Positions 1 to 64,000 of a stretch of 64,000 nucleotides of DNA are shown in pieces. Within the stretch, counting starts at the first letter, position 1; each line of letters opens with the position of its first letter. Source of the stretch: Macrostomum lignano (taxonomy: Eukaryota). Location: assembly GCA_002269645.1 (NCBI GenBank), contig NIVC01000111.1:248001-312000 (forward strand), given 5' to 3'. The notes under the pieces are model-generated. The model saw only the letters and a program-made list of their open reading frames with translations, did not search any database and was not told the origin of the DNA. The position numbers and the translations under genes were made by a program.

Positions 1-3000
1 GTATCAAAGACTTCGATCGTTGGGCAAGCCATAAGACCCAGATAAGCGGTGATGCGCAGCTCCGAGTCAAGGTCCATGTTTCTGATAATTCTCAGCAGAG
101 GCCTCCTATCAACGGAGCACGGAGTTCGTCGAAGGGCTTCAATAGCGGCGACGCGCACCTCCATGAGGTTGGACTCCTTGTTGGCACATCGAGCAAGATT
201 TGGCAAAAGCTCAGTCAGGTGTCCAGCGTTTCCGATAGCCTTCAGAGCCACCAAGAGGGTTCGCCTATCGCCGGTGGAGCAATCCGATCCGATCAGCCGC
301 TGAAGAGCAGCGCCAACGCTTTTCACGACGGTTTCTGTTTCGCAGCGAGTCCGGCTGCTGCAGTACTGGTTGACAACGGCGGTAATTCCAAGTTGAGCTT
401 GCGTTCTTGGCTCCTCAACCTGCAGTAGAGGCAGAAGGCTCTCGAGCATCTCCTTGCTCGGGTCCTGCACAAAGGCGAGCGATGTGAGCCACGCGTCCGC
501 TTCGGTGTTGGAGACCTGGCCGCTGGCGATCAGTCCGTTCATCATCTGCACAGCAGCCGGAGTCGTCACTGCAGGCAGGGCGTCAAAGAAGAACTGCTTT
601 GCCATCTGATTGTTTCTTCGGCACACGCTGAAACCTTCGACGTCTCTGCGCATGGTTACCAGCTGCTCGGTTGTCAGCTCCTTCAGTCTGTAGATCAGCT
701 CGTTAAAGAGAACTGGTGTCTTGGGGCCGATGGCTGTACCGAGGTCGCAGAGGCTGCTGAGCACAGACCTGACATTCTCAACTGGATTCTCCGATGTCTG
801 TTTAAAGTCATGATGCTGATACTCTAGCTTGCTGCGCTGAAATACGTGGTCTGAAATGTTTTTGTTGTAATGATTTGACGGAATTATTCTTCTCAAAAAT
901 ACGAGTACAGCGTTGTACTGAAATGCAGTACGATCGTAATCGCTAAGTGACAGTTCATGAAGTAATTTAAAATAAATTTTAACCCCAGAGAAGCATATGC
1001 AACTGAAGTTTTCCTAAGGGCAGGCAGAAATTCAAAATGCAGTCAGTGGTTCACCTACCTATAGATAGCAAGGTGACCCTCGCCCTAAACTTTGAGAGCA
1101 GAGTTACTGATAAGAAGCAACCAGATAATCGGCTGTGTGCCCCCCAAGCGGTCAGAGGACATGAAAACTCTACTTTGACCCTCTGCGCTTTCGCTTTTCG
1201 CCCTCAAACAAGCAACAACACTTCTGCTTATCGTCAAGGCAGCTCCAAATTAAGGCTCTGGGTTAGCATGGCCAAGCCCAGTAAGCAAAGATAATGAGTT
1301 GGCTGCTAAACTCCGATAAGGCACCCGTGTGGGTCGCCTCTCTAGCTGCTCAAACCGCAGAAGCCTCACTCTATCGCGGAAATGCAACTTAGAAAAAAGC
1401 AAGCCAAAATGTTTGCTTTCTTGGCAGAATTTTCCTATTCTTGCTTCAACTAATTAGCATGGGGTGCTGGGGTACTGCAACCATGGAGATATGAGAAGCC
1501 AGTGGACTCTCACCGTGAGCGATTCGGACAATGCCGCCGGTGCCAACGAAGGTCATTTTCTGCTGCACTGTAGTCACAGCTCCGGCAGTTTCCGTGCTGA
1601 ATGGTCGGAACAGATGCTCCTCGGAGCACACTGAGCTCTTCAGGTGGCCGGAAGTGTCGTATTGAGCTCGGCAGGTACGGTTAGCCCTAGTCAGCGGCAT
1701 GGATTGGATTCGGGCCGAGGTCCGGTACGAGCTGCTCTGGAAACTGCTGCGCACCTTCTTCTGGTCGGGGCAGCTCATAAGGTCGGTGACCTTGGTGACG
1801 CTCGCTCCTTTCGACGAATCTTGCTGGACGTTGTAGGTCACCTTGCACCGACCGCTGATGTCCGTCTGTTATGGCAGCAGGGGGTTAGCAGTTTGTAAAA
1901 GTATCTTCATCTCGAAATCCGTGCAAAACTACGAGCTATTAAAACGAGCTATTGAAACCATTCTTTTCTAGAACTTTTGGGTTAAATAAAAATCAAGGAA
2001 TAAATAACTTTTCGCCACAAATTTTGAAGGTTAGTTTGCCTAAATTTGGCATTCTTTAACTACTCGTAAAAATTTATTCGAACTTCCCATTCAAGAACCA
2101 TTGAGCTGGTAAGAGCGAAATCCTGGGTAGAGGAGGATTTGCGATCGAATTCAACTCAAAGGAAAGCTAGAAAGTAAGCCTTTCTTCTATTGTCTATTTT
2201 TATAGTAAAAAGTGCGAATTAGTGCAAATTAAAGGAACCAATGCCTCTTAGTGTGCAAAATTAAAAAAATGATTTCAGCTCTGCTTGCCTGCACTCTCTA
2301 GGGCTCCCTAAGCCTCATTAGCTTCCACTCCAGCCTGCACTGTCTGAGACTCCCTGGCCTCATTAGCTTCCACTCCATCCTGCACTGTCTGAGACTCCCT
2401 AAGCCTCATTAGCTTCCACTCCAGCCTGCAGTGTCTGTGACTCCCTGGCCTCATTAGCTTCCACTCCAGCCTGCACTGTCTGAGACTCCCTAAGCCTCAT
2501 TAGCTTTCACTCCAGCCTGCACTGTCTGAGACTCCCTAAGCCTCATTAGCTTCCACTCCAGCCTGCACTGTCTGAGACTCCCTGGCCTCACTAGCTTCCA
2601 CTCCAGCCTGCACTGTCTGAGACTCCCTGGCCTCACTAGCTTCCACTCCAGCCTGCAGTGTCTGAGACTCCCTGGCCTCATTAGCTTCCACTCCAGCCTG
2701 CACTGTCTGAGACTCCCTGGCCTCATTAGCTTCCACTCCAGCCTGCACTGTCTGAGACTCCCTGGCCTCACTAGCTTCCACTCCAGCCTGCAGTGTCTGA
2801 GACTCCCTGGCCTCACTAGCTTCCACTCCAGCCTGCAGTGTCTGTGACTCCCTGGCCTCACTAGCTTCCACTCCAGCCTGCACTGTCTGAGACTCCCTGT
2901 CCTCATTAGCTTCCACTCCATCCTGCACTGTCTGAGACTCCCTGGCCTCACTAGCTTCCACTCCAGCCTGCAGTGTCTGAGACTCCCTAAGCCTCATTAG

Positions 3001-4805
3001 CTTCCACTCCATCCTGCACTGTCTGAGACTCCCTAAGCCTCATTAGCTTCCACTCTAGCCTGCACTGTCTGAGACTCCCTAAGCCTCATTAGCTTCCACT
3101 CCAGCCTGCAGTGTCTGAGACTCCCTAAGCCTCATTAGCTTCCACTCCAGCCTGCAGTGTCTGAGACTCCCTAAGCCTCATTAGCTTCCACTCCAGCCTG
3201 CACTGTCTGAGACTCCCTAAGCCTCATTAGCTTCCACTCCAGCCTGCAGTGTCTGAGACTCCCTAACCAACTATCTTCCCTCCCCATCAGGGCAACCTTA
3301 ATTAAAACTTCAAATCCTCGACTTGAAGGTCTTCTAGGACTGTCTAGTCTAAAACTTCAAAAACTAACCTCGACTCCCTCGAAGCCGTCCCGCTGCTCAG
3401 TGTTGCTGTTCTGCAGCAGGCCAATCATGGCCTTCTTGATGTTGAGCACCCAGTCCGGCTCCGCCACTTCAGCACAGACGTCGCCAACCAGGCCGTTCGA
3501 GAAGGCAAAGTGCGCATCAGAGGCGGTGAGCTCCTGCTCGAACCGGGCCTGCTGCGGGCTGTCCAGCCAGGCTTCTCCAGCGGGGTCCAGCTCCTGCACC
3601 CGGATGTTTGACAGGCGCATAGCGACCTCGCACGGTGCCAGGAAGTCAAACACGACCCGAGCGCTGAGCTGCAGTCCGGCCGATTCTTCGGTTGCGCCGC
3701 GAATGTGAGCGCGCATGTCGGTGGAGTAGTCGAAGGTGTACGCCCGACCGACTGAGTAGGCTGGCGGCTGCGCGGCCCGCGGGCAGCTCAAGGCGCAGCC
3801 GCCGCCTCGATGTCGACTTGTCAGCGGCCCTGCACGGTTGGCGCGGATCAGTAACAACAGGTGCTAATTAAACGCTAATACCCTGAATGTCACACATGAC
3901 TGCCTAACATGACGCATATGACTGTCTAACATGTGACGCATATGACTGCCTAACATGTGACACAAATGACTGTCTAACATGTGACACAAATGACTGTCTA
4001 ACATGAGACACAAATGACTGTCTAACATGTGACACAAAGGACTGTCTAATATGTGACACAAAGGACTGTCTAACATGTGACACAAATGACTGTCCAACAT
4101 GTGACACAAAGGACTGTCTAATATGTGACACAAAGGACGGTCTAACATTTGACACAAAGGACGGTCTAACATGTGACACAAAGGGCTGTCTAACATGTGA
4201 CACAAAGGACTGTCTAACATGTGACACACAAAGGACGGTCTAACATGTGACACACAAAGGACGGTCTAACATGTGACACAAAGGACTGTCTAACATGAGA
4301 CACAAAGGACGGTCTAACATGTGACACAAAGGACGGTCTAACATGTGACACAAAGGACGGTCTAACATGTGACACAATGGACGGTCTAACATGTGACACA
4401 AAGGACGGTCTAACATGTGACACAATGGACGGTCTAACATGTGACAAAATGGACGGTCTAACATGTGACACAATGGACGGTCTAACATGTGACACAAAGG
4501 ACTGTCTAACATGTGTCACAAAGGACTTTCTAACATGTGACACAAAGGACTGTCTAACATGTGACACAAAGGACGGTCTAACATGTGACACAAAGGACTG
4601 TCTAACCTATGAGAGCTAACTTGCTAACACAACTAATACAGGCAGTCTAGGACAAAGTTATCCATCATAAGTATTGTTAAACCACCTAGAATATATAACC
4701 AGCTTAAGCTAGAATTGCCCATCTCATCCACCCCAGTGCCTTCAAGATCTTACCGGCATTCGCCAGAGCCGCCAGCAAAAGAAGCAGGAGCACCTTTTGC
4801 TCCAT
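1..4805 (-). CDS. Large lipid transfer protein (apolipophorin/vitellogenin/apoB-like), 5' part. Exons 4754-4805, 3369-3829, 1514-1865, <1-850; continues beyond the window
   Basis: Exon 1 encodes signal peptide MEQKVLLLLLLAALANA followed by donor gtaag. Spliced frame stays continuous through phases 1, 0, 1. LLT-domain motifs: WVLNIKKAMIGLLQ, E|TDISGRCKVTY, CSEEHLFRPFS...GAVTTVQQKM, ALKAIGNAG, VRVAAIEALR, LRITAYLGLMACP. Exon 4 is absent from the ORF track because it runs off the edge; translated manually. Confidence 0.9.
2305..3266. repeat. Intronic minisatellite, 45/46-bp unit ctccct(aa/g)gcctcattagcttccactccagcctgcactgtctgaga, ~21 copies
   Basis: Read directly; explains the periodic ORFs 2490-2951 and 2536-3012. 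Confidence 0.95.
3890..4606. repeat. Intronic minisatellite, 24-bp unit tctaacatgtgacacaaaggac(t/g)g
   Basis: Read directly; 8-aa periodicity (SHVRQSFV, MLDSPLCH) in the ORF track. Confidence 0.95.
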
Positions 4806-5233
4806 AGTTCGTAAAAGACGCTTAATACTGTTCGCCTGCAAGTAGGCGAGATTGCTGTGTGTTTGAAACGATTCACCAAAAAATTGGGTTTTTTGCTTGG
4901 CAAAAAATTGGCTTGGAGGAAGACTAGAAGCCTTAAGCCCCAGGTGCTCTTATAGCAGTTGCCATTATCTCAGAGTCAAGGGTCGCAGATACAGAGTGCA
5001 TTCAGCTGCCTGCCTGGAAGCAGAGCTGCAGCCTTTTCTGTTTGATAACGGCAAACTTCAGAAAGAAATTAAATTCTTCTACGATTTCAAACTTTTTAAG
5101 TTTGCACAGTCAAAAGATTACTGTTCCCTAATTGACCTGGCTGTCCTAAACGTTTAGTTAGCTTCTGTGCGCTAGCTAACTTACGTCACTGCGGTGTGGC
5201 GTTGCATGGCATCAGCTGGCTCGGCGACCGTTG

Positions 5234-5247
5234 GTTACCATGGAAAC
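5234..5247. promoter_or_regulatory. Putative RFX X-box GTTACCATGGAAAC, ~430 bp upstream of the LLTP ATG
   Basis: Matches the X-box consensus GTNRCCATGGNAAC; an identical 14-mer occurs at 21339. Confidence 0.4.
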
Positions 5248-5655
5248 CACATGATAACACCGCACTGCGAATTTGAATGCGCACACAGTTTGGAAACGAA
5301 AATTTTCAATTGCAAGCGCACTTGAGAGAGACCCGTTGGGAGCCTTCGCTCTGATAACTGCTAATTGAGCCGAACAGGGACTCGTAGTTGTCATTAAAGC
5401 TCAGCTGCTTATTGCACCATTTTATTTCTATTTTCGCCGATTACCCCTGGAATTGCTTATTAGGTTGAAATGTTTTTTAAATGGCATTTTAAATGAAGTA
5501 TCTATTAGGAAGCTGCATTTGTTGTTTCTCTTTTGGTTGGCTTAATCTCGACATTGCTAAGATTTACGAGCGTATCAAATACAGTCACATAGAATTATAT
5601 AGAAATCGCATACACACCGACAAGCACTAAAACAGTGGACAGACGGATACAATAC

Positions 5656-6118
5656 TCGTAACAGACAGACAGACAGACAGGCAGGCAGGCAGAAAGACAG
5701 ACAGACGGACAGACACTAAGACAGACAGACAGACAGGCAGACAAACAAACATACTATCAAACTACGAGTAACAGACAAAAAACAAACAAATAGGACACTA
5801 AGACAGACGCTAGGACAGACACTAAAAGACGCAAAGACAGACGCAAAGAAAGACGCAAAGGCAGACGCAGAGACAGACGCAAACACAGACGCAAAGACAG
5901 ACGCAAACACAGACGCAAACACAGACGCAAACACAGACGCAAAGGCAGACGCAAAGACAGACGCAAACACAGACGCAAACACAGACGCAAAGACAGACGC
6001 AAAGACAGACGCAAAGGCAGACGCAAAGGCAGACGCAAACACAGACGCAAACACAGACGCAAACACAGACGCAAACACAGACGCAAAGACAGACGCAAAG
6101 ACAGACGCAGAGACAGTG
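5656..6118. repeat. (AGAC)n microsatellite grading into 12-bp acagacgcaaa(g/c) minisatellite
   Basis: Read directly. Confidence 0.95.
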
Positions 6119-6394
6119 TCAAATAAGCGCCCAGTAAGCGGAGACAGGGCTGCCCGTAGGCTTAGCTTGAGTCATTTGCGATGTTGTATATTTGAGACGA
6201 GCAAAAAAGGTAGCGATTGTGCTGCTATGTAGGTTTAAAACATAGTCATTACTAAATATCGATATGCTAAGGGAGAGAGAGAATGTTACACAGGCCACGT
6301 ACATCGAGGTAAACGCTAGTTTAGAGTTACATGTAGGAAAGCGCACAATTTAAAATTCGTGAGCAGTAGTACATCAGCACACGCCCGGCTCTTT

Positions 6395-8235
6395 AGACAG
6401 ACACTAGGACATCCACTAAAACAGACACTACAGCAGACACTAAGACAGACACTAGGACAGACACTATACTAGGACAAACACTAAGACAGACACTAATACA
6501 GACACTAGGACAGACACTAAGATAGACACTAGGACAAACAATAGGACAAACACTAAGACAGACACTAATACAGACACTACTGGGACAGACACTAAGATAT
6601 AGATACTACGATAGACACTTAGACAGACACTAGGACAAACACTAAGACAGACACTACAGCAGACATTAAGACAGACACTAGGACAGACACTAAGACAGAC
6701 ACTACAGCAGACACTAAGACAGACACTAGGACAAACACTAAGACAGACACTACAGCAGACACTAAGACAGACACTAATACAGACACTAGGACAGACACTA
6801 GGATAGACACTAATACAGACACTAATACAGACACTACTGGGACAGACACTAAGATATAGATACTACGACAGACACTTAGACAGACACTAGGACAAACACT
6901 AAGACAGACACTACAGCAGACACTAAGACAGACACTAGGACAGACACTAGGACAGACACTATACTAGGACAAACACTAAGACAGACACTAAGACAGATAC
7001 TAAGACAGACACTAGGATAGACACTAGGACAAACAATAGGAAAAACACTAAGACAGACACTAATGCAGACACTACTAGGACAAACACTAAGACAGACACT
7101 AAGACAGATACTAAGACAGACACTAGGACAAACACTAGGACAAACACTAAGACAGATACTAAGACAGACACTAGGACAGACACTAAGACAGACACTAAGA
7201 TATAGACTACGACAGACACTTAGAGAGACTAGGACAGACACTAAGACAGACACTAGGACAAACACTAAGACAGACACTAAGACAGACACTAGGACAGACA
7301 CTAAGACAGACACTAAGATATAGACTACGATAGACACTAAGACAGACACTAAGACAGACACTAAGACAGACACTAAGACAGACACTAAGACAGACACTAA
7401 GACAGACACTAGGACAAACACTAAGACAGACACTAAGACAGACACTAGGACAAACACTAAGACAGACACTAAGACAGACACTAGGACAGACACTAAGACA
7501 GACACTAGGACAAACACTAAGACAGACACTAAGACAGACACTAGGACAGACACTAAGACAGACACTAAGATATAGACTACGACAGACACTTAGAGAGACT
7601 AGGACAGACACTACTGGGACAGACACTAAGACAGACACTAAGACAGACACTAAGACAGACACTAAGACAGACACTAAGACAGACACTAAGACAGACACTA
7701 CTGGGACAGACACTAAGACAGATACTAAGACAGACACTAGGACAGACACTAAGACAGATACTAAGACAGACACTAAGACAGACACTAAGACAGACACTAA
7801 GACAGACACTACTGGGACAGACACTAAGACAGATACTAAGACAGACACTAGGACAGACACTAAGACAGACACTAAGACAGACACTAAGACAGACACTAAG
7901 ACAGACACTAAGACAGACACTAAGACAGACACTAAGACAGACACTAAGACAGACACTAAGACAGACACTACTGGGACAGACACTAGGACAGACACTAAGA
8001 CAGACACTAAGACAGACACTAAGACAGACACTAAGACAGACACTAAGACAGACACTAAGACAGACACTAAGACAGACACTAAGACAGACACTAAGACAGA
8101 CACTACTGGGACAGACACTAAGACAGACACTAAGACAGACACTAGGACAGACACTAAGACAGATACTAAGACAGACACTAAGACAGACACTAAGACAGAC
8201 ACTAGGACAAACACTAGGACAAACACTAGGACAAG
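6395..8235. repeat. 12-bp minisatellite gacagacacta(a/g) with interspersed variants
   Basis: Read directly; gives the (VSVL)n pseudo-ORFs. Confidence 0.95.
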
Positions 8236-8591
8236 TAGATGCAAATCCTTAAACTATGTAATACCGGAATTGCATGTAAATGGTGTGGAAGGGAAAGCAG
8301 AACTGTATTTCAAAATCACTTTCCAATTGCACTCTTCGGGTTCCGATGTCTATAGAACATGTACATATCACTTTAGAGCATTTCATAAATTGACCCTATA
8401 GTCTTGACATGTAATCCACTTTGCCTGTGCGCCTCGTCTATTCCCCCAGTGTTAAATGAGCGGAGATAATCAGTAGCGCGTAACTCCGCTACCATAGACA
8501 AAGCAACGCAAAGCAAAGCAACGGCGGAGATAAGGCGTTATATTCGGGTCGCACATGCGGATGTTTTGGCGAAAGTTAGAGTTTGAAATCG

Positions 8592-11500
8592 ATCTCCCCT
8601 TGAGCAGTGGCATCTCAGCATCTCCCCTTGAGCAGTGGCATCTCAACATCTCGATCCCCTTGAGCAGCGTCGTCTCTCAGCATCTCCCCTTGAGCAGCGT
8701 CGTCTCTCAACATCCTCCCCTTGAGCAGTGGCATCTCAACATCCTCCCCTTGAGCAGTGGCATCTCAACATCCTCCCCTTGAGCAGTGGCATCTCAGCAT
8801 CTCCCCTTGAGCAGTGGCATCTCAACATCTCCCCTTGAGCGGTGGCATCTCAACATCTCCCCTTGAGCAGTTGAATCTGAGCATCTCCCCTTGAGCAGTG
8901 GCATCTCAACATCTCCCCTTGAGCAGTGGCATCTCAACATCTCCCCTTGAGCGGTGGCATCTCAACATCTCCCCTTGAGCAGTGGCATCTCAACATCTCC
9001 CCTTGAGCAGTGGCATCTTAACATCTCCCCTTGAGCAGTGGCATCTCAGCATCTCCCCTTGAGCAGTGGCATCTCAACATCTCCCCTTGAGCAGTGGCAT
9101 CTCAACATCTCCCCTTGAGCAGTGGCATCTCAACATCTCCCCTTGAGCAGTGGCATCTCAGCATCTCCCCTTGAGCAGTGGCATCTCAGCATCTCCCCTT
9201 GAGCAGTGGCATCTCAGCATCTCCCCTTGAGCAGTGGCATCTCAGCATCTCCCCTTGAGCAGTGGCATCTCAGCATCTCCCCTTGAGCAGTGGCATCTTA
9301 ACATCTCCCCTTGAGCAGTGGCATCTCAACATCTCCCCTTGAGCAGTTGAATCTGAGCATCTCTCCTTGAGCAGTGGCATCTTAACATCTCCCCTTGAGC
9401 AGTGGTATCTCAACATCTCCCCTTGAGCAGTGGCATCTCAGCATCTCCCCTTGAGCAGTGGCATCTCAGCATCTCCCCTTGAGCAGTGGCATCTCAACAT
9501 CCTCCCCTTGAGCAGTGGCATCTCAGCATCTCCCCTTGAGCAGTGGCATCTCAACATCTCCCCTTGAGCAGTGGCATCTCAACATCTCCCCTTGAGCAGT
9601 TGAATCTGAGCATCTCCCCTTGAGCAGTGGCATCTCAACATCTCCCCTTGAGCGGTGGCATCTCAACATCTCCCCTTGAGCAGTGGCATCTCAACATCTC
9701 CCCTTGAGCAGTGGCATCTTAACATCTCCCCTTGAGCAGTGGCATCTCAGCATCTCCCCTTGAGCAGTGGCATCTCAACATCTCCCCTTGAGCAGTGGCA
9801 TCTCAACATCTCCCCTTGAGCAGTGGCATCTCAACATCTCCCCTTGAGCAGTGGCATCTCAGCATCTCCCCTTGAGCAGTGGCATCTCAGCATCTCCCCT
9901 TGAGCAGTGGCATCTCAGCATCTCCCCTTGAGCAGTGGCATCTCAGCATCTCCCCTTGAGCAGTGGCATCTCAGCATCTCCCCTTGAGCAGTGGCATCTT
10001 TACATCTCCCCTTGAGCAGTGGCATCTCAACATCTCCCCTTGAGCAGTTGAATCTGAGCATCTCTCCTTGAGCAGTGGCATCTTAACATCTCCCCTTGAG
10101 CAGTGGTATCTCAACATCTCCCCTTGAGCAGTGGCATCTCAGCATCTCCCCTTGAGCAGTGGCATCTCAACATCTCCCCTTGAGCAGTGGCATCTCAGCA
10201 TCTCCCCTTGAGCAGTGGCATCTCAACATCTCGATCCCCTTGAGCAGCGTCGTCTCTCAGCATCTCCCCTTGAGCAGCGGCGTCTCTCAACATCCTCCCC
10301 TTGAGCAGTGGCATCTCAACATCTCCCCTTGAGCGGTGGCATCTCAACATCTCCCCTTGAGCAGTGGCATCTCAACATCTCCCCTTGAGCAGTGGCATCT
10401 TAACATCTCACCTTGAGCAGTGGCATCTCAGCATCTCCCCTTGAGCAGTGGCATCTCAACATCTCCCCTTGAGCAGTGGCATCTCAGCATCTCCCCTTGA
10501 GCAGTGGCATCTCAACATCTCGATCCCCTTGAGCAGTGGCATCTCAGCATCTCCCCTTGAGCAGTGGCATCTCAGCATCTCCCCTTGAGCAGTGGCATCT
10601 CAGCATCTCCCCTTGAGCAGTGGCATCTTAACATCTCCCCTTGAGCAGTGGCATCTCAACATCTCCCCTTGAGCAGTTGAATCTGAGCATCTCTCCTTGA
10701 GCAGTGGCATCTTAACATCTCCCCTTGAGCAGTGGTATCTCAACATCTCCCCTTGAGCAGTGGCATCTCAGCATCTCCCCTTGAGCAGTTGAATCTGAGC
10801 ATCTCTCCTTGAGCAGTGGCATCTTAACATCTCCCCTTGAGCAGTGGTATCTCAACATCTCCCCTTGAGCAGTGGCATCTCAGCATCTCCCCTTGAGCAG
10901 TGGCATCTCAACATCTCCCCTTGAGCAGTGGCATCTCAGCATCTCCCCTTGAGCAGTGGCATCTCAACATCTCGATCCCCTTGAGCAGCGTCGTCTCTCA
11001 GCATCTCCCCTTGAGCAGCGGCGTCTCTCAACATCCTCCCCTTGAGCTGTGGCATCTCAACATCTCCCCTTGAGCGGTGGCATCTCAACATCTCCCCTTG
11101 AGCAGTGGCATCTCAACATCTCCCCTTGAGCAGTGGCATCTTAACATCTCCCCTTGAGCAGTGGCATCTCAGCATCTCCCCTTGAGCAGTGGCATCTCAA
11201 CATCTCCCCTTGAGCAGTGGCATCTCAGCATCTCCCCTTGAGCAGTGGCATCTCAACATCTCGATCCCCTTGAGCAGTGGCATCTCAGCATCTCCCCTTG
11301 AGCAGTGGCATCTCAGCATCTCCCCTTGAGCAGTGGCATCTCAGCATCTCCCCTTGAGCAGTGGCATCTTAACATCTCCCCTTGAGCAGTGGCATCTCAA
11401 CATCTCCCCTTGAGCAGTTGAATCTGAGCATCTCTCCTTGAGCAGTGGCATCTTAACATCTCCCCTTGAGCAGTGGTATCTCAACATCTCCCCTTGAGCA

Positions 11501-12770
11501 GTGGCATCTCAGCATCTCCCCTTGAGCAGTGGCATCTCAGCATCTCCCCTTGAGCAGTGGCATCTCAGCATCTCCCCTTGAGCAGTGGCATCTTAACATC
11601 TCCCCTTGAGCAGTGGCATCTTAACATCTCCCCTTGAGCAGTGGCATCTCAGCATCTCCCCTTGAGCAGTGGCATCTCAGCATCTCCCCTTGAGCAGTGG
11701 CATCTCAGCATCTCCCCTTGAGCAGTGGCATCTCAACATCTCCCCTTGAGCAGTGGCATCTCAGCATCTCCCCTTGAGCAGTGGCATCTTAACATCTCCC
11801 CTTGAGCAGTGGCATCTCAGCATCTCCCCTTGAGCAGTGGCATCTCAACATCTCGATCCCCTTGAGCAGCGTCGTCTCTCAGCATCTCCCCTTGAGCAGC
11901 GTCGTCTCTCAACATCCTCCCCTTGAGCAGTGGCATCTCAACATCCTCCCCTTGAGCAGTGGCATCTCAACATCCTCCCCTTGAGCAGTGGCATCTCAGC
12001 ATCTCCCCTTGAGCAGTGGCATCTCAACATCTCCCCTTGAGCGGTGGCATCTCAACATCTCCCCTTGAGCAGTTGAATCTGAGCATCTCCCCTTGAGCAG
12101 TGGCATCTCAACATCTCCCCTTGAGCAGTGGCATCTCAACATCTCCCCTTGAGCGGTGGCATCTCAACATCTCCCCTTGAGCAGTGGCATCTCAACATCT
12201 CCCCTTGAGCAGTGGCATCTCAGCATCTCCCCTTGAGCAGTGGCATCTCAGCATCTCCCCTTGAGCAGTGGCATCTCAGCATCTCCCCTTGAGCAGTGGC
12301 ATCTCAGCATCTCCCCTTGAGCAGTGGCATCTCAGCATCTCCCCTTGAGCAGTGGCATCTTAACATCTCCCCTTGAGCAGTGGCATCTCAACATCTCCCC
12401 TTGAGCAGTTGAATCTGAGCATCTCCCCTTGAGCAGTTGAATCTGAGCATCTCTCCTTGAGCAGTGGCATCTTAACATCTCCCCTTGAGCAGTGGTATCT
12501 CAACATCTCCCCTTGAGCAGTGGCATCTCAGCATCTCCCCTTGAGCAGTGGCATCTCAACATCTCCCCTTGAGCAGTGGCATCTCAACATCCTCCCCTTG
12601 AGCAGTGGTATCTCAACATCCTCCCCTTGAGCAGTGGTATCTCAACATCCTCCCCTTGAGCAGTGGCATCGCAATTACTCCCTTGAGCAGTGGCATCGCA
12701 ATTACTCCCTTGAGCAGTGGCATCTCAACATCCTCCCCTTGAGCGGTGGCATTTTAGTAATTTCCCTCTG
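8592..12770. repeat. ~4.2-kb satellite of 28-bp unit ctccccttgagcagtggcatctca(a/g)cat, ~150 copies, with higher-order structure
   Basis: Read directly; diagnostic variant units recur at regular distances. Confidence 0.97.
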
Positions 12771-14413
12771 AGCAGTGGTATTGAAAACTCAAATCACTGT
12801 TTTATTGAATATGTTTAATGTATTTTAACCTCAAATAATTTAAAATACAGGAGTGCGATGTAGATGTACATGTAGCTTCAAAGGCTAAAAAGTTTTCTTT
12901 TTGCAGGAGCTCCAAAAACCCAAGAATGCAAGTGGCATCTTAGCATCTCCTCTTAAGCAGTCTCTGGCCAGATACAGTTCCCCATCATGGTTCGAATTAT
13001 TTTCTCTTACCCTATCCCCAGGTCTACTAATATTCAAATCATTGGACATTGATTTTTACGACTCTATACTCACGATACGTACTGTTCTACTTAATGGCTG
13101 AAGTAAGTAGTATGATACGCGTTAAATTGTGCTTCCTTATCCGTATGAAAATTCTACTTAACTTAAATCAGTGCTGATCCCTGAAGCAATACCTAAAAAG
13201 GCCGAAATCCGCGCAATTCCAGCACTTTTTAATCTGCTAGTTTTTATTTAGATAAATTAGAAACATTGAAAATAATTATTTCAACTGTAAGTTGCCGAGA
13301 ATATTAAAGTATTACTATATTATAACGATTTAGCTAATTACACCAAGAGTCATGACAAAGGAAAGGGCGGTCTCGACACTCGTACGTAGTGCAAGTGGGG
13401 CTTACATTGAAAAGGTTTTTTAAAGTTGATTTATTAAATGAATTGAATTTTAACAATCCACTGTATCCACATTATGCTAAGAGTCAGAATTAGTAATGCT
13501 GGTATGATTGTTAGTATTATAAGCAAAGCAATTCAGTTAGAACGTTAATTAGTCATTAAAAAAGTCAAGGGGCCGGGTAATAAACAAGAAAACAACCGTC
13601 CGTCTGTCTGTTGATCAGTCTGAAGTACTTGAAGAGTAGCAATCTAGTCATGTGAAAGTCTGCATGAGTCTAGACTGGTACTCCGCAAGCCTGTCAGATT
13701 CATTGATGAAGCAGCAAGTTGCTGCGTTGGCAAGTAAGTTTCACACAACAGTCAACACAAGATTTGCCTGGCGCAGTCAAAGCCTTGCGGTGTCGTGTTT
13801 AAAAAACAGACCGGGAAATGGGACAAAAAACTGACAACTGGTAAGAACTAACCGTGGCCCGTGGCCGTGGGACGAATCCGAAGATCAAATGAGAAAATTT
13901 AATACAACCAACTGGTGTTAAAAAAACCGTCTGAGGCTAAGCGAGCAGCAGCGGTAGCTGGCGGCACAAGCAGAGGGCAGACAACTTCGCAGCTAACTGC
14001 AGGTCTAAATTCAAAAGTTAAAAATAAAGTTAAAAATAATCAAGTCACATGATATACTGAAGCTTAACTAAATGGCACACGAACTAACTAGGGAGAAGAG
14101 GAAGGCAGCCACCGAAGCACGCGCACACTCGGCCGGGCGCGGCTGGGCTTGGTTTTTATAGACTGGGGTCCCTTTTCTCCTCTTTCTCTCTTACCCCCTC
14201 TTGCAAATAAGTGGCCCCTCACTTGGGCTGGGTGGAGCGTTTGCGGCGGATAGATATTTCAACGGGTCGATTGTACATTATGGGTGGGGCTTGGAGGGGA
14301 GAGCTGAAGAGTCCCCCTGCCCCAGCGCGTACACTTGAACCCCACAACCCCCCGCTGTTTCTGTTCTGTCCAGAAGGGAACCACACCAAGCCTGGAAATA
14401 GGAGAGACCCAGC

Positions 14414-16712
14414 CAAGGAATTCTAAACCTAGCAAGTCTGGAATAGACACTCACAGAGAGGGAGGAAAAACCGATACCAAATAGGGCCGCCCGAAAAAGG
14501 CTCCTCCCTTGCTTCCCAACCGTTTTTTGAGCCTGCCTGCCTGGGCCGGCTTCATATCAGGGCCTGTCCATTGTCCAACTTCCCAAAATGTACAGGGGAA
14601 CCTAGACCCTACACATTGAAAGGGTTAGTACGAACTGAGGAACGGAGGAACCGAAATCAAGCTGGCGCATGTTTCTGGTGTACGACCAAGTGTAGCTGTC
14701 TTTACTGGGAAGGGCAGGAGAGTTTATGGGGGACCAAGCACTATGCCCATAGTACATCCATGTACGCTCACTTGACTCACTGAATTACTAGGCCCCATAA
14801 GTTATGAAGAAGAGCCTCTTTATTGTAAGGGCAAAGGCAAGACACAGAAGACCACTTTGGAGCTGTCTAGAACCTGCGAAAAAAGCACCAAAATTTGACC
14901 ATTAAATTGCAATGCCAAGCAAGTGTGCAGCCTTCGGTCGGTTGCAAATCAAGCTATGTCTCTACAACTACTTCGGCAGAAATTTCGTTTTAACACAAGT
15001 TTCCTATCAAAGCTGGAGTTTTGGCCAAATGGCTACGCGACCTGTCCCGAGAACCAACTTTTCAACCCACTCAGCATTCCTGAGTCTGCTCTCTGCATTT
15101 TGTCGAATCGGACTTCACCACCGACTATCAGGACTGCAATGCATCTCGGAAAAGGGCAAAGACAATGGAGCCGCTCGCACAAAAAGATGGCTCAAGGAGT
15201 ATGCAGTCCCAACGCAGTTTCAGACCATGCCAGCCTACTTTACAAAAAATCCACCAGTCGTGAGGTCAAACAGAGCCACGTCAGTGCGGCGTCATAAAGC
15301 AAGCATTGCACAGCAGGAGAAGCGAGAGAAAGAATTTTTGCGGGTGAGACTCCCAGTACTCTCGACGATGTGGTAACTCGGTTTGCTACTGAACCTGCAC
15401 CATCCGGATTCGCCATTTTTCAATCTGCTGGTTCAATTAATCTAATGCTGATGGCACCTGGTCCACCCCAGACAGTCAAGAGCAGCATCATCGTGAACAA
15501 TAGACTGGAAGTCGCTGTCTACCACGGCAAGCAAGTTGTGTCACCGAAGCAATACGTTCGCATCATTTCGCCGGAGAGCGCTTTTCTAAGCTCCTCTCCT
15601 CAGCTGACGAATCTCATTGCATTTGTTAAGAATGCTGTGGAATCAGACAGTCTTGCTCCGGATCACAAGCAAGCAGCTCTTGAAGAGTCTGGAGCTTCTC
15701 CACCAGCAAGACCACGTGTCTAATGCAGACTCAACTTGCCTCACTTTCTTGATTGAGCAGCTGAAATTGCTGGATGTGGACAAGCATGGTCGGCGATATT
15801 CACCAAAACTGCTGGTATTCTCCAATATTCTATTCTCCGTGAGTTCAGCTGCTTATCAGCGTGTTCTGGAGACAAATTCCTTAGCTCTACCTTCAATCAT
15901 TCAATCAAAACGCAGAGGCTTGTGACGCGGAGGATGGACTCGACTACAGGACTGGGCAACTGCGAATATCTAAAGCTGCGCTACGACCTACGACACACTT
16001 CACGCCTATGAGACCAACGTAAATCCGGCTGATTGATGAGATTTATCCCAGCAAGCGGGTCGAGATGAGCGGTGGAGAATTGCATGGTCTCACAGAAGCC
16101 GGAAATGTTGCCCAGACTGCTCTGTGCTTCATTTTAAAATCGGCAATGACAAAGTACCGCGACTTGGTCGGAATTTTCCCAATGAGCAACCTGAAGGCTG
16201 AGACACTGCATAAGTGCTACCTGAAAGTCATGCCGATGCTGCAAAACATTGGATACAACGTCGTGGCTATATGCGTTGACAATGCGGCGGCCTTCTTATT
16301 GTAATCCCAATCAATTTTTGAAACTTTACTATTATGCGCTGCCATCTTTGGTTTATTGCATGTTACAAAAAGCCTTTTCGTATGAATCGTGTAAATCGAG
16401 ATAAATAATATATATAAAAAATCGACTGCAATGAAACATAAATCTGCGTCGTTTTTGCGAGTCGAGCAGAATAGTTCTAATATTAATAATGATATGCTTT
16501 CAATTTTATTTGTAGCATTAGTTATTACTAGAGTTATTACTAGCAATACAATTGGAATAATTGTTCAATAATTTTGTTATTTGCATGCTCATGCCCAATA
16601 AATACGCATGATTCACTCGCTGGCCGAATGGGTGCAGTGGAACAGTCGGCCCTATTTGGTATTCAGCCAATTAGAGTGTCCATTCCAGACTTGCTAGGTT
16701 TAGAATTCCTTG
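14414..16712 (+). mobile_element. P-superfamily (THAP) DNA transposon, internally deleted and decayed
   Basis: 39-bp TIR caaggaattctaaacctagcaagtctggaat(a/g)gacactc at 14414-14452 and inverted at 16674-16712, 1 mismatch. 7-bp direct repeat acccagc on both flanks (14407-14413, 16713-16719). THAP and P-transposase remnants inside. Confidence 0.9.
14912..16290 (+). pseudogene. Frameshifted THAP-domain P-element transposase (N-terminal half only)
   Basis: Joined frames read MPSKCAAFG/CKSSY...HKFPIKAGVLAKWLRDLSR...PTQHS*VCSLHFVESDF (THAP zinc finger), YSPKLLVFSNILFSVSSAAYQRV...LPS, then LIDEIY and VAICVDNA (first two catalytic acidic positions). The sequence then breaks into AT-rich DNA. Confidence 0.85.
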
Positions 16713-18539
16713 ACCCAGCCCACGACTGAATGCGGAGAGACATGGCCCTTCAATCCCACCCCACTGTGTTAATTGGCTAAGTTTTATGAGGTTGGACGCG
16801 GCTTTCATCGACCCGGCCAAGGCGCACGAGTCCACTACAGGACCGAGCCTGCCTGCCCCACCCGCAAATGCGACGATAGATCAAACTAAAGCTTGAATGG
16901 GAGAGAAAGAAATCTTCATTTTAATAAGAGAAAGAAAAACAAGCCTGCCAAAGATGACGCATCGGCTAAACGAGGCGGGCCGCCCTCTCATAGCCTCCTC
17001 TCCTCCGCCTCCATTTACCTCAATCTAGCGTACGCACACACATTATAGTTACCTTTCCGCAGGGCGCAGGCCGGTAACGCAATTTAATTTTCTGCAGCCC
17101 AGCATTCTTAACCAGCTATTTCTGTCAAGAAAAAAAATATGAAGTGTAGCATTGAAGCCGAGCAGCGCAGCGTGGGGTAGGTTTTAGTCGGCCCCCACGG
17201 TGATCAAATTTTTAAGCAAAGGTGAAAGATTTGAAGCAGCAAGCAAGCAGGCAATGCTCCAATGCTCCACTTAATCTCAAGCTGAGCTCGAAATGGTTTT
17301 ATTTTATTCTTGCGGCATTCTTGCCATGTGGTCTGTGGTGGAGTTCTTGTAGCCATCCATTCGATTCGGTTTAGTTGCAAGTTTTAAGTTAGCTTATAAA
17401 GCGAATCGAATGTTTGCGAACTTGCGAAGTTCTGAGATGTGTGTAAAATGGAAAGCTTATAATTATTTTGTTATACTTTGGGCAGAGTCTGCTGGAAGCT
17501 CGAAGCGAGCTTTAAGATTTTCTACGTATTCCGTGTGGCCTGGCCTTTGAATTTAGAGAGTAAAATTGTTTTTTTCTTACTGTTATGATGAACTCCAAGT
17601 TTTACACAGAACTAACAATGCGTGAGTCTGGTAAGCCTGAACTCTACAGGTTCTTAAAAGTGAACTGCTAAGCTAAAGTAGGACGACTCAAGCGTAACAG
17701 TAAATATCTTGCTCCAAAAGTTAAGTTCGCGAATAGCGAATTGAAATAGATTTTGGTAAACAACTAGTAGCAGGTAAAACAATACATGACAAAATTTCAT
17801 CACGAGTAACATCAGATTATGAATAACAGAAAAGACAGCACAAAACGAACTCAGAATCAAAATTTACCATGCTTACAGATAACATGTGAGTGTAAGTGTT
17901 CAAAGTGGCCAAAATCACGTTGCAGTTGCCGCGTTGCAAAAAATCGCGCCTTTCGAAATTGGCGCACGGTCCGTCAACACAGCCTTTGGGATCTAAAAGC
18001 GGGCAAAAGACCATGGCAGGTGCGAAAGATGCATAAGGGATTTTTCACAGAAAAATGCATCAATTAATGCAATTTTTCCAATCGGAAGCACCATGCAGAC
18101 TTCATTTCTTCACACAGTTTTTTTGTCGCAGATCGTCGCAGCCAATTTTGTTTAAAAAAGCATCCTTTGACTTTCCCTCGCCATCTGGGTTCAAAGCGGA
18201 GATGGAGCAATTATCCATCTCCAGTTAAAAAGATTCTGTCTGTTATAAACATCACCGAAAGAAAAACATGGCACATCAAAGGCGCCGTGCTTAAAACACC
18301 TGCAGCATTCCAATTCAGGTGTGCAATGAGCAGTTTTTTTAATCGAAGCCAGATTTTCTACGGATGCGTGCGCGTCATCAAAAAAGATTTCTTTCCAATT
18401 CTTCGTAGAAAAATCTTGGAAAATAGTAAAAACATTTTTCTTATTGCGATGCGTCGACTCTTGTTGGTCACCAAAGTGGACTCATTGATCGCCAAGGTAG
18501 ACTCATTGGTCGCCAAAGTGGACTCATTGGTCTTCTAGG

Positions 18540-18870
18540 TTTTATGGTGTGGGGGGAGGACAAAGGCAAAAATTTTACATGACTAAATTTCTCCATTATT
18601 TTTGGAATCGGTGCATGCTGTTAGCACTCATTTTGGCGCCGCAGACACTTGTTCTGGCGCCGCATACACTTGTTCTGGCGCCGCAGACAGCTCAGGCACT
18701 CATTCTGGCGCCAAAGGCGCTATATTTTGGCGCCCTGTAGCAATTGATCAATTTCCATAACAGGTCACAAGGTGGGACAATAAAGCATTGGCATTAACCC
18801 CCGGGGCCCCCATAGCGCGCTTTTACTGGGGAGGGGGAGAAATGTCCCCCCCGCGGTTGCACAAGCCACG
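18540..18870. mobile_element. Diverged copy of the MITE family at 27948-28587
   Basis: Shares gcactcattttggcgccgcag, tttatggtg...gggacaaag and atgtcccccc motifs; ends not resolved. Confidence 0.5.
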
Positions 18871-19499
18871 GTGATCAGATACAGTGAATTAATTCAAAGG
18901 CTGCTGGGTGAATTTAATGTTAAGTACTGTTGTACAGACAAAAAATTGTCATCCTATTTCGTTAAACTTTAATTCTGCTTATACATTTTTGTATCAAATT
19001 AAAAACTCGGAGGCAAAAATTTCTCCATTTTTTTTGTCACACGCGGCACGCCTTGTTTTAAGAGACGCAGCTGATATCGAGTTCGAAAGTCGTCCGGGGA
19101 AGCGTGCAGCGTCATATTCAGGAACCCTATTCCATTGCATCAAGCTAGACTGCAGGAAAATCACGCGATTTGCCAAAAAGTGTGAGGCATTTCTGTCAGC
19201 TTTAAGCCATCCTCCGGCATCCGACAGTCTAATACTAATCCTAATCTTAAGCCTAGCTTTCATCGAATGCGTAAATTTTTGTTGAAAAAAGCAGAAAGTA
19301 ATGGCTGTGACTGAAAATTAAAGCTCTTGCATCGGCAAGACGAGTCTTCACTACTCCACAGCCAATTTTTGATCAAATACGTGTGTGCGCACGATATATT
19401 ATTTATTATTTCTAATCGATTTTAGCTGAGAATTTTTCCAGATACATTAAAGTGTTGGCGGTATATGGGTCGATGGAAAGAGCGGATGAAGGGCGGAAA

Positions 19500-20270
19500 G
19501 GCTGATATAATTGGCGGTGGTTTTAATGGGGTGAAAGTTACGGATAAGTGAAAGGGCGGATAGGTGAAAGGGTTGGAAAAGATTAAAGGGGCCGATAGGT
19601 GAAAGAGGTTGATAGGTTAAAGGGGCGGATAGGTGAAAGGGGCGGATAGTGGAAAGGGCGGATAGGTGAAAGGGGCGGATAGTGGAAAGGGCGGATAGGT
19701 GAAAGGGGCGGATAGTGGAAAGGGCGGATAGGTGAAAGGGGTGGATAAGGTGAAAGGGGTGGATAAGGTGAAAGGGGTGGATAAGGTGAAAGAGGTGGAT
19801 AGGTGAAAGGGGTGGATAAGGTGAAAGAGGTGGATAGGTGAAAGGGGTGGATAAGGTGAAAGAGGTGGATAGGTGAAAGGGGTGGATAAGGTGAAAGGGG
19901 TGGATAAGGTGAAAGAGGTGGATAGGTGAAAGGGGTGGATAGGTAAAAGGGGTGGATAAGGTGAAAGGGGCCGTAGGTGGAAGAAGTGGATAGGTTAAAG
20001 GGGCGGATAGGTGAAAGGAGTGGATAAGGTGAAAGGGGCCGTAGGTGGAAGAAGTGGATAGGTTAAAGGGGCGGATAGGTGAAAGGAGTGGATAAGGTGA
20101 AAGGGGCCGTAGGTGGAAGAAGTGGATAGGTTAAAGGGGCGGATAGGTGAAAGGAGTGGATAAGGTGAAAGGGGCCGTAGGTGGAAGAAGTGGATAGGTT
20201 AAAGGGGCGGATAGGTGAAAGGAGTGGATAAGGTGAAAGGGGCCGTAGGTGGAAGAAGTGGATAGGTAGA
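19500..20270. repeat. G/purine-rich minisatellite built on ggata(a)ggtgaaagggg
   Basis: Read directly. Confidence 0.9.
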
Positions 20271-21338
20271 AACGGTAACAAATTTATGCAGCAAACTTGA
20301 CAACATGACTTCTTGGAGCCCATTGGGGACTGGCACGCACAGCACAAGCAGGTTTATTTAAAGACTATAGTCGTAGAGAGGAGAGGCGATCAAATCAAGC
20401 CTTACAGGAGGTCCCTGGAGGTCCTCCTTGTGCGTCATTAGCCTGGAAAAAAATGGCTGAGCCGAGGAGAAACCAGCTGCAACCAGCTCCAAGCTGCAGC
20501 GACTAATTGGGCGGTCCTTATGGATTTGGCGTAGATTTTTATTTATAGGATTAGCCATTCCTGCCTTCCCCCCCCCCGTCTTTCTATCCCCGCATAGCGG
20601 AATAGTGCTGATGCTGGCAGCTTCATCGCTTTACGTATTTACGTGGACGCTTTTAACGTCATTTGTTTGCTTAAACTGCTGCGTGAACGGAACAGAGGCC
20701 AAACACTGCCAGTTCTGAGCTGCGTGGGCCGTGAGCACAGGAACCCATCCCCCTCTAACACCCGATAATACTGCAACGCGATTTGCCTTATCCCAGTTTT
20801 TTTGTCCCTTTTCTGGGCGCCTACCCATAGGGGATATTTTTCATTCCGCGTCAACTTGAGTCGCCGCACTACATCAAGTCAGGAAACGGGGCAGTGCTAT
20901 TTTTATCTCATTGGCGGCGGGCGGGCACACGCACCCGCTTCCCAACTCGCTTCTCTCAATACGCGCCAGCGCCATCCTTGTTTTTTCAGTTTCCCGGTCT
21001 TCCGCTCTTTCCATCCTCTTTTTCCGTCCGCTATCCCCTCTGCGGAGTTCCGCATTCACGAGATGCTTTGCCAAAGTGGGATTTGGCCGTGCGTGTTGCG
21101 CACGCACATGCACTTTCGTCCGCGCAGAGCTGCCGGCTGCTCTCACTCTCTACCGACTGCTCTCTGGCCTTCAGCCTCTCCCATTTGCCATCTCCTCTTC
21201 CCTTTTTTCCCCCATCCGTCCACCTTCAAACACAGCCGTCTCTTTCACTGCCCTTCCCCGCTGAACTCAACCTCTTCCCGATATGGGTTTGATATTCCGT
21301 CCGTTCGTGCACTGCGCATGGTTAAACCAGTCTCAGGA

Positions 21339-21352
21339 GTTACCATGGAAAC
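21339..21352. promoter_or_regulatory. Putative RFX X-box GTTACCATGGAAAC, ~300 bp upstream of the PC2 ATG
   Basis: Consensus match, identical to 5234-5247. Confidence 0.45.
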
Positions 21353-21653
21353 GCAGTGAACACATGGATGGACTGCCGGGATGCGGGAGAGAAGGGGATA
21401 GAAAAACTGGTACTCAGCTTCGATTTTTCCCTATCCCCCTCCCAGCTTCCTGTTCTCCTTCGCTCCGCTCCCTCCCTCGGCTCCGATTGCCATAAATGTC
21501 CTTGGAAGACGAAGGCTGAGAGCTGCTGATTTCCCTCGCCAGTCCTAAGCGGCTGCCCCCACTAATTCTCCATTCGAAGCTTCAGATCTGAAGCAGTCTA
21601 GGACTGTGCGACAGCGAGAAATCTTTTAATCAACGCGGAAAAACTAAGAGGTA

Positions 21654-23558
21654 ATGTTCAACAGGGCAGCCATCTTACTGGGATGGTGCCTACTAGTGAT
21701 CGCGGCTGTTACTTCTAGTAAGGAGAGCCTCTTCACCAACCACTTTCACGTCACTCTCAAGTCTGGAAATGAAGAAGTTGCCAAGAGGGTCGCCAGGGAC
21801 ACCGGGCTGAGGCTGGTCCGCCGCCACCTGGGCAAGGACACTGAGTTCCACTATGTTCACGACCAGGTACCCGAAGCCGATTCTGTTCTTAGCCGACACT
21901 TGCGATCCATCGCCGACCACGAGGACGTCACCAGAGTTGTCCAGCTGGAGGGATTCAAACGCGTGAAGCGTGGATTCAAGCCGGCCAAGGCCACTCAGTC
22001 CAGGCAAAAGCGTTCAGCTTCGTCTGATGAGCCCACCGACCCCATGTTCAAGAAGGAGTGGTACATCAAGAACACCGGTCAGGCTGGCGGCTACCCCGGC
22101 TTGGACTTGAATGTCCTGCCGGCCTGGAAGGAGGGCGTCACCGGCAACGGAGTCACCACGGCGATTATGGACGACGGCATCGACTACATGCACCCGGACC
22201 TGGCGCACAACTACAACATGGAGGCCAGCTATGACTTCAGCAGCAACGATCCGTACCCCTACCCGCGCTACACCGACGACTGGTTCAACAGCCACGGCAC
22301 CCGCTGCGCCGGCGAAATCTCGTCCAAGCGTGATAACGGAATCTGCGGTGTCGGTGTTGCCTACGGCAGCAAAATTGCCGGCCTTAGGATGCTCGACCAG
22401 CCCTACATGACCGACTTGATCGAGGCGGCCGCCATGTCCTACAAGCGGGACATCATTGACATCTACTCCGCCAGCTGGGGCCCAACTGACGATGGCAAAA
22501 CTGTCGACGGTCCGCGCAACGAGACGATGCGCGCCATCGTTGAGGGCGTCAACAAGGGCAGGAACGGCAAGGGCAGCATCTTCGTGTGGGCCAGCGGAGA
22601 CGGTGGTCCGGACGACGACTGCAACTGCGATGGTTACGCCGCCAGCATGTGGACCATCAGCATCAACTCTGCCACCAACGATGGCGAGACCGCTTTGTAC
22701 GATGAGTCCTGCTCCTCCACCTTGGCCTCTACCTTCTCCAATGGCAAGGCTTCGACTCTGGACGCTGGAGTTGCCACGGTTGACCTGTACGGAAAGTGCA
22801 CCCTGCATCACAGCGGCACCAGCGCCGCCGCTCCCGAGGCCGCTGGCGTGTTTGCTCTGGCCCTGGAGGCCAATTCGAACCTGACCTGGCGCGACATGCA
22901 GCACCTGGTGGTCCTGACCTCCAAGAGAAACCACCTGTACGATCCGAACGGCAAGCACGACTGGACTGTCAACTCAGCCGGCCTGGAGTTCAACCACCTG
23001 TTCGGCTACGGAGTTCTTGACGCTGGCGACATCGTGAAGACGGCCAGGGACTGGAAGACTGTGCCGGAGCGATTCCACTGCATCGCTGGCGAAGTGAAGA
23101 GGCTCTACCACTTCAACGTGCAGAATGCCATCGAGATGGAAATCGATACTGACGCCTGCAAGGACGATCCGAAGCACCGCATCAACTACATCGAGCACGT
23201 GCAGGCCTTCATCACGCTGAAGTCCACCAGGCGCGGTGACGTCACCGTGTTCTTGACTGCCCCGACCGGTACGACCTCGCTCATCCTGAGCAAGCGCCCG
23301 AAGGACGCGGACAGCAAGGTTGGATTTACCTCCTGGCCCTTCATGACGACGCACATGTGGGGCGAGTCACCTCGCGGCAAATGGAAGCTGAAGGTCGCCC
23401 TTGATGCCACCGACGCCAGCGTCCACGGAGTGATCAGCGAATGGGTTCTGGTGATCCACGGAACCCAGGAGCAGCCCTACAAGAAGCTGAGGAGCGGTCT
23501 CAGCAGCAAGATTGACGTCATCAAGAAGATCCACGAGAAGAAGAGTTACACTGAGTGA
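21654..23558 (+). CDS. PCSK2: Neuroendocrine prohormone convertase 2 (S8 subtilase/kexin family), 634 aa, CDS without introns
   Basis: Signal peptide; propeptide with RVKR and RQKR; catalytic D (IMDDGID), H (NSHGTRCAGE) and S (HSGTSAAAPEAAG); PC2-specific oxyanion Asp (WASGDGG); P-domain RRGD. Confidence 0.97.
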   Translation: MFNRAAILLGWCLLVIAAVTSSKESLFTNHFHVTLKSGNEEVAKRVARDTGLRLVRRHLGKDTEFHYVHDQVPEADSVLSRHLRSIADHEDVTRVVQLEGFKRVKRGFKPAKATQSRQKRSASSDEPTDPMFKKEWYIKNTGQAGGYPGLDLNVLPAWKEGVTGNGVTTAIMDDGIDYMHPDLAHNYNMEASYDFSSNDPYPYPRYTDDWFNSHGTRCAGEISSKRDNGICGVGVAYGSKIAGLRMLDQPYMTDLIEAAAMSYKRDIIDIYSASWGPTDDGKTVDGPRNETMRAIVEGVNKGRNGKGSIFVWASGDGGPDDDCNCDGYAASMWTISINSATNDGETALYDESCSSTLASTFSNGKASTLDAGVATVDLYGKCTLHHSGTSAAAPEAAGVFALALEANSNLTWRDMQHLVVLTSKRNHLYDPNGKHDWTVNSAGLEFNHLFGYGVLDAGDIVKTARDWKTVPERFHCIAGEVKRLYHFNVQNAIEMEIDTDACKDDPKHRINYIEHVQAFITLKSTRRGDVTVFLTAPTGTTSLILSKRPKDADSKVGFTSWPFMTTHMWGESPRGKWKLKVALDATDASVHGVISEWVLVIHGTQEQPYKKLRSGLSSKIDVIKKIHEKKSYTE

Positions 23559-26500
23559 AACGAACTGCCCAGGCCCGAGAGTTGGAAATCATTGAAATAA
23601 GTCTCGACAATGAAACAGACCGAACCCGTGAATGTTGTCCCAATCAGTGTTTTATTAACTGTTCCCAGCGCGAATAGAGATGTGAAGTTCAATTAAGTAG
23701 GAGAGAAGCCGACGTCAACGTTTGCATGAAGCATCACTAACTGAATCATTAGCTCCAGAAAGCAAACTGTCAAATCTGCCATAAAGATTATTTATCAAAG
23801 CTTTATCAAGAGAATCTGCCCGAACTGTTTTTATTCTGACATTTCTGATAGGCAATCTTATAGTTGAGTAACCACAAAAGCAAACAGTCGGATTGCTATA
23901 TCGCGCCACAAAAAAACTCGTGTCCTTGTGTAAATGTCCACCAGCTCCTTTGCTGGTCCGTCAGCCTCCTGAACGCAATATCCGATCAATTTTAATCGTC
24001 GTCTGTGACCTGCGAGATTAAACAACAAATAATTTTCGAAGTCTTTAAATTTAAAACCTCTTTGTCGCACCAGACGAACTGAAACTACCCCCGATATTAA
24101 ATAAATCTGCGCGAATCGATATTTGCTGAAACACGCAAATTGGATTATTTTTCTCGCAAAACCGGCAAAAGATGTGCTGTTTTCCAGACTCGATGATTTT
24201 TTTATCCACCTTAAGATTTACCGAGAGCGACGACTTCTCAGTGACCGACAACTGGCAATGAAACATACATACATGGATATAGATACATACATACATGTAC
24301 GAGCGGTATCTGCTAAAGAAAATTTGCATCACGACGCTTTCGTGATAAGTCATTTCTGCATTGTGCCTTACAAAGCCAAGAGCGGCGCATTTACGTCTGG
24401 GAGTGCACATAAACCTTACAGTGTCGCTTTCCCATGTGAAATGCGTGAAAGAGGATTATAGCTTGATTCAGGCTTATTTCTGCTAGGGCTTTAACGTAGG
24501 TAAAATGGATAAAGAGACTTCGGTCGAAATCTCATAAGAGCGCATTGAATTAACTATTAGGACCTGACCTACTGACTGACTGACTGACTGGACTGACTGA
24601 TAGTAAAATAATACTCTATAAGCTTTTATCTAAGTTCCTAATGCATTGCCTGACATGTTTGTTTAAGCTTCATATCGTGTGTTTTCTCACTTCTCTCTTT
24701 TTTACCTGAGCAAGACCGGCCATGCACCCACCCGCTGAGCACATAGAAAGCGCTGAGTAGCTATGGGTGGCTCAGACAGCGTGGACCAGGGGGGGGGGCG
24801 AGATGCGGCCTGTTTTCGTAAAGCCCAGGCCGCCCTCGTCACGAATGCCAGACTCGAGTGGTCCCGCGCCTGTGGGGGGGGGGTGGGGCGTGTGAGTAGC
24901 ATAAGAATAGCACTGCAGCCTGCTGAGAAGGGTTCAGAACATGGATGCAGGTGACAGCGCAGGCCGAAAACAGGGAGAGGCCTGAGTATATTTAGGACTC
25001 GACTCAAATTGCCAATATCGCCTGGGCAGAGAGATAGCTATAGCGAGCATGCAATGTCTATTTAGGCAGATAGAAGATTGAAAAGGAGAGAACTCACACG
25101 GAGCTCTGTTGGCTCACCGAGCTCACGCGGAGAGGGGGTGGACAGTGGAGAGAAAATCGAGCTGGATGGGGCATGAGGAGAGAGTGGAGAGGAAGGAGAG
25201 GCCGCGCGGGTCGGTTGAGTACACACACAAACACACAGAAAGCAGGAGAGCGCCTTGCTCAACTGAGCACAAGTCGGGGAGGGGGGGTTGCAGGGAGAGA
25301 GTATAGAATTGCCGGGACAGACTGGCTTTGCATTGCAGCGATCGGTCTCACGCAGCGAGTTTGTGGATGGACCCGAATATGCTGGCTGGGTTGTAGTCAT
25401 GGCAACTAGGAGTGCTGGTGAGAGCTGGGGGCACAGAGGCAGAGAGTTGAAGAGGAGAGAAGGCCTTATTACAGACAGGGACAGGGGGTTCAAACGGGGG
25501 ATGGAGGTGGATGAAAATTTTGCCAAGCAGAAAGCGCGACTGAGCCCGCTGAAGACTACAAAAAAGAAGAAGACAGATTTTCGGTGGCTGGCAGGGCGGG
25601 GGTGGCTGACAACCCAGCGGGGGTGCAAAAGAGGACACGCAGAGTGGGCGGAGAAATTGAGCTCTTTTCTCCGACAGACTCAACGCAGCTCATAGCAGCT
25701 GATGGAGAGAGCGAGCTGCTGTGTGCGTGAGAGCGCAGACGTCACTCAATGGATTCCAAATAGAGAAACTGGAGGGTGTTGAATTACCCAACTCTTAGCT
25801 GCCGTCCTGTAGTTCACACGGAGTGCTCAGACAGAACTGCGTATAAAACCAATTTATTTATGCATTGTGCATGAGAACCCTGCATTTTCTGTATGGTAAA
25901 GCAGCCCCCTAAATGCTATTATGCATGCTGCGACTAAAAAACCCTAACAATGAACCCTGACCCCAGCCAGCATCCCATGCAGACAGACTTAAGATGCTTT
26001 TACTGTCTGCATGGCTCCTTGCTGCCAATCTAAATTTGCTTTTCGCTTAATTGTTTTTCAGTTTTCTTTGACAACTTGACAACCGATACCGATGTATGTA
26101 TAACATATGTGACTTTTCTCTATAACCAAGTCTCTTTTAACAGTATTTTATTGCAGCTGTTCATCAGGTGAGCGTATCCCTTCTATAACATAGGAAAGTT
26201 TATTCCCAACAGGTGAGCACTTCGACCCAAATTCAGCCGAGTGACCATCTTTGTGACCCAGTGACTTCTGAGAAATGATCGCACATTTAAGCACTTTTGA
26301 CTCGCATTTCTCAGGCACATGCAACAAACAGTATTCACGCACTTTTTACATGTATAATAAAGACATAAAACCTATCGAATATCGAAGATAGACTCATCAT
26401 AATTGTTACTGTGCTATATAATGCATTCATTTGTTATGAATTCATTCGATCAGTACATGCACTTTTGCAAGTAAGTAGTACCCTGAGAGAATGCACAATC

Positions 26501-26922
26501 TATCTTGCATGCATGGCCTCCTATTTGTAAGTCAAAATAAAGACTTTTGCAAAAATACTTTAAGTACAACTGTTAAATTTGCAAAAAAATTAAACACGAA
26601 TGCAAAAACTGTCCGCGATTGCGTACTTCAAGTAGAATAATTTGGCGAAATGCACGAGTTTCTGTCCAACTCGAATACAAATTGCACTGTATCAAGCTGA
26701 CAGCGATCGACATGGCCAACCCATGCAATTACCTGCGCAAAAGTACACACAGGGAAACTCCTAGCTCGATCGTAGATATTGCTGCGACAGTTTTAAGAGC
26801 ACGCAGTTCTACGCTCGTAGTCTAGCACCTTTGCATAAGCGGGAAATGCTTTCGTCTAAAGGAGCAGCGGTATCACGTCGGCACAGGCGGCCCTATACAT
26901 TTATGCACATTCACGCAACAAT

Positions 26923-27513
26923 AAGAAGCCCATTTGAATGGGAAACTTAGTACACGTAGTTGTCAGCGTCTTTTGATCTTGTACCGCGGCACCGTGGAGT
27001 TTCAGGATGAGCTATAGCTGATGTATCGCGGTGCCGCGGAGTTTCAGGATGAACTATAGCTGATGTATCGCGGTGCCGCGGAGTTTCAGGATGAGCTATA
27101 GCTGATGTATCGCGGTGCCGCGGAGTTTCAGGATGAGCTATAGCTGATGTATCGCGGTGCCGCGGAGTTTCAGGATGAGCTATAGCTGATGTATCGCGGT
27201 GCCGCGGAGTTTCAGGATGAGCTATAGCTGATGTATCGCGGTGCCGCGGAGTTTCAGGATGAGCTATAGCTGATGTATCGCGGTGCCGCGGAGTTTCAGG
27301 ATGAGCTATAGCTGATGTATCGCGGTGCCGCGGAGTTTCAGGATGAGCTATAGCTGATGTATCGCGGTGCCGCGGAGTTTCAGGATGAGCTAAAGCTGAT
27401 GTATCGGGGTGAAGCGATATATATGTACATGTAGATCAGATGACGCTGCGCTGACAACTACATGCAATTAGCTAGTCTACGTGTACTAAGTTTCCTATTC
27501 AAATGGGCTTCTT
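26923..27513. mobile_element. TIR-bounded non-autonomous element carrying a 42-bp tandem array
   Basis: aagaagcccatttgaat(g/a)ggaaacttagtacacgtag at the left end is inverted at the right end (~35 bp, 1 mismatch); no TSD recognised. Confidence 0.7.
26996..27415. repeat. Near-perfect 42-bp array ggagtttcaggatgagctatagctgatgtatcgcggtgccgc, ~10 copies
   Basis: Period 42 measured from 26996 to 27038. Confidence 0.95.
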
Positions 27514-27947
27514 GTTACACGCATGGCTGCGCAATTTATAAAATAGAAATCATAAACCTTTTTGGAATTACGGACTGCATCGATCGCTATTAAGTAACAT
27601 TAATCGAACCCGTGCTCAAATCTGCATGCAGTGTGAGCACTGGACTTTTGCGAAAATTGTACAGCCGATTCAGGCATTATCAAACAATTAAAACAGTTAG
27701 TCAATGATCGGGAATGAGCGCGCATGGGAGAGAAAATGATATTAAAATTTTAGAAGGGGCCTGGAACTAGCTGTCGAATGTGCATTACATGTGTGTACAT
27801 GCATGCATTGCATTACATTGTATGCATTAAATGAATGTATATTACATGTACCGTGTATGCACAAATATAAAAAAAATAATATTACAGCGGCTCAGCCATG
27901 ATTTTTGAAGTGTTAAATTATTGCAAAAAATTCATGCAAAAAAGCGT

Positions 27948-28587
27948 CAGGGGCGTCGCCGTGGATTTTATGGTGGGGGCCGGGGACGAAACACTTATAC
28001 ATGTAGTACATGTACATGACTAATTCCTACATGTACATTATTTTTTTCAGAATCGGTGTTGTCAGCACTCATTTTAGCGCCGCAGGCAGGGGCGTCACCA
28101 ACTGGGGGGACAGGGCCGGACATGTCCCCCCAGTAAAAGATTTGGGCATTTGCCATATGCTTTGTCCCCCTCAACCATACCAATTTTGTGACCTATTATG
28201 AAAATTTTGCTGCATTGTACTAAAATTAGTGCCCGCGGCGCCAAAATGAGTGCCAGCGGCGCCAAAATGACTGCCTGCGGCGCTAAAAGTGCTGACAACA
28301 CCGATTCTGAAAATAATGTACATGTAGGAATTTAGTCCTGTACATGTTACATGTAGAAGTGTTGGCTTTGTCCCCCCTCCCACCATAAAATCCACGGCGA
28401 TGCCCCTGGCCGCAGGCACTCATTTTGGCGCCGCGAGAACTAATTTTAGCACCATGCAGCAAAATTTCCATAACGGCCGTCACAAAGGTAATGGTGGGGG
28501 GGGACAAAGCATTGTGGCATGTCCCCCCAAATATTTTACTGGGGGGGACATGTCCCCCCTGTCCCCCCGTTGGTGCAGACGCCCCTG
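27948..28587. mobile_element. hAT-like MITE (CAGGGG termini) interrupted by an inverted copy of the same family
   Basis: Termini caggggcgtc...gacgcccctg. Segments 27948-28086 and 28409-28587 are the reverse complement of the inner element. Outer TSD not found. Confidence 0.75.
28087..28408. mobile_element. hAT-like MITE, 322 bp, nested
   Basis: Termini caggggcgtc...gatgcccctg; exact 8-bp TSD gccgcagg at 28079-28086 and 28409-28416. Confidence 0.85.
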
Positions 28588-29840
28588 ACGACGCTTTAAC
28601 GTTAGTGAAAGCGTAAAAATGCATGCAAAAATATTAAAGAATTTCACTTTTAAGGCACCTAGCTTGCGCTGCGCCACTACTGTCATTAGATAAGCCTATT
28701 AATTGCAATAAATGGACTTAAAGTGTACAATCGCAATTAGGTCTACCGTAAACTAAGGCCTTTGCTTTAGAGAGCTATTTTTTTGAGCAACACCTCTTGG
28801 ATATCACCTGAGGCAGTGGGTGTACTACTAAACGTTACGGATATCTAAACGAAACTTGATGTCGAGACGAAGAAAAAAGATTCTAATTTGATACGAAACT
28901 TTCTAAGAAACCCATACGGCATATATACGCACTTATATCCCGGCTTAGCCGGCTGGAGCCCCAGGGCGGCAGGTCCCAGGGTTCAGCTCTATATTAGGCC
29001 TCCATCATATATATTAGTTAAGCCGTGTGTCATCTTTTGACGCAAGAAAGCGAAGTTTTTCCCCGCGCAGACGGTGGATCATTAGAAATTAGGAAATAGG
29101 CCATGGTGCTACATTATATTAGGCTTAGGCCTAATATTACATCATTTATAATCGCTCTATTATTGTACTACTGTAAAAATATTGATTTGAATAGGAATAT
29201 CATATAAATATAGGCCTATGACATATAGGGGGAGTATATTTATGACTATGGCTCTAGTCTAGAGTCTAGATAGATATTGGTAGATATCCTGCACCTGCTG
29301 TACAGCTGTACCAATGCCAATGCCATTCCAGTGATTCCATATGGATTTGTATCAGTCCAGAAATTTAGGTAGATAGCCTGCTATCCTCTCTGCACCAGAA
29401 TAAGTAGTGGGCCTTGTCAAATCCATTTCTGTAAAGGAAAATTCCCCAGAAAACAGCACTAGGGCCTAGCTATCTTGACTGTTTAAGACTTTTAAGTTAG
29501 GCCCTATGCTATTAGGGACAATATTAGAACCAATTAGGGCCTTTCAAAATCTCCCAAGACTAAGTCAGGCCCTAACTTAGTTAAGGACTTAGTCTTGGGA
29601 GATTTTGAAATTTGGGCCTTTTTTAGCAATGCTTTATTCCATTTGATAATTTTTTTACTAGAATAAAGAAACACCTTTTGTTGTTTTAAAAACTGTCAAG
29701 TAGGCCTACTAATTTATTATTCTTAACTTCTATTGCATCTTCCTTCAGACTAGGCCTATGGGTAATAAATAGCTACAAAACTTTTTATATAGGCCTAACT
29801 TGAGGCCTATCTTAAATGTTAACTTTTTTATAGGTCTAAT

Positions 29841-30626
29841 GGCTCATTCCATATAAGCATGGTCGTAACATGACAGGTTATTTTTACTTATAAAATGAAA
29901 TCTAATAATAGAATATACTAAACCAATATTTTAAATGAAAGATTATTTTGTCTAGAATATATTTATAGAGTTTCATTATAGATATCATCATTAGTATAGA
30001 TGCTATTAAACCTTAAATGACACTTATGGTCGTAACGACAGGATTTTTGACATATAGAAACTGAAAGGTAAAAGTCTTATAACATTTTTCATTTTTGATA
30101 TTTTGCAATACATTTTTAAAATTTGACTAAGAACATCTTTAGAAATCATACTCTTTTATTAGAATATATAAACTCAAAAGGCAACTAAGATACAAAAGAA
30201 AAGGCAGCCTTATAGTCGTAACATTATGGTCGTAACATATTTTTTCTGTCAATTCAGTAACTTTGAGGTACTAATACATTAAAAATATAATAGATTATTT
30301 GGTCACCAATGCTTTTATCTGATGATGCAAGTACTATACTTTTATCTATAGTTTGTTTCAACCTTCAAAAGCTTTCTATTTGTTTTTAAAAGGTACAAAA
30401 TCTTAATGATGTCTTTTGCTTCGAAAAATGTCCAAATTTTTACAAAAATGACTTTTTGCCAATTGATAACATACTAATCCAACATTTTACCATTCCTTTA
30501 TTCTTAGATTGTATATATTGCACAATATAAACATTTGGTAAAAAAATAGGCTAATTAGGCAATGGCAAGCAAAAATATTGACTTTTTTCTATTTTCCAAA
30601 TATGTCCATCTTATATGGAATGAGCC
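29841..30626. mobile_element. AT-rich non-autonomous DNA element with 17-bp TIR ggctcattccatataag and internal atggtcgtaac repeats
   Basis: TIR at 29841 and inverted (cttatatggaatgagcc) ending at 30626; flanks are not an exact TSD. Confidence 0.6.
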
Positions 30627-31460
30627 TATTTTGCCTATTGAGTACTATCTGTACTATTGAGTAGGCTTACTATACTATAGTACTGTTATTTTATTGGCAT
30701 TATGCCACAGTAATCGATGCTAGGCCAAAAATGAGTTAAATATTTGGTCGCTTGTTTGGGGTCAACATATAAATAGGGGCAGATGGTTTTGCACATAGAC
30801 AAATAATTCACATATGCATACAATATCTCCCCTTTTAAGCAAATCAATTTTACAGTTCTTTCTTCTTTATCTCCCCTTTTAAGCTTTAACTGGTTCATCC
30901 AACTTCTTGTAATGCAACTTGGATGCCGGGACTCCCTTGTTGACCATTGACTTTGCCTTGGCTATACGGTCTTTGGCTTGTCTAGGGCCTCTTGTGCTTC
31001 ACCTTGCTTCTGAGATACACCAGTAGTAGAGAGCTGTTCTTGTAGTAGACATTGGTGGATGTACACGCAATTGGGACAGAAAATTTGGTCGCTTACTAAC
31101 TTGACCATGTAATCCTGCTTGCAACACCATGTTATGTTCTTGGCATTAAGCCACAGTAATTGGTGCTAGGCTGAAAATGAGTTAATATATTTGGTTGCTT
31201 GTTTGGGGTCAACATATAAATGGGGGCAGATGGTTTTGCACATAGACAAATAATTCGCATATGCATACAACAAGTACTATTGAGTACTATAGGCAAATAG
31301 GCTTAGGCCTAATAATTTTTGATTGAAAAATTGTTTATTAAGCCTATTAACATTTTAATATTTTTAAAAACCAATTTCAATGCTTAGGCCTAAGCTAGGC
31401 TTAGGGTCTAATATTTTAGCTTCTTTATCTCTTATTTATCTATTGATAAAATAAATCTAA

Positions 31461-32372
31461 TACATGAAGTACATATAAATGTAGATATACATGTAGGACT
31501 ATATATATGATTCAATAGATTCCTAAGTGCTACACTTTGAATTGTATAATAATGCATTGTTAATTTTATTATATCTATATGTAAAGTATAAAATTATTAC
31601 AACAATATACAAAGCCATTTAAAAAAGACTACTTTTGTTCAAACAAGTAAATCTAATATAACCAGAATAGCCAAAACCTTTGCAATAAAACCTAAAAAAG
31701 TTAGCCTTAAGCTTGAAATGCATAAGACTAAAAGGCCTATAAAAAGGTTTTTTGCTAATTTTGCTATAGTAAAGCCAATATCTTAATTTTTGTTTTTTTA
31801 ATGGATATACTTATGCATATTAATATGTTGTTTTATAACTAGAGGCAACAAAGCTAACCTATTATAAAAAAATAGGAACAATAAAAAATATAAAAAATTT
31901 AAATATTTTTAATATAAAAAATTGATTAAGCCTTGAGAATAGAAAAAAATAGTTTATTACATTGTTCTTGCATCTTGAAAAAAAAATGTTTTTTTCCTTT
32001 AGCCTTAATAGTAGGCCTATTTAGTATATAGTGATTTTGTTTGCCACCTTTCAAGCAAATGTAAGAACTTTTACGAGTAGACAAATATGATATAGGTCCT
32101 AGTTATATGGTTTTGCACCCACAGGATAGGCTTAAAATTAAATAAAAGGTTCAAAAGTTCAATTAATATAATATATTAATTTACTTGTTTGAACAAAAGT
32201 AGTATTTTTTAAATGGCTTTGTATATTGTTGTAATAATTTTATACTTTATACATAGATATAATAAAATTAACAATGCATTAGTATACAAAATCAAAGTGT
32301 AGCACTTAGGAATCTATTGAATTATATATATAGCCCTACATGTATATCTACATTTATATGTACTTCATTGTA
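31461..32372. mobile_element. Foldback element with ~190-bp inverted arms
   Basis: 31461-31652 is the near reverse complement of 32179-32372. Confidence 0.7.
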
Positions 32373-33954
32373 CATCTTAACATCTTGGAACATCTGAAGG
32401 TAAGCAAAAATTATTAAGAAATCTTCTTACATTGAGACTAGAACCCTTTTCTAAGTTCATTAATCTTGTATTGGAGTTTTTTATAGCAGAAGAAATGACC
32501 CAAATGAGTAGAAAAAATGACTCTATGAATATTAGTAGACAAAAAAGTAGCAAACAAAAATTAGTATTACAGAATTCTATTTTGGATAATAAACTATGCT
32601 TTTTTCACTAATTGTCATTGTAATATTATTTTAACTTTCACATTGATCTTTGTTAGACCTATAATTTAAAAAAATGTTTAATTTATAGTTTTTAAACAGT
32701 AAAAACCTATTATACTAGAGTTGTAAATATCTACATTTTAGAAAAAAAATTATAAACTAAAAAGTTCAAACTACAAGTGTTATATATTCAGATTTATAAG
32801 TTTTTTAGTGTATCTACTAGCTATTATTGCTCATGCAATATTTTGTTATATTCTATAGCCATATTTATGGTTGAACAATGAACATTAGAGTTTTTAGTAA
32901 ATTATCCTTTTCCACTTTTAATATAAAAATTTATGCAATTATTACCATAATATGCTACTAGTGGTAGTACATGAATAAAAATTATTCTTTTTTTGTAATT
33001 ATAAATTAGATTGCAACTAAGGTATATGCACAGAATTTAAAGTTCAAGAGATAGGAGAAAAGCAGCATAGGGTCACTGCACATCTTGTGTGAGCATGAAT
33101 CAGGCAGGGCCAGCTTTGAGTATTTGCCTGCCTGTCATGAGCTCAGGGGTCAGTGCAATAGGCAAGAGATGAAAATTCTCAACATTTTTGCTGCTAGAGA
33201 CCAAAATAGAAAGCCATTATAGGCTTCTAAAATTTAATGAAACTGCTGACAGCCGACTTATATTCCTATATAATTCTAACTAAGCAATAATCTTTTGGAT
33301 TTATTTATTTGTGCAACAAAACCAAAAAAGTTATCGGGGAAATTTCCTCCTTGGCATATGGGAGTTTAAACAGACTTTTTAGAAACGCTGATTTAGATTT
33401 TTTAACAGAGATTTCTCTGATCAAAAGCAAGGAAGAAGAGTTTGGGATGTGGGATTAGAAATTGCTGGATAGGACAACCTCGTGTCAGGAGGACTCAGGG
33501 CGGCTGCCACGGCTGGCTGAAGGATCCCGCCCGCTCGCTGTGCTGAATTTGATTAAAATTTTGGTTAGTTTGGCCTCCCTGTTCCCTTTCCCCCCTTAGA
33601 GCCCGAGTTTTCCACTCGGCTAAGCTCGGATTGCCTTGTTTGTTCGCGCCCTGGTCTCTATCTCCCTTGTCTCCCCGTCTGCATTTTTCTCTGGGGCGGG
33701 GAAGCTCCCAGATTTTAGGGTCACGCCTGAGTTTGCTTTGGAGTCTTCGTTCTCTCTTGGCTGTGCTTTTAATACCCGACACTGTTGCTTCTTGTTCAGG
33801 CTTTCCTTTTTCTGTCCACTTTTATGTAATCCCGGTAATTTTGATAGGGGAATGATAAATTAAGTAAAACTTTCATTAGATACGGAAATAAGTGAACAAT
33901 AATCTACGACTCTGCGAGCTACGAGTGAAGAGTGATAGGTGTGAGAATAGAAGA

Positions 33955-34895
33955 TCAGGGAAGAGAATGAAGAGAGTGAGGGATAAGACAAGAGAGTGAG
34001 GGATCAGCGAAGAGAGTGAGGGATCAGGGAAGAGAGTGAGGGATAAGGGAAGAGAGTGGGGGATAAGGGAAGAGAGTGAGGGATAAGGGAAGAGAGTGGG
34101 GGATAAGGGAAGAGAGTGAGGGATAAGGGAAGAGAGTGAGGGATCAGGGAAGAGAGTGAGGGATAAGGGAAGAGAGTGGGGGATAAGGGAAGAGAGTGGG
34201 GGATAAGGGAAGAGAGTGAGGGATAAGGGAAGAGAGTGAGGGATCAGGGAAGAGAGTGGGGGATAAGGGAAGAGAGTGGGGGATAAGGGAAGAGAGTGAG
34301 GGATAAGGGAAGAGAGTGAGGGATAAGAGAAGAGAGTGGGGGATAAGGGAAGAGAGTGAGGGATAAGGGAAGAGAGTGGGGGATAAGGGAAGAGAGTGAG
34401 GGATCAGGGAAGAGAGTGAGGGATCAGGGAAGAGAGTGAGGGATCAGGGAAGAGAGTGAGGGATCAGGGAAGAGAGTGAGGGATCAGGGAAGAGAGTAAG
34501 GGATCAGGGAAGAGAGTGAGGGATAAGAGAAGAGAGTGGGGGATAAGGGAAGAGAGTGAGGGATAAGGGAAGAGAGTGAGGGATCAGGGAAGAGAGGAGG
34601 GATAAGGGAAGAGAGTGGGGGATAAGGGAAGAGAGTGAGGGATAAGGGAAGAGAGTGGGGATAAGGAAGAGAGTGAGAGATAAGGGAAGAGAGTGGGGGA
34701 TAAGGGAAGAGAGTGAGGGATAAGGGAAGAGAGTGGGGGATAAGGGAAGAGAGTGAGGGATAAGGGAAGAGAGTGGGGGATAAGGGAAGAGAGTGAGGGA
34801 TAAGGGAAGAGAGTGGGGGATAAGGGAAGAGAGTGAGGGATCAGGGAAGAGAGTGAGGGATCAGGGAAGAGAGAGATGGGATCAGGGAAGATGAA
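33955..34895. repeat. 20-bp purine-strand minisatellite gggat(a/c)agggaagagagtg(a/g)
   Basis: Read directly. Confidence 0.95.
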
Positions 34896-34920
34896 GGTAA
34901 GGGAAAAGAGATGATGAGAG

Positions 34921-35206
34921 AATTGCCGAGGTTTGCCCGCAATGCTTTTTTGCTGCAGCGCACTTTGCCACGCGGCAGATTATTTCTGCATTGCCCCCAT
35001 CCAATGCTTAGTAATTCTTAATAAAAGATTTACCCGATAAAAATGTTTTGATGGTAACTGCATATTAAATGCATATTCTTCTTGTATTTTTTTCATTTCC
35101 ATATACATAGAGGGGCGCATCTGTGAGCTATTCATTTTTGAACTACATCTGTAGCTCAATGCGCTGCAGGAAAAAAAGCATTGCTAGCAAACCTCGGCGG
35201 GCAATT
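34921..35206. mobile_element. MITE-like element with imperfect ~40-bp inverted termini
   Basis: aattgccgaggtttgcccgcaatgcttttttgctgcagcgc versus gcgctgcaggaaaaaaagcattgctagcaaacctcggcgggcaatt. Confidence 0.55.
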
Positions 35207-35795
35207 CGTCTGCGGGCAAATCTCGTGTCCCCAATAATTAGGGCTGTATGTGTGAGCTTTCGTTGCTGATTAGAGTTCTAAATATAAATTCTGATTACGT
35301 GATTAAATCCTTCATCTTGATTCAGCTTTGAAGTTTTCCGAGTTTTTTTTCAGTTTATTGCTATTTAAATCATCGCGACGCGCAAATAGGATTGCAGAAG
35401 ATGGAGTGATATAATCTGTCTCTTAGACACGGTCTTATTGCCGAGCTTTATTTTTTCTAGGCTATATTTAAATCAGAATTATGCCAACGAAATCTGATCT
35501 GAAGATTTCCAGCAACGTTTTTATTTTCATCAGTGCTTTCATAAGTGATGATTCTACGAGCGTACTGAATGTAGTGTTTAACTGGACAAGGCTTAGTGTG
35601 CTTGCTAGAATATATTTAGTTATTAATAAAGCGTGTACAAAGTTTTAGATGCGTGATGATAGTTTTCACAGAAACATTTTAAAGTGCAAATATTCACGGT
35701 TCAAGAAAAAATCGCCAGGAGGTTTCAGTGTCATGTGACTAATGTGAAAATTGTCAAATAGTCACGGTTATATAAGGTCATAGATATCGCAGGGT

Positions 35796-38249
35796 TCACA
35801 GAGTCTCCGTGTGCAGTTCATAGCAGTCGGTCAACTCCTCGTTGGCATCCGCTGCCGCTGCCATCCCCTCGTCGTAGTCGCCTGTTGCAACCGTTGCGGA
35901 ACCTCTGGCTGAGCCGAAGCAGCCATTGACATAAGTTCGGAAGGACCTGTCAGTGATGTAGAATACCCAGAAGTTGATAGACGCGCTAAGCGGTACCAGC
36001 ACGTACTCTGTGGCGTACTGAGCCACCGTCAGCTGCCCGATGCGGCTCCAGTGGGTTCGAAATGCCGGATCTACTTCGTCGTACAGGCCGTTGGACAGTT
36101 TAACTATGAGACGGTCCGCGTGAGCCGTCATGAACATTGTGTAGATCACAGGCGCTGGAGCTGTAAGCACCAGGTAGGCAAGCGCCAGACCCAACTGACC
36201 AATTGCTCTGCTTAGCTGGCCATCCTGCTGATACTGTTGCTGTTGCATTGGCGATGCAGGTACCGCTGGTTCCTCCATCTGCTGCTGCATTCCGTGCTCT
36301 TCGTTGCGCAAACTCTGATAAGCGCCTTTCTTGAATAGCAACCAACAGGTTGCCAGGCTGAGAGCGCAGACCAAACTGTAAGGCAGGAGGCTTCTGGCCA
36401 GAGCGTTTAACACCGGCTTTACCAGCGTTACAAATGCTAAATTGGTGCGAAAGTTTTGCAGCCTGACGTACTGGACGCACTGGCGGCCAACTGTTGACTT
36501 AGCCGGTGCAGCGATTTCGTCTCCGATGATCAGCATGCAGTTAAATATGCAGGCAAAGCAGAATGCGCACAATGACAGAATGGCCAGTTGCCTGAATGGC
36601 AGCTCTTTGCGTGCGCCTGTTGATGAAGTCTGTCTGAAGAGCGAGTGGACGGCTAGGAAACGTTCTATGCTGAGGATTACCACCGTGAATGCGCTAGATT
36701 CAACTGTTAGGTTTAGTAAATAGACTTGAAATTTGCACCAGATATCTGTTGCTCCATTAGGCTTCAATTCTTGATCGTGCTCCATGTACTTGTCGGTGAA
36801 TAAAACCAAGTTCGATGCGATAAGTATGCTAGTGTCAAAGCAGGCCAGCAATACTATTAAAAAATTGCGACCAACCTTTCGTACCTGCGTATGTCTGGCG
36901 TAATACAATATGATGACGAAGTTGAGGCTGGAGCCAACCACGGCCAGCATTGGGAGGACAAACTTAATGATTGATTTCGCCTGCAGGATGGCTGGTATGC
37001 GGTTTGAGTACTGCTGAAAGGCCGAGTACTCGCGAGATATCTTCCTCCGCAGCTGATGCCAGAGGTCGGCCAGAATGCTGTAGCATCTGCCGCCAGTGAC
37101 CGTCGCCTGATTGCAAGTAGCCAACAGCTGCCTTAGCTGCGTCATCTCGCCCGTCTCCAGGTGCCTAGCTAAGTCTTTGTCAATGTCTTCTTGCAATACG
37201 CGGCAATAGAATGCTAGTAGACTCGCCCGCTGCTCATTAGTGAGATCGGGTTCGGAAATCTTGTTATCAGTGCAGCATTGAGACCAGTGCTCCTGATAGT
37301 GCTGCATAAAAAGCAGCACGTGGGCCAGCACTTGTCGCCCTAGGCTGGCCACGGCATGGCTAATGTTGTTAGCTCGACTGGTCAGCTGCTCTGTCGACAT
37401 CGGGCCTGTGCGATTCTGACAGCCTGCTGGCGAGTCTGCTATCGATTGGGAATAGTTAGCTATCAGCGCTGGCATTGTGTCCCAGACTAGGCCAGACAGG
37501 AGGTTGTATTCGCTTGTTATCGACACTAGTTGTATGACTGCGTCGTCTGCAATTGAAGTGTTTGTTGAGTCCGATATGTTTCTTGACAATGGTTCGTCTT
37601 CGTAAAGCATCGCGTCCACTTGACGACTGGTTGCATTGATTATTTGGACTGTCGAATCCAACAGCTGACGGGTGACGTTGGCCAGAGCTGAGGGACAGGC
37701 GGTATAGCCGCTGTAGGCGAGTCGAAGCAGCTCGTCATATTGTTTACGATCGGCTGATAAATAGCCCGGCACCTCAGCGCCTGCCGGATTGTGCAGCTGG
37801 CCAGACCGACTCGACATAAAGTCTAGAAAGGTGACAGCGTCCGACCAGTGCCTGGGATTGCGCTTGTACCACTCGGCTTGAAGCTCCTTGTCTCCATTCC
37901 AGCTGAGGTGTCTATAGACTCGGTGGTACCTTTCTAGGCTGCGCAGAAGCTCAGTGGACTCTTCTAGCGCCTGGTCCCAGTTCCACCGGTTGTAGTAGGT
38001 GGACGAGCCCACGCTGTACGTGCCGCCGAGTCTGGTTACTAAGCGCCAACTGGTGCCAAAGAAGTGCAAAAATCCTGTGTACCTCACAGCTAAGGAGTTC
38101 CATTCGTGTCGCCTGTAGTGAAAATCTTGCGCTACTACCTGGTAGATGTCTTGCAGGATTCGCTCTTGTTTGGCCGTGAAATTTCCTTGCGCCGATTTTG
38201 CTAGGAGCAGTATGCTCAGGTAGGGCAGGAGAACACTTGGTAGCTTCAT
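35796..38249 (-). CDS. Single-exon class A (rhodopsin-family) orphan GPCR, ~817 aa, signal peptide and ~420-aa N-terminal ectodomain
   Basis: First ATG at 38249 (MKLPSVLLPYLSILLLAKSAQG). Seven hydrophobic segments with GSSLN (TM1), LACFD (TM2), WCK...SIERFLAV (TM3), ECL2 Cys, LLPY (TM5), LTAP (TM6), SINFWVFYITDRSFR (TM7/H8). NFxxF/Y-type TM7 resembles invertebrate peptide-receptor-like groups. Confidence 0.9.
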   Translation of the reverse strand: MKLPSVLLPYLSILLLAKSAQGNFTAKQERILQDIYQVVAQDFHYRRHEWNSLAVRYTGFLHFFGTSWRLVTRLGGTYSVGSSTYYNRWNWDQALEESTELLRSLERYHRVYRHLSWNGDKELQAEWYKRNPRHWSDAVTFLDFMSSRSGQLHNPAGAEVPGYLSADRKQYDELLRLAYSGYTACPSALANVTRQLLDSTVQIINATSRQVDAMLYEDEPLSRNISDSTNTSIADDAVIQLVSITSEYNLLSGLVWDTMPALIANYSQSIADSPAGCQNRTGPMSTEQLTSRANNISHAVASLGRQVLAHVLLFMQHYQEHWSQCCTDNKISEPDLTNEQRASLLAFYCRVLQEDIDKDLARHLETGEMTQLRQLLATCNQATVTGGRCYSILADLWHQLRRKISREYSAFQQYSNRIPAILQAKSIIKFVLPMLAVVGSSLNFVIILYYARHTQVRKVGRNFLIVLLACFDTSILIASNLVLFTDKYMEHDQELKPNGATDIWCKFQVYLLNLTVESSAFTVVILSIERFLAVHSLFRQTSSTGARKELPFRQLAILSLCAFCFACIFNCMLIIGDEIAAPAKSTVGRQCVQYVRLQNFRTNLAFVTLVKPVLNALARSLLPYSLVCALSLATCWLLFKKGAYQSLRNEEHGMQQQMEEPAVPASPMQQQQYQQDGQLSRAIGQLGLALAYLVLTAPAPVIYTMFMTAHADRLIVKLSNGLYDEVDPAFRTHWSRIGQLTVAQYATEYVLVPLSASINFWVFYITDRSFRTYVNGCFGSARGSATVATGDYDEGMAAAADANEELTDCYELHTETL

Positions 38250-39529
38250 CGTTTGCAAGCAATCGATTGGGTATCGCTGGCTAACAGTGGAGCTTTGACT
38301 TCGATACAGTTATCCAGTGCGTCACAAATATCTTTTTCGTTCCTCTTATCTCTTATCCATTTGCCTATCCGCCACTGTTTTTCTTTTTTGGCTTTCTCTG
38401 CTGCCCCCGTGAATCGCCCAATCGGAGAGCTCCGTGGCCAGGAGGGCCCGTCGCGCTCTTGCAAAAAAGGTTGAGCGAGGCTTCTAGGGGCAGCAGATAT
38501 AAAGGTTGAGATAGAGGAGGCACTGGAAACTGATAAGTTAGGCGTCTCAATTCGACCCGGGCTAGCTCCCTTCCCCCCGAGGGAAAGAGACTGGGAGCAG
38601 AGAGGACTGAGTAGGCGATGATGAGCCTGGCTGCCTGCCTCATCTTCTCATCCTCCGGGGCTCCTCTTAACCGTGAATAATAAGCCGAGCTTATCCGCCC
38701 AAGTTGGCCTCCCTATCCCGCTCTGATTGACGTCTCTTCCACCCACTCGTCAAGGACTTCAGGTCTGCCAGTCCTCCAGGGGCAGCTGAGGGCAAGAAGT
38801 CACAGTTTGAGCTGCATTGTTGAGAGAGGAGCTTCATTGATTAATATGCATTGTTATAAATAGTGTGCATATATAGAGCTGATCCTTCACTCGTGTCATT
38901 CACCTCGGTGAAACGCTGAACACTGTCATGCATTCTAGTAATAATCCTGCTAATTAGCAATCTCTGTTGCCAGGTGCAGATAATTGGGCTCCCGGAGTTA
39001 ACGTTAATCTGCTTTCTCTCTCTTCATCTCTTCTCTAATCTCCTTGTCTTTTTTACTTTGATGACTCAAATGAATCTAACGATCGGGTCTTTTCTTCATT
39101 GCATGCATTTCTACAAAGGCTTCTGTTGATGAATTTTAAAAGCGGTTTTTAGACTTAAGGATGAAAAGTTGAGAACGGTGGTATGGTCGAGGACTTAATT
39201 AGGATAATTCTGAAGTGAATGTCTTTGAATCTTAAAACCGCAACTATCCATTTTTAATGGGACGTGGTACGTGGTACGTGGGATCCGTTCCACTGTTTAA
39301 CAGCTACAGGTTGACATTTTTACCTGGTGTACATCAATGCCACTAACTCTTCCCCAAAAACCTTATTCATTTTTTCCAGATCTGTTTCTGCATTCTTCTG
39401 TCTGTAAAGCATTGCGACATAAAGCCACATTGTGTTTTTTGAGATACCTTTGCCGTGCTGGGCATTTAGGTCGGCCAAGTTACAGCGGCCCAACCCTCAG
39501 GTTGAGGCCAACAGCAGAGCAGCCAACCG

Positions 39530-42500
39530 ATGGAGCGCGCTCTCAGCCTCAACCTGTTAAACGCGGCCGGTGTGGTGTACTTTTTCGGCGTCACTGCTGC
39601 CTGCTTCTTCACCGCAGATCTGCTGGTGCTGCCGAGACTGTCAGCGGATGGGGATCTGGCGAGTCCGGGCTGTGTGCGGCTCCTGCTGTACTGTGTCATT
39701 GCCGAGGTAAGAATATCTTATGTAGACACCTGAGCTTCCACTCTTTCGGAACAGTGTAGTAATAAGACCATGAATAATGAATAATTGCTCTGAAATGATT
39801 TTGTTTCTAAGAAACGGCCTGATTACTTTTCTCGAAGTAACTATAAAAAGTTTCTAAAAGTCGATCTTATTCGCTTCAAAAAATCTCTGATTCGATTCTA
39901 AGAATTTCCCGATCTGATTCGTTTCGATTTCTTAGAATCACCTGGATTCGTTCACGAGAATCTGTTAGATTCGTTTCGTAGTAACAGTTCAACTTGATTT
40001 AAGAAAATCATCAAATAATTTTAAGCAAAAACCTGAAGTACACTCACTGAGAATAGTGATTTTTGCTTCTAAGAATCGTCTGGTTAGTTTCCAAGAATCG
40101 TCAGGTTAGTTTCTAGGAATTATGTGGTTAGTTTCTAGGAATTATGTGGTTAGTTTCTAGGAATTATGTGGTTAATTTCTAGGAATTATGTGGTTAGTTT
40201 CTAGGAATTATGTGGTTAGTTTCTAGGAATTATGTGGTTAGTTTCTAGGAATTGTGTGGTTAGTTTCTAGGAATTATGTGGTTAGTTTCTAGGAATTATG
40301 TGGTTAGTTTCTAGGAATTATGTGGTTAGTTTCTAGGAATTATGTGGTTAGTTTCTAGGAATTTGGTTAGTTTCTAGGAATTGTGGTTAGTTTCTAAGAA
40401 TAGCAAGGTTTGTTTCAAAGAATCGTCCGGTTAGTTTCCAAGAATCGTCTCGTTCGTTTTCAAGAATCATCAGGTTAGTTTCCAAGAATCGTCTGGTTAG
40501 TTTCCAAGAATCGTCTGGTTAGTTTCCAAGAATCGTCAGGTTAGTTTTTAAGAATCGTCTGGTTAGTTTCCAAGAATCGTCTGGTTAGTTTTTAAGAATC
40601 ATCAGGTTAGTTTTTAGGAATCATCAGGTTAGTTTCCAAGATTCGTCTGGTTAGTTTCCAAGAATCGTCTGGTTAGTTTCCAAGAATCGTCTGGTTAGTT
40701 TCCAAGAATCGTCTGGTTAGTTTCCAAGAATCGTCTGGTTAGTTTCCAAGAATCGTCTGGTTAGTTTCCAAGAATCGTCTGGTTAGTTTCCAAGAATCGT
40801 CTGGTTAGTTTCCAAGAATCGTCAGGTTAGTTTTTAAGAATCATCAGGTTAGTTTTTAAGAATCATCAGGTTAGTTTGTAAGAATCATCAGGTTAGTTTC
40901 CAAGAATCGTCTGGTTAGTTTCCAAGAATCGTCTGGTTAGTTTCCAAGAATCGTCTGGTTAGTTTCCAAGAATCGTCTGGTTAGTTTCCAAGAATCGTCT
41001 GGTTAGTTTCCAAGAATCGTCAGGTTAGTTTTTAAGAATCATCAGGTTAGTTTTTAAGAATCATCAGGTTAGTTTTTAAGAATCATCAGGTTAGTTTCCA
41101 AGAATCGTCTGGTTAGTTTCCAAGAATCGTCTGGTTAGTTTCCAAGAATCGTCTGGTTAGTTTCCAAGAATCGTCTGGTTAGTTTCCAAGAATCGTCTGG
41201 TTAGTTTCCAAGAATCGTCTGGTTAGTTTCCAAGAATCGTCAGGTTAGTTTTTAAGAATCATCAGGTTAGTTTTTTAAGAATCATCAGGTTAGTTTTTAA
41301 GAATCATCAGGTTAGTTTCCAAGAATCGTCTGGTTAGTTTCCAAGAATCGTCTGGTTAGTTTCCAAGAATCGTCAGGTTAGTTTTTAAGAATCGTCTGGT
41401 TAGTTTCCAAGAATCGTCTGGTTAGTTTTTAAGAATCATCAGGTTAGTTTTTAGGAATCATCAGGTTAGTTTCCAAGATTCGTCTGGTTAGTTTCCAAGA
41501 ATCGTCTGGTTAGTTTCCAAGAATCGTCTGGTTAGTTTCCAAGAATCGTCTGGTTAGTTTCCAAGAATCGTCTGGTTAGTTTCCAAGAATCGTCTGGTTA
41601 GTTTCCAAGAATCGTCTGGTTAGTTTCCAAGAATCGTCTGGTTAGTTTCCAAGAATCGTCAGGTTAGTTTTTAAGAATCATCAGGTTAGTTTTTAAGAAT
41701 CATCAGGTTAGTTTTTAAGAATCATCAGGTTAGTTTCCAAGAATCGTCTGGTTAGTTTCCAAGAATCGTCTGGTTAGTTTCCAAGAATCGTCTGGTTAGT
41801 TTCCAAGAATCGTCTGGTTAGTTTCCAAGAATCGTCAGGTTAGTTTTTAAGAATCATCAGGTTAGTTTTTAAGAATCATCAGGTTAGTTTTTAAGAATCA
41901 TCAGGTTAGTTTTTAAGAATCATCAGGTTAGTTTTTAAGAATCATTAGGTTAGTTTCCAAGAAAAGTTCCAGGCATCATAACCGGCAAAACCGCCTACCC
42001 GCAGGTTCTGGCCAACTATTTCGCTGTGCTGCGCACATCCCGCCGCAACAGCGCCACCAGCACGGTCTTCGCTCGCACTCCGGCGTCAACTAACGGGTCC
42101 TCAACCGTTCTGGGCTACTCCGGATTGGCCAACGCGGAGTTCTGCCTGCACTGCCGGGCCAAGAGGCCACCCGGCGCGCACCACTGCCCACTCTGCCGCG
42201 TGTGCGTCCTCGGCCACGACCACCACTGCTTCTTCACCGCCTGCTGCATCGGCCGGTGCAACCGCCGGCATTTCCTCCCCCTGATGCTCCATGTGTTGCT
42301 GGGCAGCAGCCTGTGCGTCTGTCTGCAGTACCTGTACCTGGCCAGGGTGTTCCAGCCAGCCCTGTCCGTGAATATCTGGATGTACTTTTACCCCATCACT
42401 GTCGTTCTTTACGCTACCGGCAACGCCGACGCTTCAGTGGTTGCCATGGTGACGCTGTTATTCGCTACGCTATTCGGTGTTTTGGCGAGCTTTTATTTTT

Positions 42501-42706
42501 TCTTCTTCCAACTGCTGCTGGTCTGCCGCGGCCAGACGCCGCACGAGTTCGCCGAGGTGTCGGCGCCTGCGCCGAAGATGTCGCTGGGCAGCTGCAGGCG
42601 AAACTGCGCCAGGGTGTTCGGCCGCTGCGGCCTACTGCAGTTTCTGTGGCCCTGCCCGGCCCTGCCAATGCCCGAGGACTTCGCCAGGCCGGCCAAGACT
42701 GCCTGA
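39530..42706 (+). CDS. DHHC palmitoyltransferase (ZDHHC22/24-like). Exons 39530-39706 and 42005-42706
   Basis: Phase-0 junction VIAE|VLANYF (gtaag...cccgcag). Cys-rich domain FCLHCRAKRPPGAHHCPLCRVCVLGHDHHCFFTACCIGRCNRRHF with flanking TM segments. Confidence 0.9.
40070..41965. repeat. Intronic 22-bp minisatellite with three unit variants (ggttagtttctaggaattatgt, ggttagtttccaagaatcgtct, ggttagtttttaagaatcatca)
   Basis: Read directly; variants occur in blocks. Confidence 0.95.
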
Positions 42707-42829
42707 AGAGTTTCTTTGATTTCGATACATATCGGCACAGTTGCTTCAGTTGAGTCACCAGCTGACTGACTGGGTTTTCATTCTCTGATTCTCCTCGTTC
42801 CCGGAATTCTCCTGTCGTTTCGTTACATT

Positions 42830-43400
42830 GTATCTAAATTCCCCGCTTTCATTTCCCTAGCCTAATTACCCTCTATCATTCCACTAGCCTGATACCCCTC
42901 TCTCTCATTCCCCTACCCTAATTCCCCTCCCTCATTCTCCCAGCCTGATTCCCCTCTGTCATTCCCCTAGCCTGAGTTCCCTCTCTCATTCCCCTAGCCT
43001 GATTTCCCTCTCTCATTCCCCTAGCCTGATTTCCCTCTCTCATTCCCCTAGCCTGAGCTCCCTCTCTCATTCCCCTAGCCTGAGCTCCCTCTCTCATTCC
43101 CCTAGCCTGAGCTCCCTCTCTCATTCCCCTAGCCTGAGCTCCCTCTCTCATTCCCCTAGCCTGAGCTCCCTCTCTCATTCCCCTAGCCTGAGCTCCCTCT
43201 CTCATTCCCCTAGCCTGATTTCCCTCTCTCATTCCCCTAGCCTGATTTCCCTCTCTCATTCCCCTAGCCTGATTTCCCTCTCTCATTCCCCTAGCCTGAG
43301 TTCCCTCTCTCATTCCCCTAGCCTGAGTTCCCTCTCTTATTCCCCTACCCTATTTACCCCTATCATTAATTCCCCTCTCTCATTCACCTTACTGAATTAT
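42830..43400. repeat. 27-bp pyrimidine-rich minisatellite attcccctagcctgagctccctctctc
   Basis: Read directly; MREGAQARG 9-aa periodicity. Confidence 0.9.
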
Positions 43401-43944
43401 TTCTTCATCCGCCCTCTTTAATTCCCCTCTCGTAATCTCTCTCGCTATTTCCTAATTCTCTCCTAATTCCCTATTTACCATACTTCTAACTTCCTTCAAT
43501 ACGCAACGATAGCCGGACATTATCAATCGGAAGTCATGCACACTGCCTAGTCAATAACTCAGTCAGCTATGCTCGCATGTGATTTATTAGGTCTACCTGT
43601 CAATCTATTTTATACAAGCAGGGCCTTCGTAATTTCTTTCTCATCACTAAATCGAATGAGCTCAGTGCACGAACAGATATTGCCACTCAGTAATTGTTCG
43701 AGACACACATTGTCTTATTTGTATGCGCCAGACATTCTGTACTTTTCCAGCTTATCTAACACGTTTTCAGCTTCAAATTCTGTTGTGCTCAGAGATTTTT
43801 TGCCTGTCTGCGGTATCTTTCGAATGCCCTCTCCTATCGAAATTTTAATTGACATAAGTTTATATAAGTGCTGCGCTTAGATCCATGCGTCTCAACTCAC
43901 TTCGAAAGCGTTTTTAAGTAAGTTCTGCAGCAACTTTGTGTGAA

Positions 43945-44615
43945 CACAATGATGCGGTCCAGTTCAGTTGATAATGGCTGCAATGATGCGGTCCAGTTCA
44001 ACTGATAATGGCTGCAATGATGCGGTCCAGTTCGATTGATAATGGCTGCAATGATGCGGTCCAGTTCAACTGATAATGGCTGCAATGATGCGGTCCAGTT
44101 CGATTGATAATGGCTGCAATGATGCGGTCCAGTTCAGTTGATAATGGCTGCAATGATGCGGTCCAGTTCAACTGATGATGGCTGCAATGATGCGGTCCAG
44201 TTCAATTGATAATGGCTGCAATGATGCGGTCCAGTTCAATTGATAATGGCTGCATTGATGCGGTCCAGTTCGATTGATGATGGCTGCAATGATGCGGTCC
44301 AGTTCGATTGATAATGGCTGCAATGATGCAGTCCAGTTCGATTGATAATGGCTGCAATGATGCGGTCCAGTTCAGTTGATAATGGCTGCAATGATGCGGT
44401 CCAGTTCGATTGATAATGGCTGCAATGATGCGGTCCATTTCAATTGATGATCGCTGCAATGATGCGGTCCAGTTCGATTGATAATGGCTGCAATGATGCG
44501 GTCCAGTTCGATTGATAATGGCTGCAATGATGCGGTCCAGTTCAGTTGATAATGGCTGCAATGATGCGGTCCAGTTCAGTTGATAATGGCTGCAATGATG
44601 CGGTCCAGTTCAACT
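43945..44615. repeat. 34-bp minisatellite gctgcaatgatgcggtccagttcgattgataatg
   Basis: Read directly. Confidence 0.95.
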
Positions 44616-45159
44616 GCTGTTACTTTTCTAGACAAATAATTTGTTACAACATGTACTTTTGTAATGTATTTTTTGTTTAAATTTCAGGCTCCGGCAAATC
44701 TTGGCCATGATAGCGCACCATTCCAGAGCTAGCTGAACTGTGAATGCATTAGAAAGTACAGTAAAATATGTTTATTAGAATTATTTATTTAAATTGTTTT
44801 GCTTGTCCTATCTTATTTATTGGTAAGCGTCAATTTACTTGTCATTCAAATGTACTAGTTTTGGTGTACTTTATTATCTATCTATTATTAGATATTATTG
44901 CTCACCGTTTCTTTCTTACTGCTCACGATATTTTTGATTGCAAAGAATTTAGAAACCCCATTATTATTGTATAGCTCTGTTCACCTTACACGTGTTCTTG
45001 TGTTTTATGATGATGATTATAAATTTAATGCAATAAAAAGTATACAAATGTTTGCTTGCCTAATTTGGTTATAATCACAGTGTCTATTTCGGTGAAGTCT
45101 GTCTCGGGTGTCACAACAAAACATGTTTTCGTTTAAAATTTTGCCTTTGATATTGTCTG

Positions 45160-46085
45160 ATCTTTTGAATAAATTGGGGGCAATGATGCGGTCCAGTTTC
45201 CGTCAATACAGACACAATGATGCGGTCCAGTTTCGGTTAATACAGACACAATGATGCCGTCCAGTTTCCGTCAATACAGACACAATGATGCGGTCCAGTT
45301 TCGGTTAATACAGACACAATGATGCGGTCCAGTTTCCGTCAATACAGACACAATGATGCGGTCCAGTTTTGGTCAATACAGACACAATGATGCGGTCCAG
45401 TTTCCGTCAATACAGACACAATGATGCGGTCCAGTTTTGGTCAATACAGACACAATGATGCGGTCCAGTTTCCGTCAATACAGACACAATGATGCGGTCC
45501 AGTTTCCGTCAATACAGACACAATGATGCGGTCCAGTTTCGGTTAATACAGACACAATGATGCGGTCCAGTTTCGGTTAATATAGACACAATGATGCGGT
45601 CCAGTTTTGGTCAATACAGACACAATGATGCGGTCCAGTTTCCGTCAATACAGACACAATGATGCGGTCCAGTTTTGGTCAATACAGACACAATGATGCG
45701 GTCCAGTTTCCGTCAATACAGACACAATGATGCGGTCCAGTTTCCGTTAATATAGACACAATGATGCGGTCCAGTTTCGGTTAATACAGACACAATGATG
45801 CGGTTCAGTTTCCGTTAATACAGACACAATGATGCGGTCCAGTTTCGGTTAATACAGACACAATGATGCGGTCCAGTTTCGGTTAATATAGACACAATGA
45901 TGCGGTCCAGTTTTGGTCAATACAGACACAATGATGCGGTCCAGTTTCCGTTAATATAGACACAATGATGCGGTCCAGTTTCCGTTAATATAGACACAAT
46001 GATGCGGTCCAGTTTCCGTTAATATAGACACAATGATGCGGTCCAGTTTCCGTTAATATAGACACAATGATGCGGTCCAGTTTTA
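45160..46085. repeat. 34-bp minisatellite caatgatgcggtccagtttccgtcaatacagaca
   Basis: Read directly; shares an 18-bp core with the previous array. Confidence 0.95.
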
Positions 46086-47074
46086 GTTTCAATTTTTATG
46101 CAGCTTAAGCAACTCGAGTTCGAGATTAGGCTAATCCTGAGTCGTAGCACGAGTTGGTTTTGTAGGCTCTTTTTCGACTACTAATAAAATGGATGGACTG
46201 GAGTCTCCCTTGGCTCTAATGATGCTCGAGATTCGATATCGAATCCAAACGTAATTAAATAAAGCTTTCGAGGTTCTCTATTAGTGTGGCAATGTGAGAG
46301 CCTGTGGAGAGCTGGCATAATGTAGAGTGCGGGCCCTTCAATCATTGCTGCATTCAGGCATTCGATTGCTTTTTCATACAAGAAAGCGCGAAACACGTTT
46401 AACTGAGAATTCTAATAATTATATATCGTGTAGAAACCGAACTCTATATTTAATTTTCTTAATCAATTAGATTCCTATACTCTTCACATTAAGAGGTCGC
46501 GGTCAGTTGAAAAAGTAGCAAATTAAAAGTTCTGCCAAGATCAATTCACAGAATTATTTCTGAAACCAATAGTAAGACAAGATTTTGGATTGATGGAGCT
46601 TTTTGGAGAATTAAAGTGATTCTGGATTGCCTGGAAACATTCATTCAGATGCATCCTTTAGATAGCGTTTTTTACTATATCTACATTTAGGTAACAAGGA
46701 CCACTATAATATAACTGGCCCTAAAACTCATAGATCGTCTAATTTTTTTGGAGGCCGATTTCCTAGAAAAAGTTTATACTTTGCCGAGATAGGAAAATCC
46801 TCTTTTCATCATAAAATCAGTGATTGTATTTGATCTGGGGGCAGTGAAGATTACCTGTCTTAACGTGGCTCTTGTGTTTTATATAATAATAAATAATAGT
46901 AACTGATTACATCGGCGCTATGGGCCAGATGTGCAACCGACAGCTCAGCCGCAGCTATCCAGGAAATTGGCCTCCAAAAAAATTTCACCATCTTTGAATT
47001 GCAGTGTCCTGCATGGTACAGCGTACTACAGTGGTCCTTAAAATATGATTCATAAATTCTCAGTACGAGCTAAT

Positions 47075-48588
47075 TCAAACAGATTCATAATTCCCTCGCC
47101 TCTTATTTATGCCATCTTTAACCCAGCCGTAGGAGAACAGAGCCCCATCCCGCACCAGACCCGGAACTGACACCCAGAATTCGGCATTGGGCAGGGCCTG
47201 GGCACCGAAACTTTGTCGCCGAATGGCCACGTTAATTAATATGCCGGCGGCCAGGTAGACTGCAATGAGGCAGAAAAATATGATCAGCAGGATGTCGCCG
47301 CCGCTCATGCCTCCGCCGCCGCCGCCGTCTGGTCCGGGGCCGCCGGTCGCGCAGCAGTGCCGTGACAGCAGGCTCATCTTGTACAGCTCTGTTGAACCGC
47401 TGGATTGACCGTCGTCTAAGGGAGTGAGCAAGTCTTCTCCGCTGCCGGAGGTGTCGCACACCAGCTGCAGGTGGGTCTCTCTGGTCAGCTGGTCGCCCGA
47501 GAGCCCGCTGTACTTTAGCAGCAGGCCGAGGGTTGCGTCAGTTTCGAATGTTGCAGAGGCTTGAGTGCCCATGAGGTATTCCTGAGGAGTGGAGGACGGG
47601 TGAGCAGCGGTTGGGGCTTCCAGTTGTCATAGGATTCTGGGTAGTTTCTGTGGGATTATAGTTGCTATGGGGTTATAGTTGCTATGGGATTCTAGTTGCT
47701 ATGGGGTTCAGATTGCTGTGGTATTCAGATTGCTGTGGGATTCTGCCCGGTTTCTGCGAGATTCTGGTTGCTATGGCATTCTGGTTGCTATGGCATTCTG
47801 GGTCTTTGCTATGGGATTCTGCTCGGTTTCTGAGAGATTCTGGTTGCTATGGCATTCTGGTTGCTATGGCATTCTGGGTGTTTGCTAATGCAGGGTTTCT
47901 GGTTGCTGTGGGATTCTATAGTTGCTATGGGATTCTGCATGGTTGCTATAGGATTCCAATTGGTATGGGATTCTAGTTGCTATAGGATTGTGGTTGCTAT
48001 GGGATTCTAGTTGCCATGGGATTCTGGTTGCTATGGCATTTTAGTTGCCATTGCATTCTACTTGCTATGAAATTCAAGTTCAATGATTGCTACTGGGATT
48101 CTACTGAGAATGGGATTCCGATTGGCATCGTAAATAGTGCTGATTATACTACAGCAGCTTTGCAAAATAAGTTTATTCAATCACTCTTCATCGAAGCACC
48201 TGCCCAATGGCTTTGCTACCTGCAATTTATCGTTGGTCTTCTGGCACACCGCAGCGTCCGAGCTGCCATCGCAGGTGGCCCCATAGCACGGATTATAGTA
48301 ATAGAAAAAGCTCCCGCTTGGGCTGGTCTTATCGTTGAATGCAAAAACTCCGCCAGATTTTGCTAACGGCGAGAGGTCGACTCGACCACCGCTGTCTGTC
48401 TCGCAGCTGCAGGAGCTCAGCTGCTTCACGCAGTTAACGTTGCTAATCAATGCACGGTCTTCCCGGTGCACTGCAGATGAATTGATGGCAGCTTGAGTTT
48501 GTCCGATTGACAAACAGAATAGAGCGAGGCCGAGCCATGCGATGACAGCTGAAGGTGAACGCCCGAATGCTGCTTTCGCTGCTTGCAT
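47075..48588 (-). CDS. Type I membrane protein with one MRH domain (cation-dependent mannose-6-phosphate receptor/ATG27-like). Exons 48220-48588 and 47075-47581
   Basis: Signal peptide; DLSPL, YYYNPC, AVCQ, TRET.LQLVC, LY..SL.SRHCC; TM GDILLIIFFCLIAVYLAAGIL; LPNAEFW...GLVRDG; C-terminal YESV tyrosine sorting motif. Phase-0 junction KLQ|EYL. Confidence 0.85.
47620..48070. repeat. Degenerate intronic repeat built on gttgctatgg(g/c)attct
   Basis: Read directly. Confidence 0.8.
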
Positions 48589-50173
48589 ATTGCGGTGTTG
48601 CAGAATCGAAATTAATTATTTGAATTGACTTAATTATTTGCTACTGAGCAAGGATTTTACCACTGCTCACGCGGTTAACCGCTCAACTACATGTATATAG
48701 CTGTCTCGCTTTTATATCAGTTTTCAAAAAGATAAGAAATGAAACTTTCCAGGTGCTCGGCTTTTCTAACAGCCTTATGTATGCATTAAAATGCTGCAAC
48801 TTTTATTGGTGAGTGCGGGGGCAATTTACAGTACATTGTGCTGTGTACACAGGTGAAAGTGCATGCATGCTTTATACATGTACATGTACGAGCTACCTAC
48901 AATTATTTCCAGAATCGGCGTTGCTTCCCTCATTTTGGCGCCACAGACTGACACTCATATGTATTGTCGCCCTCTGAAGTATTGATTTCCATACGGGTCA
49001 CAGACAACAATTGATGCATGGGGCGGACGGACAATTAAAGTATTTGGCATGTCGACCCCCAGGGCCTTTATCGGGGGTGTACATGAACATTGTCACCCTG
49101 TCCCCCGGTGGTGACACCACACTACTGGTCCTAACAGTTAGCTGCGTCTGATTATACAGTCTCACCACAGGCACCATGCATTCGTACATGTTACATACAT
49201 GTATACCACACTGAACTTTTGTAAAAGATAATTTAATTCGTCCTGAATACATGTGTAGTTTTACTTGTAATATACATGTTAGTTAAAAAATAGCCTAACA
49301 AAGCCTAACATATACCAGTATCAAATACATGTGTATAGTTTACATATGCATGCACGTATGTACATGTATGAAGTCATTTTGTTGGAATGAAGTCGTCATG
49401 ATTAATTACATGTTACATATACATGTATATGTAATTAAAGCATGTTTTAACTAGTCGCTTAAGTGTTGGAATTATTGAATAAATGTTGATGATCGTAAAT
49501 AGCACGCATGGACAACTAAAATACAACTTCAATTGTCTATGCTTACTGTTAGTCAATGATTTAGTTAAAAATCAGCATACATGTTACATTGCCATACAAT
49601 CATACAGTATTACTCTACCATACATTTAATCAATACATTAATATACATATAAATGAATGTGAAATGAAACCTGCAGTTTTTTCTGAATTGTGCAGTGAGC
49701 ACGGGGTCTTGCATGCATTGTTGGAACCAAATGTGTTAATAGCTAGGATGTACATGTAAAATGTACGTTTATTGTTTTTAGTATTTTTATATTCGGAAAC
49801 CATGTGCTTGAAAAAAATATTTTTGCTTTAGAAACGATTTTTTAGAAAACATATTTTTTTCAGAAAATAGTCTGTACTTCTGCAATAATGGCAGTTGGGA
49901 GGTCACACTCTACTCGCAGGATACTTAACGAAGTAATGATAACTAAAACAATTAAGATTATAAAAATTGAATTTTTAATTTGATAAGTATTGTAGTAACT
50001 TAAACTAAACTTTATACGTTTTTTTGTCAGCTTTACAATTAAGTTCAAAATATTTTACTATCCCTTGTTATAGGAGATAAAAACTTTTAAAACAGCTTGC
50101 TTTCTTAGAACAAAAAACTGGCTGGAACTAGATAGAACTGCCGCAGTACCTTCAAGTATCCTTCAGGCCTTTT

Positions 50174-50391
50174 ACACCTTTTCACATTCAATTTTGATCA
50201 AAGTCCAGTTCTAAAAGAACTAGCGGAACTTCAATTCAGACTGAGGATAATTTTGTCTATGGCTAAACCTTACTTCGGTTAGAATGTTTTGAACTGGGGT
50301 TAGACTGGGCCCCAGTCTAAATTGTTCTGAATTGAATTTCCGCTAGGTTTTTTAGAACTGGACTATGATCAAAATTGAACTTGAAAAGGTG
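50174..50391. mobile_element. Tc1/mariner-type MITE, 218 bp, foldback, with TA target duplication
   Basis: TA|caccttttca...tgaaaaggtg|TA; ~65-bp imperfect arms; central palindrome ttagactggg-c-cccagtctaa. Confidence 0.75.
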
Positions 50392-50779
50392 TAGTACCTT
50401 TTAAGAGTAACTCTATCAAGTAATTTAGTATTTATTTTTATGTGCTTAGTGTCAATAATCTTTTTAGATAGTTTTAACGTTCATAGCTTATTGCTTTCAG
50501 CTCACTGCAATTTTATTTGCAATTATTTAGTTGTCTAATGCAGTCACATTGCAGTGTACATATTCCATGAGTCATTGAATTTTTCCAGGAGATGCTATGC
50601 AGCTATACTGAAAATTAAATGGCAAATCAAATGCCATTCCTCATGCTAGCTTAGCTGTCAATAGTTATTAACTAGCAATCTTCGCCCCCCGATGGGGGAC
50701 ATCTGGATAGAATCCTTGTTCTTTACAAATAACAAACAGACAGCGAAATAAAGCCTTCATAAAAAACAACAGACATTCC

Positions 50780-51550
50780 CTCTAAAAACAAAACATCCCA
50801 AGACAGCAAGCATCCTCAGACAGCATTCAAGCATCGATCCCCAAATAGCGAAATCCTCCAAACTGCAAGCATCCCCCAGATAGCAAGCATCCCCCAGACC
50901 CCAGATAGTAAGCATCCCCTAGACTGCAAGCAACCCCTGATAGCAAGTATCCCCCAGATAGCAAGCAATCCCCCAGACCGCAAGCAACCCCAGATAGCAA
51001 GCATTAACCTGGATACAAAGAGACCTTATAGATATCTAGCAACCCCCTCTTAGATAGCAAGTACCCTCCACCCCCCAAGAGCAAGCATCTCCCAATAGCA
51101 AGTTACCCCAGTAGCAAGCATCCTTCCGATAGCAAGCATCCCCTTGATAGCAAGTTTCCATCCTTAAATAGCAAGCATCCACCAGAGAAAGTAGCCAGTG
51201 CAACAATTTCCTTAGCTTTATAGTGGCTCCATTTTGTTTGGCATGACACTTCTTTTATGTTTGAAACGGTGTCTCTTTTATGTTTAAAAAGGTGGCTCTT
51301 TAATGTTGACATAGTGGCTCTTCTATGTTTACCATGGCGGCCCTTTTACGTTTGAAATGTTGTCTCTGTTATGTTTGACATGGTGGCTCTTCTATGTTTG
51401 ACATGGTGTCTCTTCATTGTTTGACATAGTGGCTTAGTTGTTTGACATGGTGGCTCTTTTATGTTTGGCATGGTGGCTCTTTTATGTTTAACATGGTGGC
51501 TCTTTAATGTTTGACACTGAGTCACGTAAATGTTTGACATGATGAGCTTG
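50780..51550. repeat. Two adjacent degenerate arrays (agcaagcatcccccagat; atgtttgacatggtggctcttt)
   Basis: Read directly; highly diverged. Confidence 0.7.
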
Positions 51551-53656
51551 TCAAGGTAAGAGCCATGCCCATAGTTGAGATGGTGCAGCATGATATGCTA
51601 GAAAAAATTGCCTATGGCAAAATTATTCTTACCAACAACCCATAGTTTGGAAGGCAACATGTATGCCACAATTTCCTAGCAAACAACAAGGGTCTTACCA
51701 TTTTCTTAGCATATATCAAAGTGTATCCTAGTATATATAGCACAGTAGATCATATAACCTTCCAAAGCATAGGCCTAAGCCATGAGTCCCATGACCAACC
51801 ATCATTTCATTGCTTACCACTCAATTGATAATCAATTGAGTAATTAATAACAAATTAGTAATTTGCCTAAATAGCTTAGTGTTTCAGCCTATGTCTAGGG
51901 CCTAATTGTTTATAGTTTTGATAAAGAATTTTCTAGATCAAGATTTTGCTTTAAAGCACAAGTAAATAAAAATTTTTCTATTTAACTCTATATCTATCAA
52001 TCTATTTTATTTAAAAATTAAATTTATCATTTCTCCTTACACTCATATTATAATTACTAAGAATCTATTCCTCTTCAATTCTTCAAGATGAATTGAATTA
52101 TCTAAGTTTAATTGTAAAAGAGCATTGAATAAAATAAATTTATTTTATTTTTTAAAATTATAAAAATAAAAAAAACTCAAAATTTATATAAATAAAAATT
52201 GATTTTGAGATTTGCCTGCAATGCTTTTTCCTTGCCCCATGGCAATGCTTAGTAAGTTTTAATAAAGAAATTTTCTTGATTAAAATATTTCTGATTGTAG
52301 GCTTACTGCATATCTATCAAATGCATGTTTTCTTGTAGGTATTTAATTCTATTTGCATGTAGGGGTAGGCCTACATTCATAAGCTATTAATTCATGCATA
52401 TGCCATGTCACTTTGTCCTTCAAATCTATTTATTAGGGCCCCCTAAGACTTATGCCTATAGTTTTATGGTAGTAATGGTACTAAGCATTGGGGAGAGAGG
52501 AATGGGGAATGGGAGAATTCAGACAACATCTGCTATGTGACTAAATATATTGCAAGAATAAAACTGGGCAAACCTCAGTGGGAAAAAATTGACAGGCAAT
52601 TTGACTTATTATGGAATAATTGCAAAATGAACAAATCTTGGTAGACAACTCTTGGCAGATAAATATAAATGGGCAATTCATTCACGGGCAAAATTCACTA
52701 TAGACAAATATTGGCAAAAAAAGCTCAATGGGCAAATCTTCCAAAGGCAATTAGCAAATATTAGTAGGGCTTTTGTCTATTGGCAATTCTTGTATTCCCT
52801 CTAATGGTTAATAATGAATTGATTTTTAAAAAGTTAAAAATAGCCTAATTAACACTTTTATGTACCTAGATTATTTGCAAAAATATAAAAGACAAGTTAA
52901 TTAAAATAAAATTTAAGATTTAACTCTATCTATGTTTCTATATTTTTATGTTATAAATTTTTGTTTGAGGAATGTTTTGTAGAATTGTAGAGGTTTTATG
53001 CATTTATGTTGAAGGCAAAGTGCAAAGGGGATATAGCCCTCCTCCCCAGTGACTCAACTGCCTAAGGGGGGCACACTCCTATTCCTCTAGGGATGACCAT
53101 CTTCCTATCCCCCTAGGGGTAACCACTTTCTTATCTCTCCATGGGGTGACCAATAAAATTTAAATTTTTAAGATTTTAGTGTAATGAGTTGCACTAATTC
53201 TAAATATTTGCTAGGGAAGGGAGGTGACCACCTGACCTGACCATACCCCTCCCCTAATTAGAGGTGCTACACAATCCTTCCACTCATTTTAAGACATTTT
53301 CTGGATACTATATGCATAAAAAATCATATATTGAAAATTAGCAAGAAATAGATCTAAAGAGAATTTTTTAAGTGCTTTCTAATATTTAAATAGAACTTTG
53401 AATGGGCTTAGGCCTATGTTTGTTTATCTTAGTTCTTGCCAATTGAATTTAAACCAAAGTGCATAGTGAAATTTTCTATCATAGCAAAATTGCTTTGAAT
53501 GTATTATATTTATTACTATATTTTTTTGTTGTTTTCTAGTACCATAAATTGACTCTAGTCAAAACCTTATCAGACTTCTGTCTTGCAATTTCATGTGAAA
53601 TACATTTAACAATCAGAATTATTGCAAGGTAACATTAATAAAAATCATAATAAAAA

Positions 53657-56600
53657 ATGCAAAACTTTTTAATCTGGTCTATGGATGCAGTATCAGGATT
53701 GTACAGTCTAGTCACACTGCCTCTATACTATGCCGCTAATTTGACATTTTGGCCAAATTCGACTACTGTTAGTAGTAGCAAACAACAGGCTGTAGTAGCT
53801 ACCGTGAAAGTTGACTATCCGGGAACTGATGAAGATGGCAGCTGCCCAGCTGTGTGGGCCAGCTCAGCTGTGGCGCAGGCGGCTGCGGAGACTGGCAAGT
53901 CAGTGCCTGACTGTCTGGCTAGCAGGCCCTTTGCCGGAGTTGAGAATCTGGCAGATCTGCTGGATCAAGCGGCTGGCAAGTACCCCGAGCGGCGCTGCTT
54001 TGGCACCCGGCAGCTGCTGGCGGAGACAGACGAGGTGAGCTTCTAATGCTGGTCGATTGATATTGCTCGTATTTTGAGTAACTGTAAGTTCAATAGTTGA
54101 GGGACTTTGTGAACTTTATAGCAGGTTTGTTGAATTTTTAATTGGCCTGAATCTGAACTGTTTCATTACAGACAGACTGATCGGTACACTAAGACAGACA
54201 GACAGATAGACACTAAGGCAGACAGACAGACAGACAGACAGACACAGACAGAAGGACAGACTGACACACAGACAGACAGACAGACAGACAGACAGTTATT
54301 TAAGACCTTCATTGGATCCCAAATTGCATTTCTGCATCTTCCTTATTAAACATGACTGTATAAAAAACTTTCAGATTTAGATCGCACACCAGCTCAGACA
54401 GTCACAGACTGTCCCATTGACAGTTCAGGTACTGCATACATACAGATATTAACTGCTGTTTGGCAGTGCAATTCACCTGCGCTTGCTTAGCGGCAAAATT
54501 GCTTCTCAAATTTGCAATTAATTTGCTTTGAAGGGCTGCTGTACGAGCTAACTGTGTGCTGATAAATCATACTTGGCCTGAATTTTTTAGTCTGAATATT
54601 TTACCGAACACTTTGAATTTGATTTTTGGCTTTTTAGCGTTTATTGAAAATTTTCATTACAAACCAATGAAAATGATTAAGATTTTATTTGTAAGCTCGT
54701 AATCTGCTTTTAGGGTGCTCTTGATTGCTTAATATAGAGTCCTTGTTATTTAGTCAGTGTTTGCCACAGTTCATAGTCATGAGGTCAATTTGATTGTCAT
54801 GAAGTCTCAGTCATCCAAGCAGTCATGAAATCATTACAGTAATCATAGTCACTCCGTTATTCATAGAGTCACTCATTTAGTCAAAAAGTCACTCCGTTAT
54901 TCATAAGAGTCACTCCATTATTCATAGAGTCACTCTGTTAGTCATAGAGTCACTCTGTTAGTCATAAGAGTCACTCCGTTAGTCATAGAGTCACTCTGTT
55001 AGTCATAGAGTCGCTCCGTTAGTCATAGAGTCACTCTGTTAGTCATAGAGTCGCTCCGTTATTCATAGAGTCACTCCGTTAGTCATAGAGTCACTCCGTT
55101 AGTCATAGAGTCACTCCGTTAGTCATAGAGTCACTCCGTTAGTCATAGAGTCACTCCGTTAGTCATAGAGTCACTCCGTTAGTCATAGAGTCACTCCGTT
55201 ATTCATAGAGTCACTTATTTAGTCAAAGAGTCACTCCGTTATTCATAGAGTCACTCCGTTAGTCATAGAGTCACTCCGTTAGTCATAGAGTCACTATGTT
55301 AGTCATAGAGTCACTCCGTTAGTCATAGAGTCACTCCGTTAGTCATAGAGTCACTCCGTTAGTCATAGAGTCACTCATTTAGTCAAAGAGTCATCATAGA
55401 CTCCCAGCGTATCTAACTATCATAACGAAAAGTTTCTCAACCCCGTGACTGAGCCATCGACATCTGAACCCCCTCACCAGCTTCAACCAGACGGTCGCAA
55501 GTTCAAGAAGCAGTCGCTGGGCCCCTACAGCTGGCTGAGTTATCGCTCAGTTCACCGTCGGGTTATTCAACTGGCCAAGAGTCTCCGCTCGCAGCGGCAG
55601 CAGCAGCTCGGCCTCAGGCCCGGCGTTCGGGTGGCTCTGTACGCGGAGACCCGGGCAGACTGGCAGCTGTGCGCTCAGGCCTGCTTCCGCTGCGGCCTGC
55701 CCGTGGTGACGCTGTACGCCAGCCTGGGCGAGGACGCCCTGGCCTACGGCGTCAACCAGTCGGAGGCTGCAGTGCTGGTGACCTCGCTGAGCCTGCTGGA
55801 CAAGGTCACCAAGATGCTGGATCAGATGCCCAACATCCGGTGCGTCATCTACCTAGACGGCGGAGTTGGCGATGAATCGGCACTAGTGTCGGGCAGGCCT
55901 GCCGAAAGTCGACAGTCGGTGCGGCTGGTCGGACTCAGTCAGCTGATTGGCGAGGATGTCGACGATGCGACGGAGGACGATACAGCGGCGGCGGCGGTGT
56001 CGGAGCCGGGCGACCTGGCCGTGCTGATGTACACCAGTGGCAGCACGGGCCAGCCTAAGGGAGTGATGATCAGCCACGCCAACCTGCTGGCAATGGCAGC
56101 CGGCGTTGCCAGGCGAATTCCCGAGCTGGGGAGTCGGGCCGATGACAGCTACCTGGCTTACCTGCCGCTGGCTCACGTGCTGGAGCTGGCAGCTGAGCTG
56201 GCTTGTCTGGCTTGCGGAGTCGCCATCGGCTACGGCAGCCCGCTGACGCTGACGGATGCGTCCAATAAGGTGAGGCGAGGCATTGCCTGGCGGTGAATAC
56301 TAATTAGTTGTCGGCAAGATCAAAGAGTCCAGTTATTCTAACTAATTAGTTGTCGGCAAGATCAAAGAGTCCAGTTATTTTAACTAATTATTTGTCGGCA
56401 AGATCAAAGAGTCCAGTTATTCTAACTAATTAGTTTTCGGCAAGATCAAAGAGTCCAGTTATTCTAACTAATTAGTTGTCGGCAAGATCAAAGAGTCCAG
56501 TTATTTTAACTAATTATTTGTCGGCAAGATCAAAGAGTCCAGTTATTCTAACTAATTAGTTTTCGGCAAGATCAAAGAGTCCAGTTATTCTAACTAATTA

Positions 56601-58814
56601 GTTGTCAGCAAAATCAAAGAGTCCAGTTATTTCAACTAATTAGTTGTCGGCAAGATAAAAAAGTCCAGTTATTCTAACTAATTAGTTGTCGGCAAGATCA
56701 AAGAGTCCAGTTATTTAACTAATTCGTTGTCGGCAAGATCAAAAAGTCCTGTTTTTTTAACTAATTGGTAATTGACAAGATCAAAGCCTCCAGTTATGTA
56801 ATTAATTGGTTGTCGGCAAGATCAAAGCCTCCAAACTGCCCGGCAGGTGAAGCCCGGCACACCTGGCGACGCCACCGCACTGCGGCCCAGCCTGATGGCC
56901 GCCGTGCCCGCAGTGCTGGACCGCGCCTCGCGCGCTGTTCGCGACCGGGCAGAGGCGCGCGGCGCCATCGGGCGCGCCTTGCTGACCTGGGCGCTGGATT
57001 ACAAACTTCGCTGGGGACTGCGGGGCTGGGCCACCCCGCTGCTTGACCGGCTGGTATTTAAGAAGGTAAGGCCGGGTATTGCGCATATTTAAAATCAAAA
57101 TACGAATGTACATGTAAAGCAGACCCGATTGAGGAAATCTCTATACAACTCCGCGTTTAAATCCCATAGATGTGGAATCAAAAAAGTCTCGAAAACAAGA
57201 CTCACACCCGAAATTCCACATAAAAAATCCCGCATCTAAAATCCCTTATCGAAAAATCCCACACCAAAAATCCTATATAAAAATCCCACATCATAAAATC
57301 CCATATACAAAAATCCACACCAAAAAATCCCATATAAAATAATCCCACACCAAAAAATCCTATATAAAATAATCCTACACCAAAAAATCCCATATAAAAA
57401 TCCCACATCATAAAATCCCACACCATAAAATCCCACACCATAAAATCCCACACCATAAAATCCCACACCATAAAATCCCACACCCAAAAAATCCCACACC
57501 AAAACTCCCGCAGGTGAGCGTTATCCTGGGCGGCCGGCTGCGCCTTATGCTGTCCGGCGGCGCCCCGCTGTCGGCCGAGACGCACACCTTCGCCATGTCG
57601 GCATTCGGCAGCCCGGTGGTGCAGGGCTTCGGCCTCACCGAGACCTGCGGCGCCGGCTGCATACAGGCCAGCCCCGGGCCCGGCCACCAGCCGCTGGCCG
57701 CCACCCCGTTGGGCTCGGCCGGGCCTCCGCTGGACTCCTGCCTGCTGCGCCTGCGGGACTGGCCGGAGGGCGGCTACTCCAAGGCGGACAAGCCGTGGCC
57801 GAGAGGCGAGCTGCTCATCGGGGGGCCCTGCGTAACGGCCGGGTATTTTCAAATGCCCGAGCTGACCGGCCAAGACTTCTGGACTGACGGCTGCGGCGTG
57901 CGATGGTTCTGCACCGGCGATGTTGGACAGGTGGCCGGGACAGCCGGACTGCAGATTGTGGACAGGAAGAAAGACCTGGTCAAGCTGCAGGTGGGTCTTT
58001 GTTTGTTTAATAGTTTATCAGTCAAAATTAGTCTTTGTTTTTATGCTGTGTGTTATCAACTTAGTCTTTGTTCTAATCTGGAATATCAGTGAGCTATCAA
58101 ATTAGTCTTTGTTCTAATCTGGAATATCAGTGAGCTATCAAATTAGTCTTTGTTCTAATCTGGAATATCAGTGAGCTGTCAAATTAGTCTTTGTTCTAAT
58201 CTGGAATATCAGTGAGCTATCAAATTAGTCTTTGTTCTAATCTGGAATATCAGTGAGCTGTCAAATTAGTCTTTGTTCAAATCTGGAATATCAGTGAGCT
58301 GTCAGTGTCATGATGTGCCCGATGCCAACTCTATCAACCATTGCTGCAGGGAGGCGAGTACGTGTCCCTGGGCAAGGTGGAGCTGGCGCTCAGCAGCTCG
58401 CCAATTGTGGAGCAGCTGTGCGCCTATGCCGACAGTCGCCGCGACTTCGTGGTGCTGCTGGTTGTGCCGAAACGACGCCGGCTGATGCAGCTGGCGCAGC
58501 AGCTGGGCCTCCGGCCAGTGCCAACTGACGCCACAGGCGGCGGCCAGAGCCACGCCAACGGCGACGGGCTCCAGCCGGACGAGGCGCTGCTGTCCGACCC
58601 TCGGCTGAGAAAGGCGGCCCTGGACGAGCTGACCGCCGCGGCCAAGGGTCGGCTGGAGCGGTTCGAGACTCCGGCCCAGGTGCACCTGTGCGCTGAGACC
58701 GCCTGGCTGCCGGAGTCTGGCCTCGTCACCGACTCGTTCAAGCTGCGCCGGCGGCAGCTGCTGGACCGCTACAGAAAGGCGATTGAGGATATGTACGGAC
58801 GGGAGGACTGCTAG
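53657..58814 (+). CDS. ACSL3/4: Long-chain fatty acyl-CoA synthetase, ACSL3/4 subgroup, ~775 aa. Exons 53657-54034, 55481-56269, 56847-57065, 57514-57990, 58350-58814
   Basis: All junctions GT-AG and phase 0. Motifs: E|LQPDGRKFKK..LGPYSW, MYTSGSTGQPKGV, YLPLAHVLE, MLSGGAPL, QGFGLTETCGAG, FCTGDVG, DRKKDLVKLQ|GGEYVSLGKVE, LVTDSFKLRR. Confidence 0.95.
54840..55385. repeat. Intronic 20-bp minisatellite agtcatagagtcactccgtt; (AGAC)n tract at ~54170-54296 in the same intron
   Basis: Read directly. Confidence 0.9.
56299..56832. repeat. Intronic 42-bp minisatellite actaattagttgtcggcaagatcaaagagtccagttattcta
   Basis: Period 42 (56299 to 56341). Confidence 0.95.
57215..57505. repeat. Intronic ~15-bp minisatellite aaaatcccacaccat
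   Basis: Read directly. Confidence 0.9.
58030..58305. repeat. Intronic 41-bp minisatellite aaattagtctttgttctaatctggaatatcagtgagctatc
   Basis: Period 41 (58099 to 58140). Confidence 0.9.
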
Positions 58815-59180
58815 AGTGGCGTCTGTGTACCTGTGGATTGCTAGACTGGCGTCTGTGTACCTGTGGATTGCTAGACTGGCGTCTGTGTACCTGTGGATTG
58901 CTAGACTGGCGTCTGTGAACCTGTGGATTGCTAGACTGGCGTCTGTGTACCTGTGGATTGCTAGACTGGCGTCTGTGTACCTGTAGATTGCTAGACTGGC
59001 GTCTGTGTACCTGTGGATTGCTAGACTGGCGTCTGTGTACCTGTGGATTGCTAGACTGGCGTCTGTGTACCTGTGGATTGCTAGACTGGCGTCTGTGTAC
59101 CTGTGGATTGCTAGACTGGCGTCTGTGTACTTGTGGATTGCTAGACTGGCATCTGTGTACTTGTGGATTGCTAGACTGGA
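58810..59180. repeat. 30-bp minisatellite gctagactggcgtctgtgtacctgtggatt starting at the ACSL stop codon
   Basis: Read directly. Confidence 0.95.
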
Positions 59181-60856
59181 GTTTATTCGAATTTAAAATC
59201 AAATTCCTAAATTCTTAGATTGCCGCTAGTGTGTTTAGGCTTTAGAAACTTCTATTAAGTTTAGGAGTGGGAACAAGCGGATCGCTAGCTAAGGAAAAAT
59301 GAAGCATCTGTACTGATAGCGCATCACTAGTTAGTACATAGTAGAACTTCTCAATCGATAATTATAGATTTATTGATTTTTTCAGTTTTTAATTTTTTTG
59401 TGCCGTAATTGCTACCGGTCAGAGTCTCCAATTGTGTTTTCTTTGCCAAGAATTGCAATAATTTGCCTTTTTTCTTTAGGCCAGTAGCCTTTTTTACTTG
59501 CATTACTTGCATCCCAGTAAATAATGTGCAATCTCCCCTAAGCACCAGCGTGCATAGTCTTGATGCTACTCCAATAGTCCAATAGGTTGCTTTTGTCGGT
59601 CATTTTTTCATGCCCTGGTTTTTTAACTGTTCCGCATATTAATTTTAATGGCAACATCTCTAAGTGCTCAAACAGCACGGCTGTGTCAAAGTGCAATCGC
59701 AGATTCAAGTGCTAACATTTTAGCACCATTTTTTAGTTTTTTATTTCAACTTTAAGTGAGAGTAACTTTGCACTGTGCAGGTCCTGGAGACTTCGGAAAT
59801 ACACAGCTATCAGCTCATTCATTTCTCTTCTCTATCGGATCGTTTTCAATTCATTGCCACTCCGGATTCGAACTCCAAACCCAAATGACTCAAGTCGCTG
59901 ATTATGAAAGATCATGAGCAGGCGTGTGCAGAAATTTGATGGATATATTTTGACTGTCAATCAACTTTCACAGAGCTGGAGAGATGATGTTAATTAATTT
60001 ATTGCCAAGCCGCTGGCTCTGATTTTGAATTGATAATTAAATATATTTGTTAATCCATTTGCACTATGTAGGGGATAAGCTGGAGGGATTATACTAGTAT
60101 GGGGGTATCATAGGCTGTTCGCGACAGGCTTGCCAATGCATTTGGTGAAAATGCTCCGAGGGGACGCGCAGCTCAATAATAATATTAATAATATGGTAAA
60201 TAAATGATCAGCATACAAAACTGAACACAAGAAACTGACTGCAGAAAAAGCAAAAAAAACAATACAATTAGAGAGAACTGCTGCGCAATGGGCTCGGGGA
60301 GAGACAGATAAATATTTAAATAGCAGTGGCAATATAATAGAAGAATTGCAATATTTATTTATTAAATGATCATAATAATAGTCATCGGTGAATAGGGGTT
60401 TGGAATTTTTTAATAAGCAATTTCTGCTATTGCTAACAGAGCTTTGCTGGGTACCTACGTAACAAAACAGATATTTTTATCCGGAATAACTAAAAATAGA
60501 CCGCAACATGCTACTACTGCTACTGCTACAAAGAGAAAAGTAATATGTATGGCGTAAAAAGCGAGCTAGAAATCCAGGGCTGTGATTGATTAATTTCAAT
60601 AGATTCACGACGGGGACTGATTGAATTATTGGGATGAGGCTACTTAATTAGTTTTGTTGCTGTAGAAAATAAAAAGCCGACTGCGACAGGCTGCTCAAGC
60701 GGGAAAAGGTGCACGAGGATCTTGCTTGCTGCTGGGTGGCGCACTTGAAAACAAAAATTACAATGACACACAACACAGACGTAGACTCATGGAATCACGA
60801 AAAAGTACACACAGTCCTATCAAAAAGTACTTGGTTGCTGCGAGGCTGCTGGTAGC

Positions 60857-63800
60857 TTAGTCCAGGTCCATGTCGGCCTCCTTGCCGTTCACCTTGGCGC
60901 CACCGCTGGTGGACTTTTTCGCCGATCCCGGCGCGGCGGCGTTCTGGTCGCCGTCTTGCGCCGTTGCGTCCGGGCCGGCGGCTCCGTCAGCTGCGGGCTG
61001 GGGAGACGCCTGCGGCTGCTGCTGCTGCGGCGGAGGCTCCTCAACTTTCGGCGGCTGCGGCTTCGGCTTGTTCAGAATCGGGTTAACAGCGGATTCGAGG
61101 GCCGAGTGCTGCGAGCGAATGTCGGCTGAGGTCAGGCTGGGGTCCTGGTTGGCGGCCAGCCGGTTCTGCTCGTTCTGCTGGGTGATCAGCCACTGCTGCT
61201 TCTCGTCTATGGAGTCTGAGACTCGCTTCATCTGCAGTTTCGGTTGGGCTTGAAAATTATTGTTAAATTTGCATACTGCTCTCCCTAGCAACCACCTAGA
61301 TACCGAACCATTCACACCCTAGCAACCACCTAGATACTGAACCAAGCACTCCCTAAAGAATCTCACCTCCTCCTCAGTCAGGTGCGCCAGCGCCTCTTCC
61401 CCGTTGCGCCAGGCCTCCACAGCTTTCCTAGCGTGCTGCAGCGCGTGCCCGAGAGCATCAGCCGCCCTCGGCCGCTCCTCGAACTCCTTGGCTCGCCGCA
61501 GGAAACGTTCGCCAGGCCCGCGCAGCTCGGCCAGTTTGTCAACGTAGGCCTGCTTAGCCAGATTCTCGCCGTCGCCGTAGATCCAGTCCTCAGTGGCCGT
61601 GAGCAGCTGACTGTAGGACTCGCGCTCAGCCTCAGACACGAACTGCTCCAGCACGCTGGACAGTTTGTCCCGCATCTCGTAGACGTACTCTTCCACCGTG
61701 TTCCTGGCCAGACAGCGCTCGTGCTCGCGCGTCTCCTGCAGCACCATGTTGGCCTCGCGCTCCTGTAGTAAAATCAGAATTGGGCGCGTATGCGATTAGA
61801 CTACTTATTATGCGAGTAATTAGTAGTAACACAGGCCTATATAAAAACTCTTTTAAGCCCCTTGATCTCAGCTCAACTACCTGGTCCTTAACCAGCTCAA
61901 CCACCTGGTCCTTAACCAGCTCAGCCACCTGGTCCTTAACCAGCTCAACCACCTGGTCCTTAACCAGCTCAGCCACCTGGTCCTTAACCAGCTCAACCAC
62001 CTGGTCCTTAACCAGCTCAACCACTTGGTCCTCAACCAGCTCAGCCACCTGGTCCTTAACCAGCTCAGCCACCTGGTCCTTAACCAGCTCAGCCACCTGG
62101 TCCTTAACCAGCTCAGCCACCTGGTCCTTAACCAGCTCAACCACCTGGTCCTTAACCAGCTCAGCCACCTGGTCCTTAACCAGCTCAACCACCTGGTCCT
62201 CAACCAGCTCAGCCACCTGGTCCTTAACCAGCTCAACCACCTGGTCCTTAACCAGCTCAGCCACCTGGTCCTCAACCAGCTCAGCCACCTGGTCCTTAAC
62301 CAGCTCAACCACCTGGTCCTCAACCAGCTCAGCCACCTGGTCCTCAACCAGCTCAACCACCTGGTCCTCAACCAGCTCAGCCACCTGGTCCTTAACCAGC
62401 TCAACCACCTGGTCCTCAACCAGCTCAGCCACCTGGTCCTCAACCAGCTCAGCCACCTTGTCCTCAACCAGCTCAGCCACCTGGTCCTTAACCAGCTCAG
62501 CCACCTGGTCCTCAACCAGCTCAGCCACCTGGTCCTCAACCAGCTCAACCACCTGGTCCTTAACCAGCTCAGCCACCTGATCCTTAACCAGCTCAGCCAC
62601 CTGGTCCTTAACCAGCTCAACCACCTGGTCCTCAACCAGCTCAGCCACCTGGTCCTCAACCAGCTCAACCACCTGGTCCTCAGCAAGCTGTAACCTCAAA
62701 AAGAACTTCAAACGTGATTGTTAAACAGGCTTACCTGAAAATCGGTGAGCAATTTCTTGCTCAGCTGCTTGACGCAGTCGGCATCGATGGGCAGATCGGT
62801 GTACCGGGTGACCTTCTTGGTCTTCTTCTCAGCTGATTTCTTGGGATCAGCCGGGGCTGCTGCCTGCTGCTGCTGTCTCTCGGCCTGGTCGGCTCCGACT
62901 TCCATCGGGGAACCAGCCGAATCGGCAGCGGTTCCGCCTGGTGCGGCTTCGGCCTCGGCGACCACTTCGGCGGATTCCGCCGGAGCGTCGGTCTCCATCT
63001 TCTCTTCTGGCTCGTCTACCACCTGTAAATAGTTGGGGTTTTTGGAATGTTGGTTGAGTGAGATGTTTAATAGCTCTATAGTCAAAAAAACTAGTAGAGG
63101 TCAATTAGGGTCACGTTCATATTAGGTCAATTAAGGTCGAAGGCAAGACAGATGGGTCAACTGGGGTCACTGAAGGGAAGGCAATACAATACAGATGGGT
63201 CAACTGGGGTCACTGAAGGCGATACAATACAAATAAGGTCAACTGGGGTCACCGAAGGCAATACAATACAGATGGGGTCAACTAGGGTCACTGAAGGCAA
63301 TACAATACAGATCGGGTCAACAGGGGTCACCGAAGGCAATACAATACAGATGGGGTCAACTGGGGTCACTGAAGGCAATACAATACAGATGAGGTCAACT
63401 GGGGTCACTGAAGGCAATACAAGACAGATGGGGTCAACTGGGGTCACCGAAAGCAATACAATACAGATGGGGTCAACAGGGGTCACTGAAGGCAATACAG
63501 ATGAGGTTAACTGGGGTCTCCGAAGGCAATACAATACAGATCGGGGTCAAATGAGGTCATCAAGGACAACACAATACGAACTCGCAGTAAGAAAGCCTTA
63601 CCTTTTCCACAGTCTCAGCCAGCTTAGCCTGGCTCACAGTGAAGATACCGTGGCTATTTAATCGCACTTTCACTTTGATCCTGGCGGCCTCACCGCTTGG
63701 GCTGGGCTGCACGTTGCCAACGCTGAATTTGCCAATCAGAGGTGTTGGCACCGCCTGCGGATTTGTGTAGTGGGCGGCCAACTCGAATGCCGCTTTTCGA

Positions 63801-63980
63801 TAGAAAGTCAGCGTTCGCGACATGGGGAACTGGTAGCCTTCGGGGAAGACCTCCACGCTGTCGTCTTTGCCGTCGGCGTCCCGGTAGCTCAGCGAGATGG
63901 AGTAGGGCTGCCAGTCAGAGATGCTGAACTCGCGCACTTTGAAGGCCGGACTAAGAATGGCGCACATCAGGGCGCAGCCC
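60857..63980 (-). CDS. HSPA4: Hsp110 (HSPA4/HSPH1 family), 3' part. Exons 63602-63980, 62735-63022, 61367-61762, 60857-61231; upstream exons lie beyond the window
   Basis: GCALMCAILSPAFKVREFS, IKVKVRLNSHGIFTV, acidic insertion, ARNTVEEYVYEMRDKL, TEDWIYGDGE, C-terminal DMDLD. Last acceptor chosen as ctgcag|ATG at 61231; an alternative in-frame acceptor 18 nt upstream is possible. Confidence 0.92.
61870..62685. repeat. Intronic 24-bp minisatellite aaccagctca(g/a)ccacctggtcct(t/c)
   Basis: Read directly; stop-free in several frames. Confidence 0.95.
63150..63550. repeat. Intronic 39-bp minisatellite ggggtcaactggggtcactgaaggcaatacaatacagat
   Basis: Read directly; 13-aa periodicity. Confidence 0.9.
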
Positions 63981-64000
63981 CTGCAAATCCAATTCGGATT

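Follow-up and report, generated by a model that had tools for sequence, protein, structure and literature searches.

We consider it fairly probable that the 64,000-nucleotide window analysed here, part of Macrostomum lignano contig NIVC01000111.1, contains on its reverse strand a real, intronless and so far unannotated gene, whose product would be a type-I-oriented class A receptor with a long ectodomain gating its seven-transmembrane (7TM) core. The parts of this gene, in window coordinates, are the following:

35796..38258 (-), receptor ORF, a single uninterrupted frame
38184..38249 (-), start codon and signal peptide, residues 1-22 (MKLPSVLLPYLSILLLAKSAQG), with n/h/c layout and the core LLPYLSILLLA
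37761..38183 (-), aromatic-rich conserved N-terminal module, residues 23-163, with sequon N23; the sole part with a detectable relative
37320..37760 (-), glycan-rich mid-ectodomain, residues 164-310, with 7 of the 8 sequons, Cys185 and Cys277, recognised by sequon positions and open frame
36975..37319 (-), membrane-proximal ectodomain, residues 311-425, with Cys325, 326, 349, 379 and 389 and the RRK cluster (401-403), placed by sequence positions
35952..36974 (-), 7TM domain of class A type, residues 426-766, placed by Pfam 7tm_1 and seven hydropathy peaks
35796..35951 (-), cytoplasmic tail, residues 767-817, and TGA stop, as read from the sequence

The first ATG of the frame, at 38249, has an A at -3 and gives a product of 817 aa (coding span 35796..38249, reverse strand); the span 36980..38249 considered in the initial annotation corresponds to residues 1-423. 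The ORF is far beyond chance: every segment of the receptor frame is free of in-frame stops, while each of the other five frames has from 1 to 28 per segment (6-9 in the mid-ectodomain, residues 164-310), and GC3 (0.55-0.66) exceeds GC2 (0.38-0.53) in all segments, including the mid-ectodomain that has no match. We take the gene to be real because 817 codons without a stop, a GC3 higher than GC2 and a good ATG context are found together with a signal peptide placed directly after the start; one uninterrupted exon encoding a signal peptide and a class A type 7TM, as had been claimed from the first reading, is indeed what the ORF contains. Word-indexed searches for homologues in a collection of 5.8 billion proteins, using the full protein and the 7TM part, gave no match at E<=0.001, not even a self-match, and the receptor gene is therefore unannotated. 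Unlike it, the convertase gene located nearby is annotated. AATAAA motifs occur about 270-440 nt downstream of the receptor stop, and tblastn found no second copy of the ectodomain or of the 7TM within the 64-kb window.

The signal peptide, with a cleavage context of the A-x-G type (A at -3, G at -1), is predicted to be cleavable and to direct the receptor into the secretory pathway. The ectodomain comprises the 403 residues between this peptide and TM1 (about residue 426) and carries eight sequons (N23, 191, 205, 224, 230, 265, 279 and 295) and seven cysteines (185, 277, 325, 326, 349, 379 and 389), in exact agreement with the eight sequons and about seven Cys of the initial annotation; the aromatic and basic strings quoted there are also present (YRRH at 45-48, YYNRWNWD at 85-92, WYKRNP at 127-132, RRK at 401-403, about 23 residues before TM1). 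Composition-preserving shuffles lead to an expectation of 3.07 +/- 1.57 sequons before TM1, with P=0.005 for eight or more, and residues 426-817 possess one sequon only, inside TM3. An outside N-terminus is suggested by the signal peptide, by the concentration of sequons before TM1 and by the basic residues in the predicted inner loops, and the sequon-enriched N-terminal region of about 400 residues is accordingly drawn here as a segment predicted to be displayed outside the cell. Since the number of cysteines is odd, one of them would be left unpaired, and this was counted against our preferred explanation.

As far as its sequence can tell, the ectodomain belongs to no described family. In Pfam, searched at E<=10 with the whole ectodomain and with its three pieces, we found no LRR, LDLa, EGF, Ig, GAIN/GPS, ANF-receptor, somatomedin B or HRM domain, and the membrane-proximal part gave only sub-threshold noise (DUF6559 and Wtap, E about 0.05). 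Sequence and profile searches of PDB with the ectodomain also returned noise only, so that the claim of a long N-terminal region without recognisable known domain holds in both collections. Its lineage-specific character was supported as well: HMMER, run exhaustively over 1.84 billion representative proteins, detected no relative of the ectodomain outside Macrostomum lignano, the only one being a paralogue from the same species, and JGI metagenome contigs scanned with the conserved peptides containing YQVVA and YRRHEW gave no relative.

This paralogue is part of UniRef A0A1I8FML4, a chimeric Macrostomum lignano gene model in which an ATG27-like gene is fused to an ectodomain-like tail. Residues 27-150 of the receptor match residues 215-336 of A0A1I8FML4 with 48% identity (E=8.4e-30, HMMER, 1.84e9 proteins), and YQVVA, YRRHEW, GFLxFF, WRLV, YYxRWNW and YHRVYRHL are invariant between the two. 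A comparable signal peptide (MPGPLLLALLMLPGALG) is also present in the paralogue, and the sequon that comes after it aligns with N23. By this alignment, the first 130 residues or so of the ectodomain appear to be conserved (48%) in an old paralogue. Because a single partial paralogue was available for comparison, the evidence that residues 164-425 are constrained comes solely from their open frame and codon bias.

Concerning the fold, the composition of the ectodomain is high in L, A, Q and R and low in P and G, and the alpha-type hydrophobic moment exceeds the beta-type in 77% of its 18-residue windows. AlphaFold2, run on the ectodomain with an alignment of two sequences, gave secondary structure that is all helical at low confidence (pLDDT 43.5), and Foldseek against PDB with this low-confidence model found nothing at E<=0.001, the top TM-score being 0.25 (CorA/Mrs2 and designed helical bundles). 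The predicted structure carries little weight and the Foldseek comparison none, because the control, the 7TM alone, was also mis-folded when homologues were lacking (pLDDT 39, with beta strands assigned to TM1-3). The helical character proposed initially is thus weakly suggested by periodicity and composition, and the predicted structure adds little to it. Taken together, composition, hydrophobic moment and the low-confidence helices point to an ectodomain that would be folded rather than disordered. Internal duplication in the ectodomain was ruled out, with segment-versus-segment z-scores from -0.8 to -0.1.

It is possible to hypothesize that a known extracellular family includes the ectodomain as a strongly diverged member, hidden by the shallow alignment and not new in kind. 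Flatworm proteins evolve fast, and "hidden orthologues" among them have been discussed (PMC6114109); moreover, structure prediction had low confidence even for the certain 7TM, which leaves the fold comparison without force. However, Pfam and PDB gave no match even at E<=10, with the domain entire or in pieces, the scan of 1.84e9 representatives yielded nothing outside the species, and the number and spacing of the cysteines are unlike those of the Frizzled CRD, somatomedin B, LDLa, EGF and hormone-binding domains. We consider such a hidden membership unlikely. A bolder reading, to be held with less than even confidence, is that the region of about 400 residues may be a genuinely new fold born in the Macrostomum lineage and recruited for ligand recognition by a rhodopsin-type receptor, which would exist in at least two old paralogous loci and would found a new flatworm subfamily related to PROF1 group II.

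The 7TM part had been assigned to class A, and this was borne out by Pfam 7tm_1 (PF00001), which is the sole Pfam match of the full protein, spans residues 443-648 and scores 38.5 bits with the whole protein and 40.3 bits with the 7TM part alone (gathering cutoff 30.5); no other 7TM family was found in Pfam at E<=10. Residues 430 to 767 show seven hydropathy peaks, of which TM7 is the weakest (1.17), and the third intracellular loop is Q-rich and about 45 residues long (~640-683). The landmarks are N443 (1.50), D472 (2.50), C505 and C591 (TM3-ECL2 pair), E529-R530-F531, P623 (5.50), Y692xxxT696xP698 and N759-F-W-V-F763, followed by F770 (helix-8 Phe), while W6.48, P7.50 and Y7.53 are replaced by Thr696, Phe760 and Phe763, and W4.50 is absent. 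Judged by these positions, the core is divergent but appears to keep N1.50, D2.50, the TM3-ECL2 cysteines, R3.50 (in ERF), P5.50, P6.50 and the helix-8 Phe needed for G-protein coupling; the loss of W6.48 and P7.50 could mean that G-protein signalling is atypical or absent. The term peptide-receptor-like, used in the initial annotation, proved not to be specific: muscarinic, adrenergic, apelin, KISS1 and opioid receptors all figure among the best PDB sequence matches, none of which has an E below 0.017, and the nearest flatworm set is an orphan one, PROF1 group II.

PROF1 receptors are flatworm orphans, described in 2011 as encoded by intronless genes (PMC3261222) and later equated with Srfb (PMC6114109). 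An HMM was built from 12 group II sequences, the members being scored by leave-one-out. The receptor 7TM scores 44.4 bits, left-out true members 269-377 bits, and 10 of 11 non-PROF1 class A controls from S. mansoni between -11 and 26.5 bits (14-26 for amine and peptide controls); one unclassified orphan control, SMPSC74, reaches 62 bits. Among 34 flatworm receptors, the four best pairwise matches of the 7TM all belong to PROF1 group II. The 7TM thus appears closest to PROF1 group II among the flatworm sets tested, and yet the receptor is not a core member of the group, since 44 bits are far from the 270-377 of true members. Affinity to PROF1 group I was rejected (3.1 bits with the group I HMM), and so was the 96% probability obtained by hhalign against the group II alignment, which was equal for amine-receptor controls and therefore does not discriminate.

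The likeness to group II extends to gene structure, the receptor being a single ORF from ATG to stop, and to the spacing P-x5-G-x3-N in TM1, common to both. Group II has the variant motifs [F/V]...T.P in TM6 and [N/D]F..[Y/F] in TM7 (Table 3 of PMC3261222); in the receptor, YLVLTAP (692-698) takes the place of FxxxWxP, with Y for F/V, and NFWVF (759-763), of the form NFxx[F/Y], that of NPxxY. On the other hand, the receptor lacks DDFLGRGL in ECL1 and SKLFSSxKD before TM7, and its LACFD, with the classical D2.50, and ERF stand in place of the H/N ([L/I][A/T]..[H/N]) and DR[L/V] of group II. In the PROF1 sequences inspected TM1 lies within about 65 residues of the N-terminus, whereas here it is preceded by the signal peptide and 403 residues.

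This difference in length also raises the question of whether the long ORF encodes one protein, or whether the receptor starts at an internal Met and the upstream part is a separate secreted protein or an in-frame remnant of a neighbouring gene. Met368 would give a typical class A N-terminus of 57 residues, TM1 was within about 100 residues (mostly within about 50) in all flatworm class A sequences inspected, PROF1 included, against 425 here, and the only homologue, which may or may not continue into a 7TM, matches no more than the first 150 residues. However, the roughly 275 codons from 151 to 425 are stop-free, where the other frames have 4-9 stops per segment (chance about (61/64)^275, or 2e-6), the GC3 bias persists through them, seven of the eight sequons are there, and the 7TM has neither a signal peptide nor a start context of its own, all of which makes an internal start very unlikely. 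The replacement of W6.48 and P7.50, the absence of W4.50, the absence of a relative of the 7TM at E<=0.001 in the word-indexed search, and the lack of annotation of the gene although its convertase neighbour is annotated, might instead indicate a decaying or non-signalling copy, either a recent pseudogene still free of stops or an uncoupled 7TM scaffold acting as an adhesion or structural membrane glycoprotein, but this is hardly probable, as an open frame of 817 codons with codon bias is not expected in a dead gene, the TM6 and TM7 positions are, as a rule, replaced in the same way in PROF1, an expressed and conserved family (PMC3261222), and R3.50, D2.50, N1.50, P5.50, P6.50 and the helix-8 Phe are all kept.

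Returning to the reading of a functional receptor with one continuous N-terminal region, we propose that the ectodomain would be a folded, mostly alpha-helical and lineage-restricted module that binds or presents a ligand and gates the 7TM core; the binding of a macromolecular or peptide cue from outside would in this way be transmitted to a heterotrimeric G protein. The receptor would most likely act uncleaved. Convertase shedding or a tethered ligand had been suggested on account of the basic clusters YRRH, YKRN and RRK, but this idea finds no support: none of them is a full R-X-K/R-R convertase site, YRRH suggests a structural role because it is inside the YRRHEW motif conserved in A0A1I8FML4, and YKRN is not kept in that paralogue, which has LHRH at that place.

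In most class A receptors the ligand is read by the helix bundle and short loops; large class A ectodomains are few and drawn from a handful of known domain types. The vertebrate class A orphans GPR37 and GPR37L1 have a signal peptide and a glycosylated N-terminal region of more than 200 residues with no recognised domain type, which in GPR37 is thought to be largely unstructured and shed by proteases. The receptor resembles them, as they are generally described, in joining a class A core to an unusually long glycosylated N-terminus without recognised domain; however, they are absent from its PDB and Pfam matches, no sequence similarity was detected, and, differently from GPR37, a folded domain is favoured by its composition and by its conserved aromatic motifs, and no convertase consensus site is present. 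With LGR and RXFP, receptors of the class A delta group whose ectodomains carry LRR with or without LDLa, it shares the order of signal peptide, large ectodomain (ligand-binding in that group) and rhodopsin-type 7TM, but it has no LRR or LDLa in Pfam at E<=10, no leucine-rich periodicity and no internal repeats, and its 7TM is not especially close to glycoprotein-hormone receptors. Flatworms also carry lineage-specific sets of adhesion or PARF1-type receptors (PMC3261222), class B2-like and bearing GAIN/GPS or somatomedin B domains, which similarly have a long extracellular N-terminus before the seven helices. The receptor differs from these and from secretin receptors because it matches 7tm_1 and not 7tm_2 and has no GPS, GAIN, HRM or somatomedin B, and from the adhesion/PARF1 type also by having just 7 Cys in 403 ectodomain residues.

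If our reading is true, the union of a class A core with a conserved, glycosylated orphan domain would represent another flatworm route for feeding signals into this scaffold, and, should the fold be new, a case in which a class A GPCR acquired an ectodomain of de novo or orphan type. Macrostomum lignano is a laboratory model for regeneration and reproduction, and the receptor would add to it a tractable orphan. It also suggests that intronless receptor genes have escaped the public M. lignano gene sets, a gap noted before for the PROF1 genes of planarians and schistosomes (PMC3261222). In practical terms the weight is modest, since one gene and one partial paralogue are concerned, and the case is for now a lineage-specific curiosity.

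The genomic neighbourhood gives some indication of the origin of the two copies. An ATG27-like exon lies in the window upstream of the receptor on the same strand, and its identity with the ATG27-like part of A0A1I8FML4 is 48%. Because this ATG27-like neighbour is common to the window and to the gene model, the tail of A0A1I8FML4 can be interpreted as an old paralogue in a duplicated block of two genes, and since both identities are 48% the ATG27-like and receptor genes appear equally diverged since the duplication of the block. It counts against our reading that the adjacency of the paralogue to its own ATG27 gene is known from the chimeric model. The ATG27 paralogue of A0A1I8FML4 is on NIVC01003038.1 in the NCBI assembly, where the 10 kb downstream consist only of satellite arrays, with no ectodomain match, and a third ATG27 paralogue has no receptor within 10 kb. 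On the duplicate contig NIVC01000112.1, the flanks of the convertase gene end at the equivalent of window position ~33.5 kb. Another neighbour of the receptor is a gene for a DHHC protein, which was reconstructed as two exons.

In the 817-residue window protein, a sequon-rich, N-out region of 403 residues and a class A core with coupling-relevant residues are fused in a single exon. The ORF lies on the minus strand, from ATG 38249 to TGA 35796-35798, the range reported by the initial annotation (36980..38249) being residues 1-423 of the product. No in-frame stop is present in any segment, against 1-28 per segment in the other five frames, and GC3 exceeds GC2 across all segments, the homologue-free stretch included. 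Residues 1-22 form a signal peptide (basic start, core LLPYLSILLLA, A at -3, G at -1). The ectodomain that follows carries eight N-X-S/T sequons (N23, 191, 205, 224, 230, 265, 279 and 295), an enrichment over the 3.07 +/- 1.57 expected from shuffling (P=0.005), while the 392 residues past it contain only one, buried in TM3. These eight sequons, the cysteines (first put at about seven, and exactly seven, at 185, 277, 325, 326, 349, 379 and 389) and the aromatic strings initially quoted are all there. From the open frame, the codon bias and the sequon excess it follows that the one-exon ORF with signal peptide, long sequon-rich N-terminal region and 7TM, as first observed, is real and far above chance.

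The exact product is absent from a 15-billion-protein collection, and searches with the full receptor and with the 7TM part alone gave no match, itself included; the gene is therefore unannotated, a situation reported earlier for the majority of intronless PROF1 receptor genes in planarians and schistosomes (PMC3261222).

The ectodomain had been described as unrecognised, and this was borne out: Pfam at E<=10, queried with the entire region and with three pieces of it, and PDB sequence and profile searches returned sub-threshold noise only. Neither internal repeats, nor a second copy within the window, nor a relative in JGI metagenome contigs was found. An exhaustive HMMER scan of residues 1-425 against 1.84 billion cluster representatives retrieved one protein (E=8.4e-30), UniRef A0A1I8FML4 of M. 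lignano, labelled ATG27. This is a chimeric gene model, in which an ATG27 paralogue is joined to the start of a receptor-ectodomain paralogue. Its residues 1-183 are ATG27 / cation-dependent mannose-6-phosphate-receptor-like, and from YNYLYNPC on this part is identical to the NCBI protein P0005, an ATG27-like paralogue; beyond "FLVR" the sequence switches abruptly to "TAA-MPGPLLLALLMLPGALG-QPGNGT...", interpretable as a 5' leader followed by a signal peptide and the mature N-terminus. The latter shares 48% identity with window-protein residues 23-163, the model ending at the equivalent of residue ~163, and the first sequon, YQVVA, YRRHEW, GFLxFF, WRLV, YYxRWNW and YHRVYRHL are invariant between the two. 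The 10 kb that follow this ATG27 copy downstream in the NCBI assembly contain satellite repeats only.

Upstream of the window receptor, on the same strand, lies an ATG27-like gene whose last exon (47075..47572) likewise shares 48% identity with the ATG27 part of the chimeric model. The simplest reading is that the two loci descend from one two-gene block duplicated long ago, and that the ectodomain's N-terminal module has since diverged at a rate no higher than that of a conserved trafficking receptor, which would imply purifying selection on the module. Outside M. lignano no relative of the ectodomain was detectable in the collections searched, which may omit Macrostomum species transcriptomes, so that the ectodomain cannot be called species-restricted.

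The AlphaFold2 model of the ectodomain, built on a two-sequence alignment, is all-helical and unreliable (pLDDT 43.5, pTM 0.34), and Foldseek of this model against the PDB gave nothing at E<=0.001 (top TM-score 0.25). Since a control prediction of the 7TM alone failed too (pLDDT 39, with strands where TM1-3 must be helices), the failure is due to a lack of homologues, not to disorder. Weak hints of a folded, helical region come from composition (high Leu, Ala, Gln and Arg, low Pro and Gly), from alpha-type amphipathic periodicity, dominant in 77% of ectodomain windows, and from the conserved aromatic motifs of the N-terminal module; the helical character originally proposed agrees with these hints, but draws no reliable support from the model. 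A diverged ectodomain of known type, unrecognised through so shallow an alignment, would be compatible with the failed predictions; set against the noise-level Pfam and PDB searches, we regard it as a minor possibility.

Concerning the core, Pfam recognises 7tm_1 only (38.5 bits over the full protein and 40.3 with the 7TM as sole query; gathering cutoff 30.5), and seven hydropathy peaks fall within residues 430-767.

Class A positions in the window protein
N443: 1.50, kept class A landmark
D472: 2.50, kept class A landmark
C505 and C591: usual TM3-ECL2 pair, kept
E529-R530-F531: stands where E/DRY is expected
P623: 5.50, kept
P698: 6.50, kept
Phe770: helix-8 Phe, kept
Thr696: substitutes W6.48
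N759-F-W-V-F763: substitutes NPxxY

The 7TM had been called peptide-receptor-like, a label left without specific support because its PDB sequence matches are weak (E>=0.017) and range over muscarinic, adrenergic, apelin, KISS1, opioid and neurotensin receptors. PROF1 group II is marked by a T.P variant in TM6, an NF..[F/Y] variant in TM7 and intronless genes (PMC3261222 Table 3). HMMs were built from published S. mansoni and S. mediterranea receptors, PROF1 members and others, given in the PMC3261222 supplement; the window protein scored 44.4 bits with group II (12 sequences, alignment TM1-TM6) and 3.1 bits with group I; 10 of 11 non-PROF1 class A controls gave -11 to 26.5 bits with the group II HMM, and the top four pairwise matches of the window protein among 34 flatworm receptors all belong to group II. 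However, true group II members withheld from the HMM reached 269-377 bits, and the group carries a DDFLGRGL loop signature that the window protein lacks; the window protein also keeps the classical D2.50 and has ERF at the E/DRY position. By these sequence comparisons the 7TM fits best as a distant PROF1 group II relative, outside the core membership. Comparison by hhalign was dropped, all class A controls giving ~95% probability without discrimination. SMPSC74, an unclassified S. mansoni rhodopsin-like orphan absent from the PROF1 file (PMC3261222 supplement), scored 62 bits against the group II HMM, more than some accepted group I members; the 2011 classification may draw the family boundary too narrowly.

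In most PROF1 sequences inspected TM1 is reached within ~50 residues of the N-terminus, and in none near 425. A comparably short receptor would arise by translation from an internal start, or if the two parts were separate products, which seems improbable beside the signal peptide and the uninterrupted frame. That the gene is a decaying copy, or one without signalling, could be argued from Thr696 and the altered NPxxY, and is unlikely in view of the open frame and the kept landmarks.

We consider it reasonably probable that a secretory-pathway ectodomain fused to a class A core serves as a binding module relaying to a G protein; the architecture alone is surer than this whole statement, the signalling role less sure. 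The ectodomain would be a folded, lineage-restricted module binding an external cue, its occupancy being relayed through the helix bundle to the G protein. Class A GPCRs with a large ectodomain and flatworm-specific orphan rhodopsins are already known; what is new is their combination, with an ectodomain of no described family. At this stage the receptor is a sound and checkable curiosity.

Convertase shedding or a tethered ligand, also suggested initially, is speculation. None of the four basic clusters of the ectodomain (RR46-47, KR129-130, RK168-169 and RRK401-403) is an R-X-K/R-R furin site; RR46-47 is probably structural, because it lies inside the invariant YRRHEW motif, and KR129-130 is unconserved, the chimeric paralogue showing LHRH at that place. 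A convertase gene lies 12 kb from the receptor; any tie between the two is conjecture.

Other features of the window
3357..3857, minus strand: Vitellogenin_N / large lipid transfer protein N-terminal exon (E=6e-17)
21654..23558, plus strand: intronless PC2-type proprotein convertase, 634 aa (S8 pro-domain, Peptidase_S8, P-domain)
39530..39706 and 42005..42706, plus strand: DHHC palmitoyltransferase, two exons reconstructed here (GT/AG)
47075..47572 and ~48184..48615, minus strand: ATG27 / cation-dependent mannose-6-phosphate-receptor-like gene
55445..56296, 57514..58092 and 58341..58814, plus strand: long-chain acyl-CoA synthetase-like exons (AMP-binding, AMP-binding_C)
8592..12752, 6395..8233, 33969..34891 and 61869..62680: example minisatellite arrays

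The convertase is identical to an NCBI M. lignano protein, and the same protein is encoded on NIVC01000111.1 and NIVC01000112.1 of assembly GCA_002269645.1; the region is thus present as a near-identical duplicate, on contig NIVC01000112.1, the window's own locus on NIVC01000111.1 being 100% identical to the window. At least three diverged ATG27-like paralogues exist in M. lignano (the window copy, P0005 on NIVC01003038.1 and P0006 on NIVC01000035.1; 42-48% identity), and searches of annotated proteins did not turn up the copy in the window. Rfam, run on both strands of 1..64000, gave no family at gathering score. The DHHC gene is flanked by the receptor and the ATG27-like gene and lies on the opposite strand, and its 2.3-kb intron is nearly all a 22-bp x 86 minisatellite (40067..41963). 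Such arrays are unusually dense in the window (more than 20, with repeat units of 12-68 bp and as many as 147 copies, intronic and intergenic) and yield long spurious ORFs in several frames. They also occupy introns between the acyl-CoA synthetase-like exons, and 45-bp and 24-bp tandem arrays border the Vitellogenin_N exon; the paralogous locus on NIVC01003038.1 is likewise minisatellite-rich.
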